64,000 nucleotides of DNA, from the IMG/VR virus record IMGVR_UViG_3300031759_000010; one strand, written 5' to 3'. The notes beneath the pieces were generated by a model. The model searched no databases. It saw nothing but the letters and a program-made list of their open reading frames with translations, and was not told where the DNA came from. This document shows positions 1-64,000 of the stretch, in pieces. This DNA comes from a virus. How positions within the stretch are numbered: the first letter of the stretch is position 1; each line of letters starts with the position of its first letter. Both the position numbers and the translations under genes were made by a program.

Positions 1-135
1 CCGGCGACGGCTCCGGCTCCGGCTACGGCTCCGGCTACGGCTCCGGCTCCGGCGACGGCGACGGCTCCGGCGACGGCTCCGGCTCCGGCGACGGCTCCGG
101 CTACGGCTCCGGCTCCGGCGACGGCGACGGCTTTA
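1..135. repeat. Tandem hexanucleotide repeat (GGCTCC / GGCGAC / GGCTAC units) running off the left window edge
   Basis: Read directly: uninterrupted 6-nt units from nt 3. Plus frame 3 translates as (Gly-Ser/Asp/Tyr)n. Confidence 0.9.
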
Positions 136-152
136 TCATCTTGGAACCATAA
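1..152 (+). CDS. C-terminal end of a (Gly-X)n repeat protein, 5' truncated by the window
   Basis: Frame 3 is open from nt 3: GDGSGSGYGSGY...GDGDGFIILEP, then TAA at 150-152. No start is visible because the gene begins outside the window. Confidence 0.4.
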   Translation, partial: GDGSGSGYGSGYGSGSGDGDGSGDGSGSGDGSGYGSGSGDGDGFIILEP

Positions 153-375
153 CCACGACACCCGCTGCACTTCGTGTGTGGCGGGTGTTACAAGGAAAGC
201 GCATGAGCGGAGACTGCCTGTTTCTGGCCCTGGGCGAGAAGGAGAGATGAATGACAAGAGCGCTTACAAGGTTTTTGTCCGGCCTGATGGCTGCCGGGGT
301 ATGGCTTTCGATCCTCGCCGCTTTGTACTTTATCGAATTCTGTGTGTTGTATGGATGGGGATGGTGGAGGAAATT

Positions 376-609
376 ATGACTGACGACGCGAATAACATTG
401 GCGAGGCCACTGAAGGCCAGAAGGCGAAGACAAGACCATGCAGGTGGTTCGAAGGACACGACTGGATCTACCTGGGCATCAATCCTGCCGTATACGGGAA
501 AAGGGGACCATTCGATCCTCGCACCGACGAAGAGAGAACCTATATGGCAAAGACATATGTTTTCTCTCAGTGTGGAGATAATAAGGAAGAGCCATTGCAG
601 GAGTTTTGA
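376..609 (+). CDS. Hypothetical small protein
   Basis: ORF 178..609. The best-supported start is ATG 376, preceded by GGTGGAGG with 5-nt spacing. No recognisable domain. Confidence 0.4.
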   Translation: MTDDANNIGEATEGQKAKTRPCRWFEGHDWIYLGINPAVYGKRGPFDPRTDEERTYMAKTYVFSQCGDNKEEPLQEF

Positions 610-708
610 TGCGTATAACAGCGAAAAGATGCAGCCAGAAAGTCTTTAGAGCCATACCTGGCGGAGCTAGGGTACAGAAGTGCAACCGCGCCGGAGAGGT
701 TTTGGAGG

Positions 709-966
709 ATGGCAGGTGCTGGTTCTCTGGCAGGACCATGCCGAACGCGAGCCAAAACGCCTGCCAGCGCATATCCGCTTCCGCATGACCTGTTGATGGA
801 ATACGGCGAGTCGTGCCTCATTGTCAAGCAGTGCGAGGATATGGAATCACTCGATCTGCTAACCACCGAGCAAAAGGCTTGGGGTGGTCAATGTCTCATG
901 GTCAAGAAACTCATCGAGCGCATCGCCGAACTTGAGTACAAGTCTAACAATGAGGGCCTTGACTGA
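709..966 (+). CDS. Hypothetical small protein (start uncertain)
   Basis: 85-aa ORF co-oriented with neighbouring small plus-strand genes. No clear RBS. Confidence 0.3.
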   Translation: MAGAGSLAGPCRTRAKTPASAYPLPHDLLMEYGESCLIVKQCEDMESLDLLTTEQKAWGGQCLMVKKLIERIAELEYKSNNEGLD

Positions 967-990
967 GAAGTTGAGAGAGGGGAAAACAGA

Positions 991-1200
991 ATGACAGCCA
1001 CCGAGGCTATGGACAAAGCCCTGCAAACATTTGGGCGGAGGGCGCACATCTCAGACCGTTTTTGGAGGGAAGACCCCAATCAGAGGTTTTTGGTAACGGA
1101 CTGCGACGAGATCTATGGCATAGGTGCATCCTGGGAAGCTGCATTTGAGGATGCACAGAGCATCACACTGCGAGACAGGACACTTCGGGGAGAGTTATGA
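991..1200 (+). CDS. Hypothetical small protein
   Basis: 69-aa ORF with GAGAGGGGAA upstream of the ATG. Its stop overlaps the next start (ATGA at 1197-1200). Confidence 0.5.
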   Translation: MTATEAMDKALQTFGRRAHISDRFWREDPNQRFLVTDCDEIYGIGASWEAAFEDAQSITLRDRTLRGEL

Positions 1201-1448
1201 ACAGGGAACAGATTGAAACCCTCACAGCCAAGAATCATCGCTGTAACCGCAAGACTTGCACCTGTAACTGTGAACGGAGATTTTCCCCAAATGGCGCTAT
1301 GATTATCGGCCCGGACCCGCGAGCATGTGTCCCATGCAAGCACTACGTCGGCGAGATCATTCCAGAACCAGGCAAGAAGACCCGTGAATGGTATCAGGAG
1401 AACGATCCGCAATCACTGGTGGATTCGATAAACGGGGCCAACATCTGA
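1197..1448 (+). CDS. Hypothetical Cys-rich small protein
   Basis: 83-aa ORF, ATGA-coupled to the upstream gene. Contains CNRKTCTCNC and CVPC cysteine clusters. Confidence 0.5.
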   Translation: MNREQIETLTAKNHRCNRKTCTCNCERRFSPNGAMIIGPDPRACVPCKHYVGEIIPEPGKKTREWYQENDPQSLVDSINGANI

Positions 1449-1499
1449 GCCGTAAATCTGAGGTTCGAGGTTGGTGGACAGGGTAACGGAGGAGTGAGC

Positions 1500-1676
1500 A
1501 TGGCCTATCATTTGCCGATGTTGCGGATTCGCTGCGAGTGGTGCAAGTTGCTCTTTTCTTGGCATCCGCAGATGGTTGATCTGTGCCGTAAGGGGATTCG
1601 CCGTTGCTGTGGACCGGCTTGCAGCGCAAGGCTAATCGTATGGGAGAAGTCGAACCGACCTAACAGGGTAAGATAA
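1500..1676 (+). CDS. Hypothetical zinc-ribbon-like small protein
   Basis: ORF 1494..1676. ATG 1500 is preceded by GGAGGAG. Cysteine pairs CEWC and CCGPAC. Confidence 0.45.
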   Translation: MAYHLPMLRIRCEWCKLLFSWHPQMVDLCRKGIRRCCGPACSARLIVWEKSNRPNRVR

Positions 1677-1749
1677 GTGTTACCGCAGACAGCGAACCCC
1701 CGGCATAGCCGAGGGCTGCTGAGAGAAAAGAATAGTTTGATGGGGTAGA

Positions 1750-2133
1750 TCAAACCCCAGACCAGTAGGATTCCATGGCAATGCCGATCTCCTGCCGGAT
1801 AAAGTCATCCAAAGGCATGCCAGCCTGCTGCGCCCAGTCATGAACGAGAAGAACCTGGTCGGCGTTTATCGTGACAGGCAGGGTGATGCTTCCATCCGGC
1901 GACGATGACGATCCCGCGATAGGTTTGGCTCCATGCTTGAGAATTGCAACCTGGGCTATCGCCTGATCCCTGGATGACCTTGCCGCCTCCAGCTCTTCGC
2001 GCAGCAGGCGTATTTCCTCAACAGCCAGATCTGGGACCAGGTGAGACCTTTCTTCCTCGTCGCGCACCCTAGCCATCTTCTCCGCAATCTCCGGTGTAAC
2101 CTCCACAAATGAAGCACTGGACCGTCTCGACAT
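1750..2133 (-). CDS. Hypothetical protein
   Basis: 127-aa ORF with GGAGGA just upstream of the ATG. Convergent with the plus-strand small genes. Confidence 0.55.
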   Translation of the reverse strand: MSRRSSASFVEVTPEIAEKMARVRDEEERSHLVPDLAVEEIRLLREELEAARSSRDQAIAQVAILKHGAKPIAGSSSSPDGSITLPVTINADQVLLVHDWAQQAGMPLDDFIRQEIGIAMESYWSGV

Positions 2134-2144
2134 CTATCCTCCAA

Positions 2145-2342
2145 TCACCGCGAACGCGATGACCCTCTCTTCTTATGATTGCGCCTGGCTGCACGTTTAT
2201 TCTTGAGAACCACCGCGATCCTTTGCCGGTCAGCCCTCTTTTTGCCGAACTTCTTTTTGGTTCTCGCGTAGGTCTTGCCCTTGCCGAACTCGCGGAAATT
2301 ATCCTTGGTTGCGGATTGCGATGAAGACTCGATCAACGGCAT
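2145..2342 (-). CDS. Small highly basic protein
   Basis: 65-aa ORF with AGGAGG 5 nt upstream of the ATG. Lys/Arg-rich sequence. Confidence 0.5.
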   Translation of the reverse strand: MPLIESSSQSATKDNFREFGKGKTYARTKKKFGKKRADRQRIAVVLKNKRAARRNHKKRGSSRSR

Positions 2343-2375
2343 AACCGCCTCCTGCGAGGATTATATCCCGAACCC

Positions 2376-2852
2376 CTACGCGGAGACAGGGTTGGAGATG
2401 TTCTGGTATTGTCCCAGCAAAGCCTCCATCGAGTGTCCCCCCTGCCCATATGAGTTTCCAGGTAGAGAGGCCCAGATGTTCGAGCAGGCCTCAATGGCCC
2501 CCTGCACATCCCCGGACTCCACCAATGAGACTGCCCCGCGTTCCCTCATCTGCTGAATAGCGACCGCATCCTGGCTGGCAGGAGAGTAGTCGGGAAGATG
2601 CAGTTGCGCCTTATACACATTCCAGTACCGGGCAAGCAACTGATAGCGTCCAGCGGCGGTCGAGATGAGACCTGGACGCACCGTCACCGCGCCGCCGTGG
2701 GCGAAGGGATGGTCTGTATAGTCGGTGAAAATGGACGGCCCGTTGACGCCGGTCACAATCACATCGTAACCGTTGTTTTGGGTGATGGGGCTGGTGCTGG
2801 TGCCCTCCGACCAAGCCACAAGGTCGAGAAACGCTTTCAGTTTTGGATCCAC
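2376..2852 (-). CDS. Endolysin, lambda R-type lytic transglycosylase (GH104-like)
   Basis: KAFLDLVAWSEGT...GYDVIV...TAAGRYQLL...SQDAVAIQQ...CSNIWASLPG aligns by eye along lambda R. GTG start at 2852 gives 158 aa, the same length as lambda R, and removes the overlap with the upstream gene. Confidence 0.9.
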   Translation of the reverse strand: MDPKLKAFLDLVAWSEGTSTSPITQNNGYDVIVTGVNGPSIFTDYTDHPFAHGGAVTVRPGLISTAAGRYQLLARYWNVYKAQLHLPDYSPASQDAVAIQQMRERGAVSLVESGDVQGAIEACSNIWASLPGNSYGQGGHSMEALLGQYQNISNPVSA

Positions 2853-2880
2853 AGAAACTCTTTCCCGCCGCCTGCATCTC

Positions 2881-3573
2881 CTACTTCGCCAGTATCGCGA
2901 CCTTCCACGCAATCTCCAAGCCTGCCATGATTTTCTGCCAGGCAGTCATAGGGCGCGGATGGTCAATCGCCTCTTCCACATGGTCGGACACGCGCTTGCC
3001 GTCCTGCATGATGCTATCCCCTGAAACCGTCATACCTTCCACATGCTGCAAGGTGCGCGGAATGGCCGGATCTGTCACCACCACATCCGCGTCCTTCACG
3101 AAGCCACGAAATTGGCTCAGGACGGGCGGCAGGGCCTCCAATGACTGTTTCCCCTCCCGAAGGTCGGCCGACGCCTCTCCGGTCAACGTGGTGAGCCCCA
3201 TGGCCACCGTATGCAGGTCTGCCGATGCCGATGTAAGGGCGGCGGTCGCCCCGGAAATAAGCGCTCCGGTTTGTCTCACCTGGGCCGCTGACTGACCCGC
3301 CATAATGCCGATATTCTTTTCCGTCTGGCTCAGTTGGGCGATAGGGCCACAGGTCTCTGATCCATGGAACCCGGTGCAGGGCGCGTCAATCTGGTCCAGG
3401 GTTGCGTCCAGCTTGGCGGAGGTGCCGCTGATGGCCTGTAGGGTAACGGTAGCCTGTCGCCCGGTTGCCGCCCATTCCTGCATGGTAAAAGCCGCGTAGT
3501 AGCAGACACCTATGATGGAGAGCAGGGTGAGACAGCAACAGATGCCGATGACGTTTTGTAGGCTGCGATTCAT
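2881..3573 (-). CDS. N-terminally membrane-anchored protein, possibly lysis-associated
   Basis: ORF 2881..3606. ATG 3573 forms an ATGA overlap with the HNH stop. Hydrophobic segment VIGICCCLTLLSIIGVCYYAAF. Lies immediately upstream of the endolysin. Confidence 0.55.
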   Translation of the reverse strand: MNRSLQNVIGICCCLTLLSIIGVCYYAAFTMQEWAATGRQATVTLQAISGTSAKLDATLDQIDAPCTGFHGSETCGPIAQLSQTEKNIGIMAGQSAAQVRQTGALISGATAALTSASADLHTVAMGLTTLTGEASADLREGKQSLEALPPVLSQFRGFVKDADVVVTDPAIPRTLQHVEGMTVSGDSIMQDGKRVSDHVEEAIDHPRPMTAWQKIMAGLEIAWKVAILAK

Positions 3574-3998
3574 TGCCTCATACCTCTGCGATATTTTTCG
3601 AACCAAAATTCTACGGGTGTTGGGTCAATAATCAACTTCCCGAACCTCATCAGATGGCGAACATGTGAGTATGTTTTGATTTTTGGGACGCTTCTGGCAA
3701 AGTACGCAAGCACTTGCCGAAAACCCTCTACATCTGATGCCCCCTTCAAAATGTTACAGGCCACGCATGATGGATATAGGTTTTCTCGCCTGTCATTTTG
3801 CGGAGCAAAGAGTTTGCCGGTGGAGCGCATGTTGGGGTAATTCGACCGAGAAACTTCTCCTGGCACATACACGCTCTCCCGACGCACAGGTTCTACATGG
3901 TCAAGATGCCATTTTCCGCTCAGCTCATCGCCGCAGTATGCACATTTGCCGCCAAACATTAAGCGTATAGATTCCCGTTCCGTGGGGCTTATTCTCAC
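3570..3998 (-). CDS. HNH endonuclease
   Basis: CAYCG...HLDHVEPV...N...CVACNILKG is an HNH/zinc-finger signature. The start (GTG 3998 or ATG 3959) is uncertain. Confidence 0.8.
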   Translation of the reverse strand: MRISPTERESIRLMFGGKCAYCGDELSGKWHLDHVEPVRRESVYVPGEVSRSNYPNMRSTGKLFAPQNDRRENLYPSCVACNILKGASDVEGFRQVLAYFARSVPKIKTYSHVRHLMRFGKLIIDPTPVEFWFEKYRRGMRQ

Positions 3999-4159
3999 TC
4001 CTTGCCGCCTTTGTGTTCACTGGAGCACCGCTGGGCGAGTCGTCCATACCGAGCAGGGAGCGCTAAACTATCGGCTCGTCACAGCGTTACCGCTCAGAGC
4101 CTTTACCCCAAACCACCTTCGCTCCTAGGTGATTAGCATCCCTCGACTCGCCACAGCCT

Positions 4160-4195
4160 AAAAAGACGGGCGGCACCGTCCCAAGCGCCGCCCGT
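4160..4195 (-). terminator. Rho-independent terminator
   Basis: On the minus strand: 9-bp stem ACGGGCGGC/GCCGCCCGT followed by CTTTTT, just downstream of CDS 4211..4633. Confidence 0.6.
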
Positions 4196-4210
4196 GTGGA
4201 GGGGTGCAAC

Positions 4211-4633
4211 TTAGGCCGCAGGAATTGCTGCTGCAATCGCTGCCGCAATCGCGTTCACTTCGCCGACGATCTTTGTCACCGTGGAAACCGACTTGGGGTT
4301 TTTGACGCCAGTATCTGCCAGCAATGTGCTGAGGTTCGATGCCACTGCGCTGAAGACGCTTGCCACGCTGGGCGTTGCGCCGAAGTCGTTAATCAGGCCG
4401 CTGGCTGCGGTGAGATCCGATTGTACTGTTCCGATGATCTTGGCAACCAATGCGCCAGCCGGTTCCCCCGCCTCAAGGGTGACGACGGTTTGCAGGGCGG
4501 GCCCGGCATAGGTCAGGACGGTATCCACGACGCGCTCGATGGTTGGCGCAACGCCTTCGAGCTTGAGAAGCTCTTTCTCGGCCCACGCCGCGAAAGTATG
4601 TTCTGCGTTTACGATGTTGCTGAAGATGCTCAT
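4211..4633 (-). CDS. Hypothetical Ala-rich protein
   Basis: 140-aa ORF with GAGAGGAA upstream of the ATG. No recognisable domain. Confidence 0.55.
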   Translation of the reverse strand: MSIFSNIVNAEHTFAAWAEKELLKLEGVAPTIERVVDTVLTYAGPALQTVVTLEAGEPAGALVAKIIGTVQSDLTAASGLINDFGATPSVASVFSAVASNLSTLLADTGVKNPKSVSTVTKIVGEVNAIAAAIAAAIPAA

Positions 4634-4661
4634 ATTCCTCTCGATTCCTGTTACGGTTTTG

Positions 4662-4886
4662 TTACGGTTTAGGGCTTGGGTCAGACTTCACGCCAGGCAA
4701 CGGTGAGGCCTGAAGATACCCGGCGGCATGCACGAGAGCCAAGGCCCCGCACACCTCCGCCAGCTTGCCGATTCCCTGATGGAAGTTGAATGTTGTCGGG
4801 TCCACCACAATCAAAGCAACACCACCTGCCGCTGCTGAAATGGTAGCCGAAATAAGCCCTCTGAGCCAAATTAAAAAAGTCTGCAT
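4662..4886 (-). CDS. Holin-like small membrane protein (two predicted TM segments)
   Basis: ORF 4662..4928. ATG 4886 is preceded by GGAGAAAG. Hydrophobic stretches LISATISAAAGGVALIVV and LAEVCGALALVHAAGYL. Lies in the lysis neighbourhood. Confidence 0.5.
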   Translation of the reverse strand: MQTFLIWLRGLISATISAAAGGVALIVVDPTTFNFHQGIGKLAEVCGALALVHAAGYLQASPLPGVKSDPSPKP

Positions 4887-5001
4887 TTCTTTCTCCGTTT
4901 CCGTAAACACCGCCAGCAAGGAACCCAACCCCCACTGGTTTCGTATCCGCCCTTATTGTCGCACTCGCGGCAGATAAACAGCGATCTCAGCCAGTTCAAC
5001 A

Positions 5002-5352
5002 TCACCCGCACTCTCCGAACGCTTTCAAAATAGCGCATACGCTGAAGGGATGAGACACGAAGTACAGGCGCGGAACTCTCAGCATGGTGGTTTTGCCGCG
5101 CACTTCGAGACTGGTGAAATACAGCGTCAGGGCGGCGATCAGAATTCCAAGCAAGCCCGCAATCACTTTTCCCCAAAACACGGATGCGCTGCCATAAGCC
5201 TTGATCTCGGCGAGAGAAACATCGACATTTTGAATATGCTCCACCAGTCCCTCCTTTCCGTTCCCGTTGATAGCCCCGTGTAGCTGTTTGAGAGCCATTT
5301 TCACAGTCCCCCACTGCTCCTCAAAAGTGCCCTCAATCTCCAAATCAGCCAC
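5002..5352 (-). CDS. Membrane protein (holin/antiholin candidate)
   Basis: 116-aa ORF with GTG start after GGAGAG. One clear TM segment, VFWGKVIAGLLGILIAALTLYF. Confidence 0.45.
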   Translation of the reverse strand: MADLEIEGTFEEQWGTVKMALKQLHGAINGNGKEGLVEHIQNVDVSLAEIKAYGSASVFWGKVIAGLLGILIAALTLYFTSLEVRGKTTMLRVPRLYFVSHPFSVCAILKAFGECG

Positions 5353-5434
5353 ATTGGCTCTCCGTATCTATTCTCTACCCCTCCCCGGTTTCACGGCGCG
5401 ATTACTGCACTTGCGGGGTAGTTACAGCTCCACA

Positions 5435-8400
5435 CTACTGAGACAGCTTCGATGCCTGCACGAGAATCGCGTTACCCTGCGCCCCGCCCAGGCTTCCTCC
5501 TGTGGTTGTTATTGTGGTTGAGCAAGCGCTTCCGCTCACATAGGTCCAACTGGTCGGCTCCGATGTATAACCGTACCCCGTATTCAGCATGGTAAATCCG
5601 GTTACCGCACCACTCGACACGTTCACGGTCAACTGGCCATTGGATCCACCGCCGCCGCTTGCTGCCACCACGCAGGTTCCCGTTCCGGTCGGAGTGCCGC
5701 CGCTTGAGTAGGTGGGTATTCCGATGCCCGTTGCCGTGAAATTGAATCCTGTGAGTAGGGTCTTACTGCCGCTGATCGCCACAGGCGCCTTCGTGCTCGG
5801 ACCGCAGGAACCAGCTCCGCTTTGCAGCAGTGATTTCTGTGTTGCAATCACCGAGGTCGATGACGGGAATGTGAGATCCCATGTCACCTGTCCGCCGCCT
5901 CCCGATTGGCTGGTGGGCAACGAATTTGAAAAATTGCAGTTGAAGATCACCGTGTGAGAACCAGCCGTGCCGTAATTCGAACTCACGATCAAGCTCGGTG
6001 CGGTGGCGGTGGTCCACTCGGCAAATTGCACAGTGTTGGAGTATGTTGCGTTCGCGGCCGGAGTCAACGTCGGCGCGTTGTAGGAGGCGTAGACGTAGTT
6101 GCCAGCCGCATCCGACGTGTTCGCGCATCCCAGAAAGATCGTTCCGCCGCTGCTCCACGTTCCACCGAGGGAAGCAAAGTTCAACGTGTTACTTACCACC
6201 GAAGTAACCGCGTAATAGCTTGTGCCGCTTGTATTCAGACCCGCCGGAGACGCCCCCGTAACACCAACCAGCGATCCAACTACAAACGCCGGAGGCAGGG
6301 AGCCAACCGTCAGGCTGGTTGCCGTTCCCCCCGTAATCGCCGTCGAGGCAATGCCTGTATCCGATCCACGGGCGCAAATCAAGTCACCGCCCGCAAATGT
6401 CACGGTGGGAGTGACCGCCGTGACCGCTGTCGCGACATAGGCCGTGGTGGCTATCTTTGTGCTGTTGTCACCGGCTGTTTGTGTGGGAGCCGTCGGAGAC
6501 CCGGTAAGGGCCGGACTGACCGCCGCTACTGGAGATCCGCTCCCTGTTGTGGCTGTTACCGTGGCCGTGCCCGATGCGAAAACGGGGACGCCTGTCGCCG
6601 ATCCATTGTTTGCCCCGAGCCCTCCAACCGAGGTGGGCACCGCGCTTGCCGCCACAGCCAGCGAGGGCGTAGTGGTGGAATTGGTGACGGTGGGAACAAG
6701 CCATGTCGGCCAGCTCCCCGAAGGAGCCGCAAAGCTGGTGAGCGCAGAAGAATACTGCGATACCGCTCCAAACCCAGGATATGTCAGCGACGTTTGGGAG
6801 CTGATGAACATGTCATCGATCCACACGGTCCCAGGAGCATCGATAAACATCGTCATTCCAGCCCCCGAGTCTGTTGCGCTTGACACGCAGGGCGTTGAGT
6901 AATAGGTCCATACCGTTGTGCTTTTGACAGACACTACGCCCGCGCAATACTGGTTTGTATTGCTGGTGTTGATCAACCTGACAGTGACTCCCTCTGAACC
7001 ACCATCCCCCTTCATCCAGAAAGACAGGATGTATTGCTGCCCGGATGTTACGTTGATTGAACCCTGATAAACGCTCGCATAGGATCCGCCGGTCATGGTC
7101 AACTCCTGCGAGTAGGAGCCGGTCACAGCGTTGGCGGCCGTTGTGGTAACCACCGTGATCGTGACAGGGCTTCCGGTGCAGGTTGCGGTGCCGCTGGTGC
7201 AGGTTGCCGTGGTTGGTGGTGACGTGCAACTACTTCCGCTTCCCGTAATCACCGCGCTGCTGAACGAACCGCTCGACAGTGTAACAGTAGCCGTTGCTCC
7301 AGAGCATCCGTTATTGAAGTTGGTCAGAAGGATTGTTCCCGATCCCGAAAAACCTCCACCTCCGCTTACTCCAGTTACTGACGCCAGTTCCAACGTTCCA
7401 TCTTGCAGATAGGTGCAGCTTGCGCCCGTCCCGCAGTATCCGGCCCAGCTTCCACCATAGGACGTAGTTCCTCCCGATGCGGTTGCGGTAATGCCTCCAC
7501 TCTCGAATCCGTTGTTCGTGAGCAGGTTGGCGTTGGTCAGATAGGCGGGGCTGAGTGCGGAGGTTACAGGGAGGCCCGACACATTTGTGCTGTATGTCGG
7601 AAGCCAGGTCGCGTTTCCGTTGTACCCACCGGCACCCTGTGTTGATGAGGTGATCTGCACATTGTTTGCTTCGTCATTGATAATCAGATGGCTATTGCGG
7701 GCCGTGGTGTTCGTAGCCGATGTTCCAAGATTGCCGCTGGCAACATCCACGCAATAGGCTCCATCGGAAACCGTTCCCGCCTGCTCCGCACAGGTGGTGC
7801 GAATGAGGTTGACCGCTCCAATGCCGGATCCCACCCTGATATAGGGAACCGTGTTCTTGTTGGTTAGCTGGGTGGTTGGACCTTCGGAATATGTGTTTAT
7901 GAAGCTAAGTTCCTGGGTGTAATTGTTGCCCTGAATGTAAAGGGCATACTGGCCGAATGGAGGGTGGGTGGTCTGAAGATTGCGGAACCACAGTCCGGCC
8001 GTATAGCTGCCGGTGAGGGTGGAGGTGATTGTGACCGTTGCCGGGCAGGTCGCTGTTCCGCTGGCGCAAGTGGCGGAAGTCGGCGCATAGGAGCAGAGGT
8101 TTCCTGAAAGATTGGTGACTGCCGACAGGAAGTTACCACTTGAATCCAATTGAACGGTTGCGGTCGATCCGGCGCATCCATTGTTGAAGTTGCTCAGGGT
8201 CACATATCCAGGCCCCGCCAATCCGCTTCCACTTATGCCGGTGACGTGGTTAAGACCAACCTTGCCGATGATCGTCGTGGGCATGCTGTTTGTCGAAGAC
8301 GAACTGTCACATGTCACGCTGTCGAACGAGGCGGAAGTAGAGACGTCATAAAAAGCGCACGATGGAGCTGTCTGAGTCAGAACGCCAATCTGCGAGAAGT

Positions 8401-9874
8401 TGTTGTTGCCCCACATATGGGCGAGGGTCAGAGCGGCATCGGAGTTCGAGAAGGTCACGTTGGATGCGGTGAAAATCCAGAACCGGGAAGCCTCGATCCA
8501 GTTGGGATTGTTTCCGACCACCTCGTTCGCCGCCGTGCATACGAACCCATCCATTGTCTGCGCGGGCCCGATCACGGTGTTCGAAAGCATCGAGTCCATC
8601 CGGAAGCCAGCCTGATCGCCTGGTCCCGTTCCATCGAAAGAGCACTTATTGTGCAGGCGCACCGCGCAGGTGGTTGTGCTGTTCAGACCCTGCCAGTGCC
8701 AGAACTGCGAAGCGGGAAGCAGGACGTGAACACCCACTCCAGCACTCGATCCACACTCAATCTCTCCGGCGAAGTCGGTGCTGGGATAGAAATTGGACGC
8801 ATCCAGCGTACCGCCGCCGCTGTTGATGGTTGTATTGTCGGCCGCGTTGAATTGGTTATCCGGAGTCGCCCCGGCGAAGTTCTCGGGACGGAACAGGTGC
8901 TGCTGGGTGGCGTAAAACGCTCCACCTGCTGTTGTGTCAAAACATATCTGGTCCGCAGGGCAAATGGCCGACGTGAAGTAGAATTTCGCCAAAGACGCCG
9001 GTTGAATCGAACCGCCCGGGTAGAACTGGATATTGGGGGCCTGGCAGGTCTGGGCAGGAACCGCCGTCCATGGGGTTGTGATCAACAGCGTGGAATTGTT
9101 GGCGTATGCCGCCGCGCAAGCCAGGGCAAGAGTGCTGTACTGCGATGCGTCAAGGAACTCCGGGGCAGGACCAAGCGCCGTCGTTCCGGTGTACATCGGA
9201 ATCTGTCCAATTGTTCCCGATCCAATGCCGCCTCCGCCGCCCGACGAATACTGCGGAATGTTCAGCACGTTGCCGATATACGTCGCCGCGCCCGATGTCC
9301 CGGATGTGGTCAGTGTGAACGGAGTCGCTTTTGCGTTGAACGTGTTCCAGTCAGTCGAGGAGAGCCAGCCATTCGATGATGTGGTGGCTTGGGGAAGAGA
9401 GATGTTGGGGGTGGTTCCGCCGCTCGACACAAGAGGACTCGTGGCGGTGACTGTCGTGATCGTCCCGGAAGATCCGCCATTCTGGTAGCTGCTGTATATC
9501 GTGGTTGACGTTGGGTTGGTCTGCATCAGATAGAACGAGGATCCGGATACGAACGCAGAGAACCACCCATTCTGGTCCGTCGTCAACGGATTGGGCAGAG
9601 GTATCGTTTCAGCCACGTCGGCATAGAGGGAAGACAGCGGGGTGCAGGGAACACCAGAGGCCCCATAGGGGCAGATTCTGACCGTCGCGTAGGGGGCTGG
9701 CACACCAGACAGCGTGACGACCTGATTAGAGATCACCGCTGTCGCCTGGGCCATCAGGCGAGAGGAAGCCAGTGCGAGGAAGATCAAAAGTGATATTCCT
9801 GCTGCCCTTTTTGCTGTTACACCTGCGGCAAAGCGCTTGATTAACATATTCACCATCGTTTTCAATCCTGTCAT
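5435..9874 (-). CDS. Large tail fibre / receptor-binding protein with signal-peptide-like N-terminus
   Basis: ORF 5435..9904. ATG 9874 is preceded by GGGAGGAGGAAG. Thr/Ser/Gly-rich beta-type sequence with three internal Cys-containing repeat modules. The segment SFWMKGDGG...VWIDDMFIS looks like a carbohydrate-binding module. Confidence 0.7.
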   Translation of the reverse strand: MTGLKTMVNMLIKRFAAGVTAKRAAGISLLIFLALASSRLMAQATAVISNQVVTLSGVPAPYATVRICPYGASGVPCTPLSSLYADVAETIPLPNPLTTDQNGWFSAFVSGSSFYLMQTNPTSTTIYSSYQNGGSSGTITTVTATSPLVSSGGTTPNISLPQATTSSNGWLSSTDWNTFNAKATPFTLTTSGTSGAATYIGNVLNIPQYSSGGGGGIGSGTIGQIPMYTGTTALGPAPEFLDASQYSTLALACAAAYANNSTLLITTPWTAVPAQTCQAPNIQFYPGGSIQPASLAKFYFTSAICPADQICFDTTAGGAFYATQQHLFRPENFAGATPDNQFNAADNTTINSGGGTLDASNFYPSTDFAGEIECGSSAGVGVHVLLPASQFWHWQGLNSTTTCAVRLHNKCSFDGTGPGDQAGFRMDSMLSNTVIGPAQTMDGFVCTAANEVVGNNPNWIEASRFWIFTASNVTFSNSDAALTLAHMWGNNNFSQIGVLTQTAPSCAFYDVSTSASFDSVTCDSSSSTNSMPTTIIGKVGLNHVTGISGSGLAGPGYVTLSNFNNGCAGSTATVQLDSSGNFLSAVTNLSGNLCSYAPTSATCASGTATCPATVTITSTLTGSYTAGLWFRNLQTTHPPFGQYALYIQGNNYTQELSFINTYSEGPTTQLTNKNTVPYIRVGSGIGAVNLIRTTCAEQAGTVSDGAYCVDVASGNLGTSATNTTARNSHLIINDEANNVQITSSTQGAGGYNGNATWLPTYSTNVSGLPVTSALSPAYLTNANLLTNNGFESGGITATASGGTTSYGGSWAGYCGTGASCTYLQDGTLELASVTGVSGGGGFSGSGTILLTNFNNGCSGATATVTLSSGSFSSAVITGSGSSCTSPPTTATCTSGTATCTGSPVTITVVTTTAANAVTGSYSQELTMTGGSYASVYQGSINVTSGQQYILSFWMKGDGGSEGVTVRLINTSNTNQYCAGVVSVKSTTVWTYYSTPCVSSATDSGAGMTMFIDAPGTVWIDDMFISSQTSLTYPGFGAVSQYSSALTSFAAPSGSWPTWLVPTVTNSTTTPSLAVAASAVPTSVGGLGANNGSATGVPVFASGTATVTATTGSGSPVAAVSPALTGSPTAPTQTAGDNSTKIATTAYVATAVTAVTPTVTFAGGDLICARGSDTGIASTAITGGTATSLTVGSLPPAFVVGSLVGVTGASPAGLNTSGTSYYAVTSVVSNTLNFASLGGTWSSGGTIFLGCANTSDAAGNYVYASYNAPTLTPAANATYSNTVQFAEWTTATAPSLIVSSNYGTAGSHTVIFNCNFSNSLPTSQSGGGGQVTWDLTFPSSTSVIATQKSLLQSGAGSCGPSTKAPVAISGSKTLLTGFNFTATGIGIPTYSSGGTPTGTGTCVVAASGGGGSNGQLTVNVSSGAVTGFTMLNTGYGYTSEPTSWTYVSGSACSTTITTTGGSLGGAQGNAILVQASKLSQ

Positions 9875-10112
9875 CTCTGCTTCCTCCTCCCATCCCTCTG
9901 GCACGAGCGTGATCGAAGGTCATATCATCGAGTTCAAAGTAATGGAGACACGACGGGCACACCCCATTCTGCCTCTTCCACATCTCCGCCAATCTCCGCC
10001 TGTATTCCATGCGTCCGGCCGTGTTGTTCAGGCAAACCTCCCGCCCGTCCCGGGTCTTTTTGGTCGCCGCCTGCGTCTTCGGTTTCGTAAACCGCTTCCT
10101 CATGAACCTCAT
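9726..10112 (-). CDS. HNH endonuclease
   Basis: CPSC...FDHARARGMGG...DDRIEN...LCRRCNSKKG is an HNH signature. GGGAGGA lies 5 nt upstream of ATG 10112. It overlaps both neighbouring ORFs (see findings). Confidence 0.75.
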   Translation of the reverse strand: MRFMRKRFTKPKTQAATKKTRDGREVCLNNTAGRMEYRRRLAEMWKRQNGVCPSCLHYFELDDMTFDHARARGMGGGSRDDRIENDGEYVNQALCRRCNSKKGSRNITFDLPRTGFLSPDGPGDSGDL

Positions 10113-10851
10113 CGTCGTCCTCCCGGCTTACATCCAACAGCTTCCGATACACCGACCTGACGCGCTCCAGGGCAAGATGAGTCCAATCCCTCTCATCCTC
10201 CATGCCACCCCTTTTTCCCAGCGAACGGTAGACCCCCTCGATCAAGCGAATCGCATCGTTCAGGTCGCCCAAGACGCTGTTGTCCTGAATCTTGTCGGCC
10301 ACCGCAAACTCCAGGGCCTGTCCAATTGAGCTGAGATTGTGCCTGTCTTTGAACTCTTGCAGGTTCCTGAAGATGGACCCCTTGGCTGTTGCCGGAACGC
10401 GAATCGACAAGGGGGTCATGGGAACCCTCTCCGGGCCGGGAATAATGCGATTCCGGTCCTCGATTTTCCTTGCCAACTGAGAAAAGCTGTCCGCCTGAGC
10501 CTCTTGGGCCCATGGGAACTGGGTGCGAATCTCAGGCTTTACGTCCAGAAGGAGAAGAGCCTGGCCGACAGGGATCTTTTCCAGCTCGGAAAGGGGGAGG
10601 GAGGAAAGAGCTTGTCCGATGGCAACCGCCTGGAACCACCAGGTCTTGCCAATCCCCAAGCTCAACATGTATGCGTGTTCGTTTTTGTAGCCCAGCTCGG
10701 CAAATCCGTCATTCAGCTTGAGCCGCCAGCCATAATAGGCCAAATGGGCGAAGGATAGGTTGTATTCCCTGACCGACTGGCGGATGTTCTTATCCAGTTC
10801 CCGGATCTCCGAGACGGCAGGGGCCGACACAACATGAAGAGAGGCGCTCAT
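9934..10851 (-). CDS. Hypothetical protein with low-complexity acidic C-terminal tail
   Basis: 305-aa ORF. The last ~60 aa overlap the HNH gene in another frame. No domain recognised. Confidence 0.5.
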   Translation of the reverse strand: MSASLHVVSAPAVSEIRELDKNIRQSVREYNLSFAHLAYYGWRLKLNDGFAELGYKNEHAYMLSLGIGKTWWFQAVAIGQALSSLPLSELEKIPVGQALLLLDVKPEIRTQFPWAQEAQADSFSQLARKIEDRNRIIPGPERVPMTPLSIRVPATAKGSIFRNLQEFKDRHNLSSIGQALEFAVADKIQDNSVLGDLNDAIRLIEGVYRSLGKRGGMEDERDWTHLALERVRSVYRKLLDVSREDDDEVHEEAVYETEDAGGDQKDPGRAGGLPEQHGRTHGIQAEIGGDVEEAEWGVPVVSPLL

Positions 10852-11339
10852 AGCCCCAAATTTAGCATGAGGACAGAAAAAAGTAACGAGTTGAGGCTTT
10901 TATCCTCTCTTAGACAATAGTACGGCTTTCCCCTTTGGAGTAGAGACTCGCACGGGGTTGGGTGAAAGAAGCAGCCCTACCAAGAAGTAATCGAGTCCCG
11001 TATTGGTTTTTTGGTCTACTCGTTTTCGCCGGGTCGCAAGCCGTCATCGTTGCCCGGTAAACCGCTCTCGCGGAAACCGTTGGTTCTCAATTACCGCGCT
11101 CCCCTTTGGCCTCCCCTTCGGCAGCATGGCCATCTAAAGAGGAAGTTCAATTCCTGGCGCAGATTAACCTTCTTGTTGCCAATATCTTTGTTGGAAAACG
11201 CTCTTCTCCTGTACCGTTCCAACCCTCGGGGGAGGATCGCCATGCCCGAGACGGGCCAAGGAGGATAAGGGATACTGGAAGGACCGGATTGTCGTTGCAG
11301 TGCCCATAAAACAACCTTGAGTGGCTACAGAATAACAGG

Positions 11340-11560
11340 AGGCTTGATTTTGTCCAGCGTTAGTGCGAAGATTGTTCTGCGGGGTGATTGTTTCACTCCT
11401 TCCCATATGACTCCTTGAGCAGAATCACATGGTCACCCCGCTCATCCCCCAAAAAAGCACAAAAAGAGCCCCCAGGTTGACATCCTCCCCTCCCTGAAGG
11501 AAGGGGATTCCTACGAGGGCGGCTTACGCCGCTCTTTCGGAGGGTTCCTGCTGCTGACGG
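11340..11560 (-). ncRNA. Candidate TnpB omega (right-end) RNA scaffold
   Basis: In this family the guide RNA overlaps the tnpB 3' end and right end. Here there is a 9-bp hairpin at 11486-11507 and a 9-bp long-range helix (11379-11387 with 11433-11441). Extent and guide are unknown. Confidence 0.3.
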
Positions 11561-12711
11561 CTTACATCGCCGTTCACTTCACAGGCTAACCGGGCGTGTC
11601 CCGCCCTTAGTACGTTGATTGCGCCGACTAGATCAGCGTTCTCCGCAAAGCCACATTCGACGCAAGCAAATTCTGCCTGTGTCTTGCGGTTTTCTCCTGA
11701 GACATGGCCACAATGTGGGCACGTCCGGGAAGTGTTCTGCGGTGGCACGGCCAGGAATAGGCCGCCCACCCAGAGCATTTTGTACTCCAGTTGCCGCCGG
11801 AATTCCGCCCAGCCCTGGTCGAGTATCGACCTGTTGAGACCGGCTTTGGCGCGGACGTTCCTGCCGGGTTGTTCGACAGTGCCAGCAGCAGACCGGGACA
11901 TATTGCTTACCTGCAAGTCTTCGACGACGACCATCGCGTGGTTTTTGCTGATGGTGGTAGAGGCTTTGTGCAGGTAGTCCCGACGGGCGTTGGCAATGCG
12001 AACATGGATGCGCTGGACTTGGGCTTTGGCCTTCTTCCAGTTGTTGCTGAACTTCTTCTTGCGGCTCATGGTCTGCTGCGCTTTACGCAGATCAGCAGCG
12101 TACCGCTTGAAGATGTTGAGAGGCGGATAGACGGTTCCATCCGAGAGCGTGGCAAAGCGCACAATCCCCATGTCGATGCCCACGGCAGCGCCCTGGGCGA
12201 CCGGCTGCTCGATTTCGCGCACGGTCTGAATAGAGATGAACCACTTGCCGTTGCTTGCGCTTACAGTGACATTTCTGACGGTGCCCAGCACCTCGCGGCT
12301 ATTGCGATACCGAACCCATCCGAGCTTGGGCAGGAAGATACGGTCGTTAGCCTGGTCCAGCTTGAAGCCTTGCGGGAAACGGAAACTATCTCCGAGCCCA
12401 CGCTTCTTGAATCGCGGGTATTCGGTTCGCTTCTCAAAGAAGTTGATGAAGGCGCGATCCAGGTTCTTGAGCGAGTGCTGCAGGGCTTGCGAAGGAGATT
12501 CCTTGAGCCACTCAAACTCGCTTTTCCATGCTGGAAGCAGGTTAGCCATCTCCACATAGCTGATGAACTTGTTTCCCGTTTCATGGTTGGCTGTTTGCAA
12601 CGCCAAGGCCTTGTTGAACACAAATCTGCATGACCCGGCAAAGCGGCGCATATCGCGCTCCTGATTACCGTCTGGCATGAGTTCAAACTTGAAAGCCTGA
12701 AGCCGTTGCAT
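11524..12711 (-). CDS. tnpB: TnpB (IS605 OrfB-type RNA-guided nuclease)
   Basis: N-terminus QAFKFELMPD, RuvC-like segments and the C-terminal zinc ribbon CPHCGH...CVECG. The ORF extends to 12879, but ATG 12711 gives the family-typical N-terminus. Confidence 0.9.
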   Translation of the reverse strand: MQRLQAFKFELMPDGNQERDMRRFAGSCRFVFNKALALQTANHETGNKFISYVEMANLLPAWKSEFEWLKESPSQALQHSLKNLDRAFINFFEKRTEYPRFKKRGLGDSFRFPQGFKLDQANDRIFLPKLGWVRYRNSREVLGTVRNVTVSASNGKWFISIQTVREIEQPVAQGAAVGIDMGIVRFATLSDGTVYPPLNIFKRYAADLRKAQQTMSRKKKFSNNWKKAKAQVQRIHVRIANARRDYLHKASTTISKNHAMVVVEDLQVSNMSRSAAGTVEQPGRNVRAKAGLNRSILDQGWAEFRRQLEYKMLWVGGLFLAVPPQNTSRTCPHCGHVSGENRKTQAEFACVECGFAENADLVGAINVLRAGHARLACEVNGDVSRQQQEPSERAA

Positions 12712-12733
12712 GACTTTATTGTATACTTGGTCT

Positions 12734-13156
12734 ATGCAGGGAAGCAATGATATTCGACATGGACGGCATTGTGTATTCAATATGCACGTACACTTGGTCT
12801 TTGTCACGAAATACCGGCGCGAAGTCTTCACCAAAGAGGTGCTTGACGATCTGCGAAGCATCTTTTCCGGTGTCTGCAACGACTTTGAAGCGGAACTGGT
12901 GGAATTCGATGGCGAAGACGACCATGTACACCTGCTCGTGAACTACCCCCCAAAGGTGGCTGTATCCAACCTCGTGAACAGTCTGAAAGGGGTGTCAAGC
13001 CGCATGATTCGCCAAAAGATGTACCCAAGCATCCGAAAGAAGCTATGGGGTGGGGCATTGTGGTCGCCAAGCTACTTCGCTGGCAGTTGCGGAGGCGCAC
13101 CCATCTCCGTCATTCGCCAGTACATAGAGCAACAACAGATAAACCCCGGAGGCTGA
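12734..13156 (+). CDS. tnpA: IS200/IS605 TnpA (Y1 HUH transposase)
   Basis: HCVFNMHVHLVFVTKYRR, HUH motif DHVHLLV, and SPSYFAGSCGGAPISVIRQYIEQQ with the catalytic Tyr region. Confidence 0.9.
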   Translation: MQGSNDIRHGRHCVFNMHVHLVFVTKYRREVFTKEVLDDLRSIFSGVCNDFEAELVEFDGEDDHVHLLVNYPPKVAVSNLVNSLKGVSSRMIRQKMYPSIRKKLWGGALWSPSYFAGSCGGAPISVIRQYIEQQQINPGG

Positions 13157-13284
13157 GTTGCGTTCATTCTCGCTGTGTGTCTATTTTACCACACCTTTAA
13201 GGCGGGAGAGGGGGATGTGGATCCAGTACGACGCACCGGCCGGGCTGAGAATCCGCATCCCGCACACCTTGCAAATATCGATCC

Positions 13285-13503
13285 TTACCGGCGAACCCAT
13301 GGGCACCTCAACCTCAAGCTGCGATGCAGGTATCTCCCGGGAGACTCTGCCTGTTCAAGTTCGTTGGCGTCCCGCGGAGTGGCTCCGGTATAAAATCCGC
13401 TTTCGCCGGAGTAAAAGGTGACATGAAGCTCACCCCGCTCCTCGTCGTACTCGGCTGAGGACACGTTGGTGCTTTCGGAAATATCCAGTTTTCTCAAGGC
13501 CAT
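13285..13503 (-). CDS. KTSC-domain small protein
   Basis: VSSAEYDEERGELHVTF..G..Y.Y.G...DANELEQAESPGRYL matches the KTSC pattern. TGATG coupling to the upstream gene. The stop abuts the presumed IS left end. Confidence 0.6.
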   Translation of the reverse strand: MALRKLDISESTNVSSAEYDEERGELHVTFYSGESGFYTGATPRDANELEQAESPGRYLHRSLRLRCPWVRR

Positions 13504-14708
13504 CACTTCTTCTCCCGGGTCTTCACAATCGACCCTTCAATTTCAACCCGGACACCAGGGTAAAGGTCTCCCTCGCTCCCCTTCGCCTTCGCCGCCGCAT
13601 CCAAAACCGACTTGACCGGCGCAACACATGCCGATGTCGGGTATCCGGTGGTGGCTTTTACCTGAATCCCCTCTGCGATATCCAAAATCAAGGACTCAAT
13701 GTCGTCCACTACGGCAACAAACTTTTTCTTGACGCCAATGCCGCCGGTCTTCGGAGGGAGGATGTCAACATGATCGGCGAAAACCGGCACCGGCATGGCC
13801 ACAATCCCCGTATCGGCCATGATCTCCGCCGCTCTCTCGGGGTCTTCGGAGGCCAATTGAGCCCTCAAGGCCTCGGTCTGCCTCTCTTGCTCCGCCTTGG
13901 CCGCAAACCGGGCCGCTTCGAGGTTCTGCTGCCTCTCTATGGCTGCCAGGCGCTCCGCCTCAGCACGGAAGCGGTAAATCGCTTTACCTAGCCTCGCAGT
14001 TGCCTCGTCGATTGGGTTGAGAATCCTGTTTTCGTCGTCTTTGTAAGCCTTCCATGTTTCGTAGTGCGAACGGGTAACCGGCTGAATCTCTCCGGCGATG
14101 GCGCTGTAGAGATCTTTGCCTTTTTTGAACTCCTCCTCTGCCGCGACCAAGGTGTCGCTGTCCAGAATCAGCAGACCGTCGGCGCTGTTGATATAGCTCA
14201 GGGCCAGGTCGCAGAGTTGCTCGATTCTCTCCGCCGGAATGAACATCGCGGAGGTGGTTTGAGGCATTGGCTCCGCTTTTGCCAGAGCCACGCCAACCAC
14301 CGGCCTTTCGGGGGCAACCTCGCCCTCCTCGGGGACATCCCACTCCGACATATCCTGCTTCTTGAATTCCGCCTCAATGGTCGCAATTACATCATCAAAT
14401 GGAGACACAATCAACCCCTTAAAATCGTCGCTGGTAATGTAGGTTTCATCGATAGAATCGCCAAGGGGAGGAATCTCTCCGAGGGAAAGGTGATTCTTGC
14501 GGACAACAGTGTTGTAGAACCTCCCGGCGCTGGAGGCGTGTTTGAAGTCGTACCACGTTTTATATTGAACCCCGGCGTAGCCATAGGTGCGCTTCTCGGG
14601 GTCTTTTTTGCTTCCGTGGAGGGTGACGCTCAACTGACCCGCCTGGGGATCGTAGTCGGCGCGATCAATCAGCTCCGACGCAAACTTGTACACCTCGACC
14701 GACAACAT
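13503..14708 (-). CDS. Hypothetical protein with KTSC-like N-terminus and central coiled coil
   Basis: ATG 14708 is preceded by GGAG. N-terminus YDPQAGQLSVTLH...YGYAGVQYKTWYDFKHASSAGRFYN. Lies in the recombination neighbourhood. Confidence 0.6.
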   Translation of the reverse strand: MLSVEVYKFASELIDRADYDPQAGQLSVTLHGSKKDPEKRTYGYAGVQYKTWYDFKHASSAGRFYNTVVRKNHLSLGEIPPLGDSIDETYITSDDFKGLIVSPFDDVIATIEAEFKKQDMSEWDVPEEGEVAPERPVVGVALAKAEPMPQTTSAMFIPAERIEQLCDLALSYINSADGLLILDSDTLVAAEEEFKKGKDLYSAIAGEIQPVTRSHYETWKAYKDDENRILNPIDEATARLGKAIYRFRAEAERLAAIERQQNLEAARFAAKAEQERQTEALRAQLASEDPERAAEIMADTGIVAMPVPVFADHVDILPPKTGGIGVKKKFVAVVDDIESLILDIAEGIQVKATTGYPTSACVAPVKSVLDAAAKAKGSEGDLYPGVRVEIEGSIVKTREKK

Positions 14709-14714
14709 AAGCAC

Positions 14715-14726
14715 TCCGTATACGGA
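14715..14726 (-). promoter_or_regulatory. Perfect 12-bp palindrome TCCGTATACGGA immediately after a TAG stop (copy 1 of 3)
   Basis: The identical 15-mer TAGTCCGTATACGGA (minus strand) also occurs at 32320-32334 and 58738-58752. Confidence 0.7.
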
Positions 14727-15371
14727 CTATTGCTTCACAATTTCTTCTCGTATGTTCTGCCCGAGATCCATGCGCGTGTACGCTACACCGAGAGCGAAGA
14801 TGAACCTCTGTGCGTCCTGAAAGTCGCGATGGACAATAGTCTTCGCCTTTCCCCTGGAATCAACATGGCAAACCACGCGCGTATACCTGCCAGGCGTGGG
14901 GCTCCCGGTCAGAGCAATTTCCTGCGCCGCCAGTTGTATGCCCGCCGTCTTGGGGGGCGCACATGTGAACTTCAGCTCCACGATTGTCTTCCGGCCGCCC
15001 ATCATCCCCACCCTGTCAATAGTACACGCGAACGCCATTCCGTACACGGAAGAAATCAGCGGCAGCTCTACGCTCTCCGGGACGAAGTTCTCTCTCTCTT
15101 TCCATTCCTTGTATCCTCCAAAACGAATCAACTCATCCTCCGGAGCCCATGGTGGAGGGAGTTCGCCCTCGGCATCATACTGCTCGGTGAGGAAGTGCGC
15201 GTTTCCGCCGCGCCGCGCCGCGTTCTCAACAACGGACGGGTTTATGTTGTCAAAATGCGAATACCGCACCAAGGAGATGATTTGGGTTACCGATGGAACC
15301 CAAACACCCGCATCAGTGCGGTACTCATGATTGCCGTCGTCGAAGGTGCCGCCCTGAATCTTCCTGATCAC
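14727..15371 (-). CDS. PD-(D/E)XK (Cas4/RecB-like) exonuclease
   Basis: GNHEY N-terminal motif and IDRVG...x13...VELKF (D...ExK). GTG 15371 forms a GTGA overlap with the upstream stop. Confidence 0.7.
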   Translation of the reverse strand: MIRKIQGGTFDDGNHEYRTDAGVWVPSVTQIISLVRYSHFDNINPSVVENAARRGGNAHFLTEQYDAEGELPPPWAPEDELIRFGGYKEWKERENFVPESVELPLISSVYGMAFACTIDRVGMMGGRKTIVELKFTCAPPKTAGIQLAAQEIALTGSPTPGRYTRVVCHVDSRGKAKTIVHRDFQDAQRFIFALGVAYTRMDLGQNIREEIVKQ

Positions 15372-16390
15372 TTTTTGTGTTCCACGATCCACTTCTTCAG
15401 CAACTCGTACTGTCCAAGTGTAACGCAATACCACACGCCGATTCCGGGCTCATGCTTGTATCCGATGGAGGCCATATAAGCGCTCAAGGCATCCTTGTCA
15501 ACGCCGCCCGGCTTGCCGACCAGGGCCATCTGGCTCAACTCGCGCGCCTGGTCCGTCGTGATGCGCTTGTCGAGATCCGGGCTATGAATCTCCCCATCCG
15601 TCGATGCCGTAGAACTGGTCTCTCCCGCGCTCGTACTCTTCGTCGTATTCGCGGGAGCGGTAGGGTTTGGCGGAGGCGCTTCAACATGCTTTCCGTTCTC
15701 CAGCCACGCGCGAAGGGTTTTGGCGACCTTCGGGTCGGACAGGTTGAGAACCTCTCCATCGAAGAGGCCGGTGCGGTTTTTGGATACCACGGCGCGATGG
15801 TCCATCTGCACATCCCACACCAAGGAGAACTCGTAATCCATGCCGTCGCGCTGAATCGGGGCCAGACCGATCTTCACCGGCTTGGAGCGGCCCTTTTCGT
15901 CCTGTTGAAGAGCGTACTCCTGCTTGGAGCGCATGGTCGCAATGAGATGAATGGGGGATTGCTGGAGCTTCTGCTTGAAGCTCTCATGCTCGGGCGTGAA
16001 GGAGGCCCAGTTGGTATAACTGTTGCTCCCCGGACGCTTGTCAAGCTCCTCCTTGCGCCGGAGAATTCCGCCCACTCCGTCCCATTGAGGGGTGATTGAG
16101 TCGATGATCACAACATCATATCCAGCCTCGATAACGGCATCGATTGCCTGGTTGTATCTCGCCGTCGTAAACGGCTCATGAAGGGGGATGGTGTCAAAAT
16201 CCCAACGGTCAGCATAGAGAGATGCCGACTCGTTCTCCGTGTCGATGACGCAGATCCTGGCATCCGGCCACATGTTTCTGGCAAGCACCAAGGCTCCCCA
16301 CGTCTTTCCGCTGCCGCTTGGGCCCTGAACGCCAATCTTCAGCTTGACCGAACGCTTCTCCGCTTTGCGTGGAACAAATTCACCTGCCAT
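15368..16390 (-). CDS. Sak4-like RecA-fold ATPase (AAA_24-type)
   Basis: Walker A GPSGSGKT and Walker B YDVVIIDSI. ATG 16390 is preceded by GGAGA. Confidence 0.8.
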   Translation of the reverse strand: MAGEFVPRKAEKRSVKLKIGVQGPSGSGKTWGALVLARNMWPDARICVIDTENESASLYADRWDFDTIPLHEPFTTARYNQAIDAVIEAGYDVVIIDSITPQWDGVGGILRRKEELDKRPGSNSYTNWASFTPEHESFKQKLQQSPIHLIATMRSKQEYALQQDEKGRSKPVKIGLAPIQRDGMDYEFSLVWDVQMDHRAVVSKNRTGLFDGEVLNLSDPKVAKTLRAWLENGKHVEAPPPNPTAPANTTKSTSAGETSSTASTDGEIHSPDLDKRITTDQARELSQMALVGKPGGVDKDALSAYMASIGYKHEPGIGVWYCVTLGQYELLKKWIVEHKK

Positions 16391-16475
16391 ATTTTCTCCA
16401 AGCACATCAATGAGGTTTTTGGGTCAATAAAGCGGGGTGCCAGCTACCGCGCTGACACCCCTATCGTAGTTGTGG

Positions 16476-16781
16476 TTAGCTAGTGGTCAACTGTGCTTCG
16501 AGCTTCTTCAGCTCAGCCTCAAGCTCGGCCTTCTTCTGGGCCGGTGTCTTCAGGCTGTCGATACGGGCCGTCAGCTCACGCTTGCGGGCCTCCAGCTTGT
16601 CTGCGACACGAGAACGAATCTCGCGCTTCAAACTTGCAAGCTGAATTCCAACAAACTCCGGCTCGTCCAGTTGAAGAGCGTCATACTCGGCGCGAATCGC
16701 CTTTCCGAAGGCACACAGAGAGACAAGCTCGTCAACGTCCATGCGGTCTGCGGAAAAGTTCTTGAAAGTGCTGATGTTCAC
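16476..16781 (-). CDS. Coiled-coil protein
   Basis: 101-aa ORF, GTGA-coupled to the upstream gene. Heptad-like charged sequence. Confidence 0.55.
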   Translation of the reverse strand: MNISTFKNFSADRMDVDELVSLCAFGKAIRAEYDALQLDEPEFVGIQLASLKREIRSRVADKLEARKRELTARIDSLKTPAQKKAELEAELKKLEAQLTTS

Positions 16782-18241
16782 GCGTATACCTTATCCTTTC
16801 TCGTGTCTTTCAGCACGTCGTTGAGCGAGAGCAGAGGGGTGGCCATAATTTCATCGGCCAAACCATACACCCGGGTTCTCATTGTTGCCGCGAGGTTGGG
16901 AATCGAAAAATAATCCACTCCCCCGCGAATATCGAACGTCTGCATTTCGATACCGGCCCTGTTCATCGATCCCGACAGGTTCATCGAGCCGCCGCTGCAC
17001 TGATAGAAGTACACCGGAATTTCCTTGCCGACAAACTCCGCGTAGCGCTTGTACACATCCGCGAAATAGGGCGCGGTGTTTTCGTCGCCATCGGAGACAA
17101 TCGCGATCCCATCGATTTCGACCTTCTCCGACAACATCCGGTTCAGTCCGCACCCAATGGAGGTTCCACCGACAGCCCTGATGTGCCGAGTTGCCTTCTG
17201 AATTTCATCCAGGGGCATCCCGGTGACATCCACGGTTACCGGAGCGGTATCGAAGAACACCAGGTAGACCTTCCCCTGACAGATCTTGCTCAGGGTTGCA
17301 GCTACATGCTTCGCCGCCTCAATGGCGCTTCCCATGCTGCCGCTCTTGTCAGCCAAAACCAGCCAGTTCCCCTCGGGTCCGCCAAGCGCAGCAATCTGCT
17401 TGTCCTGCAAGCCGCGCAGCTTCTCCTTCAAGCCGCTATCGGAGACCGCTTCGGCCGCCCGGGTGGTCTTCAGGGTGTTCTTTTTGCTTGTCGCCGCCCT
17501 CTGGAGAGCCTCATCGAAGGCTCCACGGAGAGACGGGTTGCTCTTCAGGCCGAGCTTCTCCAACATCTTGACGTTGGTGGTAAGCTCGGTCGGCGTCATG
17601 CGCTCAATCAGGGCCCTGACAAGATCCGGCTGTTTTGCTTTCTCTCCCAACGCGCCCATGGCGATCAGGAAAGGGATCTTGAAGTGCATGATTGCCCCTG
17701 CGGCCTCGGTCGGCGACATCTCCGCCAGATGAGCAACGGCCTCAAACACGGAACCGCGAGGACGCTCTCCCTTGAAGAGAATCTTGTCCGCGTAAGCAGA
17801 CGGCGCTACATGCCCAAGAGCATACAGCTCCTTCAATGTGCCGCGATGCTGTACGGCCAGGTGGTCCCAGCCCTTCTGAGACTCCTTCTCGCGCAAATAT
17901 GCCTCTACCAGGCGGCGCAACTCCCGCATCTTGCCCTTGGGGCGTACCTCCAGGGCAAAACGATACGCTCTCGCCAGTTCACGCGGCCCCAGAAGGGCAA
18001 TATGCGCGAAGCTGTTGTCAAGCAGTTCGGGGTCGTTCTCATAGGCCAACCCGACGACCGGAAGAGCCACCTTCGAATCGCGAATCTGCCCTTTGAGGCG
18101 ATCCCATGCGATCAGGTGCTGGAAAAACTCGCCTTCCTGCTGGACTGCAACCTTACCGATAGGCAAATAGTCCTTCAGGGAGCCATGCGGTGACCGAGAC
18201 AACTCGGACACGATTCTGTTTCTCGTGATTCCAGTTTCCAT
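16778..18241 (-). CDS. vWA-domain protein with TROVE/Ro60-like N-terminal region
   Basis: C-terminal vWA domain with MIDAS LADKSGSM...GGTS...SDGDEN. N-terminal helical region resembles Rsr/Ro60 by eye, for example QHRGTLKELYALGHVAPS versus the Ro ..RDLLRLSHPKP segment. Strong RBS GAGGAGGA. Confidence 0.6.
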   Translation of the reverse strand: METGITRNRIVSELSRSPHGSLKDYLPIGKVAVQQEGEFFQHLIAWDRLKGQIRDSKVALPVVGLAYENDPELLDNSFAHIALLGPRELARAYRFALEVRPKGKMRELRRLVEAYLREKESQKGWDHLAVQHRGTLKELYALGHVAPSAYADKILFKGERPRGSVFEAVAHLAEMSPTEAAGAIMHFKIPFLIAMGALGEKAKQPDLVRALIERMTPTELTTNVKMLEKLGLKSNPSLRGAFDEALQRAATSKKNTLKTTRAAEAVSDSGLKEKLRGLQDKQIAALGGPEGNWLVLADKSGSMGSAIEAAKHVAATLSKICQGKVYLVFFDTAPVTVDVTGMPLDEIQKATRHIRAVGGTSIGCGLNRMLSEKVEIDGIAIVSDGDENTAPYFADVYKRYAEFVGKEIPVYFYQCSGGSMNLSGSMNRAGIEMQTFDIRGGVDYFSIPNLAATMRTRVYGLADEIMATPLLSLNDVLKDTRKDKVYA

Positions 18242-18267
18242 GTATTCATCCTCCTCTCGATGAAAAG

Positions 18268-18810
18268 TTACGGAAGTGTGCGGTTCCTCAGATAATCAAC
18301 GTAGAAGTCATAGTCGTAACCCTCGGAAGCGCAAAATTCTTTCGGATCTCGTCCCCCCTTCAATTTATTCTCCCTGCGGCAACAACTCAGGTAGTTGGCG
18401 GTGCTGTTTTCTCCACCCATCTCCAGCGGAATAAAATGATCCACCGTCATCTGCACATCGCCCATCTTCCGGCCGCAATACCCACACTTGAAGCCGTCGG
18501 CAACCCACACCTTCTGCTGCACCGCGCCGCTGATTTCGTAGCGCAATTTGCGGTGAAAGGCCTTGGCTGGCATCACCAGAACTTCAGGGTTGTCGCTGCG
18601 CTGAAGGAAGTCAGTCCACTCTTCCATATCCAAATGGCACACGGCTGCACCCCTATTGAGATCCATACTGGTGCCGGGGAGCATGAGGACAGCCTGAGCG
18701 CCTTCGCCGCCAACCACAACACCCTCGATCTTCAAGAGATTGCCGATGTCGCCCTTCAAGGCGGAACGGTGCGCCAAGTCTAACTGGTAGAATCTGTCAA
18801 AACTGGACAT
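18268..18810 (-). CDS. HNH-domain protein with unknown ~90-aa N-terminal domain
   Basis: CGYCG...VDHFIPLEMGGENSTANYLSCCRRENKLKG. ATG 18810 is preceded by AAGGAGGGG. Confidence 0.8.
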   Translation of the reverse strand: MSSFDRFYQLDLAHRSALKGDIGNLLKIEGVVVGGEGAQAVLMLPGTSMDLNRGAAVCHLDMEEWTDFLQRSDNPEVLVMPAKAFHRKLRYEISGAVQQKVWVADGFKCGYCGRKMGDVQMTVDHFIPLEMGGENSTANYLSCCRRENKLKGGRDPKEFCASEGYDYDFYVDYLRNRTLP

Positions 18811-18825
18811 TTCCCCTCCTTTGAA

Positions 18826-18858
18826 GGACAAAACAAGCCCCCACTCGCCGAAGTGGGG
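18826..18858 (-). terminator. Rho-independent terminator closing the ncRNA locus
   Basis: Minus strand: CCCCACT-TCGGCG-AGTGGGG followed by GCTTGTTTTG. Confidence 0.7.
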
Positions 18859-18863
18859 AAGGG

Positions 18864-18977
18864 TGGCGGGGCTTCCCGTTATGAGCGGGAAACGCTCTTT
18901 CGAGCGGTCAAACCATGTAGCTCCTGACAGTGGTAGACGAATCTACAAGTCGTCTGAAGTTCCTGTTTAGAAGCCCC
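18864..18977 (-). ncRNA. Structured RNA candidate closed by an 8-bp terminal helix followed by GCCA
   Basis: GGGGCTTC (18977-18970) pairs with GAAGCCCC (18875-18868), followed by G-CCA. Internal hairpins are AGACGA/TCGTCT, CGCTC-GAAA-GAGCG and TTCCCG-CTCATAA-CGGGAA. It does not fold as a canonical cloverleaf. Confidence 0.35.
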
Positions 18978-18989
18978 GATAAAATTTCT

Positions 18990-19116
18990 GGCGTTAAGTT
19001 GTTTCTGGTTGTTTTCGCGCTTGACCTTCAAGCTAACCCCCCTCATGGTGGAGGGCGAAGGAATCGAACCTTCAACTCGGTCTCCCAAGGACATGTAACC
19101 AAATACAGTGAACGCC
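18990..19116 (-). ncRNA. Circularly permuted tRNA-like RNA (YrlA / bacterial Y-RNA-type candidate)
   Basis: Order on the minus strand: closing helices GGCGTT/AACGCC and TTTGGTT/AACCAGA; T-arm GAAGG-TTCGATT-CCTTC; acceptor-like hairpin GCCCTCC-ACCATGA-GGGGGGT; TA; D-arm GCTT-GAAGGTC-AAGC. Confidence 0.5.
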
Positions 19117-19125
19117 AAACCTACA

Positions 19126-19187
19126 GCGGAAGTCGAACCGGCTTTATTAGATTCATCAATGAGTCATGTAAGCCGATTCAGTACCGC
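19126..19187 (-). other. Extended imperfect RNA hairpin between the tRNA and the permuted tRNA-like element
   Basis: GAATCGGC (19179-19172) pairs with GCCGGTTC (19142-19135), with outer GCGG/CCGC pairs. It contains a T-loop-like GGTTCGACT but no acceptor stem. Confidence 0.25.
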
Positions 19188-19230
19188 CAAAACAAAAAAT
19201 ACTCCGTCAAATCTGTCAGCTATTACCGCT

Positions 19231-19306
19231 TGGTAAATGAAATGGGATTTGAACCCACTACCCTTCGCTTATTATGCAAATGCTCTACCGAGTGAGCTAT
19301 TCATTC
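19231..19306 (-). tRNA. tRNA, 76 nt, encoded CCA, anticodon AAU (Ile by canonical numbering)
   Basis: Hand-folded cloverleaf: acceptor GAATGAA/TTCATTT, D-arm GCTC-ACTCGGTA-GAGC, anticodon arm TTTGC-ATAATAA-GCGAA, T-arm GTGGG-TTCAAAT-CCCAT, then A-CCA. Confidence 0.85.
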
Positions 19307-19510
19307 GTGTAAGCTGCCAAGCAGACGGAATCTCTCAAAACCAAAACTCAAAACCTTCCTCATCTTGCCACTATCCCCAAACCAAGTCAAGAAAACTTTG
19401 GTAACCTGCGGGGCAACCAGTTCCTGGAAGAACCTTGAGGCCACCCCGCAAAACACACCGTCAGGAGATGATTTCAATGTACCACAATTCTGCGGCTACA
19501 ATGGAAAAAT

Positions 19511-20218
19511 ATGAAGGATTTTTCTTTCGTCGGCGCGAAGGAGGCCCTGTGGAGTGGAGATGGCATCCCCATTGTCATCATGGCTGAGGAACTGGGCACC
19601 ACCGAGGAAACGGTCGAGAAGCTCATCCAGTATGGCTACCTGCACATTGTCCGAGACCACAAACTGCGGCAGTTGAGGCTTGTGGGGCGTCCCAAGATGG
19701 CCGGAATGACCTGGCTCAGGCAGGCCATGGGCCCCTTGCCGATGGTCCCCATCGTTCCCCTCAAGTACGCGGCAGAGATGCTCGACATGAAGGAGAGGCC
19801 CCTCAGAAAGATGATCTTGGAGCACAACATCGTGCTTTATATCGACCCTCTTCTGGGAGAAATGATGACCATAGCCTCATTTCACAGGCTTTTCAATGTC
19901 ATCTATCCGTGGCATGAGAGGACAAGATTCGACCGTCAAATGTTCCTGAACATCCTCTGCGGAATCGATAGCGGCAGCGCGGAGAAGTTTGTCCGGCCGC
20001 TACCCTATGACCAGAAACTTGAGCAGGAACTGCGCCGGATCTCGCTCCTTCCCCAGCCGGAGAGAACGCTTCGCGCGATGGAGGTCTACGAGGCGTTCAG
20101 GGACGCGAAAAAGATCAGCGATGTCGTCAAGGTTGCCAAGAAGACACCGCTCCAGTCAAGGGTGGAAAGAATGATGAAGGGTCTCAAGCAGAAAATCGAG
20201 AAGGACAATCAGGATTGA
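19511..20218 (+). CDS. Putative DNA-binding protein (two HTH-like segments)
   Basis: 235-aa ORF, the only plus-strand gene in this region. IMAEELGTTEETVEKLIQYGYL and LKYAAEMLDMKERPLRKMILEH resemble MerR/excisionase-type HTHs. Confidence 0.55.
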   Translation: MKDFSFVGAKEALWSGDGIPIVIMAEELGTTEETVEKLIQYGYLHIVRDHKLRQLRLVGRPKMAGMTWLRQAMGPLPMVPIVPLKYAAEMLDMKERPLRKMILEHNIVLYIDPLLGEMMTIASFHRLFNVIYPWHERTRFDRQMFLNILCGIDSGSAEKFVRPLPYDQKLEQELRRISLLPQPERTLRAMEVYEAFRDAKKISDVVKVAKKTPLQSRVERMMKGLKQKIEKDNQD

Positions 20219-20439
20219 TCCTCATCCTCGGGGTCTTCCTTTTTCTTCCCCTTGTGGGGCTCAGGCTCGTCGTCCTCATCCTCTTCATCGAGAATATCGG
20301 CCAGTTCCAAGGCTGGGCGGCGCACATCGAACGGATCAACTCTTCCCTTGACGTAGACGCGGCATTTCTTCGCCCCGGTCTCCTGGATGGCAATGATGCA
20401 GCACTCGCTGATAAACAGACCCTCTTCAACCTCGATCAT
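20209..20439 (-). CDS. Small protein with highly acidic C-terminus
   Basis: 76-aa ORF, ATGA-type coupled to the 1505-aa gene stop. Tail DILDEEDEDDEPEP...EDPEDEDQS. Confidence 0.5.
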   Translation of the reverse strand: MIEVEEGLFISECCIIAIQETGAKKCRVYVKGRVDPFDVRRPALELADILDEEDEDDEPEPHKGKKKEDPEDEDQS

Positions 20440-23400
20440 TGGAAGCTCCTTAGTTTTTCTCTCAACTCGTCCAGTTTAGCCTTGTCGGCATCGGTCAGAA
20501 GGGTTGAGTCAAGAAGTTCAAATGACTCATTTGAGTTAACGAATCCCTTAACCGAACCCCCTACTTTGAGGGCGGCGGTGCCGTCTCCCGGCCCTGAAGA
20601 ACCTTTTTTATTCCACTGGGCCCCTGCCGAACGAACGCGTCCCACAACTCCCGGATCTGTTTTTCTGAGGGAAGCCCAGTCTGGTTTTGGTTTTCTTGCT
20701 TCATCGATGAAACCCTCCTTCAACCGCCTTACTGCGTTGGTGGTGTGAGTCAGTTTCTGGAAACCCTGCACCCCGTACTCACGATACACCTGCTGGAAGA
20801 ACTTGAGAAGATAGGCTGTCGCCTCGTCAACCGTCAGACCGAATTCGCTCGGCTTGTCTGACATCAGCTTCGCGGTTGCCTCAAAAACACGCTGCTCAAC
20901 GCCGTTTTCAGACATGTCGCTCTTGTCCGGGTATCCGTTAGTCTCCAAATACAGCTCCAAGGGCTTGGGAATGGATTTGTCCATTTCCTTCATGCCGTAA
21001 ACCGACAACAGCCCCAGGTTCATCCTGATTTTCACAAGGCTTTCCTGCCACTTGTGATTCAGCTCTTCACGAAGAACGGCCAGTACGCTGTGAATCTTCT
21101 CTCCGCGAGGAAGAAAGGAAACAATAGCCCCTCCATCATAATTCTGCCCAATCCTCAAGAGCTTATTCAGCTCCTCTGGAGGGTTCATGATCTTCGCTTG
21201 GTTGAAGTAGTGCTTGTATGCGTCGGGACTAATCGAGCATCCGCGCGATTCGTAGTCCAGGTTCTCCTTGCCGTCAAATGTGGTATTCAGCGCCCTCAAT
21301 CCCTTGCGGCTCAGGAACACAATCTTCGTTCCGTCGGAGGATTTACGCACCTCACCCAACCCACGACCATCAAGGTCGAGGTATTTTTTAACTGCCATAT
21401 CGCGCTTCAACACAAGCGGAAGATTCGCCCGCATCCAGTCCTGATGACGCTTCAGCCACTTGTCGGTTCCGAATTGCGCGTCCGGGGTCTCTGGAGGAGC
21501 CATCTTCTTCAATTGCTCGGATATCTCCTCCAACTCCTTCTTGGCGGCAGCAACTTCCTTTGGACCGGCGGTATTCGGGTCCACATAGATCTTGTTGAAG
21601 AACGGCTGGTCGAGGTCGGCGGAGCGGTAGATGAGGTTTTGGTGGAATCCGGGAACAGGGACTTCTCCGCCAGGATGTACGCCTCCGTCACCACCCTGTT
21701 GTCCTCTGGCGTGAGCCATTTCGGAACGCAGTTCTTCGCCCCCAAAAATATCGGGTGAAGATTCGCTTCTCCCACGGCTTTCCCGATAGATTTGAAGCGG
21801 TCCACTAAGGTCTTCGCGTATTCTTGTGCTGTCATTGGGGTCTGCATAAATCTTCCTCAGCTCGTTGAGAGCCTTGACCTCCATCTCACCCAGGGACCGG
21901 GCTATTCTCACCTCTCCAGTGGTAAACGACTGGTTGTGCCCTTTATAGGTGTCGTGAAGAATCTCATGTTTGATGGTGTGCCACACCGAGCTTGCGGCCT
22001 GGTATGGATTTTCTCCGATTTGATTAAATGGATCAATGAAAATTGTCGCCTTTGACGTGTCGGCCGGATTGGGAATATACACGCCGTGAACCTTGTCGGA
22101 AAACACAATCCCGATACGATCTATTCCGGACCCGGTTCCATGAATCTCCGACCCCTTCAGCATGTCAATGGCCCCGCGGGCCAAACTCTGAATCTTGGAC
22201 GCGATTTTAATCACCTGGGCATTGGCGGAAATCTCTTTCATCTCCTCCAGAGTGAACCTTTGCCCCGAGTCGAACAGCGGAATATCCTTCCGCCCCTTGA
22301 AGGTGGGAAGGCTGTTGTAGATACCGGCAACGGTGTTCCGATGGCCCTGCACGACAGGATCAATCACCCTCTCCTGAATCAGCTTTTTGATATCGCTCGA
22401 AGCCTCATCGCGAAGCGACTCCCTGTTCAGCAAGAACGGATAATCCGGATTGCCCTCGGGGACGGTGGCGTGAACGTCTATAGCCACGCGCGAAGGAAGG
22501 CCCCTCACCCCCTCCGGGACGTCCATGTACATCATGAACTGGTAAATTCCGTTGTTGTGGACCTCGACGTTTAGCTTGTTCCACCTGTCAAAAGCCTTGT
22601 CACCCTTGACCTTGCTGATATACAGGTCCATATCAGCGCCCTGATAGTGCTCTGTGCTGTCCGGGGCGCTTGGAAGCTGCTTGGCCTCCTCTGGGCCTAC
22701 CTCGTGCCCATTACTAATCACCTTGATGGTTGCCGGAGGGCGAAGAGACAGCCTTGAAGAACCCAGGTATTCGTAAGCCCCGTACATGTACGCATTGTCG
22801 GGGAGCTTGCAAAGCACAGAGGTTCCGGTCGGCTCAGGGGTGGACAGTTTTTCGGTGTGAATATCAACACCGCCACCCAACAGGTCTTCCGGGGTAGCCT
22901 CGAAGGTATGGCGATAAAGAGATCCACCCTCATTGACAACCGTTGTCACCTTGATGCTCTTGCTCATCATGAGCGGAGCCGCCTTGGCCAGACCAAAACC
23001 TCCGGAGGCGGTAACATCATCACGTTTACCGCTGGAGCCGAGATCGGTAAACACCGTCTCCAGCTCATTCTTGGTCATCCCCTTGCCGGTGTCCTTGACC
23101 TGAATGGTGTGTTCATAGTCATCGACAGACACCGTGACGTTCTTATCTCCTGACTCTCCGCGCACCGCGTCCATGGCGTTCTGAACCAGCTCTTTCGTGA
23201 TAACCATCGAGCTGTTTGAGCCATAAAGACTGGACCCGAGAAGTTTGCCGAGAGCAGCGGGATCAGCGCCCAGCTTCAGCTTACCCTCGGAAGAACGAGC
23301 CTCCTGAACGCCAGAACCATCCTGTGGATCCGACACCTTGAACATGGGGGCGTCGGCGGTTCCGCCGATCTTGTCCACCCTGCCAAACCTCTTCTCCAGC

Positions 23401-24953
23401 TCGGACTTCAAGAGGCTGCCATTCAGACCGGCAAACTTACGCGGCGTCTTGGGCAGGTTCACAAAGGCATCCCCACCCGGTTTCACGGCATCGCGGATCT
23501 GATCGAGGGTTTTGCCAAGCATTTCCGGAGAAGACTGAACATTCAAGACGTTTGAGGCGTACACATGGTCGTACTTCCGGCTCAGGGCGTCAAAATCATG
23601 AAAACCAGGCCTTGCATTGGAGCCAAAATCGTGCGCCGTGACATTAAGGCCCCTCCCTCTTAGATCGCGGGCGTGACCGGCATCCACTCCGGCACCAAAA
23701 TCAAGAATCGACTCCCCGGGACGAGCGATAGAGGCCACATGCCTCGGCACAACAGCGTTTTTCCCAACCGCGCCAGAGGAGCGAGAGGTTTTGTTCGCAA
23801 CAGACACATCCTCGGGGCTGAATTGGGGCTGAGGGGCCATCTTGGTATCAACCTTCCCCTCTATAGGTGCCACCGGAGCCTCAGATTTGACCTCTGTGGC
23901 CTCCGTGGAGGCTTTGGCTGGCGACATATCCTTCTTGAGGTGAGAGCCGCTTAAAAAGGCAAAAAGAGCATCCACGCTGGAGGTTGTAACCTCCTCGGAG
24001 AAGCTGATCGCATCACCCTTCTTTGCGGCTTTGACTGCCTTCTGGAACCCCTCGGCGGCCGACTTCGCCATGCTGTAGGTAAAACCAAGGTCCACCATCA
24101 TCCTGACCAGGCGGAATGGGGCCATTACCGTCATCAGGCCAATAAGGGCGAGATTCTCTGGATTGCTCAGGCCATCAGCAACCTGACGCCCGCCCGCCTC
24201 AACCCCGCGAACCATGTTGACCACCGACCAGCCGCGATCTTTGATCTCGTCAATCTTCTTCTGGTCGTTCGCGTTGTAGACGTTGATCAGGTCACGCAGC
24301 GGGCTGCTGGTCATCGCCTTATATTTCTCGGCCTCGGCCTCCGGTACACCCTTGCTGATCAGGTACTTCTTGTTTTCTTCTGGCGTGAGTTCCGGACCGG
24401 CGTACTTTTCCAACCCCTTCACCAGCTTCGGCAGAAGCGGCTCCGACATGGCGGGAAAAGTCGCGTTCTCTATAGTCTTGACGTCCGGTGCCGGGGCCCC
24501 GCGCAGCTTCATCTGCCGCTGGTGCTCCGACTCCTCGGTGGTGATTCCGGTTGGAGTCGGAGACTTCCAGTGAATCTGACCCTTGTGCTTGGCGATAGCC
24601 GCAGCAATATGCTCATCCGGCATCTCGTCCGGAAACTTCCAGGGAGACAGAATGTTGGACATGTGGAGCTGGCGCTGGTGCTCCGACTCCTCGGTGGTGA
24701 TTCCGGTTGGAGTCGGAGACTTCCAGTGAATCTGAGCGGCGCGGCTCTTGGCAATCTTCGGAGACAGAATGTTGGGCATGTGGAGCTGGCGCTGGTGCTC
24801 CGACTCCTCGGTGGTGATTCCGGTTGGAGTCGGAGACTTCCAGTGAATCTGACCCTTGTGCTTGGCGATAGCCGCAGCAATATGCTCATCCGGCATCTCG
24901 TCCGGAAACTTGACCACGCCCAACCCGTCCACCTTGACCAGCTTGTCGCTCAT
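20436..24953 (-). CDS. Polyvalent giant virion-type protein: N-terminal triple repeat + SAM-methyltransferase + GHKL (HATPase_c-like) ATPase + HExxH metallopeptidase-like region
   Basis: Motif I ILDFGAGVD (nt ~23680). GHKL motifs ELVQNAMDAV, VKDTGKGM and SGGFGLAKAA (nt ~22950-23200). HEILH (nt ~21950). Confidence 0.8.
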   Translation of the reverse strand: MSDKLVKVDGLGVVKFPDEMPDEHIAAAIAKHKGQIHWKSPTPTGITTEESEHQRQLHMPNILSPKIAKSRAAQIHWKSPTPTGITTEESEHQRQLHMSNILSPWKFPDEMPDEHIAAAIAKHKGQIHWKSPTPTGITTEESEHQRQMKLRGAPAPDVKTIENATFPAMSEPLLPKLVKGLEKYAGPELTPEENKKYLISKGVPEAEAEKYKAMTSSPLRDLINVYNANDQKKIDEIKDRGWSVVNMVRGVEAGGRQVADGLSNPENLALIGLMTVMAPFRLVRMMVDLGFTYSMAKSAAEGFQKAVKAAKKGDAISFSEEVTTSSVDALFAFLSGSHLKKDMSPAKASTEATEVKSEAPVAPIEGKVDTKMAPQPQFSPEDVSVANKTSRSSGAVGKNAVVPRHVASIARPGESILDFGAGVDAGHARDLRGRGLNVTAHDFGSNARPGFHDFDALSRKYDHVYASNVLNVQSSPEMLGKTLDQIRDAVKPGGDAFVNLPKTPRKFAGLNGSLLKSELEKRFGRVDKIGGTADAPMFKVSDPQDGSGVQEARSSEGKLKLGADPAALGKLLGSSLYGSNSSMVITKELVQNAMDAVRGESGDKNVTVSVDDYEHTIQVKDTGKGMTKNELETVFTDLGSSGKRDDVTASGGFGLAKAAPLMMSKSIKVTTVVNEGGSLYRHTFEATPEDLLGGGVDIHTEKLSTPEPTGTSVLCKLPDNAYMYGAYEYLGSSRLSLRPPATIKVISNGHEVGPEEAKQLPSAPDSTEHYQGADMDLYISKVKGDKAFDRWNKLNVEVHNNGIYQFMMYMDVPEGVRGLPSRVAIDVHATVPEGNPDYPFLLNRESLRDEASSDIKKLIQERVIDPVVQGHRNTVAGIYNSLPTFKGRKDIPLFDSGQRFTLEEMKEISANAQVIKIASKIQSLARGAIDMLKGSEIHGTGSGIDRIGIVFSDKVHGVYIPNPADTSKATIFIDPFNQIGENPYQAASSVWHTIKHEILHDTYKGHNQSFTTGEVRIARSLGEMEVKALNELRKIYADPNDSTRIREDLSGPLQIYRESRGRSESSPDIFGGEELRSEMAHARGQQGGDGGVHPGGEVPVPGFHQNLIYRSADLDQPFFNKIYVDPNTAGPKEVAAAKKELEEISEQLKKMAPPETPDAQFGTDKWLKRHQDWMRANLPLVLKRDMAVKKYLDLDGRGLGEVRKSSDGTKIVFLSRKGLRALNTTFDGKENLDYESRGCSISPDAYKHYFNQAKIMNPPEELNKLLRIGQNYDGGAIVSFLPRGEKIHSVLAVLREELNHKWQESLVKIRMNLGLLSVYGMKEMDKSIPKPLELYLETNGYPDKSDMSENGVEQRVFEATAKLMSDKPSEFGLTVDEATAYLLKFFQQVYREYGVQGFQKLTHTTNAVRRLKEGFIDEARKPKPDWASLRKTDPGVVGRVRSAGAQWNKKGSSGPGDGTAALKVGGSVKGFVNSNESFELLDSTLLTDADKAKLDELREKLRSFQ
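24518..24909. repeat. Three in-frame coding repeats at the 5' end of the 1505-aa gene
   Basis: A 60-nt core (GCTGGTGCTCCGACTCC...CAGTGAATCTGA) occurs at 24518, 24674 and 24791. A second ~59-nt module occurs at 24578 and 24851. Together they encode IHWKSPTPTGITTEESEHQRQ repeats. Confidence 0.9.
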
Positions 24954-27013
24954 GGGAAAACCGCCAGCAACTTCCTCAACCTGTCCGTGGAGCGCTGCAA
25001 TTCTAAAGCATGCTCCGAGGATCTCTTTTTCTCTTCATCCCTTTTCTCTATGTACTCCATGGAGTAATCTCTTCCGGAGAGTGAAGCGGAGTCGGGGACG
25101 GTGGATAGACGATCATACCAACTCATATCGTTGTTGCCCATCTCAGCCTTCTCCCTGCCAGCATCCTCTTCAGCCCGCTCAACGGCGCGGTCAATGTTGT
25201 CCTTGGATGGGCGCCACGCTCCACGGAGAGCATCCATCCCGGAAACTCCCAACCCAAAGGGAGCAATCACCATGCCAAGGCGGGCGGTTTTGTATGCCTC
25301 CCTCAAAGCTGCATCCTTGTCTCCACCTGTTTCGGCATATGACTGAATCAGGGCCGTAATGGCGTCCTGCGATACACCCTTGCTGCAACTTGCTGCCTCC
25401 CTGGACATCTTGTACTTCTTAACGGCACTCGCGAGGTCGGCTATCTTCTCGGACTTGAATACAAAGCCGATGGATTCATACAGCGAGTCCAGACTGCGAC
25501 CGCCAATTTCAAACTCTATAATGTCGCCCAGCATCTCCCCCACCGGGCCGCCGGAGCGGGTAGGCACCTCGTCCAAATAGTCCCGAATAGCCTTCCGTAT
25601 CGAGTTGGACGAAGACGGCTTGCTCATCTCCATCAGCTTGTCCGTGCCAATTTGCTTTTGCAGCTTCTTGGGAACCCAGTCGTATGACTTGGATTCGCTA
25701 TCCTTTCCTAGGCCGGAGAAAAACAGACGCGCCGTCTTGCGAATCAACCCGTTCGCTATCGCTCCGATGCGGGTCTCCTCCATCTCCTTCTCCCACTCCG
25801 GCTGATATCCCTCGGGAAGCGGGGCGATTTCACTCGGAACATCCTCATTCCGGTACTTCTTCGCCATTCTTACCTGCGACAAAAACTCGCTGTTGGGGTG
25901 CCTTCCGTGCGCCTCATCTTGTCTGTAGCGGCTCAGCTCCCACTCATCGGGGAACTTGTACCCGTTCCGCACATAATCCTGCACCGCCCCTAACTCGACA
26001 TTCACGGGATCCTTGGACAACGCACTGTCTCCCGGCTTTATCATCCTGTACGTTCCCGGATTGGTTCCCGGGCCTGCGGTCACCACGTCTCCAGAATGAC
26101 GAGCCAAATTCACCTCTTCATCTGAGGGGAGCTTTTGCAAAGTTGCCGCCCATGCTTTTGGAGACACAAAATGAGACTGCGCTCTCTGTGCCGCAGTCAT
26201 TGGAGGCGTGGCGCTGATGTTGTACTGTATCTTGCCTCTTGAATTAACGATGTCCTCTGGATTCTTGTCCAGCCAATACTCTCCGTTGGCGTTGTAGTTT
26301 CCGCCATTCCTGTAGGCCTGAAACCCACCCTGCTTCAGGTGAAGGTAAACAGCATACTCTTCAGAATCTTTCTCCGCAGTCGGGCCATCGAAAATTCCCA
26401 AGTGCTGGCCGGTGACCCTTGCGCGATCAAAAGCCTGTTCCTCGGTGAGGATGTGGCCAGCGGGAGTAATGCCTGGAGTTACCATCCACTTCGTGGTGCC
26501 GGGGATAGGCGTGTTGTAGCTGAACAGCGACCCCGATTGTCCATTGGGAAAATGAACCGACGGGCGCTTGGTGATGTCAATCGTTCCCGGCGCAATCATC
26601 CCCTTCGCCTTGCTTGGCCCCGTGTTCTTCCAGGTGTTAAAAAGAGGAACATCTTCCGGGCGCGGCTTCTCTCCGACGCTATATGCGCCGTCATAGGTTT
26701 TTTCGGGAGACTTCTTGGGCTCCTTTTGAGACGGAAGGAGGGGATTCACGGGAGGAGTGGCTGGAGGAGGAAGTTTGGTTTCTGTTCCAGCGCCACGGAA
26801 CTGCGGAGACTGCCAGTGGGTCTGGCGCTTCTGCTGCTCCGTCATGACCGGGGGAGCCTGGCTCACGGGAGTGCGTGGCGGAGGGGCAGATGACTGCATC
26901 CGCGCATCGTTGCCTGTGCCAACGACCGTAGGCGATGCCCAGTGCGTGTGCTGCCTCTGCCAGTCCGTCATGTTCTGGCCCAGCGTAGTGTCGAGGTTGT
27001 TGTTGTCTTCCAT
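24950..27013 (-). CDS. Large hypothetical protein (probable internal virion protein)
   Basis: 687-aa ORF coupled at both ends. The N-terminus carries QRQHTHWASP and QKRQTHWQSP motifs related to the repeats of the neighbouring gene. Confidence 0.7.
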   Translation of the reverse strand: MEDNNNLDTTLGQNMTDWQRQHTHWASPTVVGTGNDARMQSSAPPPRTPVSQAPPVMTEQQKRQTHWQSPQFRGAGTETKLPPPATPPVNPLLPSQKEPKKSPEKTYDGAYSVGEKPRPEDVPLFNTWKNTGPSKAKGMIAPGTIDITKRPSVHFPNGQSGSLFSYNTPIPGTTKWMVTPGITPAGHILTEEQAFDRARVTGQHLGIFDGPTAEKDSEEYAVYLHLKQGGFQAYRNGGNYNANGEYWLDKNPEDIVNSRGKIQYNISATPPMTAAQRAQSHFVSPKAWAATLQKLPSDEEVNLARHSGDVVTAGPGTNPGTYRMIKPGDSALSKDPVNVELGAVQDYVRNGYKFPDEWELSRYRQDEAHGRHPNSEFLSQVRMAKKYRNEDVPSEIAPLPEGYQPEWEKEMEETRIGAIANGLIRKTARLFFSGLGKDSESKSYDWVPKKLQKQIGTDKLMEMSKPSSSNSIRKAIRDYLDEVPTRSGGPVGEMLGDIIEFEIGGRSLDSLYESIGFVFKSEKIADLASAVKKYKMSREAASCSKGVSQDAITALIQSYAETGGDKDAALREAYKTARLGMVIAPFGLGVSGMDALRGAWRPSKDNIDRAVERAEEDAGREKAEMGNNDMSWYDRLSTVPDSASLSGRDYSMEYIEKRDEEKKRSSEHALELQRSTDRLRKLLAVFP

Positions 27014-29337
27014 TACGCAGCCTCAATTTGTCCAGTCTCGTGATTATAGACGTGAGTGTAGTTCTTCGATTGCGGTTCGGGTGCCTTCTCCTTGCCGCCC
27101 TCGGGGGACTCTACATCTTTCAGCTTCTCCTCTTTCTTGGGCTCCTCTTTTTTCTTGGGAGCCGGAGAAACACCACGCGCCACAATCATCAGACGCCGCA
27201 TGGCAACCCTCAGCTCCGCAGGAGTTTTTGCCTTGCTCAGGGCCCTCATGGCGCTCACTCCGTCAATATCGGTCATGGCGATAACCAGCCTCTGCTCTCC
27301 AATCTTCTGGATGGCAAAACCAAGCAACGCGCCCATCTCGAACCCTGTCGCAAGAGAACCGGAGAGCATACCAATGCCGCCTCCAATGGCTCCACCCACG
27401 GCCGCTCCAGTGAGATTCCCAGACAACCCGGAGATAAAGTGCGTGATTGCACGAGAGCGGGAGATTGACTCGCCGGAACTCATTCCCGGGGTGGCATCCT
27501 GAGAGCGCTTGATAATCTCCGCGCACTCGCGAAGGTTGGTAATCTGCCTGGCGTTGAACGCCTCTTCAAGAATACCGTCATCATACAAGGTGTTCAGAGT
27601 CCTGACCAGCCTCCTGCCCTGCATCTCGGTAGGAACCTGCTTGATAAGTGGATCCTTGATGACACCTTCAGGAGTTCCCTCGGTGTCCTTCTTTAAAGCA
27701 TCGGAGATCTCGGAAAGAGCATACCCCTTCGACCATAGCTTGTTTGCCTCCATCCAGTTCTCATACATATCCGAGTCCTTGAAGGCAACCTTGGCATCCT
27801 CATTCATGGTCCTGATTTCTTTTCCGACCTCGTAAGAGGTTTTTGCGTCATTCGCGTCCAGCGCCGCTCTTTGCATCTTGAGAAGCTGCGAGCGAACCTC
27901 CATATACGTTTGCAGTGGCTGTTTCGCCATCTTCATCGGCTCGATGCGAAGGTTTCCTTCCTTGATGGCCTTCTCTATCGTTGACTGGCCGTAATCGAGT
28001 TTGTGAACCAGGTTGCCGTTCCTGTCAACAAGGAAATTCTTCTCCTCTTCTGCGGAATCAATTTTGATGCCAAATTTCTCGGCCCTCGCAATGGCCGTCT
28101 TGACCAAGGAGCTGGCATCCGCCCAATCCTTTGGAACGTATTCCAAAGAGCGGTCCATGGCAGCATAGATCGGCTTGGCTCTCATAAAAGACGCGGTTGC
28201 CGCATCCTTCATGGCCGCCCCGGGCTCATATTGAATCGGCCCGGTCATGCCGGAGGTTTCACGGGCAACATCGCGAATCACCTGCTTCAGGGCTGCCTGC
28301 TGTGCCAGTCCAACCTTTGCCCAATGCTTTCTTCCAACACCAGACTTCTTCAGGTTGGTTGCGATGTCTCCGGCGCGGCTTTGCGGGTCTTTTTCTATGA
28401 TGGTAACTGGAACCTTTGTTCCGTTGATATCAACCTCGGATGGCTTGATATCTCCGACGACCTTCTCTACCACCTTGTCGCCAATCTTTGATGCGGCCTC
28501 TTTGACGAACTCTTTTCCCGGGAACCTTTTTAATCCTAAAGCATAGAGGGGTATATCCACCAACCCGCGCCCCCACGCCCCGGAGATGTCTCCGCGATCC
28601 ATGGCATCGTTGATGTTAAGAGCTACCCCGGCAATTCCAGCAATAGGAGTGACAGATGCCGCTAAAGTAGTACCGCCGCGAATATACTCCAGCATTTTGA
28701 CAAGATCATTACCTTTCGGGATATCATTGTGCGCCTGAACGATATACCTCTCTGCCTCTTCCGCAGCCGCCTGGCGCGACCCCATTTCGGATTTCGCAAA
28801 GCGCTCTGCGGCAATCGCGGCCGGAGCGACAGGAGGATCCACCTTGAACATGATTTTCTCTGCGGGAGTCGCAGGCGGAGCAAGCATGGATGCCGCCCCC
28901 TCCGGAATACCCTTCAGTTCCGCTTTTACGTTCGCCCAAAGTCCAACAGGGGGCGCGTTCTCTTTTTCCACCTTAGGGCCATGTGCAACATCGTGCTCAT
29001 ACTGCCTCTTCAGGTCCGGGTCAGTGAAGTCATATCCAAGCTCTTTGGCCTCCCCCACCTTTCCATACAGAACACTCACCGGCTTGCCGCCGCCCTTGGG
29101 GCGCATCAGGTAGTGGCCCTGCGGCTCCTTGTCTTTCTGTTGATCGGCCCAATACGTCTCTTGCAGCTTCGAGACATTGCTCTTGATCCTTTCATCATCA
29201 AGATGAGCATACTCCGGAAAGGCTGACCTGAACTTGGCGGGGTCAGACATGTTTTCCAAGATGCGTCCATCGCCCCAATCCTTGAGGCCCGGATACCTCT
29301 TGCGAACATCCTCTATTGGATTCCAACGATCAGGCAT
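27013..29337 (-). CDS. Large hypothetical protein with C-terminal Gly-rich hydrophobic segment
   Basis: 774-aa ORF with TAATG coupling. Contains LTGAAVGGAIGGGIGMLSGSLATGFEMGALLGFAI near the C-terminus. Confidence 0.7.
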   Translation of the reverse strand: MPDRWNPIEDVRKRYPGLKDWGDGRILENMSDPAKFRSAFPEYAHLDDERIKSNVSKLQETYWADQQKDKEPQGHYLMRPKGGGKPVSVLYGKVGEAKELGYDFTDPDLKRQYEHDVAHGPKVEKENAPPVGLWANVKAELKGIPEGAASMLAPPATPAEKIMFKVDPPVAPAAIAAERFAKSEMGSRQAAAEEAERYIVQAHNDIPKGNDLVKMLEYIRGGTTLAASVTPIAGIAGVALNINDAMDRGDISGAWGRGLVDIPLYALGLKRFPGKEFVKEAASKIGDKVVEKVVGDIKPSEVDINGTKVPVTIIEKDPQSRAGDIATNLKKSGVGRKHWAKVGLAQQAALKQVIRDVARETSGMTGPIQYEPGAAMKDAATASFMRAKPIYAAMDRSLEYVPKDWADASSLVKTAIARAEKFGIKIDSAEEEKNFLVDRNGNLVHKLDYGQSTIEKAIKEGNLRIEPMKMAKQPLQTYMEVRSQLLKMQRAALDANDAKTSYEVGKEIRTMNEDAKVAFKDSDMYENWMEANKLWSKGYALSEISDALKKDTEGTPEGVIKDPLIKQVPTEMQGRRLVRTLNTLYDDGILEEAFNARQITNLRECAEIIKRSQDATPGMSSGESISRSRAITHFISGLSGNLTGAAVGGAIGGGIGMLSGSLATGFEMGALLGFAIQKIGEQRLVIAMTDIDGVSAMRALSKAKTPAELRVAMRRLMIVARGVSPAPKKKEEPKKEEKLKDVESPEGGKEKAPEPQSKNYTHVYNHETGQIEAA

Positions 29338-29343
29338 AGATTA

Positions 29344-30987
29344 TTACCATCCATCAGGCATAGATTTCGGAGCAGAACCCGCAGGTGCCGGTTGCGTAAC
29401 AACTCCGGGAGTTATCCTCTTCCTGTTCAACGAAGATGATCCAACTGCCGAAACAGCATCAGGGTTGAACTCTTCAGCGCCAGACAAAAATGCCTCGCGC
29501 CTTGCTTTCATTTTATCTGCCGCAGATTTGATGATGGAGGCCATCTGCTTCCGTTGGGTGTCGTCGTAAAGAGTACCGCTTCCCCATCTCTCCGCATTAG
29601 CGGTCGCAGCATCCGCCCATCCACGAGAACCCTGAATCAACTTTTGTTCCTGTTGCGTAAAGCGAATACCAGCACCACTCCCGGGAGCAGCATCCTTGGC
29701 AACCTCAAAGAAGGCAAGCGTAAGCGCAACATCTCCCGGGCCGGTCGGATTGGATATGTAATCATCGGCAGCGCTTGCGGTGGTTTCAATCTTATCCATT
29801 GGGGCAAGTTGCTTCTGAAAAGCGAGAAAGTCTTTCAGGTTTGTCTCAGACCTCCTCAACTGATAATTCAAGTCGGCCAAGTGGGATGCGTGGCCCGCCA
29901 ACGCCATGCGCTTGGAAGCATACGGGTTCTTGCTGTCGTAGCGAGACTTGTAAAACTGTCCCTCCTCGTTCCACCCCCACTCACTCACTGGCTTGCTGAT
30001 AGACTTCGCAAACAGTTCTTTGTCCTGATCCTCCGCGCTCTTCTTGGCTGTCGAGGCAAACGTCAGACCTGGAGGGATGCTGGAGCTTACCTTTCCACTT
30101 GGATCCTTGTACTCCCCACTGTTCTCGTTATAGAAGTATGGGTAGTGCTGCCCAGACTCGTCCACCATGTCAAGTTTCTTCCACTTTTCCTTCTCGACGA
30201 TTGGAGAAAGGGTCTCTGTCAATCTCTGCAATTCACCATCTTCTTCTTCACCCCGGTGGCTCTTCAACAGTAAGGCCTCGCGCCTGTCCATCAGTTCTTT
30301 GGTCTTCTTCGCGGATGAGAATTGCGAGTCTTCTAGTTGAATCGCCTGCGCCGCCTGGTGAGCTTGCTGCGCCACTCCAAGAAGGGTTCCATAGACCGGC
30401 GGAGGCATCTTTGACCACATCTCGATGATTCCCTCCCGCTTCGTGGCGGGATCGGGAGACTGGGCCTTCTGCTGAGGAGTCATTTCATCCTGCTTCTTGC
30501 CGCCCTTTTTCTTTTTCCCGTCATCCCATTGCGACACGCGAAACTGCTTGACCTTTCCCCACGCGTTATCCACCAGAGCCTTGTCGTCATGAAGGAGCTT
30601 GAAGTCCTCGTCAGTCATGCCCTCCGGCTTCTGGTTGGGGTTCTGCATGAGCTTCTGGATGTCTTCCGGCTTGACGCTCTTCTGAACGGCACCGGCAATC
30701 GTCCCCTGGAGCTTCTGCGCCGCCATCGTGTAGAGGGCGACATTGGTCTTGTCGGTACGATCAAGCTCCTTGGCTTGCTTCTCCTGAGCCTGTGCCCTTC
30801 CAGCCATGATGCCGCGCATCACGGAATCAAGGACAGATGCCACGCCTCCAGCCTTGGTCGGAGCCACCGAAAACTGCTTCGTCTCCGGAGCAGGAATAGG
30901 AGAAGGACTCGGCTCCCTCAGCGGAGGAAGCTCTGGTGCTTGATAAGGAGTCGGATTGGTTGGATCATACTGTGCCACATTTGCCAT
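29344..30987 (-). CDS. Large hypothetical protein (Pro-rich N-terminus)
   Basis: 547-aa ORF with GGAGA upstream of the ATG. Confidence 0.7.
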   Translation of the reverse strand: MANVAQYDPTNPTPYQAPELPPLREPSPSPIPAPETKQFSVAPTKAGGVASVLDSVMRGIMAGRAQAQEKQAKELDRTDKTNVALYTMAAQKLQGTIAGAVQKSVKPEDIQKLMQNPNQKPEGMTDEDFKLLHDDKALVDNAWGKVKQFRVSQWDDGKKKKGGKKQDEMTPQQKAQSPDPATKREGIIEMWSKMPPPVYGTLLGVAQQAHQAAQAIQLEDSQFSSAKKTKELMDRREALLLKSHRGEEEDGELQRLTETLSPIVEKEKWKKLDMVDESGQHYPYFYNENSGEYKDPSGKVSSSIPPGLTFASTAKKSAEDQDKELFAKSISKPVSEWGWNEEGQFYKSRYDSKNPYASKRMALAGHASHLADLNYQLRRSETNLKDFLAFQKQLAPMDKIETTASAADDYISNPTGPGDVALTLAFFEVAKDAAPGSGAGIRFTQQEQKLIQGSRGWADAATANAERWGSGTLYDDTQRKQMASIIKSAADKMKARREAFLSGAEEFNPDAVSAVGSSSLNRKRITPGVVTQPAPAGSAPKSMPDGW

Positions 30988-31047
30988 TTTTATCTCCTAC
31001 GTCCTAATTCACCGACCGCCAACACCACCAAATATGCCACCACCACC

Positions 31048-31659
31048 TCACTTTCCACCGCCACCGCCCCCATGGGCAATACCGGCCGCGCCCATGGTGG
31101 CGGCATCTCCAGCCAGAGAAGTAAACGCCCCCAGCGTCTGACCCTTCTGCTGAAGCTGAAGCTGTTGGGTTTCAAGCTGCTGGCTCCCCATGGTTGAGGA
31201 GAGGTTTCCTGCGGCACTGGTTCCCTGGATACCAAGACTTCCCGCTCCCTGTGAAAGGCCTACAGTCTGAGATCCTATCTGGCCGAGCGCATTGAAGGAT
31301 CCCAGGTAACCCTGCGTGGCAGCCGCGCCCACGTCTGCCCCCTGCTTGGCAGATACGCCCTCCAAGGCGAGATTCTTTTCGCCGCCCGCCGGAGCGTTCT
31401 GCATGATGTTTTGTTTGGCACCGGCCGCAGCCTCGTTGACCTGTTGCTCGATAGGAGCAATGGCCGTGTGAATCGCGGAGGGAGATCCGCTGGCTTCAGC
31501 CTGATAAAACTGATTGGCGGCGCTGATACCCTGAATCCCGGTCTCGTACATCTGGTTCGACTGGGACATGAAGTTGTTGGCATTCCGCGTCAGAGCGTTG
31601 ACATCTGCCGTCTGGGCGCTGGTAGTGCTTGGGGATATCCCGATATTTGGTTTTCCCAC
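31048..31659 (-). CDS. Gly/Ala/Gln-rich low-complexity protein (start uncertain)
   Basis: 203-aa ORF ending in GGGGGGK. No purine-rich RBS before GTG 31659. Confidence 0.45.
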   Translation of the reverse strand: MGKPNIGISPSTTSAQTADVNALTRNANNFMSQSNQMYETGIQGISAANQFYQAEASGSPSAIHTAIAPIEQQVNEAAAGAKQNIMQNAPAGGEKNLALEGVSAKQGADVGAAATQGYLGSFNALGQIGSQTVGLSQGAGSLGIQGTSAAGNLSSTMGSQQLETQQLQLQQKGQTLGAFTSLAGDAATMGAAGIAHGGGGGGK

Positions 31660-31663
31660 AGGA

Positions 31664-31678
31664 GGTTACCTCAGTAAC
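31664..31678. promoter_or_regulatory. Operator-like inverted repeat GGTTACC-TCA-GTAAC
   Basis: Intergenic. Same architecture as 57206-57220 (GGTTACC-AAA-GTAAC). Confidence 0.45.
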
Positions 31679-31704
31679 ATCCTAGACCAAAACACCGGCA
31701 ACGA

Positions 31705-32319
31705 CTAGGTTTGCAGCATCCATTGTGTCAAACGAATCTCAAAATCCTCTCGGGAAAGAGTGGAGATAACACCTCCCACCAAGCCATCTCCTCGGGCAAT
31801 CATCTTGGGAACTGTCGCCAGATCCCTGAAGCCAAACCGTTTCAGGTAGTTGGCGGACAGATGATTGTCTTCGTAGCGCTGTGCGTGGATATAGAGCAGG
31901 TTCATCTCATTGAAGAGGTGAGAAATTCCGAGCCAGGTCATAATCTCCTGGTCTTCTGTCCCCCACGTCCACCGAATGAAACCGTAGGCCCCAAAAGCGG
32001 AGCGCTCCTTGCCGCCCATCACGGATACCGTCCAAACCATCCCGCCGGTTCTGAAGACGTCCCCCTCCCACTTGCCCATAATCACCATGGGCTGCATGGC
32101 TAGATAGGTAGTTATCGCGTCGAAGGATAGATCTTTCACGCCGCAAAACATGGCCTGGAGGTTTTCCCGGCGATAAACAGAGCGCCTGCCACCGGCCAAG
32201 GCAAAATAGAGGTTGCCGAGGAATCCGTCTGGAAAGATGGGATTATTGCGGTCGTACCGGATCGCCTGCCAATCACCAATCCGGTAGTTCTCTTTCTTTA
32301 GTTCGTCGAAGATGGACAT
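31705..32319 (-). CDS. Hypothetical protein, possibly GNAT-fold acyltransferase
   Basis: 204-aa ORF. The C-terminal NYLKRFGFRDLATVP resembles the GNAT beta-strand/helix end. The assignment is weak. Confidence 0.45.
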   Translation of the reverse strand: MSIFDELKKENYRIGDWQAIRYDRNNPIFPDGFLGNLYFALAGGRRSVYRRENLQAMFCGVKDLSFDAITTYLAMQPMVIMGKWEGDVFRTGGMVWTVSVMGGKERSAFGAYGFIRWTWGTEDQEIMTWLGISHLFNEMNLLYIHAQRYEDNHLSANYLKRFGFRDLATVPKMIARGDGLVGGVISTLSREDFEIRLTQWMLQT

Positions 32320-32331
32320 TCCGTATACGGA
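32320..32331 (-). promoter_or_regulatory. Palindrome TCCGTATACGGA after a TAG stop (copy 2 of 3)
   Basis: Flanked directly by the TAG stop (32332-32334) and the ATG of the next gene (32317-32319). Confidence 0.7.
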
Positions 32332-32595
32332 CTACTGTGGACGCCCGGGGATGGCGATATTCGATGGGCCGGAAAGTTCGCGCACCGCGTGGTTCAGAGT
32401 CGCCACAACGTTCATCAGCAGAACCGTCCTCTGGTCAGCGATGGCCAGCTCACGCTTGCCGATGGCATCGGTAACCACATCATCAAGAAACAGCTTGATC
32501 TGGTTGACAGCCCGGGCGATCTGGGCAACAGATGCCCCTGGCTCCAGAGTGATGGACGGAAGAGTATTACCGACAGGCATCGTTACAAGCGACAC
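32332..32595 (-). CDS. Hypothetical small protein
   Basis: ORF 32332..32709. GTG 32595 is preceded by AGGAGGAAAT and avoids overlap with the upstream gene. Confidence 0.5.
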   Translation of the reverse strand: MSLVTMPVGNTLPSITLEPGASVAQIARAVNQIKLFLDDVVTDAIGKRELAIADQRTVLLMNVVATLNHAVRELSGPSNIAIPGRPQ

Positions 32596-32603
32596 ATTTC
32601 CTC

Positions 32604-32975
32604 CTAAAACGTCAAAACATTTCCCTTGAGAGATTCTACAGCATCCGACATGGCCGTAACCTCGCGGCTGCGCCCCATCTCTCCGGCGTGACGATCCCTC
32701 AACCAGCACCCGATAGCCCTTTGGATGCTTTCCTTGGTGGGAGATCCTGCTCCGTGGTAGTTGCTGATCAGAGAATCCACATCAATCCATGCAGGCTCAC
32801 ACACGCCATTCACATGAACATGAACAGCAATCTCGCCGGTCTGCCGATCAAACTCCGAATTGAGAATCCGCAACATGCCTATAGCATGGCACGGCCGCTG
32901 CGTCAAAGTCAAAACATTTCTGCGGTCAATTCGTCTGATCGATTGTCTAGCTCGGTGCCGTGAAAGCCGTAACAA
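32604..32975 (-). CDS. Hypothetical protein (start uncertain, possibly ATG 32876)
   Basis: 123-aa ORF. The first third overlaps the upstream gene. Confidence 0.4.
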   Translation of the reverse strand: MLRLSRHRARQSIRRIDRRNVLTLTQRPCHAIGMLRILNSEFDRQTGEIAVHVHVNGVCEPAWIDVDSLISNYHGAGSPTKESIQRAIGCWLRDRHAGEMGRSREVTAMSDAVESLKGNVLTF

Positions 32976-33423
32976 TGCCGTTCTTGAAGGTCAATGACCC
33001 GTTCGATCCGCCGCCTGTCAGCTTGGCCAGAACCACGGTTCCACTCGCCCCACTCTGCGTCAACTGATTGAATTGAAGCTGGAGTCCGGTGAGACCCTTC
33101 AGGGCGCTCGGTCCGCCAAGGTCCAACTGGGGGCCGAGGGCTGGGGCGCTATACGAACTGTTCGCGTGAGACAGAGAAACGGCATCCGTGGGGTTCTCTG
33201 GCTTTGCCAGGCCCGTTAGCTTACCCCCGGCCACATCCACACCGGCAGGAAGAACGGACGGGCCTACGGCCCCATTCGCCAGATTGGCGGCGTTGACAAT
33301 CTGATCCATGAACTGGTTGAAATATGCCAACCCCCCCTCTGGAGCCAAATCCTCGGGGCGGAAGTTGGGCCTTTGAATAGGAACCGGATTGCTCTTTGTG
33401 GGCGCAACACTGCCTTTTGCCAT
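32947..33423 (-). CDS. Tail-fibre-like protein
   Basis: AGGAGG RBS. GGKLTGLAKPENPTDAVSLSHAN is the common N-terminal motif of phage fibre/spike proteins. Confidence 0.6.
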   Translation of the reverse strand: MAKGSVAPTKSNPVPIQRPNFRPEDLAPEGGLAYFNQFMDQIVNAANLANGAVGPSVLPAGVDVAGGKLTGLAKPENPTDAVSLSHANSSYSAPALGPQLDLGGPSALKGLTGLQLQFNQLTQSGASGTVVLAKLTGGGSNGSLTFKNGIVTAFTAPS

Positions 33424-33431
33424 ATATCCTC

Positions 33432-33641
33432 CTACGCCATCAAGCCGACGCTGCGGCTCGGTCTACGCCGGTCCTCATACCACTTCTCGCAGTCTGTAAG
33501 GCGATGAATGGAGAGTTCGAAGATATCGCGGCTCTCCATATGAGCCGCCCCGCACGAGTTGCAGTACGGGTGGTGGTCAATAAGCCACACGCAGCGCTTG
33601 CGGCGATTGTTGCACTTGAAGCAAAGGAGCCTTACGGTCAT
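33432..33641 (-). CDS. Small zinc-ribbon protein
   Basis: CFKC...CNSC. ATGA-coupled to the stop of the 1442-aa gene. Confidence 0.5.
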   Translation of the reverse strand: MTVRLLCFKCNNRRKRCVWLIDHHPYCNSCGAAHMESRDIFELSIHRLTDCEKWYEDRRRPSRSVGLMA

Positions 33642-36600
33642 GTCGTCAAATCCGCCTGTTTATATCCAACCGACTCAAGGCAGGCCTTCCACCAAAGCTG
33701 AGGAGACTGCCACATTTGGAAGCCCGTAGACCCCGAGGCGATGTTTCCCACCATTCTGAAGTCGCGCAGCTTGATTGCCGGGAAACGAACGCGCACCGTC
33801 GCGCGTCCAGGTTCTGCCGGGAGAGTGAAAGTGTAATAGGGGACCGTTGATCCGTCGGCATACAAGCCAAACGTCACGGCCAGTGCACTCGTGTAATCAA
33901 ACACGCACTGCTTGACCAGCTTGTTAAGCTCGGTCCCGCCAAGAATCCAGTAAGTGTCAAACGTGTAGCGGAACGCCGCCAGCTCGGCCGCGTATACGTT
34001 CTCCTGATAGAGAATAGGAGCCACGGTGACCGGCATGGTGTGAGTCAGAGACATGCGGTACCCCTGCTGCCCAAGACCGGCATTGACCTCAAGCTGCACT
34101 TTCTGGCGAGAGGTTGTTGACGCCGTGGCCAGCGGGACGGTAACCGAACCATCATCGAAGGTCAGCGAAGTCGTCATCACCTGACCCTGGGTGTTTACGT
34201 CCGTCTCGATCACGTTCCACTGCTTCGGATAGTGGGGCTTCCCAAGATCCTGATATGGCATCTGGATTGCGATGTTGATTGGGTTCTTGAGAAGGTATCC
34301 CGAGTACCACCCTCCATCGTCGTAATCCATTGAGTACACCTGATCCTGAACAATGGCGTAGTTCCCGGCGGAGATGAGATATGAGCCCAAAAAGGTGTTT
34401 GTGTCGCGCTCCCACAACATCGCCGTCATCGGCAAAGAGTCGTTCCTGAAGCGCTTGTATACCGTGTCGTAGATCAGGCGATAACGCAAACCGCTCAGAG
34501 AGATGTAGGAAACATACACCTCGTTGTTGTAGTAGCACATCACATCGTTTGCGGCTTGAGAGTTGTCGGCCAGAGGAAGTGGCGTGAGTGGATTGTTGCG
34601 GTATACCCACTCCACGGGAAGGCTCATATACGCGCCCTCCGAACCTTTGAACTCGCGCAGCCCGTCCGCCGCACGATACCAGATTGCCCCCTCCGTCTGA
34701 GTCCACCCTTGCTGGGCCACAATGCCATGCTGTGAGCCCGTTGGCTGCGCGATGGGGTTTGCCCCACCCTGGATGACATACCAGGTCGTCAGAGTGCCAA
34801 CAAAGAGCGTTCCGCGCCAGTTGATCACCGCGTTGATTGGATCCGACGGGGTGGATACGTTCAGGTAGTTCTCTGGACCAAAGTTTTCCGGCTGCCCCGG
34901 CTTCGAGAAGTAAAGATATCCGGGGTTGTTTTTGTCTCCGGCCAGCCACACGCGATTGTACGCAAGGGCGCACAGGTTACATGGTTGGCGAGGAACGGCA
35001 TAGACGTTTACCGGCTCTCCCTGATTGTGCTTCAGGCGGAGGATCGCATAAAACGTGGTCGTCGTGCTGGTTGTTCCTCCAACCTGAGTAATTGCCACCT
35101 CCTCCAGGTTTGAAGGGTTGCCGACAATAACAATTTGATTGACGACCAATCCCGAATACACGCCATTGACTGTCACCGCCTGCGGAGAAAAGGTGCTATA
35201 GGCGGAGTTAAGACCAGCCTGGGTGGTGGACAGTGCGAGTGTGGTCTGAATCGGGTTCACGAGAGAGCTTGTGACCGGCGGGTCGTTGTCTTCCACCAGA
35301 ATCTGCGCCTGACCAACATAGGAATCGGAGATCACATCCTTGAACACATATTGGCCGCCGCCGGTAATGTTGGGAATCTGTCCCACCTGAACCCAGTCCT
35401 GGGAAAGAACTCCGCCACGGCGATAGTTGCGAACATGAGTCACCTGCGGATCGGAAGAATACTGGCCAGTCACCCGAACAGCCTGACGAAGAACCGTCAG
35501 CGGATCTGTTGAGGCGAGATATCCGAAATCCTCATTGAAGGTCTGTTCTGGACACGGAGAAGACTCCGTTCCGGTGTTCGCGTTGTAATAGGTTTGGCGG
35601 TAATCGTACCCCACTCCAGCAAAAGACGATAGACCATACCCCCACTGCAAATACAGGCCGTTGACAGAAAACGTAACCCCCCCTGTATTGGTGTTGGTGG
35701 TAACGCCAAGGGTCCACCCGGTGACGTTCGACCAATTCAATCCGGGTTGACCGGCCTGTCCGACCGGCAAAAAATCTCCCCTCCTCATGTAGCAAGCAGA
35801 CCAGGAACCAGCGCCTGAAGAGATATTAGATGGCTGAATCTGTGCCGAGATAGACCCCGGAGGCTGACCAGTAACCAGGTTGAGGCTGTCAGCTAGAATC
35901 TGCTGCTCCGTTGCCGAATATGCCAGTTGGGTCTCTGCGACCGCCTGCTGGTAATAGGCTGGCGAAATGAACTTGGTGTAGTAGTTGACCGGATTGCCTA
36001 GATTGCTTGCCCCAACCCAGAATTGAAGCTGAATCTGAGACACATTGATAGGTGCCGATGTAAGGAGCGTTAACACAATCAGGTCGTCATCGGTAACCTG
36101 ATTGTTCTGGTTCAGGTCAAGGGCAACCGTTCTTGAGATGGTTCCAGTTGTTGGGGTTGATCCGCTACTTGCCGCCACGGTCCCAGACCACGCGCCAATA
36201 GGAAAACTGTTCAACGTGCTCGATGCGGTTCCGCTGTCAGAGGTAGACCCAACAGCTCCCGGGGTAAACGACGAATTGCTTGCCGTAAAGGTCGATCCGG
36301 TCGAGGCCACCGTGAACAGAAGACCATTCATCTGAAGCCCAATGGTTGTGCTTAGTCCGGCGATCAAAACCACCTGTCCAGAAACAAAGGAATTGGACGC
36401 AGTAACAAAGCTGACCACATTCCCGGCCGACACAGAGTACGATGTAATCGCCGCCGACACGGTAGACCCAACAGGAACCCACTGATAGAAACCCCAAGCC
36501 GTCATCTGAGATGGATAGGGAGTCGTGTACTGGTTGGACAAAGCGCAGGCATATGGAGACGACGCTCCTCCAGTAACATACCCCCCAGTGGCTCCAATGA

Positions 36601-37966
36601 TCGTTGCCGAAGTAAATGGAATGGTGAATGTGTTCGATGTCGGTGTGGCGGCAACCTGATAAAAACCATCCACTAAATCGCTGGAGGAGGCATAAATTCC
36701 AATCATGCTTCCAGCAGATAATCCGTGGGCGGTTGTCGTGGTGACAAGGAGTTGCGTATACAGCCCCCCCACCAAGGTCTGCGCTGTAACGGTGGAGATG
36801 GGAACATTGATCGTGGTGTTGGTGTTAAGAATTGACACCATGCCGTTCTGAACAGGACCAAATGCTCCGGGGTTGGAAACGGTGATTACGGCCCCGGTGA
36901 TTGAGGCGCTGCACGAGATGATGTTGTAGCTGAACGCTGTCGCTTGACACGTTACATTCAAATACACCGTATTGATGTTTGCCACGGAAAACGTCGCAGC
37001 CCCTCCGGCAGACACGACATTTCCGGTTATCGTATTCGAGTAGCTGTTCAAGGGTATCCATGTGACCCCAGAGTCCAGGCTATACTCATACGTCGCCGTA
37101 GCGTTGCCGTTGGCGTTGCTGGAAAATGAGAAGCTTACGCTTCCAAACACCTGCACGGTGACGGTCTGTCCAGACACCGGAACCAGAGAAGGAAAACCAT
37201 AAACATTTGCTCCCGCCTGCGGGCCCACGCTCCCGGGAACGCTTATCGAAACAGAAGAAATGTTCGTCGATGATGTTGGGGTATACTGAGAGCCTCCTCC
37301 GCCAGCCGGAGATATCTGCGAAAACTGACTGAAATCCGTAACCATAGAACCGGACGATGCGTTAAGGGTTTCAATGTTCGACCACCCCCACCCGGTCACG
37401 CTTGCTGATACGCTGTACGGGTTTGATATATTCGCAAACGAGTCGATCATCGACAGAAGCGGCGCATACGGAATAGAGTTCACCGTATACGGAGACATGT
37501 CGATGCCTGTCAACTGTGAAGCTGAAAGGCTGCCGTTGTCTTTGATTGAAACGCTCTGGTCGTAGATGAACAGGTATGGCTGGCTGGTCTCAAAACAGGC
37601 AGTAATCAGGGAATCGAATGGCTTTCCAGACATCCCTGAGTAAATAGACGTGTAGCTTCCCTGAGAGTTTCCGGAGATGCGGTAAAGACTCCCGTCAGAT
37701 GTCCCCGCATACCGCCACGCGCTGCCTTGATAGGTCAGCCGGGCAAGCGATGTCACAGGGTATGAGAAGTAGTAGTTGTTGGCGGTGACGGCGTTGCGAT
37801 TGATCACAAGCGTACCGTACCGCGAGGACATGGACGTCTCTTCGCGAACCTGACAGTTCAGGGTCGTCAGATATGTGTACTCGGGAGCGCGGTCCGTGAT
37901 ATCCCGCGCAATCAAACCCTTCGATGAATAAAGGTACGATACCGGCCGGTAGGCTGTGTCTGTCAT
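33638..37966 (-). CDS. Giant tail/baseplate structural protein
   Basis: 1442-aa ORF with Ser/Thr/Gly-rich beta-type sequence. Lies in the tail module and is coupled at both ends. Confidence 0.75.
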   Translation of the reverse strand: MTDTAYRPVSYLYSSKGLIARDITDRAPEYTYLTTLNCQVREETSMSSRYGTLVINRNAVTANNYYFSYPVTSLARLTYQGSAWRYAGTSDGSLYRISGNSQGSYTSIYSGMSGKPFDSLITACFETSQPYLFIYDQSVSIKDNGSLSASQLTGIDMSPYTVNSIPYAPLLSMIDSFANISNPYSVSASVTGWGWSNIETLNASSGSMVTDFSQFSQISPAGGGGSQYTPTSSTNISSVSISVPGSVGPQAGANVYGFPSLVPVSGQTVTVQVFGSVSFSFSSNANGNATATYEYSLDSGVTWIPLNSYSNTITGNVVSAGGAATFSVANINTVYLNVTCQATAFSYNIISCSASITGAVITVSNPGAFGPVQNGMVSILNTNTTINVPISTVTAQTLVGGLYTQLLVTTTTAHGLSAGSMIGIYASSSDLVDGFYQVAATPTSNTFTIPFTSATIIGATGGYVTGGASSPYACALSNQYTTPYPSQMTAWGFYQWVPVGSTVSAAITSYSVSAGNVVSFVTASNSFVSGQVVLIAGLSTTIGLQMNGLLFTVASTGSTFTASNSSFTPGAVGSTSDSGTASSTLNSFPIGAWSGTVAASSGSTPTTGTISRTVALDLNQNNQVTDDDLIVLTLLTSAPINVSQIQLQFWVGASNLGNPVNYYTKFISPAYYQQAVAETQLAYSATEQQILADSLNLVTGQPPGSISAQIQPSNISSGAGSWSACYMRRGDFLPVGQAGQPGLNWSNVTGWTLGVTTNTNTGGVTFSVNGLYLQWGYGLSSFAGVGYDYRQTYYNANTGTESSPCPEQTFNEDFGYLASTDPLTVLRQAVRVTGQYSSDPQVTHVRNYRRGGVLSQDWVQVGQIPNITGGGQYVFKDVISDSYVGQAQILVEDNDPPVTSSLVNPIQTTLALSTTQAGLNSAYSTFSPQAVTVNGVYSGLVVNQIVIVGNPSNLEEVAITQVGGTTSTTTTFYAILRLKHNQGEPVNVYAVPRQPCNLCALAYNRVWLAGDKNNPGYLYFSKPGQPENFGPENYLNVSTPSDPINAVINWRGTLFVGTLTTWYVIQGGANPIAQPTGSQHGIVAQQGWTQTEGAIWYRAADGLREFKGSEGAYMSLPVEWVYRNNPLTPLPLADNSQAANDVMCYYNNEVYVSYISLSGLRYRLIYDTVYKRFRNDSLPMTAMLWERDTNTFLGSYLISAGNYAIVQDQVYSMDYDDGGWYSGYLLKNPINIAIQMPYQDLGKPHYPKQWNVIETDVNTQGQVMTTSLTFDDGSVTVPLATASTTSRQKVQLEVNAGLGQQGYRMSLTHTMPVTVAPILYQENVYAAELAAFRYTFDTYWILGGTELNKLVKQCVFDYTSALAVTFGLYADGSTVPYYTFTLPAEPGRATVRVRFPAIKLRDFRMVGNIASGSTGFQMWQSPQLWWKACLESVGYKQADLTT

Positions 37967-39075
37967 TTCTTTACCCCCATCGCCGCTCCCTGCTCACCCT
38001 CGAAAAACCTCTGTACGATAGCAATCCCGCGATCCACTCTCATCTTGCAATACCCCGCGCGTTGCGGAGAAGCCCATATTCCATCCTTCGAACAGGCATA
38101 CTCCAGCGCCTTCCATTTCGCCAGATACACCAAGCAGTCAGGAAGAACGAACCCGTCAGCCAGGGTCAGTGTGTCGTTGTCGCGGATGCTGTACGTCAGG
38201 TTTATGGGAAAATTACTCTGCGGCTTCGCGTTCAAGCCCCACTTATAATTCCCAGCCCTATCCTCAAACCAAGATGTCGGCGGGATAAACGTATCGTTCC
38301 TCCATGTCCTCTCCTGCATTGTCTGCTCCTCCTGGGTAATCTCATAGAGGCGGTTAAACAATGCGAAGGATGCCGTAGCCGATGATGCCGATCCATATTG
38401 GATATAGGTTATTGTCGTCAAGGAAACGACAGAGGCGACACTGAACGCACCCAGGAACGACGTATCGGGAGACGACGCGTAAACCGTGAACGTCTGCCCT
38501 TGAGTCATGCCGTGATTATAAGGAAACACGGCGGTCACGGTTCCCGTTCCGTTCCTTGTCAGAGCAACCATTGTCAGCGATTGCGTGGACAAGGACACCC
38601 GCTCCATCTCCACCATGTTCGCCGGAGAACTCTGGAATATCTGACCAAACACAGCCGTCGCCGGAGACTGCGAATACACCACGGGGAGCTGGGAAAGAAT
38701 CTCATTTTGGGCGCGAGACAGGTAGCTTAAAAACTCGGCCTGGGTGTAGATTGGATCGGTTGCCTGCTGAAGCGGCCAAGTGGCCCCACTGACCACCACT
38801 CCGGCGGCATGAGCATAAACAAAACTTGCAGATACAGTGCTCGAAGACACCGCAGTCAAGGTGATAACCTCGTTGCCGTTCGTCGCATCAGTGACCAGAA
38901 GTTGAGCCCCCACATACACCGCATATGTGGGGATCCCAAAAGACGACAACGCAAAGACATTTGGACCCACCGTTACAGGATTGGACAATGTTGCATAGAC
39001 TATCGGCTGAACGAGGTGAAGAGAGCACTCGATCAAAACATCGTTCGCCAGCCTGTATCCATTGCCGGGGATCAC
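37963..39075 (-). CDS. Tail/baseplate structural protein
   Basis: 370-aa ORF with GTG start after GAGGTG. Position within the tail module. Confidence 0.6.
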   Translation of the reverse strand: MIPGNGYRLANDVLIECSLHLVQPIVYATLSNPVTVGPNVFALSSFGIPTYAVYVGAQLLVTDATNGNEVITLTAVSSSTVSASFVYAHAAGVVVSGATWPLQQATDPIYTQAEFLSYLSRAQNEILSQLPVVYSQSPATAVFGQIFQSSPANMVEMERVSLSTQSLTMVALTRNGTGTVTAVFPYNHGMTQGQTFTVYASSPDTSFLGAFSVASVVSLTTITYIQYGSASSATASFALFNRLYEITQEEQTMQERTWRNDTFIPPTSWFEDRAGNYKWGLNAKPQSNFPINLTYSIRDNDTLTLADGFVLPDCLVYLAKWKALEYACSKDGIWASPQRAGYCKMRVDRGIAIVQRFFEGEQGAAMGVKK

Positions 39076-39100
39076 CTTGCACCTCGAATGTCAGTTGCGG

Positions 39101-39457
39101 TTAGAGACTGGCAACCGTCTCCGGCATGATCAGCCTCTGCTTCTCGGAGTTGGTAACCTCGGGAAAAAGCGGAGCGCCTTCCTTTTCCTCAGCGCTGACC
39201 GCATCGGGGTGCTCTGCCAGATATGCCTCCTTGGAGGCCGGGAAGTGCCCCTTGCCGCCACAAAGATTGCAGGTGGACTCCATGGTTCCAACAGATCCGC
39301 CAACCGAAACCACTGTCTTCCCCTTGCCATCACAGTTCAGGCAAAGAGCCACATAGCCACGGTCAAAACAGTGCTGACAAAACACATGGCTCACTCCCTG
39401 GTTGGGAAGGCACAGTCCACACTTACTGACCGGCCCACGATAATCGCTCAGATTCAT
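39101..39457 (-). CDS. DnaJ-type CxxCxGxG zinc-finger protein
   Basis: Strong RBS GAGGAGGAAG. Motifs CLNCDGKG and CNLCGGKG, plus CGLC and CQHC. Confidence 0.65.
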   Translation of the reverse strand: MNLSDYRGPVSKCGLCLPNQGVSHVFCQHCFDRGYVALCLNCDGKGKTVVSVGGSVGTMESTCNLCGGKGHFPASKEAYLAEHPDAVSAEEKEGAPLFPEVTNSEKQRLIMPETVASL

Positions 39458-39469
39458 ACTTCCTCCTCG

Positions 39470-40168
39470 TTACCTTTGATCCGGAGCCTGTCCCCGGTCT
39501 GCTGCCGCGCCAACCCCGCGCGTGAAAATGTAGGGGTCGCGGCGATCCTCGATGGCGGTCATGCGCTTCATATCCGCCAAGAACCCATCATACAGGCTGA
39601 TGGCTGTCTGAAACTCAATTCCGCTCTCCTTGAAGCGAAGGTAGTGGGCGGCATACTTCTCTACCGCCTGGACGAATTCATCGTGAAGATTGATGGTCTG
39701 GGTACCCAGGAACGGCCACGCCGTCTGTATGGGGCTCTGGATGCCGGTAATGGTCACATTCTGAGCCTGTGGGACACATGGCCACACGAAAAATTTGGTG
39801 AACCCCAAGGGCCCCCACCGCATGATTGTCTGGCCGGGCGTCACGTCATTCTCCCAGTCAGACCCATTCCCCGACTGAAGAAAATCCATGTCCCTCAAGG
39901 TCCACTTCCACACCTGAGACGCCGGGCCCTGAATATCGGTAATCGCCAACACCCCTGTCGGCATTGTCTGCCAGGGAGTATTGGGGGCGATGGACATCAC
40001 CTGTGTCACAGTTTGGGTGGGGCGGCCGACAAGAAGGGTGGCCTCACATAGAGCCTCATTGATTGCGGTGAATATCTCGAAGGACTCGCTCCAGAAAACG
40101 GGAGCCCCGCGTACTTCCTCAACGCGATCCTCAACAAGATACGCGGACTGCTGCACCGTTATCGACAT
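39470..40168 (-). CDS. Structural protein (unknown)
   Basis: 232-aa ORF tightly packed in the virion module. Confidence 0.6.
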   Translation of the reverse strand: MSITVQQSAYLVEDRVEEVRGAPVFWSESFEIFTAINEALCEATLLVGRPTQTVTQVMSIAPNTPWQTMPTGVLAITDIQGPASQVWKWTLRDMDFLQSGNGSDWENDVTPGQTIMRWGPLGFTKFFVWPCVPQAQNVTITGIQSPIQTAWPFLGTQTINLHDEFVQAVEKYAAHYLRFKESGIEFQTAISLYDGFLADMKRMTAIEDRRDPYIFTRGVGAAADRGQAPDQR

Positions 40169-40170
40169 GA

Positions 40171-40755
40171 TTAGCCCTGCGTCATCTGCACAACAACCTT
40201 GTCCCCGTTTGCGCCGTTGATCCAGAACTCCGTCGTGTTGTACGCATGCGCCTTATCCGTGGTCGGAGTCTGAAAGACATTGAACACATAGGTTCCGGTC
40301 GAGGGATTGGTCAAAATCGAATAGGTCTGCGTACTCGCGGCTCCAGTTGTCCAATCCCTGCCCAAGTAAATAAGGGCGGAGTTTCCCTGAACCGGGGCGA
40401 CTGTCACCGTCTGGATCGCCTCATTGAGAAGAACATACGCACCACTCGGAACAGAGGCGTTCAAGCCTTTTACCGAGATGGTCGAGGCAGCCGAATTGAG
40501 GCCCGTAATCAGACCAACGTTCGGCTGGATGCTGGAGTTGTAAAGAGTGCTGCTCGTTCCGCATATGATCATCTGCCCGATGCGGAACCCCATCATCGAG
40601 GTCAGGGCCAGGGTTGTCTGGGACTGGTTTGCGCCAGTCACGTTTCCCGCGAATTGATCGTATACCGGCGTAGCTGCCGCGCTCGTCGTCGTGCCAAACA
40701 ACGGCTGCGCCGACCCATTCAATGTCAACAATCCACCAAAACCATAAATCGGCAT
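40171..40755 (-). CDS. Structural protein (unknown)
   Basis: 194-aa ORF tightly packed in the virion module. Confidence 0.6.
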   Translation of the reverse strand: MPIYGFGGLLTLNGSAQPLFGTTTSAAATPVYDQFAGNVTGANQSQTTLALTSMMGFRIGQMIICGTSSTLYNSSIQPNVGLITGLNSAASTISVKGLNASVPSGAYVLLNEAIQTVTVAPVQGNSALIYLGRDWTTGAASTQTYSILTNPSTGTYVFNVFQTPTTDKAHAYNTTEFWINGANGDKVVVQMTQG

Positions 40756-40756
40756 C

Positions 40757-41086
40757 TTACCGCTCCTTGCGCCTGGGCTCAGACTTATAGCTGGTCCCGT
40801 TCAGTACGCCGCCCATGCTCTCTCTCACGTTGTCCATGACGCTGGCTTTGACTTCAATCATCTTCCCCGGCGGCACGCCAATTGATGTCCAAACCCCAGA
40901 CCTGTCCATCTTCTCCGCTTTTTTCTGATAGGCAGGATTGGTCTCCCACTTCAACTTGGTCTTCAAGCGGCTCTGGTCAATCGCGAAGCTCGACTCCGGA
41001 GAAATAGAATCCCTGGTTGCCTCAACGCCCCAATCGGAGGCGTTGCGGCGGTTGCGGAGCCCGTAAAAGTCATCAATCTTCGGCAT
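40757..41086 (-). CDS. Hypothetical virion-module protein
   Basis: 109-aa ORF abutting its neighbours. Confidence 0.55.
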   Translation of the reverse strand: MPKIDDFYGLRNRRNASDWGVEATRDSISPESSFAIDQSRLKTKLKWETNPAYQKKAEKMDRSGVWTSIGVPPGKMIEVKASVMDNVRESMGGVLNGTSYKSEPRRKER

Positions 41087-41472
41087 CAGCTTCTCCTTAG
41101 ATACTTCGTGTCGATTCCGCGCTCAACCAGCCGCGAAGTTACATATTCCCTGCGGTCCCTGATGTTCTTGTACAGCCCAGAGTCAAAGGTGTTTGCCTTC
41201 TGGTCCGGAGGGATATAGTTCTCACCGTAAGATGTCACGGCGTGGACAAAGTGATACTTCTCCTCAGCCTTGCTCATATCCCTCAAGCTGTTCACGACTA
41301 TCGGCCTTCCGTTTTCATCGTGAGCATGCTCAAGAACCAGGCCCTGATACGGAGAATTCACGTTGTCGGCAGAGTGGTCTTTTCCCAAGCATCCGCAATC
41401 GGTTCCAATCCACTCTTTGCCACGAAGGGCCCGGCGGTATTGTGGCACCTGACATCTATCGCAAACCTGCAT
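41086..41472 (-). CDS. Hypothetical virion-module protein
   Basis: ORF 41086..41583. ATG 41472 gives TAATG coupling with the upstream stop. Confidence 0.55.
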   Translation of the reverse strand: MQVCDRCQVPQYRRALRGKEWIGTDCGCLGKDHSADNVNSPYQGLVLEHAHDENGRPIVVNSLRDMSKAEEKYHFVHAVTSYGENYIPPDQKANTFDSGLYKNIRDRREYVTSRLVERGIDTKYLRRS

Positions 41473-42482
41473 TACCAACCCTCTCCCAACGGTCCCCATC
41501 CACCCATGGTGGCGGGTGAGGCGTGAGTCGCATCCCAATAAGCCCCGCCGGGGTTGAACATCGGCAACTGCTCCGACTTCCACTCCACATTCTGGCGGTA
41601 CAGATTCTCATCAGCCCTTGCCATCTGGTCGAGTTCAGAATTGAACTCCCCCATCAACTGAGCCGCTCTCTGAAGATTATAGTACGGATTCTTCTTGGGG
41701 CCGCGCCAGGTTAGCGCCTGGGCTATCGCATGCTTGGCAACAATGTCTCCGCGAATAAACGGAGGCAGGTTATCGGTATCGTAGACCAGATTCGGAGGCT
41801 GTATGTAGGCCGAGTAGGGGAAGCTCTGCTGGATAATCGGCACCGGATACATCTCGATGACATAGTTGCCGTATTGGTCGGGGGCGGTCGGAGCAATGCC
41901 ATACGGAGAGAACTGCTGCGCCCTCCATGGATCAGTCGAATCCAGGGTCTTCTGATTGAGATTCGTCCACATCCTGTAACCCAGCAACAGGTTCTTCATT
42001 TCGTAGACGTATTTGATGTTCCCGCCGATGTTGTAATAATACTGGGCAATGAAGTATCCCCAGGTGCCGCTATTCCATCCCCACGGCAGATTTATGGTCA
42101 GGGAGGTGGTCGAGTTCACGGCCGTGATGGTGTAGATCGGCGCGTTATAGCCAACGCGAAACTGCCTGCCAACCATTGAACTCGTCCAGGTGGTTCCCGT
42201 TCCGGTAACCGATTGGGATCCATTCGCCACCGTGGCTGTGCCGATATTGTAGACCTGCGGAGAATTGACCTGCCCGTTGATCATCAAGCCGAACCAGTTG
42301 CGCCGGTCATAGATGACGCGCACCGCCTCGTTCACAAAGATGCCAGCCTGCGATCCCCCGGTGTCTGGATTCTCTGACGCCACTCTTCCCTGCAATTGTC
42401 CATAATTATATTGCTGACTGTAAGGAGGCGAAGAGTTAGGCAATAATTGACCACTTGGTTGTGGTGGTGCTGGTAACGGCAT
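41472..42482 (-). CDS. Structural protein (unknown)
   Basis: 336-aa ORF with a Pro/Gln-rich N-terminus. Confidence 0.6.
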   Translation of the reverse strand: MPLPAPPQPSGQLLPNSSPPYSQQYNYGQLQGRVASENPDTGGSQAGIFVNEAVRVIYDRRNWFGLMINGQVNSPQVYNIGTATVANGSQSVTGTGTTWTSSMVGRQFRVGYNAPIYTITAVNSTTSLTINLPWGWNSGTWGYFIAQYYYNIGGNIKYVYEMKNLLLGYRMWTNLNQKTLDSTDPWRAQQFSPYGIAPTAPDQYGNYVIEMYPVPIIQQSFPYSAYIQPPNLVYDTDNLPPFIRGDIVAKHAIAQALTWRGPKKNPYYNLQRAAQLMGEFNSELDQMARADENLYRQNVEWKSEQLPMFNPGGAYWDATHASPATMGGWGPLGEGW

Positions 42483-42492
42483 GTCTTACCTC

Positions 42493-43398
42493 CTATCCTG
42501 CCACTACTTGAAGTTTACCGCACATTACCAGAAAACCAATCTTTTCAGCTTCATGATGAAGCTTCTTGTGCTCCGAATTTGTAACTATCTTAAAGTTCTC
42601 CACGCGGTTGTCCTGGTGATCTCCATTGATGTGATGGATATGTTCGCTAGGCTTTAGTTTTCTTCCGATATGGACCTCCATGATATACCTATGCTCTGGA
42701 ATCCATTTCCCATCCTCCGCCCTAACGCACCACTCGTTACTGCTTGGCCACCACCTGCGAGATCCAATTGTTCCGCTCGAAAGGCTTGATTGGTACTTCC
42801 CTTGGCACTCCTTACCGCAGAGCATATTATTCCTCTTCCACGACTTGCTCCTGTCTTTAGGTATAGGATTCCCGCAGTATATGCACTTCTTTTCCGGGTA
42901 GGCGTCATGCCACTTTTGCTCTGCAATCCTCTTCTTCAACAGCACCGCGCACCGCACCTTACAGCACACCTTTTCCGAGGAAGGTATAACATCGAACTTA
43001 TCCCCACACTCCACACACTCGCGGGTTTCAATCTTTCTCATAATCACAGAACGGCACTTTCTGCTGCATGTTTTTCTTAAGTTATCCTCACACTGGCTTA
43101 TCCAAAAACTACCCCCGCACGCGAGGCACTTCTTTTCGATCTTCTTGCCGCTTCCCGGCCTGTATAGGCGACGATAATTGCGATTCGCGCAGGATTTGCT
43201 GTGATACTTCCTCCTTCCAATATGGCTCGGAACAACGCGCATCATAACCCCGCATCCCAAGCATGGAATCTCGACACTATTTCTTGCCCTCCACCTATAA
43301 GAACACGACTTACCGCAAGTGGGGCGATCTGCATCTCTTTCGGCAACAATAAAATTGTTACCACATACCTCACAGCGTTTTTCTACCATCTTAGCCAT
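42493..43398 (-). CDS. Free-standing HNH homing-endonuclease-like protein with multiple zinc ribbons
   Basis: Repeated CxxC pairs. C-terminal HIHHINGDHQDNRVENFKIVTNSEHKKLH. Visibly more AT-rich than the flanking structural genes. Confidence 0.8.
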   Translation of the reverse strand: MAKMVEKRCEVCGNNFIVAERDADRPTCGKSCSYRWRARNSVEIPCLGCGVMMRVVPSHIGRRKYHSKSCANRNYRRLYRPGSGKKIEKKCLACGGSFWISQCEDNLRKTCSRKCRSVIMRKIETRECVECGDKFDVIPSSEKVCCKVRCAVLLKKRIAEQKWHDAYPEKKCIYCGNPIPKDRSKSWKRNNMLCGKECQGKYQSSLSSGTIGSRRWWPSSNEWCVRAEDGKWIPEHRYIMEVHIGRKLKPSEHIHHINGDHQDNRVENFKIVTNSEHKKLHHEAEKIGFLVMCGKLQVVAG

Positions 43399-43505
43399 GA
43401 GGTTATTTTACAACAAAACAATTACTCCTGAGGCATGTTTCGTCCTCATACACCAAGGGGCTGACCGCTTATCGCAGCCAGCCCCGAAGCGGTTAAAGAT
43501 GCCAG

Positions 43506-43880
43506 TTAGTAGCCGTACACGATCAGACCAAACGGGAATCCGCTGAGATCGGTGCTGGCCGAAACTTCCGGCTGCAATCCGGCAGAAGACGCATCGCCAT
43601 ACGCGCTAACCGCGAAGCTCGTGCCTGTCGGCTGCTGACTCGTGTAGAAGGAGGAGGGCATGTTGACCATGAAGTCATATGATCCACCGGACACATACTT
43701 CTGGCCCAACAACTGAGCCCCAAAGATGTTTCCGTTCCCAAATCCAACCTGGGTCGGAGTGATCACCCACCCGCCAGTCGGATAATCCGAGACTGCCGGA
43801 GCACAGGTGACCATCTGTGCCTTCATCGAGGGCCCCACATAGAACAGGGTATCGGGAACAATTGTGATCGTAAGCGCCAT
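43506..43880 (-). CDS. Hypothetical virion-module protein
   Basis: 124-aa ORF downstream of the capsid-proximal genes. Confidence 0.55.
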   Translation of the reverse strand: MALTITIVPDTLFYVGPSMKAQMVTCAPAVSDYPTGGWVITPTQVGFGNGNIFGAQLLGQKYVSGGSYDFMVNMPSSFYTSQQPTGTSFAVSAYGDASSAGLQPEVSASTDLSGFPFGLIVYGY

Positions 43881-43889
43881 GACTTCTCC

Positions 43890-44774
43890 TTAAATCTGTT
43901 GCAACGCCGGGTTCAGAAGCACGTCGCAGGTGGTGTTGGTCGAAAGATTGGACCACGCCACGCCGAGGTAGTTCTGATACGGGTTGGCTGTTCCCTGGGC
44001 TGTGCGTACCACCGTAAACGCGTTCGTCGATGTCACCGACATAGACAAAGAGTCTCCGATGACCACCGAGGCCACAGCCGAAACGTTTGGCACCAGTCCG
44101 CCGACCGCGATCCAGCACCAGTTGCCATTCAAGGCAGCCGCTGTTGCACCAGAGGTCGTGTTGGCCAAAAGAACCCCGGCGCATGCGTTCGGGATCATGG
44201 CGGCGTTGTTGGTTGTTACGCCATACGCTTCGTTCGCGTATCCAGAAACCGTCGTGCATGTCGAGTCGGTGTAGTAAACACCGGCCGAGTAGGCCAGCAA
44301 CGTCGGGTTGTTCTGGCTCGAATAGCGCACATACTTCACAACCGGAGGAACGCCGTTCGGAACCTTGGAGCCAAAGAAGCAGGTCAACTGGGCCAAGGTA
44401 ACGCTGGTCGTCGTCGCCTTTGAGAGCGTCAGGGTTGTCGTGCTCGGGATGGCCGCAATCGTGGTGCCGGTAGGCACACCGGATCCGGTGACCGTCATTC
44501 CGACAGACAACTGGGTGGTGTTGGTTACGGCCGTCACGTTCACGGATGTGCTGGTCGTGCCAAGCACCGTGGTTGCCGGGGCATAGTTCGTGCTGAACCC
44601 GGAGTATTGGGTGAAATACTGCCACGGAAGGCCAGCATACACCGCGCCCGGAGGATTCAGTGCGCCATTCGGCCACTGGGTTTGGCTGGTCTGGCTGCCG
44701 GTCGCCACATAGGGGTCGATGGCGGTATACAGGTTTCCAGTCGAGATATTCGGGAAATCAATTCCGTAGCTCAT
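43890..44774 (-). CDS. Thr/Ser-rich structural protein (decoration or tail protein candidate)
   Basis: 294-aa ORF directly downstream of the capsid gene. Confidence 0.6.
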   Translation of the reverse strand: MSYGIDFPNISTGNLYTAIDPYVATGSQTSQTQWPNGALNPPGAVYAGLPWQYFTQYSGFSTNYAPATTVLGTTSTSVNVTAVTNTTQLSVGMTVTGSGVPTGTTIAAIPSTTTLTLSKATTTSVTLAQLTCFFGSKVPNGVPPVVKYVRYSSQNNPTLLAYSAGVYYTDSTCTTVSGYANEAYGVTTNNAAMIPNACAGVLLANTTSGATAAALNGNWCWIAVGGLVPNVSAVASVVIGDSLSMSVTSTNAFTVVRTAQGTANPYQNYLGVAWSNLSTNTTCDVLLNPALQQI

Positions 44775-44891
44775 TACATGTCTCCTTGAAGGTCTACTGT
44801 CCCATTAGTTGTTCCAACTGTTCAACCTCTTCTGACTTCTTGTAGTCGAGAAGGTTTTCTCCATCTACAATAGTCGGAACAACAGTTGTTT

Positions 44892-45866
44892 TTAGCCAGT
44901 TATACCCGTCAGCACAAAGCCGGTGCGCGGCATCGAAACAACGACGTCGCCGATAAAGCAAAGCTGTCCAGCGGCCTGCCATGCGTTCGGAAGCTCCTTG
45001 AAGCCGGTGAATCCGAAAGCAAACTGCTCCTGCGTCGAGATGTACACCGTGAGAGCGTTGGTGTTCATGCCGAACAGATAGCCAGCCGGGCAATACTGGT
45101 CAACCACAACACGCTGGCCGTTGAAGCGGAACGAGTTGAAGCCGATGTTCTGGGTGTTGTCCTCGCCAAAGTTATCCATAACGCGCTGCGCCGGGAGCAT
45201 CTTGGCCCACAGGGCGTTGTAGATGATCTGCGTGGTTGAGAACAGGTTCGGCTGCATGGGGCCAAACGTCGCCTGACCGTATGCCTTCTGAAGCGTGTTC
45301 AGGGAGACGATTCCACCCACGTTCAGGTAGTAACCGTTGATTCCAGCTGAGGCTCCAGTACCAACCAGCGACCGCGACACGTTGCCGTAGGAGGGATAGT
45401 TGGTGCCGTCGTCATATGCGGCCTGTAGGCCGTCCAGCGCGATGATCGAGGAGTTTGTTCCCTGGCCATCCAGATAGAAGTCGGTAACCAGGTTGGTTGC
45501 CATCGCCTGACCGCCGTTCACCATCTGCTGCTCGACGTAGCCCATCACACCAGCGCCGCCATGGTTAATGGCAAGCTGCGCCTCGTCGATGGTCACGTTG
45601 ACGTAATACTGCTTCGGGTTGAAGGTCATCGCAGTGTCAACCTGAACCTGCGAAATGTCGAAGGTTGAGCCGAAGGTAGTCGCCCCGCCCTTCAGCGGTG
45701 CATACTGGAACGGCTGCTGAATCCAGGTGCCGCCGTTGTAATCGGCTGTCCGATCACCCTTGAACATCAAGTAGAAAACTGGCGAATACTTATAATAGTT
45801 GTCCGCCATCTCCGGCACGATGAATGGGAGGGTGATCGCATTGATGTTGTTGTAATTCAGCGCCAT
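44892..45866 (-). CDS. Major capsid protein candidate
   Basis: 324-aa ORF immediately downstream of a scaffold-like gene. Size and composition are typical of HK97-fold capsid proteins. The call rests on synteny. Confidence 0.65.
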   Translation of the reverse strand: MALNYNNINAITLPFIVPEMADNYYKYSPVFYLMFKGDRTADYNGGTWIQQPFQYAPLKGGATTFGSTFDISQVQVDTAMTFNPKQYYVNVTIDEAQLAINHGGAGVMGYVEQQMVNGGQAMATNLVTDFYLDGQGTNSSIIALDGLQAAYDDGTNYPSYGNVSRSLVGTGASAGINGYYLNVGGIVSLNTLQKAYGQATFGPMQPNLFSTTQIIYNALWAKMLPAQRVMDNFGEDNTQNIGFNSFRFNGQRVVVDQYCPAGYLFGMNTNALTVYISTQEQFAFGFTGFKELPNAWQAAGQLCFIGDVVVSMPRTGFVLTGITG

Positions 45867-45882
45867 TGCTCATTCTCCTTGG

Positions 45883-46542
45883 TTAGCTTGCCCGTTCCAA
45901 CTGGGACAGCTTCTCGTTCAATACTTCAGCCCGCGTCTTGCCATCAGCGTTCACGGCCCGCCCAAAAGCCTTCAGGGCCCCACGGACCCCGGTTGCTGCC
46001 GCAGGAGTAACCCCGGGAATCGACTGAGAAGAACTCTTCTCCTTCGCTTTCTCCTCCGCGCGGCGCTCAACCTCAAGCTCCGTGTGGCGGTCGCGGGTCC
46101 ACTCCTTGTAGGCTTCCTTCGGAGACGAGAAAGTCCTCCCCGAGTCACCCACAAACTTGTTCAAGGCTTCCAAATCAAGATCCTCGCCAAAGAGCTGCTT
46201 GTGCTCGTTGCGGATCTGCATGGTGTCGTCAGCCATCCTGATCGCGCGGCCGAGAAAGGCAGAGCCCTCAGCCTGAACAACAGCCTTGGCTTGCTCTTTT
46301 GCGATCTCGCTAAACTTCGGCGTCAGAGATGTCTCAAAATCTGTAAACGATGTCTTCAGGGTCTTGGTCAAATCTTCCAAGGTGAAACCAGAAATAGAGC
46401 CAGACTCAGGAATACCCCTTCCATCGTCCAGATAGGTGACCAGCTCTTCGCCGCGCACCAACTTGTCCGCAAGGCCTGCCGCCTGAATCTTGGCGATTGC
46501 GTCTTCCCCGAGAACACCCTTCAGCTCGTCAATGATTGCCAT
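45883..46542 (-). CDS. Scaffolding protein candidate
   Basis: 219-aa charged, helical-looking protein between the portal side and the capsid gene. Confidence 0.5.
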   Translation of the reverse strand: MAIIDELKGVLGEDAIAKIQAAGLADKLVRGEELVTYLDDGRGIPESGSISGFTLEDLTKTLKTSFTDFETSLTPKFSEIAKEQAKAVVQAEGSAFLGRAIRMADDTMQIRNEHKQLFGEDLDLEALNKFVGDSGRTFSSPKEAYKEWTRDRHTELEVERRAEEKAKEKSSSQSIPGVTPAAATGVRGALKAFGRAVNADGKTRAEVLNEKLSQLERAS

Positions 46543-46559
46543 AAAATCCTATCCTCCTG

Positions 46560-46949
46560 TTACGCGCCCGGAACAGCCTCGGGACCTGGTTGCGGCGGAG
46601 GAGCCGAAGCCTCAGCCGGTGGGGGTGCTTGTCCGCCAGGAGCGCCGCCGCCATCAAGAACGGAGGGATCCTGCTTCATAGAGGTTGCAACAAATTTCTT
46701 GAGGCTATCCTTGGCCGCATCCAGATTTGGATCCGGCTTTCCGCCAAGTTTGGCTTCGAGCTTCTTGAAAACCTCAAACACGGCCTTCAATGCCTCGATA
46801 ACCTCGTCACCTGCCCCACCCTTCTTAGCCGGAGGAGGCGCTTGACGCATGGACGCGACCCTGGAGTAGTAGTCCGGGGGGGTGGACCCAGAAGGCCCCC
46901 CACCGCTGCCGCCGCCGAAGCTGTCCGCTACTACGTTTGCGTTTGCCAT
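46560..46949 (-). CDS. Gly/Pro/Ala-rich hypothetical protein
   Basis: 129-aa ORF with low-complexity termini. Confidence 0.45.
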   Translation of the reverse strand: MANANVVADSFGGGSGGGPSGSTPPDYYSRVASMRQAPPPAKKGGAGDEVIEALKAVFEVFKKLEAKLGGKPDPNLDAAKDSLKKFVATSMKQDPSVLDGGGAPGGQAPPPAEASAPPPQPGPEAVPGA

Positions 46950-46957
46950 CTTGTCCC

Positions 46958-47137
46958 TTACTGGTTATCCGGGTAGGCGTTCTTCACGTTGGGAGAGATA
47001 CCCTTGGCCGGGATCTTTCCGGCATCGTGATAGGACACGCCAATTGCATGAAACACACCCTTCTTCAGCTTTGCCGTCTTGGCTGCTGGTCCGAAGGTGT
47101 CTTCCGTCGCCTTGTTGGTCTCAACAAACTTCTTCAT
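46958..47137 (-). CDS. Unlisted 59-aa ORF (MKKFVETNKATEDTFGPAAK...)
   Basis: Hand-translated. ATG 47137 is preceded by GGAGAA; TAA at 46958-46960. It falls below the ORF-track length cut-off. Confidence 0.4.
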   Translation of the reverse strand: MKKFVETNKATEDTFGPAAKTAKLKKGVFHAIGVSYHDAGKIPAKGISPNVKNAYPDNQ

Positions 47138-47154
47138 CTGGATTCTCCAGTTGT

Positions 47155-47186
47155 GAGGGGGATGTCTCCATCCCCCTCTTGGTTTT
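47155..47186 (+). terminator. Perfect 10-bp stem hairpin with T-tract on the plus strand
   Basis: GAGGGGGATG-TCTC-CATCCCCCTC followed by TTGGTTTT. No plus-strand gene lies upstream, so its role is unclear. Confidence 0.4.
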
Positions 47187-47333
47187 AAATCTGCTGCGTG
47201 ATTACTTCACGCGCTTTGCGCTACGCTTGCCGTGGCGCTTTCCACCCTTGCGGCCCTTGTGACGTGCCATATGGATGTACTCCTTTCGTGAAAGGATCGG
47301 CGTTTTTAACGTGCCCGTCTCCACGAACACCAA

Positions 47334-47351
47334 AGTAACCAAACATGGTTA
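47334..47351. promoter_or_regulatory. Inverted repeat GTAACC-N6-GGTTAC upstream of the plus-strand sugar-modification operon
   Basis: Uses the same hexamer half-sites as the 31664 and 57206 elements, in the inverse arrangement. Confidence 0.35.
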
Positions 47352-47469
47352 CCTTGGAGTTGATTTAACTGTACCCAATCAGATTGGCGTGTCAAGAGAT
47401 ACGTCCAAATTGACATCTTTTTTCCTCGACCCGTTCTGCGCCAGAGTAAAATGTTCTTGCGGAGGAGAC

Positions 47470-48645
47470 GTGCCACATAAAATCCTTGTTCTCTCGGACT
47501 TACCGACATCCAGCTCTGGATTAGCGAAAATATCGCGCGAACTGGCGTGCAGAATCAATAAGATGGAAGATTTCGAGGTTGCCAGTTATGGGTCTGGAGG
47601 AATCGCCTCCAAGCGCTTCCCGTGGCCACAATGCGAACTGGCTGGTCCAAATGCTCTTGCCCCTCAAAATCTCCCAGAAGCATGGACAGACTTCGCCGGA
47701 AATGAAAGAGGAACCCTGCTTACGATATGGAATCCGGGATGGCTCGGGTGGCTTACGCATCCAGAGCTTCTGCCGGACGGGAAGCTGAAAAACTTCATCC
47801 AATCCGATCCATTTGATGTTTGGGCATACCTCCCCCTGGACGCCGAAGGCCCGGACGGCCGCGTACCACTGGGAATTGCGAATATCATCAAGAGGTTCGA
47901 CCGGCCCCTGGCTTACACGCAATGGGAGGCCGACATGATCGACAAGACCATCGGCGGCAACATAGAACATCTTCCACATGGAACCGACTCGTCAATCTTC
48001 TATCCGCGAGACAGAGAGTCATCCCGGTCCTCCCTGGTCAACTTGGTCACAGAAAAAGGCGACTATCCAATCAAAGATGGAACCCTGATGATTGGGGTTG
48101 TGGCCACAAACAGCGCCAGAAAGGATTGGCAACTGGCGTTCCAAGTTGGGCGGGAACTCGTGAATCGCGGACTCAATATCGGCCTCTGGTGCCACACGGA
48201 TGCCTATGTAAAATACTGGGATATCCCCGCCCTTATTGCCGAATACGGGTTGGATGGGAGGGTTATCGTCTCCAACAAACACCTCACCGACAACGAGGTG
48301 GCTACCTGCTTTTCCGCCTGCGACGTCACCTTTGGAATAGGTAGGGGCGAGGGGTGGGGATTACCCCTAAGCGAATCTCTTGCGGCCGGGACTCCGGTTG
48401 TTCATGGAAAATACGCCGGAGCCACCGAATTCATACCGCCCAATATGCTCGTTGAGCCCATAGCGCTTTTCAACGACGACTTCTACGGACACCAGAGGCC
48501 GGTCTTCAATGTGTCAGACTGGGCAGACAAAACCATCTTCGCGGCATCGCTCGGAACCGGAAAATCTCTCCTCGATCCCAAGTTCTACTGGGACAACTGC
48601 TGGGCGAGCTGGGAAGAGTGGCTGAAGAGAGGAATTGCCAAGTGA
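47470..48645 (+). CDS. Glycosyltransferase, GT4/GT1-type
   Basis: GRGEGWGLPLSESLAAGTPVV is the E-x7-E-type GT1 signature. GTG 47470 is preceded by GGAGGAG. The ORF extends upstream to 47275. Confidence 0.8.
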   Translation: MPHKILVLSDLPTSSSGLAKISRELACRINKMEDFEVASYGSGGIASKRFPWPQCELAGPNALAPQNLPEAWTDFAGNERGTLLTIWNPGWLGWLTHPELLPDGKLKNFIQSDPFDVWAYLPLDAEGPDGRVPLGIANIIKRFDRPLAYTQWEADMIDKTIGGNIEHLPHGTDSSIFYPRDRESSRSSLVNLVTEKGDYPIKDGTLMIGVVATNSARKDWQLAFQVGRELVNRGLNIGLWCHTDAYVKYWDIPALIAEYGLDGRVIVSNKHLTDNEVATCFSACDVTFGIGRGEGWGLPLSESLAAGTPVVHGKYAGATEFIPPNMLVEPIALFNDDFYGHQRPVFNVSDWADKTIFAASLGTGKSLLDPKFYWDNCWASWEEWLKRGIAK

Positions 48646-50051
48646 GAATCTGTCTGGTTACTCCACCCAGCCCATTCCTCCTCGACCAGCGGGTCTTTGT
48701 CTCTCTCGGAATCCTGAAGGTCGGAGCCGTACTTGAGCGCCAAGGGTTCTCCGTTGACCACGTTGACCTGACTGGAGTCTCCAACTACGAGGAGGCTATA
48801 AGGGACTACCCCCACAAAGACGCAATCTTCGCCCTCACGGCAACCACCCCTCAAATGCCATCCGCGATAGCCATCAGATCTGCCCTTGCAGGCTCTCGCA
48901 CCATCCTGGGAGGCCCACATACCACCCTAATCAACGCAGCGGCCAAGAAGGGCAACCAGAGGTCAGCAGAGATGCTGTCAGAGCTGGTCTCCATATTTGG
49001 AACAGTGGTCGCCGGAGATGGAGAGAAGTCAATTTTCACCGCCATACACCAGCGGGGGCTTATTGACGCCGACGACCCCAAGTCGATCCTCTGGAATACC
49101 TCCAAAGACTTCACAGATGACCCATGGCCAGCCCGTCACCTGGTGGACATGTCTTCCTACCACTACACGGTAGACGGAAGAAAGTCATACTCTCTGATCG
49201 GCCAAACCGGGTGCCCGATGCACTGCAACTTCTGCGGAGGAAGAAACTCTCCCATGTTGAGGCAGATTCGCAAGCGGTCCACAGAAAACATCGTCGCCGA
49301 AATGATGCACCTTCACGACGTGTATGGTGCCGATGGAGCCATGTTTTACGACGACGAACTCAATATCAACAAAAGCATCATCCCACTGATGAGGCAAATT
49401 GCCAACACCGGGGTTGACTGGCGTCTGCGCGGATTCGTGAAGTCTGAATTGTTCACCGAAGAGCAGGCGGAGTCGATGTATGCGGCCGGTTTTCGCTGGC
49501 TTCTCTGTGGATTCGAGGCGGCGCATCCGCGCATCCTCCGCAATATCGCCAAAAACGCCACCGTCCAAGACAACACTAACATGCTAAGAATCGCCCACAA
49601 GCACGGCTTAAAGGTCAAAGCCCTCATGAGCGTCGGCCACCCCGCAGAGAGCGAAGAGACAATCCTCGCCATGCGCGACTGGCTGCTCGACGAAAAGCCC
49701 GACGACTTCGACGTAACCGTGATCACTGTGTATCCGGGAACTCCGTACCATGACAGCGCTATCGAGGTCGCGCACCCGATATACAGGTTCGACACGTTTG
49801 GCGATTCTCTCTACTTTGAGAGCGTTGACTTCAACAAAGAGCAAGCCTTTTACAAGGGAAAGCCGGGAGAATACCGCTCCTATGTGTGGACAGACTTCAT
49901 TTCGCGCGAACGCCTGGCGCAGATGCGAGATGAGATAGAAGATGAGGTGCGGTCAAAACTGTCCATCCCTTACCCCACGGCGGCGGAAGCAGTAGCCTAT
50001 GAACACAGCATGGGCATGAGCCTGCCCACCAACATATTGAGGACAAAATGA
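48642..50051 (+). CDS. B12-binding-domain radical SAM enzyme
   Basis: GCPMHCNFCGG is the CxxxCxxC motif. The N-terminal ICLVTPPSPF...GILKVGAVLERQG is B12-binding-like. GTGA overlap with the upstream stop. Confidence 0.85.
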   Translation: MRICLVTPPSPFLLDQRVFVSLGILKVGAVLERQGFSVDHVDLTGVSNYEEAIRDYPHKDAIFALTATTPQMPSAIAIRSALAGSRTILGGPHTTLINAAAKKGNQRSAEMLSELVSIFGTVVAGDGEKSIFTAIHQRGLIDADDPKSILWNTSKDFTDDPWPARHLVDMSSYHYTVDGRKSYSLIGQTGCPMHCNFCGGRNSPMLRQIRKRSTENIVAEMMHLHDVYGADGAMFYDDELNINKSIIPLMRQIANTGVDWRLRGFVKSELFTEEQAESMYAAGFRWLLCGFEAAHPRILRNIAKNATVQDNTNMLRIAHKHGLKVKALMSVGHPAESEETILAMRDWLLDEKPDDFDVTVITVYPGTPYHDSAIEVAHPIYRFDTFGDSLYFESVDFNKEQAFYKGKPGEYRSYVWTDFISRERLAQMRDEIEDEVRSKLSIPYPTAAEAVAYEHSMGMSLPTNILRTK

Positions 50052-50581
50052 ACATTGAGAAAGCCCTCGCAACACCCGGATGGATGGGGGAAAGGGACCT
50101 GGAGTACCTTGCCCATGCCGCATCCAAATCCTCAACCATCGTTGAAGTAGGGTCGTGGATGGGACGCAGCACCCTGGCCCTGGCCTGCAATACCGCCGGA
50201 ACAATCTATGCCGTGGATACATGGCAAGGAACCGAACAGCAGGGCGACTTTTTGGCAGACAAGGATCCGGACTGGCTCCTTGGAGAATTCAGAAAATACA
50301 CCTCATGCGCGGCAAATATCATCATCTGCAAGGGGCCATCGGCAGATATCGCCGCATCCTTTCCAGACATCACCGCCGACCTGATCTTCATCGATGGGTA
50401 TCACACCTATGAAGGAGTGAGAGACGACATCCTGGCATGGAGACCCAAACTTCGCCCCGGAGGAATCCTCTGCGGACACGATTACGGAGCCCCGCCTTGG
50501 GATGGAGTCAAGCAGGCGGTGGATGAGCTGGTACCCAAGTTTCGCATTATCGATTCAATCTGGACTACGGAGGAAGAGTGA
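50048..50581 (+). CDS. Class I SAM-dependent methyltransferase (Methyltransf_24-like)
   Basis: IVEVGSWMGRSTLALA...LIFIDGYHTYEGV...GGILCGHDY. ATGA overlap with the upstream stop. Confidence 0.8.
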   Translation: MNIEKALATPGWMGERDLEYLAHAASKSSTIVEVGSWMGRSTLALACNTAGTIYAVDTWQGTEQQGDFLADKDPDWLLGEFRKYTSCAANIIICKGPSADIAASFPDITADLIFIDGYHTYEGVRDDILAWRPKLRPGGILCGHDYGAPPWDGVKQAVDELVPKFRIIDSIWTTEEE

Positions 50582-51228
50582 GCGATTACAAGATGTGGAT
50601 TCCATACCTTAACCGTCCCGACCTTCTCGATACGGCCGTAAGGTCATCTGAAGCCTACGGTTCAAACCGTATCATTATTGACAACTCCCCAGAAGGCCTG
50701 CCAACAGACACCTGGATGCACTGGCATGGAGTCTACGTTCTTCGCCCCCTGGTTCCCCTTTCATGCCCCCAAACCTTCAACTACATCATGAGGACGACAC
50801 AAGAACAGGGAGCAAACATCTGCATCTGGATGCACAACGACGCCGAGCCCCACCCAGGCGTATGCGAAGAGCTTCTCAAGATCGCGCGTCAGTCCAACCT
50901 TCAAGGCAGAAAGTGGGGAGTCCTGTGGACCCACTACGACACGCTGTCGGCTATCAACACAGATTTACTGTCGGCAGGCGTCGAGTGGGACACAACCTTT
51001 TGGCAGTATTTTTGCGACAACGACTTCTATCGGAGGGTTCGTCTGGCTGGATACGAGTGCATTGACACTGGTCTTCAGGTGAACCACCCCGGAAGCCAGA
51101 CCATCAACAGCGATCCAGCCATAAAACTGAAGAACAATGCAACCTTCATGCTCTACAGGGACTACTACATCCGCAAGTGGGGCGGAGAGCCGGGGCACGA
51201 AGCATTTACAACCCCATTCGGAGTCTAA
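50578..51228 (+). CDS. GT2-like glycosyltransferase
   Basis: IPYLNRPDLL...IIIDNSP, HNDAE (DxD-like) and CDNDFYRRVRLAGY. GTGA overlap with the upstream stop. Confidence 0.6.
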   Translation: MSDYKMWIPYLNRPDLLDTAVRSSEAYGSNRIIIDNSPEGLPTDTWMHWHGVYVLRPLVPLSCPQTFNYIMRTTQEQGANICIWMHNDAEPHPGVCEELLKIARQSNLQGRKWGVLWTHYDTLSAINTDLLSAGVEWDTTFWQYFCDNDFYRRVRLAGYECIDTGLQVNHPGSQTINSDPAIKLKNNATFMLYRDYYIRKWGGEPGHEAFTTPFGV

Positions 51229-53052
51229 CTACTTCTTCTTCCCAGATTCCTTTGCTTGGTGGGCAGCCTGCCCCATAGCCATGGCCATCTGCGCCTTCTT
51301 CGCGGACTCTTCGTCGAGGCGGCGCTGAATCAGTGAGATGTTCAGGTTCGCGTTGAACTTGGAGTTCAGGAACTCAAGGAAGGTGGTGTGATCAATCTCA
51401 CCCGCCCTGCGAAGCTGCGACATCTGCGCCAGCTCATCCGTGCGCTCAATCGCCAGCAAAGAACCACGGCGAATCGTAAACGACACGTTGCGAACGAAAT
51501 CCTCGGGCTCCATGGTGGCTGGGCAGAGGTGCTTGTAGTAGGGGTGGAAGTCGGAGTCGGTCAATCCCTTCGATCCATACTGAGCCACGCGCTTATCGGC
51601 CGTCTCAAACTGCAACATGTTGCTGACAACCATCACGCCGACCTCTTCCATAAAAGACTGGAGGCCGCGCCCATACAGGCGAATGTTTCCCGCCCGCGAG
51701 TTGACAATCATTTCCAGGGAATCGCCGCCCGGAATCTGTTTCTTCTGGAGGGTCTGGTTCACTGCCGCCGCGCCAGAGTTCATCGCCATCTCCTTGTCGA
51801 TTCCGTCACGCATCGGCATGGTGTAGTTGCCAAGCTCGGGAGGCTTGCGAAACTCAGGAGGACGAGGAGAGTTGTTGCGGTAGAAAATCTTGCCACCAGG
51901 GGCTCCGGGGTCAATTGAGTCTTTGTCCTGATCGCTAAACGCCGCCATAGGGGCCATCATCGTCGGCTCTATAGTGGAGTTGATTACATCCAGAACTCCT
52001 CCCTCAATCCGATTCAAAATAGCCTGCATGGCGCACAGGGGATCCATGATGCTTTGACCGGCAAACTTCCACGGAACGCGGAGTGGGCGATAGATCGCGA
52101 ACGGAAACCGGCCGTGCCAATATGGATTCGGCGCATCCTCAAGAACCCTTCCTCCGGCCACCGCCAACACGCGGCCACGAGGATACTTCGGCATGCCCGG
52201 TTCAACCCGATACGACCAGCAGGCGTTCGGATCTCCAATGATTATCGACTCCGACCCATCCCAAATGCTGTCGTCCTTAAACCAGAACTCCTTGTAAATC
52301 ACCTTGGGAAACTTGGTGGTTGGAGCCCCGGCCCCAGAGTTGGCCAATTTGGAGTGGATGTTCCTCATCAAAGGACTCAATTTGGCCCAGCGGCGAGAAG
52401 ACACAGCGTTCGGCCTTTGCGGGGTAGCCGACATCTCCGACTCGATGTCAGGCTGAACTCCGTAAGCAACCTCCCCAAACCGGCGGACCAGCCATGGCTT
52501 GGTAACCACCCGGCGAACAATGCAAACCTCAGCCTCGGCCTGAAGACGGCCAGAAGCGCCAATCTGAAGAAAATCGAGGGGCGACAGCGGCTGGAAATCG
52601 TTGCTTCCCATGCCGTTTCGCAGATAGGGGTTCCACTGAACCTTGACGGGACCATAGGAGATCAGGCCATACATGACCACCTGAACCAGTTCCTGCTCGA
52701 AATCGGACATATACGTCCAATCCGTGAGCATCCGATTCATCAGGCTTTCGACTTCAGAGTAGTTCTCGTCCGCATCGGTGAACTTGACCCGGACATCCGG
52801 CTGAATATCGGTGAGCATCGACGCCATCTCGACAAACTGACGAACAACGCGATTAGCCACCGGACGTGAGCGTCCGTGCCTGGCCGTTGAAGCCCACTGT
52901 TTTCCCTCAAGGAAGTCGATGACTCTCTGAACCTGTTTCGATTCGGGAGACGACATAAGCTCTGAATCGGCTTCCTCATAGACAGAATTTGCCCAATCGA
53001 GGACTTCGGCTTCCAGCTTAACTTCGGGGCGCTCTTGTAGGGAGGCGTTCAC
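51229..53052 (-). CDS. Portal protein candidate
   Basis: 607-aa ORF between the large terminase and the head genes. Called from size and synteny. Confidence 0.65.
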   Translation of the reverse strand: MNASLQERPEVKLEAEVLDWANSVYEEADSELMSSPESKQVQRVIDFLEGKQWASTARHGRSRPVANRVVRQFVEMASMLTDIQPDVRVKFTDADENYSEVESLMNRMLTDWTYMSDFEQELVQVVMYGLISYGPVKVQWNPYLRNGMGSNDFQPLSPLDFLQIGASGRLQAEAEVCIVRRVVTKPWLVRRFGEVAYGVQPDIESEMSATPQRPNAVSSRRWAKLSPLMRNIHSKLANSGAGAPTTKFPKVIYKEFWFKDDSIWDGSESIIIGDPNACWSYRVEPGMPKYPRGRVLAVAGGRVLEDAPNPYWHGRFPFAIYRPLRVPWKFAGQSIMDPLCAMQAILNRIEGGVLDVINSTIEPTMMAPMAAFSDQDKDSIDPGAPGGKIFYRNNSPRPPEFRKPPELGNYTMPMRDGIDKEMAMNSGAAAVNQTLQKKQIPGGDSLEMIVNSRAGNIRLYGRGLQSFMEEVGVMVVSNMLQFETADKRVAQYGSKGLTDSDFHPYYKHLCPATMEPEDFVRNVSFTIRRGSLLAIERTDELAQMSQLRRAGEIDHTTFLEFLNSKFNANLNISLIQRRLDEESAKKAQMAMAMGQAAHQAKESGKKK

Positions 53053-53096
53053 GCTTGGATTTTATCCTGACATCACTGTTTTGTCGCGAGTTACGT

Positions 53097-53630
53097 CTAT
53101 TCCTGTGAACCCTGCCCCTGTAGACCCTTGGCCGCATTGGCAAACAGGGCCGCCAAACGCTGGGAGTCGCGCGTAACCTGCTCGTTCTCGGCAACCAGAC
53201 GAGCGTTGTCCTCAACCACAGCCAAAATGTCCTCCTGCTTGCGAATGTTGGACTTTTGCAGCTTCCTCACCGTATCCCCGGTCAGAAACAAAAAGTCGTC
53301 ATCCAGCATGGTTGAGAGAACAGAGTTCAAGGTAGAGTTCACGCGCCCCGAGAATTTAGAGGAAAAGCGATTCCAGATATCCTTCCGCAGCCAGCACTCC
53401 GCCTTCACGTCCAGGGTAGGATTCGGAATCTCCTTGGTGACGAACGGCACCATGTCAGGGTGCATAGACTGAAGCTGCATATAGGGAATCTCGTGGCCAA
53501 CATCACACTTAAACAGGTGGGCAGAGCGCTTCAGGTTGACATCTCTCACCCCGCGCGTATCCCTGCACATTGGGCAATACATACCACTTTCCGCACTCAT
53601 GGGCGGTAAAAACTGACCCGTCGTCGCCAT
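53097..53630 (-). CDS. Hypothetical protein with N-terminal zinc ribbon
   Basis: Strong RBS GGAGGAG. Contains CPMC...CDVGH. Confidence 0.6.
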   Translation of the reverse strand: MATTGQFLPPMSAESGMYCPMCRDTRGVRDVNLKRSAHLFKCDVGHEIPYMQLQSMHPDMVPFVTKEIPNPTLDVKAECWLRKDIWNRFSSKFSGRVNSTLNSVLSTMLDDDFLFLTGDTVRKLQKSNIRKQEDILAVVEDNARLVAENEQVTRDSQRLAALFANAAKGLQGQGSQE

Positions 53631-53642
53631 TACTCCTCCAAA

Positions 53643-55856
53643 CTACCAATCATCATTGTAGCCGACCAACTCCTCCGCGCTCGATCCGGAACGGGCGGAC
53701 TCCCTCCAGTTGCGGAACGCAGAAACCATCTCGGGCGTTATCTCTTGATCTGGAACACCTAGAACCCTCTTTGCCTGATACTGTATGCTACTTCCGGAGT
53801 AGCCCGGCGGAGAGGATTGGTGAATCGGGGAAACCAGGGGGTTCGCTGCCGCAAAAGCCCAGTGAGGACTGACTGTGTATACCCCCTTCAGCCCCTTGAT
53901 CGCCCTCTCGGCGTCCTCCCGGCGCTGGAAAACACCATCCGCAATTGGACGCATCGCTGAGTCGCGGATAACCCACGGACCCTGCCACGAAAAAGGCAGA
54001 GATCCCCAAATCTTCCCCTCGGCATCGCGTGGCTGCGCCATCGCCAAACCTGGAGACTCTCTCACCGACTGTAGCGTCTCACGCAGGCAATAGAGACAAA
54101 TTGTCGAAGCCAGCACTCCGTCGTCGTTGGAATCAACACCCTCGTATCTCTTGCGCCCCGGCCCCTCGTCGAGGGTTGCGAAGTCGCCCATCTCATCCAA
54201 AAGATCATGTGAGTAGATGACAATCGAATCAGTCAGAAGGGCATCGCGCATCTCGTCAATCACCAGGTCGCGCGTCTTGATTGAAGTCACCCAGTGAAGG
54301 TAGGGGGTGAAGGTTGTTTGAACCCTGTCCTTATGTCTCGGCCTCCACAGGTTTGGATAGTCCATATCGACCAAGGCGTCTCCGGTGGTGATTCCGGGTC
54401 CATTGTATTCATTTGTCACCTCAGCCCCGTTATACCAATACCCCAGGGCGGCCACGATTCCGGCAAATCTCTTCGGCGATTCCCAGCCCCACCACTCGGC
54501 AACCTGAACGTCTTTCTGCCCCAGAGACCCGGCCATAAACACCTCAGCCACGCTATAGTCTCCGCCATTTCCAAGAGCAGCATCCGAGCCGACATAGTAA
54601 GACCTTCCCGGCTCAGGCAAATGCCAAACATGAAGACGGTGACCACCTTTTCCACGCTTGCGAACAGGAAGATCTTCCCCCGGATCCACGGCGCGAATAT
54701 CAAGCTCCTCGCGCTTTCCTCTGAGACGAATCTCTCCCGCATAAGCAGGATTCTTAGGGGCCCTCATTCTCTGCTCATCCATAGCATCGCGATCAAAGGC
54801 GCACAGGCCGGAGTTCTGGAACGCCTCTTCCGGGGTAATCGGGTAGGACTCCAGAAAACCGGCTTTGTTCTTTTTGGAACGCTTCAGGCCAAAATGGCGA
54901 AACTTCCAAAAACCGAGAGGAATTTCGTATTTTTGCTCCTTTTTCACCCGGTCATGAAACACCTGCTCAGTCTCGCTGAGGACGATATTGTCCGACTTTG
55001 AAACCGGAAGAAAATACTTCCTAACCCGATAGGTAGGAACAAATACCGGACGCCATCCGGTATCGCCAGCCACCGTATCTTGCCACCAATCGTAGAAAAG
55101 GCCATTCTTTCCCAGACCAGTTGATTCCATCACATAGAACCCATCAATAGCGTTCATTGAGGGAAGAATGTCAGCCTCAAAAACCTGAGCATCAGGCCAG
55201 CGCGAAACCTCGCTATAGTGGCCACTCCGTATGCTGCGGCCGATAGCCACGCCGCTCATCTTTTGAGCGTGAGAGATCTTCAACACAGATCCCAAGCCGG
55301 GATCGGACATAACCTGGTCCTCACCCTCGCGTTGAAAGTCAATACCTTCCGCGACCGACTTGTATCTCCACTCCGGCCTCATCCACCACGGGAGATTCTC
55401 ATACGCCTTCACAGACATCTTGTAGATGTGTGTGGACACAACTTTATCCTGAGCGACAATCAAGGTGAAGGTGTGGGGATAGAAGATCGTGCGGTGGAAC
55501 ATGTGCGCCTGAATATGTGTGCTGCCGCCAAACTGACGCCCCTTGAGAAGAATCAGCTTGCAGCATCCGTTGTTCTCCCACTCCTCCTTCATTGCCGCGC
55601 TGACGATCTCCTGCTGATCCCAGTACGGATACAGGGTTTTCAGTTCGCCATTTTCGGTTGTGATTGTAAAGTAGTTTTTCGTCCAGTAGTCGGGATCAAT
55701 GCACCTCTCCAGCTCCTCGTTGATCCAATCGTTTTCCGAGCGAGACAAGGCGGCGCTGGCCTCATCAACAGCATTGTTCCCGTGGAATCTTGCGAAGTGG
55801 CGCTCCAGCTCCTCGATGGCGTCGTTCAGGTCGGGGTCTTGTCTAGGAAGCCTCAT
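53643..55856 (-). CDS. Terminase large subunit
   Basis: Walker-A-like GRQFGGST. C-terminal nuclease-type segment YYVGSDAALGNGGDYSVAEVF. Size and position next to the portal fit. Confidence 0.8.
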   Translation of the reverse strand: MRLPRQDPDLNDAIEELERHFARFHGNNAVDEASAALSRSENDWINEELERCIDPDYWTKNYFTITTENGELKTLYPYWDQQEIVSAAMKEEWENNGCCKLILLKGRQFGGSTHIQAHMFHRTIFYPHTFTLIVAQDKVVSTHIYKMSVKAYENLPWWMRPEWRYKSVAEGIDFQREGEDQVMSDPGLGSVLKISHAQKMSGVAIGRSIRSGHYSEVSRWPDAQVFEADILPSMNAIDGFYVMESTGLGKNGLFYDWWQDTVAGDTGWRPVFVPTYRVRKYFLPVSKSDNIVLSETEQVFHDRVKKEQKYEIPLGFWKFRHFGLKRSKKNKAGFLESYPITPEEAFQNSGLCAFDRDAMDEQRMRAPKNPAYAGEIRLRGKREELDIRAVDPGEDLPVRKRGKGGHRLHVWHLPEPGRSYYVGSDAALGNGGDYSVAEVFMAGSLGQKDVQVAEWWGWESPKRFAGIVAALGYWYNGAEVTNEYNGPGITTGDALVDMDYPNLWRPRHKDRVQTTFTPYLHWVTSIKTRDLVIDEMRDALLTDSIVIYSHDLLDEMGDFATLDEGPGRKRYEGVDSNDDGVLASTICLYCLRETLQSVRESPGLAMAQPRDAEGKIWGSLPFSWQGPWVIRDSAMRPIADGVFQRREDAERAIKGLKGVYTVSPHWAFAAANPLVSPIHQSSPPGYSGSSIQYQAKRVLGVPDQEITPEMVSAFRNWRESARSGSSAEELVGYNDDW

Positions 55857-56469
55857 CGTCGTCCCCTTCCTCCAAGTCCTCCAGGTCGCCGTCCTCCAAA
55901 TCTATTCCAGCCTCCTCAAACTCTGCAACAATTTTCTCGGCGCGAGTCATTTGTGGAGGAGCCTCCAAGAGCATCGGATTATTCCCCGGAATCTGCTGAA
56001 CCTCCCGCTTTGCCCTTATCTCGCGAAGCCGCTGCTCAAAACTCATGCCGCCGCTTGCCCCAACCCCACTCGCCACATTTTGCTGCACATTGACCTGCGT
56101 GGATGGAACCCTCGGCCGGGTCACCTCAATCAACTCCCTCGCGGTATCGATTGCCTTCAGCCTCGTCAGATGGTCAGGAATCGACTCCTGCCTGCCGTCA
56201 GGAAATGTCCTCCACGTCTCAGCCACCATCGCGCTGCGAAGGGTGTTTTCCTGATCTTCAATCAGATTCAAGGCGAGATGATTGTAAGCAACATCCACCT
56301 CCTCCACGGAGGCGATGAAGCGATATGCCTCAACCCTGTCGATGGACTTTCGAATGGTCTCTACGGATGCCCGTTCCCGGGCCGCAATCTCCTCAAGAGG
56401 CTTCTCGCTGCGCCAGAGATACCAGCGCTGCCTGTCGCGCACCGTGGGCTTTTGTAGGGCCATTGTCAT
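55843..56469 (-). CDS. Terminase small subunit candidate (HTH protein)
   Basis: 208-aa ORF overlapping the terL start. N-terminal HTH-like PLEEIAARERASVETIRKSI and an acidic C-terminus. Confidence 0.45.
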   Translation of the reverse strand: MTMALQKPTVRDRQRWYLWRSEKPLEEIAARERASVETIRKSIDRVEAYRFIASVEEVDVAYNHLALNLIEDQENTLRSAMVAETWRTFPDGRQESIPDHLTRLKAIDTARELIEVTRPRVPSTQVNVQQNVASGVGASGGMSFEQRLREIRAKREVQQIPGNNPMLLEAPPQMTRAEKIVAEFEEAGIDLEDGDLEDLEEGDDDEAS

Positions 56470-57056
56470 TGAGTAAACAGCTCCCCGCCAACCATGCGAT
56501 CAAAAGCCTCCCCGGTCTCAGTCTCATCCACCGCATCGCGGTCATAGACAGAACGGCCAACCCTCGACTGCTCTGGAGAAGCTGACTCCGTAGCCCGCGC
56601 CGACTCTGACCACTCTGAGGGGGTTCCATCCGCAGCTCCCGCTGAAGATATCAACTCGCCAAGAGACTGGGCCACAAATTCAAGACGCTTCACGGCTGAA
56701 ACGTTTTGCTTTGACGCCTCCATCATGGCCTTGCCGTTCAGGTTCCTCAAGGCCCCACGAAACGCATCTTCAAACATCTTGAAGGTTTGACGCATTTCGC
56801 TGGACTGGGCATCCAGAATGGACTTCATATCCGCCCTGATGCCCTGGAACACACCCTTCCCCGACTCCATGGCTTTGCTCTGGGCCTCCAAGTGTTGAAC
56901 CTGAAGGGCGTCATAAGCCTCCAGAGCAACCCTCAAAGCCTTCACCTGCTTGTATACAAACCACGAGATCCACAGGGAGGCCGCCAGGGCCAAGCAGACC
57001 ACGATGAGAAAGATCCCCCCGATAAAGGCAAGAGCAACAACGCCGATAGTGTTCAT
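56466..57056 (-). CDS. Membrane-anchored coiled-coil protein
   Basis: N-terminal TM segment VVALAFIGGIFLIVVCLALAASLWISWFV. Confidence 0.55.
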   Translation of the reverse strand: MNTIGVVALAFIGGIFLIVVCLALAASLWISWFVYKQVKALRVALEAYDALQVQHLEAQSKAMESGKGVFQGIRADMKSILDAQSSEMRQTFKMFEDAFRGALRNLNGKAMMEASKQNVSAVKRLEFVAQSLGELISSAGAADGTPSEWSESARATESASPEQSRVGRSVYDRDAVDETETGEAFDRMVGGELFTQ

Positions 57057-57205
57057 AGGTTACAAAATAGCAGCACTTGTGCGGCATCGCAACGGGTTTA
57101 AGCGGGGACATGGCTGGGGGAGGATGCCCAGCAGGGAGGTCGGCGTCTCTCGGTGCCCCCGCTAAAAACAGTCTGCCCCACCACAACCATCCACGCAAGA
57201 GATAT

Positions 57206-57220
57206 GGTTACCAAAGTAAC
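57206..57220. promoter_or_regulatory. Operator-like inverted repeat GGTTACC-AAA-GTAAC in a divergent intergenic region
   Basis: Lies between minus gene start 57056 and plus gene start 57248. Followed by TTACCA direct repeats. Confidence 0.45.
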
Positions 57221-57247
57221 AATTACCAGAAATACCTTGCCAATTAG

Positions 57248-57439
57248 ATGTGCCCGGTAGAAAATGTGAACATGAACAAAGGCGAGCTTTTCCACATCAT
57301 CGACCAAGAAATTATCAGGCTGAAAAAAATCGCCGCGCGAGGAACTATTCCTCTTGTTGGAACTCAGTCTGGCATTGCCGCCCTCAATGAACTCAAGGTA
57401 AAGATCGAGGAGCTACTTGAACAAGTTCCGCAATCGTAA
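57248..57439 (+). CDS. Hypothetical small protein (start uncertain)
   Basis: 63-aa ORF. An internal ATG at 57272 is also possible. Confidence 0.35.
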   Translation: MCPVENVNMNKGELFHIIDQEIIRLKKIAARGTIPLVGTQSGIAALNELKVKIEELLEQVPQS

Positions 57440-57734
57440 GACCGGCGGCTTTGACAGCAAGAAAGAGTTCAATCGGGCTCAGGAACTCAGGCTCCTGGAA
57501 AAGGCAGGAGCCATCTCTGGTTTGGAGTTTCAGATCACCTTCGTTCTCATCCCAAAACAAGTGGACGACAAAGGAAAGACCATCGAGAGGGCCTGCTCCT
57601 ATGTCGCCGACTTCCAATATGTGGAGGATGGAAGGATTGTTGTCGAGGACTGCAAGGGGTTCCGCACTCCGGATTACATCTTGAAGCGGAAGATGATGCT
57701 TTACTTTTACAAGATCAGAATTCGGGAAACCTAA
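57417..57734 (+). CDS. DUF1064-family (PD-(D/E)XK-like) protein
   Basis: FDSKKEFNRAQEL...YVADFQYVEDGRIVVEDCKG..TPDYILKRKMM matches the DUF1064 pattern. TTG start after GAGGAG. Confidence 0.7.
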   Translation: MNKFRNRKTGGFDSKKEFNRAQELRLLEKAGAISGLEFQITFVLIPKQVDDKGKTIERACSYVADFQYVEDGRIVVEDCKGFRTPDYILKRKMMLYFYKIRIRET

Positions 57735-57912
57735 AGTGCATCTGGCTGGACCCAAGAAACCCCCTGGCATCCTTGGACCACTCAGAAAGCAACTTTTTCT
57801 CGCCACACGCCGGACACTCGTATACCCGCCCAAGACGAACCAGGCGAACACGAGACCTCCAAAGAAAACCAAACACGCGATGGCGATAGCAGAAATAGCC
57901 GCTCTTCTTCAT
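57715..57912 (-). CDS. 65-aa basic Cys-containing protein, ATGA-coupled to the Phd-like gene
   Basis: Internal ATG 57912 of ORF 57715..57984 overlaps the upstream TGA. Potential zinc ligands CYRH...CPAC. Confidence 0.4.
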   Translation of the reverse strand: MKKSGYFCYRHRVFGFLWRSRVRLVRLGRVYECPACGEKKLLSEWSKDARGFLGSSQMHFRFPEF

Positions 57913-58070
57913 TTTTCCTCTTTGTAGGGGATGATCTTTACGATTGGAGTTTTTACGGGTCTCACGCCAGCGCCACCATGGCAAATGATTACAGTTTTTC
58001 CAGACTCCACCTCCCTGAGAATCTTGTGCAGGATCTTCTTGGCCTGAGAAATCGTGTACACGCTGGGCAT
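57909..58070 (-). CDS. Phd/YefM-type antitoxin-like protein
   Basis: MPSVYTISQAKKILHKILREVESGKTVIICHGG resembles the Phd/YefM N-terminal fold pattern. Uses the internal ATG of ORF 57909..58124. Confidence 0.55.
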   Translation of the reverse strand: MPSVYTISQAKKILHKILREVESGKTVIICHGGAGVRPVKTPIVKIIPYKEEK

Positions 58071-58114
58071 AACCACTCCTTGAAGTATCCGCACAAACGG
58101 GGTACTATTACCAT

Positions 58115-58363
58115 GTGGAATCAAAAAAGTTTTTCAGTCCAGAAGATGCTGTTCTTATGATTCGGTCCAGGATGGGAGCAAGAAGCTCGTCGGCCTATGC
58201 CAGGGCCATGGGGGTTTCCCGCCAATTCATGTCCGATGTCTTGACAGGAAACCGTGGCCCCTCAAAAGAAATGCTTGCCTCGATTGGTTTGGAGCGGGTA
58301 ATCATGTACCGCCGCCTTCGCTACTCGGGGAAGCCTGCATCCCAATCTGACCCCGACGACTGA
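58115..58363 (+). CDS. XRE/Cro-type HTH regulator
   Basis: SAYARAMGVSRQFMSDVLTGNRGPSKEML. Divergent from the Phd-like gene. Confidence 0.6.
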   Translation: MESKKFFSPEDAVLMIRSRMGARSSSAYARAMGVSRQFMSDVLTGNRGPSKEMLASIGLERVIMYRRLRYSGKPASQSDPDD

Positions 58364-58722
58364 GGGTCGTCTTGAGCATCCTTGGGTTTGTTGCCGAGAA
58401 GCACCAGCTCGAACGCCATAATCTCCGTCCGGTACTTTTTCTCGCCCGTATTCTTGTCGTTCCAGCTCTGGGTGCGGAGCTTCCCCTCGATGTAAATCTT
58501 GTCGCCCTTGTGGACATAATCCCTGATCACTTCGGCCGTCTTCGAGAAGGTCACGATGTTGTGCCACTCGGTCCTGTCTGTCCAGTTACCACCAGAATCC
58601 TTTTCGCGCTCCGTGGTGGCAATAGAAAAGTTGGCAACAACCGTACCCCCGGGAGTTACCTTGACGTCTGGATCCTTGCCCACATGGCCAAGAATCTGCA
58701 CCTTGTTCACTGTCTTGCTCAT
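58321..58722 (-). CDS. ssb: Single-stranded DNA-binding protein
   Basis: NKVQILGHVGKDPDVK...TEWHNIV.F...A......KGDKIYIEGKLRTQSW is the OB-fold SSB signature, with an acidic C-terminal tail. Confidence 0.9.
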   Translation of the reverse strand: MSKTVNKVQILGHVGKDPDVKVTPGGTVVANFSIATTEREKDSGGNWTDRTEWHNIVTFSKTAEVIRDYVHKGDKIYIEGKLRTQSWNDKNTGEKKYRTEIMAFELVLLGNKPKDAQDDPQSSGSDWDAGFPE

Positions 58723-58737
58723 TCTTCCTCCTGTTTG

Positions 58738-58749
58738 TCCGTATACGGA
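58738..58749 (-). promoter_or_regulatory. Palindrome TCCGTATACGGA after a TAG stop (copy 3 of 3)
   Basis: Follows the TAG at 58750-58752. The SSB ATG lies 27 nt downstream, in frame. Confidence 0.7.
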
Positions 58750-59295
58750 CTACTGTCCGTTTTGTAAAATGCTCATCACTGTCTTCTGCATTACAGCAGA
58801 GAGTTCCAGTGGATTGAAGGTTGTAAGGGTTTCCACGCGTCCGCTTCCACCATGATCCATAAACCTGAAGACAATGACATCCTTGACGGCATCCATGTTC
58901 TCCATGGCCTTAATCATTAACCCCGTCAGGCTTCTGTCGCTCTTCAGCTCGGTCAACACTTCGTCTCCCTCTGCTGGCTTGGCATCCTCCTCCTCCTGGG
59001 CGTTCAGTAAGCCTTGGAGTATATCGCCGTGATTCGAAGACCCAATACACCCCGCAGGACAGGCCATAGAAAACTCCACGGGAACCCCACAAAAAAACAA
59101 TCTCTTATCCAGCTTGCGAAACGGATGAAGAATGGAAAAGTGAGAGCATGGGAATGGATCAGCTCCCCACTCAATCAGGTATGCAACAAGCTGGGAAGCG
59201 CTGGATGGATGAACCACAAGGCGCTCGATCTCCAGGCCCCGCCTACGCATACTCCAGATGGCATCTTTGAATGATTCAAACCTCATATCAGACAT
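58750..59295 (-). CDS. Hypothetical protein
   Basis: 181-aa ORF in the replication module. Confidence 0.6.
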   Translation of the reverse strand: MSDMRFESFKDAIWSMRRRGLEIERLVVHPSSASQLVAYLIEWGADPFPCSHFSILHPFRKLDKRLFFCGVPVEFSMACPAGCIGSSNHGDILQGLLNAQEEEDAKPAEGDEVLTELKSDRSLTGLMIKAMENMDAVKDVIVFRFMDHGGSGRVETLTTFNPLELSAVMQKTVMSILQNGQ

Positions 59296-59402
59296 GGTGA
59301 AAGTCTACCCCCTCATCGATTTGTAATCAACAAAACTTTGGTAACAAACAACCTCAGTGGCCCTTCTTTGCCTTGCGTAAGGCGTCCTTCGAAAACAGGG
59401 CA

Positions 59403-59720
59403 TCATCCCTTTCTTTTTTTCTGTTTTTCGATAATTGCAGCCCTCGCCTCGAAACGCTCCCTGCACTTAACCCTCTTCGCCTCGGCCTCGCGATAGTGGT
59501 CCGAGCAAAACACAAGAACCCCCACCTTGTACAAGCCGGTTTTTCCGCAATGACAGAGGCGGTGCTTGTATGCCGACTCCCCGAGACGAATGTATCCATG
59601 CTCGTTAACCAGGTGATCAGTAAACTCGGCGTGATTCACAAATGTCCTTTTTCCAAGACACTCCATACACGACGCCTCTTTCTTGCCGTAACTCGGAACA
59701 AAGCGCGGAAGCAGACTCAT
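59403..59720 (-). CDS. Zinc-finger protein
   Basis: CMEC...HLVNEH and CHC...CSDH ligand pairs. Abuts the DnaB stop. Confidence 0.55.
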   Translation of the reverse strand: MSLLPRFVPSYGKKEASCMECLGKRTFVNHAEFTDHLVNEHGYIRLGESAYKHRLCHCGKTGLYKVGVLVFCSDHYREAEAKRVKCRERFEARAAIIEKQKKRKG

Positions 59721-59722
59721 CG

Positions 59723-61075
59723 CTACCCTCTTTCAAACGTCGCAAAGTCGGTGTTGAATTTTGTTTTCACGTTGCCCGTAAACCCAAAACGCTGCTTGGG
59801 AACCACAATCATTCCGCTGGTTGAGTGGTACCCCTTCTCTTTGTCGTACTCCCTCCAGAGAAGGGCGATACAGTGGGCGTCGTTCTCAATCTGCCCACTC
59901 TCCCTCAAGTCGCGCATGGTTGGAAAAGAATTGTCGTCGCGGCGGCGCAGTTGACTCAAAAGCATCAGATGGGCCCCCGTTCCCTTGATTAGATCCGCAA
60001 GCCTCTTGGAACACTCCGCCACCTTCAGGCGCTCATCCTTGTTGCCGGGAACCGTAATCCTCTGAAGATAGTCCACGCCGACAAAACGAACTCCCTTGCG
60101 CTTGATGTGAAGACGGGCTGTAGCCAAAATCTCATTCAGACTCATGCCGCCGCGATCATAGATATCCAGAGGCCACTCTGCAATCTCCAAAGCCGCAGAA
60201 CGAATCCTCCTCACCTGCTCCTCGGTTGCCGTCCTTGGGAACCTGACAAACCGATATGGAACCTCGGCGACAATTGACCACATCTTGCCAAGAAGCTGGC
60301 TCTTGGTCATCTCCAGTGAATAGCAAACCGAAGGATAGCCGTTCCGGCCGGTGCGAATCAAAGCCTGTGCCAGAGCGGAACTCTTGCCAACCCCCGACTC
60401 GCCGCCAACCACCGTAACCTCTCCGGCAAACATACCCCCAGTCAACTCATCCATCTCTGGGGTCATGCCATAGGAAAGAGTTTCGTCGCTTTCCGCCTGC
60501 CGCCTGGACTCAAACTCATTCAGGGCGGCCATTGTTGCCTCAGAAACGTCCGTGCTGACACGATCAACGCTTCCGGCACCCTCAACTATCGAACCGATCT
60601 TCTCGCCCGCCCATGAGGCGATGTCGAGAGCTGGTTCCGATTGGTCCTGAGCCCGGTCCGCCATGGCACCCGACACGCGCATCAACTCGCGCAACATGGC
60701 GCGATCCTTCACGATGTCGATGTACTCCGCAATAACCGGACGGCGCGGAAGGCCCTCTGTCAGGGATGCCAGGTACGCAACCCCGCCAATAGCATCGATC
60801 TCCTTCCTGCGAGACAGCTCATTGACCAAGGTCACAAGATCGACCGACTTCTGTCCATCCACCAAGCCAACCATTGCGTGGAAGATGCGGCGATGCGAGT
60901 CGTATGCGAAGTCGTCCGAACAAAGAACCTCAGACGCCTCCAACAAAGCATTGTTGTCCAACAACACCGCCCCGAGAATCGTCTTCTCGGCGTGTTCGTT
61001 CATGGGAAGAGACTTGTAAGAAACATCAACAATCTCCGGGGCCTCCTCGGGAACCGACCAGTCATCGTATTTCAT
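59723..61075 (-). CDS. dnaB: Replicative DNA helicase, DnaB family
   Basis: N-terminal ILGAVLLDN...FYDSHRRIF-type segment, Walker A GGESGVGKS, and LLSQLRR...ESGQIENDA. Confidence 0.9.
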   Translation of the reverse strand: MKYDDWSVPEEAPEIVDVSYKSLPMNEHAEKTILGAVLLDNNALLEASEVLCSDDFAYDSHRRIFHAMVGLVDGQKSVDLVTLVNELSRRKEIDAIGGVAYLASLTEGLPRRPVIAEYIDIVKDRAMLRELMRVSGAMADRAQDQSEPALDIASWAGEKIGSIVEGAGSVDRVSTDVSEATMAALNEFESRRQAESDETLSYGMTPEMDELTGGMFAGEVTVVGGESGVGKSSALAQALIRTGRNGYPSVCYSLEMTKSQLLGKMWSIVAEVPYRFVRFPRTATEEQVRRIRSAALEIAEWPLDIYDRGGMSLNEILATARLHIKRKGVRFVGVDYLQRITVPGNKDERLKVAECSKRLADLIKGTGAHLMLLSQLRRRDDNSFPTMRDLRESGQIENDAHCIALLWREYDKEKGYHSTSGMIVVPKQRFGFTGNVKTKFNTDFATFERG

Positions 61076-61401
61076 TTGCCCCCCACAAACGAGACATTCG
61101 CCATCTCTGGATTAGAGAACCCCATCTTGGCGGCCCTTACCCGGCGAACCTCCACAAGAATCGTTCCAAGATCGGGAAGCGCAAACTCCCCCTGCTGGCG
61201 CGGCCTTTTTCCCAAGCACTCCAGGGCCGCGAGAACCTCATCCAAGGGCTCACTCGATAGAGCTTTCGAGAAGAGCGGCAGAAAGTTCTCTGGTATCGTT
61301 GCCTGGCGGTAACACGCCATCTCCGTCAACGCACACTTGATCTTGCCCAAGTGAATCGCGGAGCATTTGGATGTTGTGATTGATTTTTCCTGATTTTCCA
61401 T
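61072..61401 (-). CDS. Hypothetical protein (helicase-loader position; start uncertain)
   Basis: 109-aa ORF, ATGA-type coupled to dnaB. Its first ~50 codons overlap the initiator ORF. Confidence 0.4.
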   Translation of the reverse strand: MENQEKSITTSKCSAIHLGKIKCALTEMACYRQATIPENFLPLFSKALSSEPLDEVLAALECLGKRPRQQGEFALPDLGTILVEVRRVRAAKMGFSNPEMANVSFVGGK

Positions 61402-62116
61402 TCATTCCCCCTTCGATTGGCCGACCAAACTCCCCGGCGGCCCCATTCAACCAACTTGCCGCATACCGGATCCAGGCACTCAACGGATTGCCGTGGGCCA
61501 CAGGACTCCGTGCCCGATTCCGAAGAATTGCCCCCCACTGTTCCAGCGAAACGGTTGGGTTGGACTCCAGCCACACCTTCAAATCTTTTGCCTCGCGCCC
61601 GTTCCAAGGAGCGGGGATTCCGTTCCTGCTTTGGTAGTACCCGCAGAAGGCTTCCTTGAAGGGAGAGAACCGGGACGTGACCGCTTCAGCGGAATAGTTC
61701 TTCTTTCCTTCTTTTTCATTCTTATTGTTAGGGTAGCTATTAGCACCCACCCCCTTGCTATTAGCAACCGGGGGGTGGTAGCTATTAGCACCCACCCCCT
61801 TGCCAATAGAGCCGATATTGACCTGAAGGAGGATGTACTGGTTGGAGTCTCGCGCCCCATCCGACTGCCTCACCTCAACGCTTATCAGGAGGTGTTTTTC
61901 GAGATCCTTCAATCCATCAGACACGGTATCCTTCGACACCCCCAAGAGGGAGGCTAGGGTTGATTTGGACGGGAAGCAGGCCTGACTCGTTCCGTTGGCA
62001 AATGCAACCAGCCCCATGTACACGAGGTTGGCCTTCCACCCCAAACCCATTTTCAAGATCGATTTATTGAACCACGCAAAATCCCCATCGCGAAGATCAC
62101 GAATACTGTCAGCCAT
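61250..62116 (-). CDS. Replication initiator-like winged-helix protein
   Basis: ORF 61250..62476. ATG 62116 gives MADSIRDL...FPSKSTLASLLGVSKDTVSDGLKDLEKHLLI (wHTH). Iteron-like repeats lie inside the gene. Confidence 0.6.
   Translation of the reverse strand: MADSIRDLRDGDFAWFNKSILKMGLGWKANLVYMGLVAFANGTSQACFPSKSTLASLLGVSKDTVSDGLKDLEKHLLISVEVRQSDGARDSNQYILLQVNIGSIGKGVGANSYHPPVANSKGVGANSYPNNKNEKEGKKNYSAEAVTSRFSPFKEAFCGYYQSRNGIPAPWNGREAKDLKVWLESNPTVSLEQWGAILRNRARSPVAHGNPLSAWIRYAASWLNGAAGEFGRPIEGGMNGKSGKINHNIQMLRDSLGQDQVCVDGDGVLPPGNDTRELSAALLESSIE
61732..61803. repeat. Iteron-like direct repeats (27-nt, 2 copies, plus a partial third)
   Basis: GGTAGCTATTAGCACCCACCCCCTTGC occurs at 61732-61758 and 61777-61803. 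GCTATTAGCA also occurs at 61757-61766. An embedded inverted repeat is CCACCCCC/GGGGGTGG. Confidence 0.6.
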
Positions 62117-62491
62117 TACCGCTCCCAGCTTCTTTTGAGCACAACTCTCCCGTAGGCGCTGGACTTTCGGTCTGCGGATAAGGATGTGCCAATGGATTTC
62201 CCAGCTCGGGGTATTGCGGGGGCTGATTGGGCAACCAACCCCCGAAACCACTCCATCGGCTAGGCATCGGGTGATCAAGCCCGACAGTGACCACTTTAGG
62301 TCATCGCTTGTTTTTTTGTCAAGAGGGGGGGGTGGGCACTCTGTTTCATGGGGGGAATCAGAAAGAGGAAAAAGCCCCGTCCGGAACTCTCTTCCGGAAC
62401 CATAACGCGCCCACCTGCTCAGTGTACCACGTTTCTGTGGACAGCGAGGGGGTACCTGTACGATACCCCCAAGCACTCGTCGAACATGCTC

Positions 62492-63247
62492 TTATTTTAC
62501 GCGACGGCTCATCCCGGCAGCAGCCACCTTCCCGCCACGCACATGCGTCAGGAAGTCCTGTGTGTTTGATTGCAGGCTGGATGTGTATGCGGAGGTCGCA
62601 TCAGCCAGACAGCTCATGGTCATCCCCATGTTGGCCTGGTTGTACATAATTGAGTTCGCCGTCCTGATTCCCATCTGATCTCCCACTTGGTAGGCAGAGA
62701 TATCCGCTCCAAGGAAAACGAAGGTCCAGTTGCCCAAATCCTCCTTGGATTTGATCAGGGACTTGATCGCGGACAACGTAAACTCCCGCGAAGAATTCTC
62801 TTCCCCGTCGGTCAGGATCACGGTCAACACCTTGTCGTACTTCTTGCCCAGGTCGTCTACCGCCGCAACCGTTTTTCCGATGGCGTCATACAGAGCCGTC
62901 CACCCGTTGGGGGTATAGGTCTTCAGGTTGAGTTCCTGGACATCCTTGAGATCCACCGAGACATAGCGGGTCTCGTAAGAGGTATCGAATAAGGTGAGGC
63001 TGAACGCGTACTCGTTCTTCTTGTCCGCCTTCAGCGTGTTGATGTAGGAGTTGAATCCGCCGATGGTGTCGTTGATGCACGATTGCATCGATCCCGACCT
63101 GTCGAGCACAAAGTTGACCAGCATCTTACCGGCGGCTTTTGCGCTTTTTGCTGGAGACTTCCTTGGGCTTTTTGTTGCTGGCTTTTTGACTGCCTTCTTT
63201 GCTGGCATTGCTTCCTCCGATACTGCTGGTGAATGTTTCTGGAACAA
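62492..63247 (-). CDS. vWA-domain protein with Lys/Ala/Pro-rich N-terminal tail
   Basis: MIDAS LDRSGSM...GWTALYDA...LTDGEENSS. N-terminus PAKKAVKKPATKSPRKSPAKSAKAAGK. Confidence 0.75.
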   Translation of the reverse strand: MFQKHSPAVSEEAMPAKKAVKKPATKSPRKSPAKSAKAAGKMLVNFVLDRSGSMQSCINDTIGGFNSYINTLKADKKNEYAFSLTLFDTSYETRYVSVDLKDVQELNLKTYTPNGWTALYDAIGKTVAAVDDLGKKYDKVLTVILTDGEENSSREFTLSAIKSLIKSKEDLGNWTFVFLGADISAYQVGDQMGIRTANSIMYNQANMGMTMSCLADATSAYTSSLQSNTQDFLTHVRGGKVAAAGMSRRVK

Positions 63248-63518
63248 GGTACGATCTCGTCGCCCCCATGGAGCTAAGGATCGCAGGTCCAGGTTCGCGG
63301 CGCTGTTTGTAGACGTCGCAAAGATATTGAGGTGTCACGCCAATACTTCTTGCGTACTCGGCCTGCGTCTTACCCCCCTGCATGATTCTCATGATTTCAA
63401 GGAGTCCCTTGACGTCGGTGTTGTACATGATTTTGAGTATACCCTTCCTTGTGGTACATGGCAACTGTTTTTTTGTTTGGTTGACATCCATCGTCCGATA
63501 TGTGATGATGTGAACCAT
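63126..63518 (-). CDS. XRE-type HTH regulator (start uncertain, possibly ATG 63428)
   Basis: KTQAEYARSIGVTPQYLCDVYKQRREP. The 3' end overlaps the vWA gene start in another frame. Confidence 0.5.
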   Translation of the reverse strand: MVHIITYRTMDVNQTKKQLPCTTRKGILKIMYNTDVKGLLEIMRIMQGGKTQAEYARSIGVTPQYLCDVYKQRREPGPAILSSMGATRSYLVPETFTSSIGGSNASKEGSQKASNKKPKEVSSKKRKSRR

Positions 63519-63682
63519 GAGCTTCCGCGCCCATACCGCATTTACACCAGCGACGGCACAGCCGCGCCAGGGTAACGATATGTAAGCGCCGGGAGATCTC
63601 CAAGTTTCGAGACCCTCGGCCGCAAGGTTCGAGGGTTTTTAGTTGGGGTTGAATAATGGTAGCATGCGTGTTAATGTAAGGC

Positions 63683-64000
63683 ATGCGAAACGGCCTCTAT
63701 GAACTCGTCATCGCTCCAGAAGGATATCCCGGGAAGCTGTATCGAGGAAGATACTGCTATGAACACCACTTAGTGTGGTGGAAAAACACTGGGGAATTGG
63801 TAGTCGAGCCAATGCTCATTCACCACAAGAATGACCAAAAGCGCGACAATCGTTTTGAAAATTTGGAGAAGAAAGAACGCGCCAAGCATAGTAGCGACCA
63901 TACCAAAGAAAGAATGGGACCTCCTGGTTACGTTGAATTGAAATGCGCTTGGTGTGAAAAAACTTTTCAGATTCTTCGCAGAAATTTTGCTTTCAGAAGG
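63683..64000 (+). CDS. HNH homing-endonuclease-like protein, 3' truncated by the window
   Basis: Hand-translated from ATG 63683: MRNGLYELV...YEHHLVWWKNTGE...LIHHKNDQKRDNRFENLE. Open to the window end. Visibly AT-richer than its surroundings. Confidence 0.7.
   Translation, partial: MRNGLYELVIAPEGYPGKLYRGRYCYEHHLVWWKNTGELVVEPMLIHHKNDQKRDNRFENLEKKERAKHSSDHTKERMGPPGYVELKCAWCEKTFQILRRNFAFRR

What the first reader, a model, noticed from the sequence alone, without database searches (positions are those of the whole stretch)
18990..19116. Circularly permuted tRNA-like module (T-arm, closed acceptor hairpin, D-arm)
On the minus strand the elements occur in this order:
- a canonical T-arm, GAAGG-TTCGATT-CCTTC;
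- GCCCTCC-ACCATGA-GGGGGGT, a 7-bp acceptor-type stem closed by a loop containing ACCA, with a G-U at the position equivalent to 3:70;
- TA;
- a D-arm, GCTT-GAAGGTC-AAGC, with a GG in the loop.

The whole module is enclosed by two helices, GGCGTT/AACGCC and TTTGGTT/AACCAGA, where a tRNA would have its anticodon stem. This is the topology reported for YrlA-type Y RNAs, whose ends lie in the stem bound by Ro. I could not assign a Ro-binding bulged helix by eye.
Basis: partly seen in the sequence, partly recalled or inferred. Interest (0 to 1): 0.7.

Follow-up and report, generated by a model that had tools for sequence, protein, structure and literature searches.

The report
Phage Y RNA with permuted tRNA-like domain
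This is a real, conserved small structured RNA gene of a soil phage: a YrlA-type "Y RNA" with a tRNA-shaped domain, sitting just upstream of a very divergent Ro60-like protein, and it belongs to an undescribed phage lineage in which one conserved stem is joined to tRNA-shaped bodies in several arrangements.

Summary
On the minus strand, 19116..18990 holds two enclosing helices, a GNRA-capped variable-arm hairpin, a T arm, a closed 7-bp acceptor-like hairpin (loop ACCAUGA, G3:U70-equivalent), UA and a D arm.

- **Conservation.** A covariance model built only from 26 relatives scores the window at 128.8 bits (E 1e-31). In 35 homologues, 31 of 34 base pairs show compensatory changes.
- **Neighbouring protein.** The 487-aa ORF 740 nt downstream on the same strand has no sequence-level TROVE match. 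Its predicted structure aligns full length to Ro60/Rsr and to phage Ro60.
- **Family membership.** The YrlA reading is supported in topology and context, but strict membership is not. Rfam YrlA gives 19.4 bits against a threshold of 69. The GNCGAA motif reads GGCGUU here. The lineage has its own conserved stem motifs: (U)ACUG, UACAUG, GCGAAAA and CGACUU.
- **Surroundings.** The same stem also encloses a canonical tRNA-Ile (19329..19203) and a stem-only RNA (19188..19125). In inverted topology it sits inside a CCA-ended tRNA-like RNA (18977..18864).

Most likely function: it is the RNA partner of the phage Ro-like ring, with the tRNA-like elbow recruiting host tRNA-binding enzymes. RNase P cleavage to a CCA-ended two-piece form is plausible but untested.

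Verdict: new variant of a known kind.

The parts
19111..19116 (-). P1 5' strand GGCGUU. This is the outer helix. It corresponds in position to the GNCGAA-bearing terminal helix of YrlA.
   Evidence: All 6 pairs covary and 99% of cells are paired. Also recovered by RNAalifold.
19104..19110 (-). CACUGUA. CAC is the 5' side of the conserved internal loop. UGU forms a 3-bp helix with ACA on the 3' side. The family consensus is (U)ACUGN.
   Evidence: The U:G/A, G:C and N:N' pairs covary (cols 14-16 with 128-130).
19097..19103 (-). P2 5' strand UUUGGUU.
   Evidence: 6 of 7 pairs show a change on both sides.
19092..19097 (-). UACAUG motif. It is nearly invariant in the family (ACAUG 28/35, ACACG 6/35). 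Its UAC lies in the position of YrlA's conserved YUAY.
   Evidence: PMC4201824.
19076..19089 (-). Hairpin in the variable-arm position: CUUGG-GAGA-CCGAG.
   Evidence: helix 3 shows 74% of cells paired and all 5 pairs with compensatory changes.
19057..19073 (-). T arm: GAAGG-UUCGAUU-CCUUC.
   Evidence: 100% of cells paired; T-loop UUCGA in 32/35.
19036..19056 (-). Closed acceptor-like hairpin: GCCCUCC (positions 66-72 equivalent), loop ACCAUGA (19049-19043), GGGGGGU (positions 1-7 equivalent). It carries a G3:U70 equivalent, an A73 equivalent and an encoded CCA.
   Evidence: (7 of 7 pairs compensated, 99% paired).
19019..19035 (-). UA linker (U8/A9 equivalent) plus D arm GCUU-GAAGGUC-AAGC, with GG in the loop.
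   Evidence: UA is the linker in 28/35.
19011..19018 (-). GCGAAAAC, the conserved junction between the D arm and P2 (family consensus GCGAAAAN).
19004..19010 (-). P2 3' strand AACCAGA.
18996..19003 (-). AACAACUU, the 3' side of the internal loop (family consensus NCGACUU). Infernal aligned the ACUU(G) of relative L057 to the AaAcUuG of the Rfam YrlA consensus.
18990..18995 (-). P1 3' strand AACGCC.
19203..19329 (-). Upstream sister element 'T'. The same frame encloses a canonical tRNA-Ile(AAU) with encoded CCA (19306-19231). Frame parts: P1 UCCGUC/GACGGA, P2 CAGCU/AGCUG, UACACG, ACAGAUUU.
   Evidence: 28.8 bits. The class is supported in 16 loci by RNAalifold.
19125..19188 (-). Sister element 'U', the frame only: GGCGG-UACUGAA-UCGGCU-UACAUG...AGCCGG-UUCGACUU-CCGCU.
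   Evidence: 23.6 bits, E 1e-5 in 800 nt.
18864..18977 (-). Sister element 'D', with inverted topology. It has an open 7-bp stem GGGGCUU/AAGCCCC followed by GCCA. The frame lies inside, with P1 capped by UUCG (GUAGA-UUCG-UCUAC), then CACUG and CUACAUGG. A GAAA hairpin follows, then a hairpin in the T-arm position with loop CUCAUAA.
   Evidence: Homologues in about 20 loci. Aligned with 18 of them.
18828..18859 (-). Intrinsic-terminator-like hairpin UCCCCACU-UCGG-CGAGUGGGGG plus CUUGUUUUGU. It closes the RNA cluster.
18268..18831 (-). HNH endonuclease ORF between the RNA cluster and the Ro-like gene. It is absent at this position in many relatives, where the RNA abuts the Ro-like gene.
   Evidence: Distances taken.
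16778..18241 (-). 487-aa Ro60-like protein: a helical-repeat domain plus a vWA domain with an invariant DxSxS MIDAS motif.

Best explanation
The element is a stable non-coding RNA of the YrlA (Y RNA-like) kind, encoded by a tailed phage of soil and peat metagenomes.

**How it is built (shown).** Its 5' and 3' ends pair into a long bulged stem: P1, then an internal loop (CAC opposite ACUU), then the 3-bp helix UGU/ACA, then P2. The stem is flanked by the conserved UACAUG and GCGAAAA.

**What the stem does (inferred).** It is the docking module for the phage's own Ro60-like ring protein, which is encoded 740 nt downstream on the same strand.

**What the tRNA-like part does (inferred).** The rest folds as a circularly permuted tRNA body: V hairpin, T arm, 7-bp acceptor stem closed by a loop, and D arm. 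Its elbow mimics tRNA. By analogy with characterised Y RNAs, it tethers the Ro-like ring to a host tRNA- or RNA-handling factor such as PNPase, or gates access to the ring. That would redirect RNA surveillance or decay during infection.

**Transcription (inferred).** It is made as part of a four-RNA cluster (T, U, M, D) that ends at the terminator at 18859-18828.

**Possible cleavage (inferred, less certain).** The acceptor stem is 7 bp and the loop starts with ACCA. RNase P could cleave 5' of GGGGGGU, and 3' trimming would leave ...GCCCUCC-ACCA. That would give a nicked two-piece tRNA mimic, as shown experimentally for M. smegmatis YrlA.
For: **Structure and conservation**
- The model built without the window scores it at 128.8 bits.
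- 31 of 34 pairs are compensated across 35 homologues.
- An independent RNAalifold run agrees.

**Synteny**
- All 35 strong hits lie on the strand of the Ro-like gene, 15-1900 nt upstream of it.
- In the 64-kb window, the default scan with that model finds the frame only in this cluster (elements M and T); the filters-off scan that adds U covered only 18700-19500.

**Protein partner**
- The AlphaFold model has pLDDT 79.
- Its top 13 PDB matches are all Ro60, Rsr or phage Ro60, aligned full length.
- BFVD matches include 'Ro-like RNA binding protein' and 'TROVE' proteins.
- phrog_850 'RNA-binding protein' matches at E 9e-9.
- The MIDAS residues D298, S300 and S302 are invariant.

**Link to YrlA**
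- Rfam YrlA is the best non-tRNA hit here. It reaches 45.4 bits, E 6e-9, over the full model in relative L057.
- That alignment places L057's GACU (the 3' CGACUU-type motif of the frame) under the AaAcUuG of YrlA.
- UAC corresponds to YUAY (PMC4201824).

**Precedent**
- Y RNAs are encoded upstream of Ro60 in mycobacteriophages and in Thermus phage phiLo. In phiLo, Ro60, Yrl RNA and host PNPase form a complex (PMC4201824, PMC12135203).

**Cleavage idea**
- The acceptor stem is 7 bp in nearly all members.
- NCCA starts the loop in 9 of 35 members, against 0.7 expected (p about 3e-8). Those loops are longer.
- M. smegmatis YrlA, which has a 7-bp stem, is cleaved by RNase P and carries CCA in vivo (PMC4201824).
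Against: - No expression or binding data exist. Everything about function is inferred.
- Rfam YrlA is far below its gathering score here (19.4 against 69).
- The published Ro60-contact motif GNCGAA reads GGCGUU in the window. The P1 5' strand covaries rather than being conserved. Recognition, if any, must therefore differ from canonical Ro60.
- The protein has no sequence-level similarity to any solved Ro60, even with a profile. Pfam TROVE is not detected. Related DUF2828/DUF7788-type vWA proteins also appear among the fold matches.
- The window's D loop deviates from the tRNA consensus (G14 and C21 equivalents) and may close into a 6-bp hairpin.
- ACCA is absent from the closest relatives' loops (GACAAUGU, GACAUGA, AACAUGA). 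In this copy it could be a one-base accident.
Confidence: 0.75

Rival explanations
1. The conserved stems are processing scaffolds, not protein-docking Y RNA stems. The leader and trailer would pair like the RNase III stems around rRNAs, directing excision and maturation of tRNA or tRNA-like units from a polycistronic transcript. Element M would be a by-product or a degenerate unit.
For: The same frame encloses a canonical tRNA-Ile in the window and tRNAs in at least 20 related loci. In relatives the clusters lie inside large phage tRNA arrays.
Against: - Only the units next to the Ro-like gene are framed. The dozens of other tRNAs in the same arrays are not.
- Stem-only units with nothing to excise exist (U; short hits in L026, L036 and L063).
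- Single-stranded sequence motifs are conserved while the helices covary. This pattern is typical of protein recognition.
- The architecture and the 3' motif match YrlA.
Confidence: 0.08
2. After RNase P cleavage and trimming, M becomes a two-piece, alanine-accepting tRNA mimic. Its main role would be on the ribosome or with AlaRS/EF-Tu, like the tRNA-like domain of tmRNA. Ro binding would be secondary or absent.
For: - M has a G3:U70 equivalent, an A73 equivalent and an encoded CCA in a 7-bp stem.
- G:U is enriched specifically at position 3:70 (5 of 35, each with A at position 73, against at most 1 at other positions).
- Sister 'type 2a' RNAs in relatives carry GGGGGGC/GCCCUCC-ACCA as open ends.
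- Infernal gives a weak tmRNA_permuted hit over the T arm plus CCUCCACCA (17.5 bits).
Against: - There is no tag reading frame and no pseudoknots.
- ARAGORN, which detects permuted tmRNAs, finds none in the window.
- The tmRNA_permuted score is far below its threshold of 47.
- Most family members close the acceptor with 4-8-nt loops, including GUGA, UUCG and GAAA, and have no CCA.
- The closest relatives lack both CCA and G3:U70.
Confidence: 0.07
3. The tRNA-shaped RNAs of the cluster are decoys or sponges for host tRNA-targeting defence nucleases or modification enzymes. The Ro-like protein would stabilise or present them.
For: - The framed tRNAs have well-formed 7-nt anticodon loops, but the anticodon is not conserved between orthologous positions (AAU, UCA, CUU, UGU, UUC, AUU, UGA, CAU). 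That would fit diversifying selection.
- In bacteria, Ro60/YrlA sits in an RNA-repair operon induced by damaged tRNAs (PMC7790460).
- Jumbo-phage TROVE proteins have been grouped with RNA-repair systems (PMC7824862).
Against: - M itself has no anticodon loop.
- No RNA ligase or kinase-phosphatase was detected among the 8 ORFs flanking the RNA cluster (13.5-25 kb); further ORFs were scanned with Pfam or PHROGs alone and many ORFs were not scanned.
- The idea is purely inferential.
Confidence: 0.07
4. It is a cis-acting 5' leader, such as an attenuator or translational operator, of the HNH/Ro-like mRNA rather than a separate RNA. Alternatively it is a permuted but functional tRNA gene.
For: It lies upstream of and on the same strand as the ORFs.
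Against: - A terminator-like hairpin with a U tract separates the RNA cluster from the ORFs.
- The distance and the intervening gene content vary (15-1900 nt, with or without the HNH gene).
- M has no anticodon arm, so it cannot decode.
- There were no Rfam cis-regulatory hits.
Confidence: 0.03

Closest known systems
YrlA Y RNAs (Rfam RF02553; Chen et al. 2014, PMC4201824; structure PDB 6CU1, bioRxiv 10.1101/312249)
   Same: - The ends pair into a long stem.
- The interior runs V region, T arm, closed acceptor-like stem-loop, UA linker, D arm.
- It is encoded upstream of, and on the same strand as, a Ro60-type gene.
- UAC lies where YUAY lies in YrlA. In relative L057, ACUU(G) aligns 5' of the terminal 3' strand; the window's CAACUU occupies the same position.
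- Tandem sister RNAs are present, like YrlB.
- A 7-bp acceptor stem, as in M. smegmatis YrlA, which is cut by RNase P and carries CCA.
   Different: - It scores 19.4 bits against the gathering score of 69. The best relative reaches 45.4.
- GNCGAA reads GGCGUU, and that strand covaries across the family.
- It has its own conserved motifs: (U)ACUG, UACAUG, GCGAAAA, CGACUU.
- It has a GNRA-capped V hairpin.
- CCA is encoded in the loop in a quarter of members.
- The partner protein is Ro-like by fold only.
Phage Ro60 with Y RNA-like RNAs (mycobacteriophages, PMC4201824; Thermus phage phiLo phiRo60 with Yrl1/Yrl2, PMC12135203, PDB 9KOP/9L5Y)
   Same: Phage-encoded Ro-type protein, with two or more Y-like RNAs immediately upstream. 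The predicted fold of the window protein matches 9KOP and 9L5Y among its top hits.
   Different: - phiLo Yrl RNAs were picked by a CGAA motif and a stem-bulge-stem shape. No tRNA-like domain is described for them in the passages I read.
- Here there is no CGAA on the 5' strand, but there are tRNA-like bodies in several topologies.
- Only one record in GenBank phages, an uncultured 595-kb phage, has a detectable homologue of the protein (33% identity).
Two-piece (circularly permuted) tmRNA
   Same: The gene order is 3' tRNA half, then CCA, then spacer, then 5' tRNA half. G3:U70, A73 and CCA identity elements are present, with a T arm adjacent to the acceptor.
   Different: No tag ORF, no pseudoknots, and about 126 nt in total. 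ARAGORN is negative. Rfam tmRNA_permuted gives 17.5 bits against 47.
Circularly permuted tRNA genes (e.g. Cyanidioschyzon merolae). Recalled from my own knowledge, not tested here.
   Same: The 3' half precedes the 5' half, and the acceptor strands are joined by a short intervening sequence that starts after the discriminator or CCA position.
   Different: Those genes yield normal tRNAs with an anticodon arm after processing. M has no anticodon arm and its termini lie in a conserved protein-binding-type stem. Some relatives of M (L076:2358-2508, L031:3018-3166, L045) do retain an anticodon arm.

Membership tests
YrlA (Y RNA-like A) | Encoded within about 4 kb of a Ro60 orthologue, on the same strand | tested here: met
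   The module ends 740 nt upstream of ORF 18241..16778 on the minus strand. All 35 strong homologues lie 15-1900 nt upstream of the orthologous gene. Caveat: the protein is Ro60-like by predicted fold only.
YrlA (Y RNA-like A) | T stem-loop, closed acceptor-like stem-loop, UA and D stem-loop in this 5'-to-3' order, preceded by a V region | tested here: met
   sequence; Infernal alignment to YrlA positions 28-81; covariation in every helix; 128.8 bits with the model built without the window.
YrlA (Y RNA-like A) | The 5' and 3' ends pair to form the stem that carries the Ro60 site | tested here: met
   P1 is 99% paired with 6 of 6 pairs compensated. P2 has 6 of 7 pairs compensated. RNAalifold agrees.
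YrlA (Y RNA-like A) | GNCGAAN0-1G motif near the 5' end (PMC4201824) | tested here: not met
   The window reads GGCGUUCAC: GNCG is present but AA is replaced by UU. Across the family the strand covaries. GNCG occurs in 17 of 35 members (GGCG 12, GACG 3, GCCG 2). GGCGAA occurs in L008 and L045 (2 of 35).
YrlA (Y RNA-like A) | Reaches the Rfam RF02553 gathering score (69 bits) | tested here: not met
   19.4 bits, E 0.31, as a local match to model positions 28-81. There was no hit at gathering threshold. Relatives score 25-45 bits.
YrlA (Y RNA-like A) | Conserved YUAY at the start of the V region, and tRNA tertiary-interaction nucleotides (U8, A14, G18G19, T-loop UUCRA, Levitt pair) | tested here: inconclusive
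   Present: UUAC (19098-19095), U8, GG in the D loop, UUCGA in the T loop, and an A15/U48-type pair is possible. However, the A14 and A21 equivalents are G and C in the window, where relatives have A.
YrlA (Y RNA-like A) | Bound by Ro60/Rsr; modified by TruB and DusA | not testable with these tools
   Needs immunoprecipitation or EMSA, and modification mapping.
Ro60/TROVE protein (for the partner ORF) | Helical-repeat ring plus a C-terminal vWA domain with a MIDAS motif | tested here: met
   The AlphaFold model (pLDDT 79) has a helical region (residues 7-286 in the model) and a vWA domain (from about residue 293). Foldseek's top 13 PDB hits are Ro60, Rsr or phage Ro60 over 484-536 columns, TM 0.53-0.67. 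D298, S300 and S302 are invariant.
Ro60/TROVE protein (for the partner ORF) | Sequence match to Pfam TROVE or to solved Ro60 sequences | tested here: not met
   Pfam gives only weak vWA hits. phmmer and a profile search against PDB sequences gave zero hits at E up to 10.
Two-piece tmRNA | Tag-peptide reading frame, pseudoknots, and detection by ARAGORN or Rfam | tested here: not met
   ARAGORN finds no tmRNA in the window. Rfam tmRNA_permuted gives 17.5 bits against 47. The element is only 126 nt.
Functional (permuted) tRNA gene | An anticodon stem-loop | tested here: not met
   The D arm is followed by GCGAAAAC and then the P2 3' strand, with no anticodon arm. ARAGORN and Rfam call only the neighbouring tRNA-Ile.

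The most novel reading that the evidence does not exclude
This uncultured phage lineage, possibly infecting Acidobacteriaceae, has a modular 'Ro-stem plus tRNA' system. One conserved protein-docking stem is fused to tRNA bodies in three circular permutations:
1. around a whole tRNA;
2. at the anticodon or variable side of an acceptor-closed tRNA body (this finding);
3. in place of the anticodon arm of a CCA-ended tRNA-like RNA.

A subset of these RNAs carry the full AlaRS identity set (G3:U70, A73, CCA). They would be processed by RNase P and aminoacylated. The Ro-like ring would then carry charged, or chargeable, tRNA mimics, linking Ro/Y RNA biology directly to tRNA charging or translation. 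The lineage would also provide living intermediates for the proposed origin of Y RNAs from tRNAs.
Probability: 0.15. Interest if true: 0.85.

Novelty: new variant of a known kind. Interest (0 to 1): 0.6.

Why it matters
Y RNAs and Ro60 are conserved from bacteria to humans, yet what the tRNA-like domain of bacterial Y RNAs is for remains open.

This lineage offers three things:
1. A Ro-type protein so divergent that sequence methods miss it, paired with a Y RNA whose docking stem has different conserved nucleotides. That is a natural experiment on how Ro rings recognise RNA.
2. About 35 covarying homologues, enough for a new covariance model that would find these RNAs in metagenomes where Rfam YrlA fails.
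3. Side-by-side RNAs in which the same stem is attached to a whole tRNA, to a permuted acceptor-closed tRNA body, and to a CCA-ended tRNA-like body. Encoded NCCA and G3:U70 recur among them.

This makes two ideas directly testable: that Y RNAs derive from tRNAs, and that some are cleaved, CCA-ended and possibly charged. So far the second rests on a single case, M. smegmatis.

Tried and rejected
**Searches that found nothing**
- blastn ('distant' mode) of the 900-nt region against GenBank phages: no match.
- phmmer and a profile search of the 487-aa protein against PDB sequences: no hits, so the fold comparison was needed.
- Pfam on the protein: only sub-threshold vWA hits, no TROVE.
- Rfam at gathering threshold over the whole window: only the tRNA.
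- Pfam and PHROGs on the 8 ORFs flanking the cluster (13.5-25 kb), looking for RNA-repair enzymes (RtcB, Rnl, Pnkp): none. Further ORFs got Pfam or PHROGs only, also with none. Many ORFs were not scanned.
- tblastn of the protein against GenBank phages: one hit only.

**Readings considered and rejected**
- tmRNA or two-piece tmRNA: ARAGORN negative, 17.5 bits, no tag.
- Self-cleaving ribozyme flanks: no Rfam ribozyme hit at E up to 10.
- My first idea that 'TACATG' alone marks family members. It is not enriched window-wide (21 matches against 15.9 expected). It also occurs by chance in the D loop of an ordinary tRNA-Ala in L001.
- My first parse of 19233..19117 as one element. The model without the window showed it to be the 3' half of the framed tRNA plus a separate stem-only element.

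**Technical failures and limits**
- A first regex script for the inverted-topology elements returned nothing because of lazy matching. It was rewritten.
- The covariance model cannot see element D, because D is a circular permutation of the model.
- Two review papers on bacterial Y RNAs are not held in the library.
Full report
**1. What is in the sequence**

Read on the minus strand, 19116..18990 contains, in this order:

| Part | Sequence | Coordinates |
|---|---|---|
| P1 5' strand | GGCGUU | 19116-19111 |
| Internal loop and mini-helix | CACUGUA | 19110-19104 |
| P2 5' strand | UUUGGUU | 19103-19097 |
| Junction (motif UACAUG = 19097-19092) | ACAUGUC | 19096-19090 |
| Spacer | UU | 19075-19074 |
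| T arm | GAAGG-UUCGAUU-CCUUC | 19073-19057 |
| Closed 7-bp acceptor-like hairpin | GCCCUCC-ACCAUGA-GGGGGGU | 19056-19036 |
| Linker | UA | 19035-19034 |
| D arm | GCUU-GAAGGUC-AAGC | 19033-19019 |
| Junction | GCGAAAAC | 19018-11 |
| P2 3' strand | AACCAGA | 19010-19004 |
| 3' side of internal loop | AACAACUU | 19003-18996 |
| P1 3' strand | AACGCC | 18995-18990 |

In the acceptor-like hairpin, the third pair counted from the open end is G:U. The first loop bases are A-C-C-A. RNAfold returns essentially this structure (-50.5 kcal/mol, z = -3.1).

**2. It is a conserved RNA, not a chance look-alike**

I fetched 82 loci from IMG/VR and JGI/ENA metagenomes, using the neighbouring 487-aa protein as bait.

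- A first covariance model (window plus one homologue) found 35 strong matches. All lie on the strand of the protein gene and upstream of it.
- On that alignment, 93% of cells are paired, against 40-46% when partners are slid by 1-3 columns. 31 of 34 pairs have changes on both sides. None of 500 shuffles reached the observed values.
- That alignment is fitted to the model, so I repeated the test with plain MAFFT plus RNAalifold on 16 diverse members. P1, the T arm, the acceptor and the D arm were recovered, with 26 of 30 pairs compensated.
- That run also revealed a conserved 3-bp helix inside what I had drawn as an internal loop. The UGN of (U)ACUGN pairs with the N'CG of N'CGACUU.
- I then rebuilt the model from 26 relatives without the window. 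It scores the window element at 128.8 bits, E 1.5e-31.

**3. Context**

The window is a tailed-phage genome. It has a major head protein, portal, large terminase, tail-fibre-like proteins, a DnaB-type helicase and a replication initiator.

Downstream of the element on the same strand lie three features:
- a terminator-like hairpin with a U tract (18859-18828);
- an HNH endonuclease ORF (18831-18268);
- a 487-aa ORF (18241-16778).

The 487-aa ORF shows only weak vWA matches in Pfam and a match to phrog_850 'RNA-binding protein'. It has no sequence-level match to any PDB chain, even with a 26-sequence profile.

Its AlphaFold2 model (mean pLDDT 79) tells a different story.
- It aligns over about 500 columns to Thermus phage phiLo Ro60 (9KOP, 9L5Y), human and Xenopus Ro60 (9NEN, 1YVP) and Deinococcus Rsr (2NVO). 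E-values run from 3e-9 to 3e-7 and TM-scores from 0.53 to 0.67.
- It also matches phage proteins annotated 'Ro-like RNA binding protein' and 'TROVE domain-containing'.
- The MIDAS residues DxSxS are invariant in the family.

The protein family has hundreds of members in metagenomes (874 with E <= 0.001). In GenBank phages it has a single relative, at 33% identity, in an uncultured 595-kb phage. Two MAG contigs that carry it are binned as Acidobacteriaceae. That is a weak hint at the host.

In relatives the RNA often abuts the Ro-like gene, 15-90 nt away in L027, L029, L031, L035, L043, L057 and L061. The HNH gene is therefore an insertion, not part of the unit.

**4. Relation to YrlA**

The published definition of YrlA (PMC4201824) has four parts:
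- it is encoded within about 4 kb of Ro60, on the same strand;
- it has a GNCGAAN0-1G motif near the 5' end;
- it has V, T, closed acceptor-like and D stem-loops that mimic tRNA;
- its ends pair.

How the window element compares:
- Topology, order of arms, the UA linker, a YUAY-type UUAC before the V region, and synteny are all met.
- Infernal's best non-tRNA hit on the element is YrlA, but only locally and weakly: 19.4 bits against a gathering score of 69. Relatives reach 25-45 bits, some over the whole model.
- In the alignment of relative L057, its GACU (CGACUU-type frame motif) falls under YrlA's AaAcUuG, just 5' of the terminal 3' strand.
- From this I infer that P1 corresponds to YrlA's terminal helix, the one that carries GNCGAA. 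The window has GGCGUU there.
- Across the family this strand covaries. GNCG occurs in 17 of 35 members and GGCGAA in two, L008 and L045.
- What is conserved in this lineage is (U)ACUG, UACAUG (ACAUG 28/35, ACACG 6/35), GCGAAAA and CGACUU.

The element therefore works like a YrlA and is probably a distant relative. It fails two formal membership criteria. I file it as a new variant of the kind, not a plain member.

**5. The acceptor loop**

The 7-bp stem matters. In M. smegmatis, the YrlA with a 7-bp stem is cleaved by RNase P and its 5' half ends in CCA in vivo. The 6-bp Salmonella YrlA is not cleaved (PMC4201824).

- In this family the stem is 7 bp in nearly all members.
- The loop begins with NCCA in 9 of 35 members, against 0.7 expected from loop composition (binomial p about 3e-8, ignoring relatedness). 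CCA at offset 1 occurs 9 times, against 1 at each neighbouring offset. Those nine members have at least seven different stem sequences.
- Loops with NCCA are longer than the others (7-18 nt against mostly 4-9 nt). The others include GUGA, UUCG and GAAA tetraloops.
- G:U occurs five times at the 3:70-equivalent position, each time with A at position 73. It occurs at most once at any other acceptor position.

They could be relics of a tandem-tRNA origin or signals for processing into a two-piece, possibly AlaRS-recognisable, mimic.

For the window copy specifically, caution is needed. Its closest relatives have GACAAUGU, GACAUGA or AACAUGA and a G3:C70 pair. One or two substitutions would create both features here.

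**6. The surroundings hold three more RNAs built on the same stem**

- **Element T (19329..19203).** The model built without the window also hits 19335..19194 (28.8 bits). There, P1 (UCCGUC/GACGGA), P2 (CAGCU/AGCUG), UACACG and ACAGAUUU enclose the only tRNA of the window. It is a canonical tRNA-Ile(AAU) with encoded CCA (57 bits). Its G1 is the last base of the UACACG motif.
- **Framed tRNAs elsewhere.** Such framed tRNAs recur in at least 20 loci. RNAalifold on 16 of them gives 31 pairs, 25 of them compensated. Their anticodons are not conserved.
- **Element U (19188..19125).** With filters off, the model finds a stem-only element at 23.6 bits.
- **Element D (18977..18864).** This has the inverse topology. 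An open 7-bp stem GGGGCUU/AAGCCCC is followed by GCCA. Inside it lies the same frame, with P1 capped by a UUCG tetraloop.
- **Relatives of D.** A script found about 20 such elements in relatives. All end in NCCA. They include GGGGGGC...GCCCUCC-ACCA (G3:U70, A73) and GCCGGGU...ACCCGGC-UCCA. They align with D.
- **Variants of M.** Some M-type relatives keep a complete anticodon arm after the D arm.

The frame is thus the constant part, and tRNA bodies are attached to it in different circular permutations. A default-filter scan of the whole 64-kb window finds the frame only in this cluster (elements M and T); the filters-off scan that adds U covered only 18700-19500.

**7. Mechanism**

*Shown:* a conserved, covarying, tRNA-like structured RNA gene, syntenic with a Ro-fold protein.

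*Inferred from characterised systems* (Deinococcus RYPER as summarised in PMC4201824; phiLo Ro60-Yrl-PNPase, PMC12135203):
- The bulged P1/P2 stem docks on the Ro-like ring.
- The tRNA-like elbow recruits a host factor.
- The phage thereby redirects RNA surveillance or decay.

*Inferred more weakly:* RNase P cleavage at G19042 and a CCA 3' end.

*Rivals:* a processing scaffold, a tmRNA-like alanine acceptor, a decoy for tRNA-targeting defences, or a cis leader. These are listed with their evidence in the Rival explanations section. None explains the synteny, the stem-only elements and the YrlA-like architecture as well.

**8. Verdict**

Novelty: a new variant of the YrlA/Y RNA kind in an undescribed phage lineage. 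It comes with a fold-only Ro60 homologue, a different conserved docking stem and several tRNA/stem fusion topologies. Interest: 0.6.

Noticed in passing
window 19203-19329 (-): The only tRNA of the window, tRNA-Ile with the unusual anticodon AAU and an encoded CCA, is nested inside the same conserved P1/P2 stem as the finding. Its G1 is the last base of the UACACG motif. At least 20 related loci have such 'framed' tRNAs, with non-conserved anticodons including UCA (opal-reading) and malformed loops.
   Followed up: partly
window 19125-19188 (-): A stem-only mini Y-like RNA: GGCGG-UACUGAA-UCGGCU-UACAUG...AGCCGG-UUCGACUU-CCGCU. It scores 23.6 bits with the family model. Similar 75-95-nt elements sit directly in front of the Ro-like gene in L026, L036 and L063.
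   Followed up: partly
window 18864-18977 (-); L001:2860-2976, L001:2985-3104 and about 20 others: tRNA-like RNAs with open 7-bp acceptor stems and encoded NCCA, in which the anticodon arm is replaced by the same conserved stem capped by a tetraloop. One subgroup has GGGGGGC/GCCCUCC-ACCA (G3:U70, A73), almost the same acceptor as the finding. Neither Rfam nor ARAGORN calls them tmRNA; Rfam's tRNA model does match one of them with a large insertion (L020:1060-1176, 46.7 bits).
   Followed up: partly
L076:2358-2508, L031:3018-3166, L045:1462-1618, L064:3228-3375, L065:1021-1175: M-type relatives that retain a full anticodon stem-loop after the D arm (loops CUUCAAA, CUCAUAA, CUUAUAA). These are complete permuted tRNAs with a closed acceptor, whose termini lie in the variable region.
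   Followed up: no
window 11524-12879 (-): A TnpB / IS605 OrfB-like ORF (OrfB_IS605 3e-29, Cas12f1-like TNB 3e-20, HTH_OrfB) inside the phage genome.
   Followed up: no
window 20436-24953 (-): A 1505-aa ORF just upstream of the RNA cluster, with a methyltransferase domain and a GHKL ATPase domain (RIIA-like by PHROGs).
   Followed up: no
L083 (MAG contig DAIDGW010000244.1) and L002, L005, L016, L024, L032: In relatives the Ro-like gene and its RNAs are embedded in arrays of about 13-22 tRNA genes within the fetched loci, including suppressor-like tRNAs (UUA, UCA). The window phage has lost, or never had, the array. Two carrier contigs are binned as Acidobacteriaceae.
   Followed up: partly
L037:3307-3752: ARAGORN calls a permuted tmRNA (tmRNA*) that overlaps a Y-like element and the start of the Ro-like gene. 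This is probably a false positive triggered by the tRNA-like halves.
   Followed up: no

What the first reader, a model, noticed from the sequence alone, without database searches (positions are those of the whole stretch)
47275..51228. Opposite-strand glycosyltransferase / B12-radical-SAM / methyltransferase operon inside the head-assembly module
Four plus-strand genes (GT4, B12-binding radical SAM, Methyltransf_24-like MTase, GT2-like) are chained by GTGA, ATGA and GTGA overlaps. They sit between the portal gene and the scaffold/capsid genes, which are all on the minus strand.

The cargo looks like synthesis of a methylated or otherwise tailored sugar. Several nearby virion proteins are extremely Thr/Ser-rich (43890..44774, 5435..9874, 33638..37966). 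Virion glycosylation is therefore one hypothesis. Modification of host surface glycan (seroconversion or superinfection exclusion) is another. An inverted repeat with GGTTAC half-sites lies upstream at 47334-47351. A strong plus-oriented hairpin at 47155-47186 precedes the island.
Basis: partly seen in the sequence, partly recalled or inferred. Interest (0 to 1): 0.65.

Follow-up and report, generated by a model that had tools for sequence, protein, structure and literature searches.

The report
Phage sugar-tailoring island with radical SAM enzyme
An uncultured phage carries an optional four-gene sugar-building and sugar-tailoring block between its portal and head genes. The block is built around a radical SAM enzyme found in many uncultured phages but absent from the cultured phage records searched, and it most likely puts a modified glycan on the virus particle.

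Summary
The four plus-strand genes are real. They are chained by GTGA, ATGA and GTGA overlaps, and the family calls hold: a GT-B/GT4 glycosyltransferase, a B12-domain radical SAM enzyme, a Methyltransf_24 methyltransferase and a GT-A-fold glycosyltransferase.

Two details need correcting. The first gene starts at GTG 47470 (391 aa), not 47275. The GGTTAC inverted repeat and the 47155 hairpin belong to the leader of the minus-strand head operon. Both sit at the same positions in a close relative (L009: capsid protein 94%, portal 73.5% identical) that lacks the island.

So the island is an accessory insertion. It runs from the portal stop codon to the head-operon promoter and replaces a terminator-bearing spacer of about 60 bp.

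The radical SAM enzyme belongs to a large, conserved family of uncultured phages. It is 48-81% identical across 80 or more viral contigs, has no close homologue in 50,697 cultured phage records, and often carries inteins. At least one sugar-pathway gene lies within 10 kb in 79 of 86 loci. In seven other loci that share this capsid family, the gene sits inside the structural module.

The closest characterised analogue is the methyltransferase-plus-three-glycosyltransferase cassette of mycobacteriophage Corndog, which sits between the terminase and major head protein genes.

Best reading: late, cytoplasmic glycosylation of virion proteins with a tailored sugar. The target and the radical SAM reaction are inferred, not shown.

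The parts
47470..48645 (+). GT-B (GT4-type, Glycos_transf_1) glycosyltransferase, 391 aa. The start is corrected from 47275.
   Evidence: PF00534 3.5e-7 (above cut-off) and phrog_2170 7e-26. An EX7E motif (EGWGLPLSE) is visible in the translation. Homologues in L021, L018, L019, L022, L036 and L042 align from residue 66-70 of the long ORF. GGAGGAG lies 2 nt upstream of GTG 47470. Sister contigs give 391-aa gene calls.
48642..50051 (+). Radical SAM enzyme with an N-terminal B12-binding-type Rossmann domain, 469 aa. It is the conserved core of the cassette.
   Evidence: PF04055 6.6e-20 and PF02310 1.1e-5. CPMHCNFC is a CxxxCxxC motif, with Cys191, 195 and 198 invariant in alignment A1. The model has pLDDT 86, and its best PDB matches are AprD4, TsrM, MgmA, OxsB and TokK. 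Best NCBIfam scores are far below every family cut-off.
50048..50581 (+). Methyltransf_24 class I SAM-dependent methyltransferase, 177 aa, probably a sugar O-methyltransferase.
   Evidence: PF13578 3.1e-23. The best solved relative is 6g7d, 'Methyltransferase domain protein', at 1e-6. It shares an ATGA overlap with the radical SAM gene. It is a neighbour of the radical SAM gene in 21 loci.
50578..51228 (+). Small GT-A-fold glycosyltransferase, 216 aa (the 'ORF4 family').
   Evidence: No Pfam hit, but phrog_29879 at 1e-13. The AlphaFold model has pLDDT 94.8. Foldseek top hits are all GT-A enzymes: AvpGT, WrtF, TarP, RmlT and GpgS. D88 is invariant and D147 and D149 (the DND motif) are conserved in at least 90% of sequences in alignment A2. 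Some homologues are named GT2, and some are fused to Methyltransf_24.
47396..47469 (.). Left junction of the island and the divergent control region between the GT gene and the head operon.
   Evidence: Similarity to the island-less relative L009 ends at the -35 box of the head-operon promoter. No plus-strand promoter was called by the sigma-70 scan.
47368..47395 (-). Sigma-70-like promoter of the minus-strand head operon (TTGACA, 16 nt, TACAGT).
   Evidence: A TTGACA / GATACT pair read from the sequence sits at the equivalent place in L009, after the portal terminator.
47326..47361 (-). It belongs to the head-operon leader, not to the island.
   Evidence: 16-nt arms, 88% complementary. The RNA fold is -34.7 kcal/mol with z = -5.0. 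A hairpin at the same place in L009 folds more weakly, z = -1.6.
47202..47270 (-). Conserved 22-aa, very basic small ORF (MARHKGRKGGKRHGKRSAKRVK), the first ORF of the head operon.
   Evidence: Read from the sequence. L009 has MARHKGRKGGKRSHKRGSKRSK at the same place.
47155..47178 (-).
   Evidence: L009 has a hairpin with a different stem sequence at the same intergenic position.
51226..51231 (.). Right junction. The stop codons of ORF4 (TAA) and of the portal gene (CTA on plus, which is TAG on minus) sit back to back with no intergenic base.
   Evidence: In L009 the portal stop is followed by a GC hairpin plus a T-run.
51229..53052 (-). Portal protein, the flanking gene that converges on the island.
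   Evidence: PF23899 SU10_portal 1.7e-11 and phrog_1216.
44892..45866 (-). Major capsid protein (flanking head operon) and a candidate glycan acceptor.
   Evidence: phrog_9953 3.3e-22. It is 94-96% identical in L009 and L029.

Best explanation
The island (about 47396..51228) is an accessory, horizontally exchanged four-gene operon. It encodes soluble cytoplasmic enzymes that build and tailor a short glycan.

Proposed roles:
- The GT-B enzyme and the small GT-A enzyme transfer sugars from host nucleotide-sugar pools.
- The Methyltransf_24 enzyme O-methylates a sugar.
- The B12-domain radical SAM enzyme carries out a radical step on a sugar carbon. This is either C-methylation, as in class B methylases, or an AprD4-like dehydration/deoxygenation.

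The most likely acceptor is one or more virion proteins made at the same time: the capsid protein, the Thr/Ser-rich 294-aa protein encoded just after it, or the 1442-aa tail-module protein. The particle would then leave the cell coated with a modified glycan, as shown for cluster O mycobacteriophages.

Shown: gene structure, family and fold assignments, accessory status and insertion site, the family-wide linkage of the radical SAM enzyme to sugar genes, and its recurrent placement in structural modules.

Inferred: the acceptor, the timing of expression, the sugar, and the reaction type of the radical SAM enzyme.
For: Genes and families.

Accessory status: L009 has capsid protein 94%, portal 73.5% and scaffold 60% identical. 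There the portal stop is followed by a terminator hairpin, a promoter and the same leader, with no island. All ten contigs read that carry the identical portal protein, from several sequencing runs, carry the island.

Mosaic origin: the radical SAM enzyme is 80% identical to that of L021, whose flanking genes do not match the window's. The GT is closest (44-46%) to those of L036 and L042.

Link to sugar pathways: of 86 loci with this radical SAM gene, 61 have an annotated GT cluster, 31 a methyltransferase and 42 nucleotide-sugar enzymes within 10 kb. 79 have at least one. The nearest solved structure is the sugar diol-dehydratase AprD4. Methyltransf_24-ORF4 fusion proteins exist.

Placement in structural modules in seven other loci sharing the capsid family:
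- L049, L051: terminase, radical SAM, portal.
- L106: radical SAM, terminase.
- L077: capsid protein, two small proteins, three GTs, three Methyltransf_24 genes, radical SAM.
- L073, L093: capsid protein, an S/T-rich protein, GT-A, an S/T-rich protein, radical SAM.
- L036: adaptor, c133, GT4, radical SAM, ORF4 family, then the homologue of the window's 1442-aa protein. L042-L044, whose held stretches do not include a capsid gene, show the same adaptor-to-c135 order.

Precedent: in Corndog, a TylF/Methyltransf_24 methyltransferase plus three GTs lie between the terminase small-subunit gene and the major head protein gene. [quoted passage not shown] 2023).

Other points: no membrane segments in any of the four proteins, and no integrase or thymidylate-synthase-like domain in the parts of the window checked.
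Against: No direct evidence of glycosylated virion proteins exists, and the phage is uncultured.

The island is on the opposite strand to the late genes, with no detectable promoter or terminator of its own. Late co-expression is therefore not shown for this phage. Read-through from the portal gene would be antisense to the island.

In another phage lineage (L001, L018, L019, L021, L032-34, L041, L045, L046) the cassette sits beside DUF1064, RusA and HNH genes and a conserved roughly 310-aa protein of unknown function, rather than beside recognisable head genes.

There is no sequence similarity to the Corndog enzymes beyond a shared Pfam family for the methyltransferase.

Thr/Ser enrichment of fibre-like proteins is common and is weak evidence. 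The close relative L009 does without the island while keeping a 94% identical capsid protein.
Confidence: 0.45

Rival explanations
1. The cassette modifies a host envelope glycan (O-antigen, capsule, teichoic acid or S-layer glycan) from the cytoplasmic side during infection. This would block superinfection or stop progeny from sticking to debris.
For: Phage GTs of the same GT-A fold do this; the prophage-encoded TarP is among the structural matches of ORF4. Most marine loci embed the radical SAM gene in large nucleotide-sugar and GT clusters that resemble surface-polysaccharide loci. The island is a strand-inverted, separately controlled block, as is typical of genes that phages add for effects on the host.
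Against: No membrane protein, flippase, polymerase, ligase or priming phosphoglycosyltransferase is present. All four proteins lack hydrophobic segments. No integrase or repressor domain was hit in the parts of the window checked, so classical lysogenic seroconversion is unlikely. In related phages the cassette is repeatedly embedded co-directionally inside structural operons.
Confidence: 0.25
2. The cassette hypermodifies phage DNA by glycosylating and methylating a modified base, to evade restriction.
For: Phage GTs commonly glycosylate DNA (the review statement and the reference to Pyle et al. 2024 in PMC12619734). In some lineages the cassette neighbours DUF1064, RusA, HNH or DUF5131 genes. 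In L049, L051 and L106 the radical SAM gene lies next to the terminase gene.
Against: No thymidylate-synthase-like hydroxymethylase, DNA kinase, TET/JBP or deazaguanine gene was hit by Pfam in the window's called genes. Several small GT-A enzymes plus one to three sugar-type methyltransferases point to an oligosaccharide. Nucleotide-sugar enzymes and GT11/GT31-type transferases are frequent neighbours.
Confidence: 0.1
3. The radical SAM enzyme acts directly on a virion protein, for example by C-methylating a side chain as the methyl-coenzyme M reductase methylases do. The GTs and the methyltransferase would be separate decorators.
For: MgmA (9ccb) and TIGR04014 are among the better matches. 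In L049 and L106 the radical SAM gene has no GT immediately beside it, between or next to the terminase and portal genes.
Against: 79 of 86 loci have sugar-pathway genes nearby. L051 and L077, from the same group, have GTs and methyltransferases in the same module. The best structural match is a sugar-acting enzyme.
Confidence: 0.07
4. The cassette makes a free small molecule or lipid glycoside (an auxiliary metabolic function) unrelated to the virion, DNA or envelope polysaccharide.
For: The best NCBIfam match is HpnJ, a hopanoid sugar ring-contraction enzyme (81.9 bits). Matches to PhpK and AprD4 come from natural-product pathways.
Against: All these scores are far below family cut-offs. No scaffold-forming genes are present. 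The family was found here in viral contigs and phage-like contexts.
Confidence: 0.08

Closest known systems
Virion glycosylation cassette of cluster O mycobacteriophages (Corndog gp35-gp38; Freeman et al. 2023, as cited in PMC11600133)
   Same: A compact block of one TylF/Methyltransf_24-type methyltransferase plus several small soluble GTs. It lies inside the head-morphogenesis region, after the terminase small-subunit gene and before the major head protein gene. The window's methyltransferase is in the same Pfam family (PF13578).
   Different: There is no detectable sequence similarity between the enzymes. Corndog has no radical SAM enzyme and no GT-B enzyme. The Corndog cassette is co-directional with the structural genes, whereas the window's island is inverted. 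The hosts are unrelated. The function is shown experimentally there and only inferred here.
Chlorovirus PBCV-1 capsid glycosylation machinery (virus-encoded cytoplasmic GTs and methyltransferase domains; B736L structure 3oy2)
   Same: Virus-encoded soluble GTs. The GT-B enzyme B736L is among the few solved relatives of the window's GT. That this machinery makes methylated sugars on the capsid protein is from my own knowledge.
   Different: It is a eukaryotic virus, the similarity is only remote (E 2.5e-4 over about 60 residues), and there is no radical SAM enzyme.
Class B (cobalamin-type) radical SAM enzymes and their non-cobalamin look-alike AprD4
   Same: An N-terminal Rossmann (B12-binding-type) domain, a CxxxCxxC radical SAM barrel and a C-terminal domain. 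The best structural matches are AprD4 (TM 0.64-0.70), TsrM, MgmA, OxsB and TokK. AprD4 acts on a sugar.
   Different: Identity is at most 19%. No NCBIfam family cut-off is approached. The family forms its own phage-borne clade. AprD4 does not bind cobalamin (PMC12931638), so neither cobalamin use nor methyl transfer can be assumed.
Seroconverting phage systems (GtrABC, prophage TarP)
   Same: Phage-borne GT-A glycosyltransferases carried as add-on genes. TarP is a structural match of ORF4.
   Different: Gtr systems are membrane proteins of temperate phages. Here there are no membrane segments, and no integrase domain was hit in the parts of the window checked.
T-even-type DNA glucosylation and other DNA glycan hypermodification
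   Same: Phage GTs acting in the cytoplasm.
   Different: No base-activation enzyme (hydroxymethylase or similar) was detected in the window. The cassette composition fits an oligosaccharide with methylation.

Membership tests
GT-B / GT4 (Pfam Glycos_transf_1) | Match to PF00534 above the gathering score | tested here: met
   30.4 bits against a cut-off of 26.4, over residues 320-388 of the long ORF. phrog_2170 'glycosyltransferase' scores 7e-26.
GT-B / GT4 (Pfam Glycos_transf_1) | EX7E motif in the C-terminal Rossmann domain | tested here: met
   GRGEGWGLPLSESLAAG contains E-(7 residues)-E (translation). That this motif defines the family is from my own knowledge.
Radical SAM superfamily | CxxxCxxC cluster-binding motif and a PF04055 match | tested here: met
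   CPMHCNFC. C191, C195 and C198 are invariant in 30 homologues. PF04055 scores 72.4 bits against a cut-off of 29.5.
Class B (cobalamin-dependent) radical SAM | N-terminal B12-binding (PF02310) domain | tested here: inconclusive
   The window protein scores 25.6 bits, below the 32.1 cut-off. Intein-bearing homologues P0212, P0214 and P0239 score 41-45 bits and P0216 scores 32.0 bits. The fold matches TsrM, TokK and OxsB, but also the non-cobalamin enzyme AprD4.
Class B (cobalamin-dependent) radical SAM | Actual cobalamin binding and methyl transfer (SAH plus 5'-deoxyadenosine formed) | not testable with these tools
   Needs reconstitution. AprD4 shows that the domain architecture alone is not sufficient (PMC12931638).
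Named B12-radical SAM families (HpnJ, PhpK, AprD4, BchE, MgmA-type) | Score above the NCBIfam family cut-off | tested here: not met
   The best is HpnJ, at 81.9 bits against a cut-off of 577.6. All others are also far below their cut-offs.
Methyltransf_24 (class I SAM methyltransferase, TylF/CmcI-like) | PF13578 match above the gathering score across the full domain | tested here: met
   83.1 bits against a cut-off of 26.3, covering profile positions 1-105 of 105.
GT-A fold glycosyltransferase (GT2-like) | Single Rossmann-like GT-A fold | tested here: met
   The model has pLDDT 94.8 and pTM 0.90. All 50 Foldseek matches listed are glycosyltransferases, most of them recognisable GT-A/GT2 enzymes, with E down to 3e-9.
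GT-A fold glycosyltransferase (GT2-like) | Conserved acidic (DxD-type) motif | tested here: met
   D88 is invariant, and D147 and D149 (DND) are conserved in at least 90% of 36 homologues. Their role in metal or nucleotide binding is inferred.
GT-A fold glycosyltransferase (GT2-like) | Pfam PF00535 membership | tested here: not met
   The window protein has no Pfam hit even at E 0.05. Only two homologues carry precomputed PF00535.
Phage virion-glycosylation cassette (Corndog type) | GT and methyltransferase genes located within the head or structural gene module | tested here: met
   In the window the island lies between the portal gene and the scaffold and capsid genes. Relatives carry it inside structural modules. 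For Corndog.
Phage virion-glycosylation cassette (Corndog type) | Homology to the characterised enzymes | tested here: not met
   BLASTP shows nothing better than E 0.1. hhalign of the ORF4 family against gp37 gives probability 13%. Only the methyltransferase's Pfam family is shared.
Phage virion-glycosylation cassette (Corndog type) | Glycans attached to capsid or tail proteins | not testable with these tools
   Needs mass spectrometry of particles or co-expressed proteins.
Seroconversion (Gtr-type) system | Integral membrane GtrA/GtrB/GtrC-like proteins in a temperate phage | tested here: not met
   The maximum 19-residue Kyte-Doolittle mean is 1.47 or lower in all four proteins. No integrase domain appears in the gene calls covering most of the window.
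DNA glycosyl-hypermodification system | Base-activating enzyme (dCMP/dUMP hydroxymethylase, TET/JBP or a DNA kinase) encoded by the phage | tested here: inconclusive
   None appears among the precomputed Pfam hits of the called genes. Many genes have no hit at all, and about 36-40 kb of the window was not covered by these gene calls.

The most novel reading that the evidence does not exclude
A large family of B12-domain radical SAM enzymes, found here in uncultured phages and phage-like contexts and undescribed in the searched literature, performs a radical tailoring step on glycans that phages attach to their own particles. The step would be C-methylation or deoxygenation of a sugar. That would make radical-SAM-dependent virion glycan modification a widespread trait of environmental phages, from 40-kb podoviruses to genomes of nearly 400 kb.
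Probability: 0.3. Interest if true: 0.8.

Novelty: new variant of a known kind. Interest (0 to 1): 0.6.

Why it matters
Virion glycosylation by phage-encoded enzymes has been shown experimentally only in a few mycobacteriophages, where it weakens the neutralising antibody response (PMC11600133).

This locus suggests that a chemically richer version, with a radical SAM tailoring enzyme, is common in uncultured soil, freshwater and marine phages. It also appears to move between phages as a cassette.

The radical SAM family is strongly conserved and is often invaded by inteins. It has no close homologue among the cultured phage records searched and no assigned reaction. It is therefore a defined target for enzymology: a new sugar C-methylase or dehydratase.

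The pair of near-identical phages, one with the island and one without, offers a natural experiment on what the glycan does.

Tried and rejected
1. Searches for more island-less or island-bearing close relatives gave little. The capsid-protein scan of viral contigs returned only L009. The single metagenome scan returned only L029, which stops before the portal gene. The genome-collection scan with the radical SAM protein returned two distant MAG loci and no host assignment.

2. Cultured phages: tblastn of the radical SAM protein found only Streptomyces phage SF3 (30% over the core, next to thymidylate kinase and NUDIX genes). The GT found only remote (22-25%) matches. These are not informative for function.

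3. Literature: no paper in the library combines phage, B12-binding radical SAM and glycosyltransferase. The hits read were irrelevant. Freeman et al. 2023 is not held, so it is cited only through PMC11600133.

4. PADLOC found no defence-system match for any of the four proteins.

5. Direct homology to Corndog gp35-38 was rejected.

6. Looking for homologues of the window's S/T-rich 294-aa and 124-aa proteins among cassette-bearing loci, to find a co-varying acceptor, gave nothing.

7. GC and GC3 of the island are indistinguishable from the rest of the phage. Composition gives no sign of recent foreign origin.

8. The sigma-70 and terminator scans found no more sites than expected by chance and no plus-strand promoter for the island.

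9. I considered reading the 47155 hairpin as a terminator guarding the island. I rejected this because no plus-strand gene lies upstream and the island-less relative has a hairpin at the same place.

10. A planned Pfam tally of 150 immediate neighbours was dropped as too bulky. The cluster-level tally was used instead and is a lower bound.

Full report
**Observation**

The region holds four co-directional plus-strand ORFs in an otherwise almost entirely minus-strand phage window. The last gene's stop codon (TAA, 51226-51228) abuts the stop codon of the converging portal gene (51229-51231) with no intergenic base.

The family assignments hold:
- Gene 1 matches Glycos_transf_1 above the Pfam cut-off and phrog_2170 at 7e-26.
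- Gene 2 matches Radical_SAM at 6.6e-20, with a sub-threshold B12-binding domain (25.6 bits against 32.1).
- Gene 3 matches Methyltransf_24 at 3.1e-23.
- Gene 4 has no Pfam hit but matches a PHROG annotated as galactosyl transferase at 1e-13.

For gene 4, an AlphaFold model built on 36 homologues (pLDDT 94.8) is a GT-A fold, and its 50 best PDB matches are all glycosyltransferases. The flanking genes are the portal (SU10_portal), large terminase, a scaffold-like protein and the major capsid protein. None of the four island proteins has a hydrophobic segment.

**Corrections from a close relative**

A 5-kb viral contig, L009, encodes a capsid protein 94% identical, a portal 73.5% identical and a scaffold 60% identical to the window's. 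It has no island. In L009 the order is:
1. portal stop codon;
2. a GC-rich hairpin with a T-run;
3. a TTGACA / GATACT promoter-like pair;
4. a leader containing a GGTTAC-type hairpin;
5. a 22-aa, highly basic ORF;
6. a second hairpin;
7. a 62-aa ORF;
8. the 134-aa, scaffold and capsid genes.

The window has the same series on its minus strand:
- promoter 47395-47368;
- hairpin 47361-47326;
- 22-aa ORF 47270-47202;
- hairpin 47178-47155;
- 59-aa ORF 47137-46958.

The first 65 codons of the 456-aa ORF overlap this conserved non-coding DNA. A 22-residue stretch of that ORF 'matches' L009 only because of this DNA conservation. GT homologues elsewhere align from residue 66-70. GTG 47470 has a GGAGGAG ribosome-binding site, and most gene calls on sister contigs give 391 aa.

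The island proper spans about 47396..51228 and replaces the spacer of about 60 bp that carries the portal terminator in L009. All ten contigs read that carry the identical portal protein, from several sequencing runs, carry the island. It is fixed in this phage but absent from its nearest known relative. GC and GC3 do not differ from the rest of the genome.

**The radical SAM enzyme is the conserved core of a widespread cassette**

The family is large and tightly conserved:
- The 120 best protein clusters are all at least 64% identical to the window protein.
- A library of 50%-identity representatives holds 227 clusters at E of 1e-30 or better.
- A profile scan of IMG/VR found at least 124 viral loci, on contigs of 6.5 to 393 kb; 80 were kept.
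- The 50,697 cultured phage records contain only one distant match, Streptomyces phage SF3 at 30% over the core. BFVD holds nothing closer than 15% identity.

I clustered the ORFs of 86 loci to find the recurrent neighbours. The commonest neighbours are:
- an NAD-dependent sugar epimerase/dehydratase (37 loci);
- the GT4 family (26 loci);
- Methyltransf_24 (21 loci);
- a UDP-glucose-dehydrogenase-like protein (21 loci);
- cytidylyltransferase, DegT-type aminotransferase, GT11, Galactosyl_T, GT_PLOD-like and several GT2 families;
- further methyltransferases.

At least one such gene lies within 10 kb in 79 of the 86 loci, and this is a lower bound. Some ORF4-family proteins are fused to a Methyltransf_24 domain.

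The radical SAM protein is far more conserved than its partners. It is 80% identical to that of L021, whereas the two GTs share only 39% and L021's flanking genes do not match the window's. The window's GT is closest to those of L036 and L042. The cassette is thus mosaic and moves between unrelated phages.

**What the radical SAM enzyme may do**

It has the CxxxCxxC motif, with all three cysteines invariant. Its three-part architecture, modelled at pLDDT 86, best matches these solved structures:
- AprD4, a 1,2-diol dehydratase acting on the sugar of paromamine (TM 0.64-0.70);
- TsrM;
- the methyl-coenzyme M reductase glutamine methylase MgmA;
- OxsB;
- TokK.

No curated NCBIfam family is approached. 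The best is HpnJ, at 82 bits against a cut-off of 578. AprD4 shares the Rossmann-like N-terminal domain but does not bind cobalamin (PMC12931638).

The evidence supports 'a radical step on a sugar'. It does not decide between C-methylation and dehydration/deoxygenation, and it does not show that cobalamin is used.

**Where the cassette sits in related phages**

Seven other loci share the window's capsid family. In all of them the radical SAM gene lies inside the structural module, on the same strand as the structural genes, but at different places:
- L049, L051: between the terminase and portal genes.
- L106: just before the terminase gene.
- L077: capsid protein, two small proteins, a GT-A, a GT2 and a Glyco_trans_1_2 enzyme, three Methyltransf_24 genes, then the radical SAM gene.
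- L073, L093: interleaved with small Ser/Thr-rich proteins and GT-A genes downstream of the capsid gene.
- L036: adaptor, c133, GT4, radical SAM and ORF4-family gene, directly upstream of the homologue of the window's 1442-aa protein 33638..37966.

L042-L044, whose held stretches do not include a capsid gene, have the same adaptor, c133, cassette and c135 order as L036.

In a different phage lineage the cassette ends an operon that also contains DUF1064, RusA, HNH and DUF5131 genes. There it converges on a conserved protein of about 310 aa with no family hit.

**Comparison with known systems**

The nearest characterised system is the cluster O mycobacteriophage cassette. In Corndog, a TylF/Methyltransf_24 methyltransferase and three small GTs (gp35-38) lie between the terminase small-subunit gene and the major head protein gene. 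[quoted passage not shown] 2023, which is not held). The position and logic are the same. However, the proteins are not detectably homologous, Corndog has no radical SAM or GT-B enzyme, and its cassette is co-directional with the structural genes.

Gtr-type seroconversion is a poor fit. There are no membrane proteins, and no integrase domain was hit in the parts of the window checked.

DNA glycosylation lacks any detected base-activating enzyme (same calls). Many genes have no annotation, so this remains a minor possibility. No defence-system model matches any of the four proteins.

**Most likely mechanism, and its weak points**

The two GTs probably use host nucleotide sugars to build a short glycan. 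The methyltransferase and the radical SAM enzyme then tailor it. The product most probably decorates virion proteins in the cytoplasm before or during assembly.

The gene content, the accessory nature, the link to sugar pathways and the placement in structural modules are shown. The acceptor, the timing and the chemistry are inferred.

The main weaknesses are:
- In this phage the island is inverted relative to the late genes, with no recognisable promoter or terminator of its own.
- Read-through from the portal gene would be antisense to the island.
- The Thr/Ser enrichment of candidate acceptors (22-28% against 11-13%) is ordinary for fibre-like proteins.
- The close relative L009 does without the island.

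I put virion glycosylation at about 0.45, host envelope modification at about 0.25, and DNA modification, direct protein modification and small-molecule synthesis at about 0.1 or less each.

**Verdict**

The interpretation as a tailored-sugar cassette is supported.

The locus is a new variant of a known kind, the phage glycosylation cassette. It is distinguished by a conserved radical SAM enzyme found mainly in phages, with no assigned reaction and no description in the searched literature. It is of moderate to high interest, chiefly as an enzymology target and as evidence that virion glycan tailoring may be common in environmental phages.

Noticed in passing
P0212, P0214, P0216, P0239 (homologues of window 48642..50051): Many representatives of the radical SAM family are 780-930 aa because an intein (Hint / Intein_splicing, one with LAGLIDADG) is inserted beside the CxxxCxxC motif. 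About 20 of the 150 best representatives show the split, over-long pattern.
   Followed up: partly
window 47202..47270 (-); L009 2571..2639: A 22-aa, extremely basic ORF (MARHKGRKGGKRHGKRSAKRVK) with a good ribosome-binding site opens the head operon. It is conserved in the island-less relative. Its function is unknown; it could be a leader peptide or a small DNA/RNA-binding protein.
   Followed up: partly
window 47155..47178 and L009 2655..2680: The hairpin between the 22-aa and 59/62-aa ORFs is kept at the same position in both phages but with an unrelated stem sequence. This suggests a conserved RNA structure (processing, stability or attenuation) rather than a protein-binding site.
   Followed up: partly
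window 11524..12879 (-) and 12710..13156 (+): An IS200/IS605-type element sits inside the phage genome: TnpB (OrfB_IS605 plus a Cas12f1-like TNB domain) and a Y1 transposase TnpA.
   Followed up: partly
window 19231..19306 (-): A single tRNA gene, tRNA-Ile with the unusual anticodon AAT. It lies next to the only other plus-strand gene pair (19511..20748), which has no family hit.
   Followed up: no
window 20436..24953 (-): A 1505-aa protein with Methyltransf_23 (weak) and HATPase_c domains sits among large genes that have no family hits. It may be an injected or anti-defence protein.
   Followed up: no
window 42493..43398 (-): An HNH_3 endonuclease gene sits between the head and tail genes. 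Its called length differs (249, 250, 298, 301 aa) among otherwise near-identical contigs of the same phage, so this spot is variable.
   Followed up: no
P0200 (370 aa), P0208 (336 aa): Natural fusions of a Methyltransf_24 domain with the ORF4-family GT-A domain support the view that the two adjacent window genes work together.
   Followed up: no
window 5435..9904 (-): The 1489-aa Ser/Thr-rich protein has a weak carbohydrate-binding module match (CBM_4_9, E 8e-4, below cut-off). This fits a glycan-binding receptor-recognition protein.
   Followed up: no
L018 (GCA_036279175.1, Candidatus Acidoferrales MAG); P0147 (Terriglobia); P0200 (Acidobacteriota): Several cassette homologues sit on contigs binned with Acidobacteriota. 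The capsid protein's nearest cultured relatives include Tunturiibacter (Acidobacteriota) phages at 23% identity. This is a weak hint at the host phylum.
   Followed up: no
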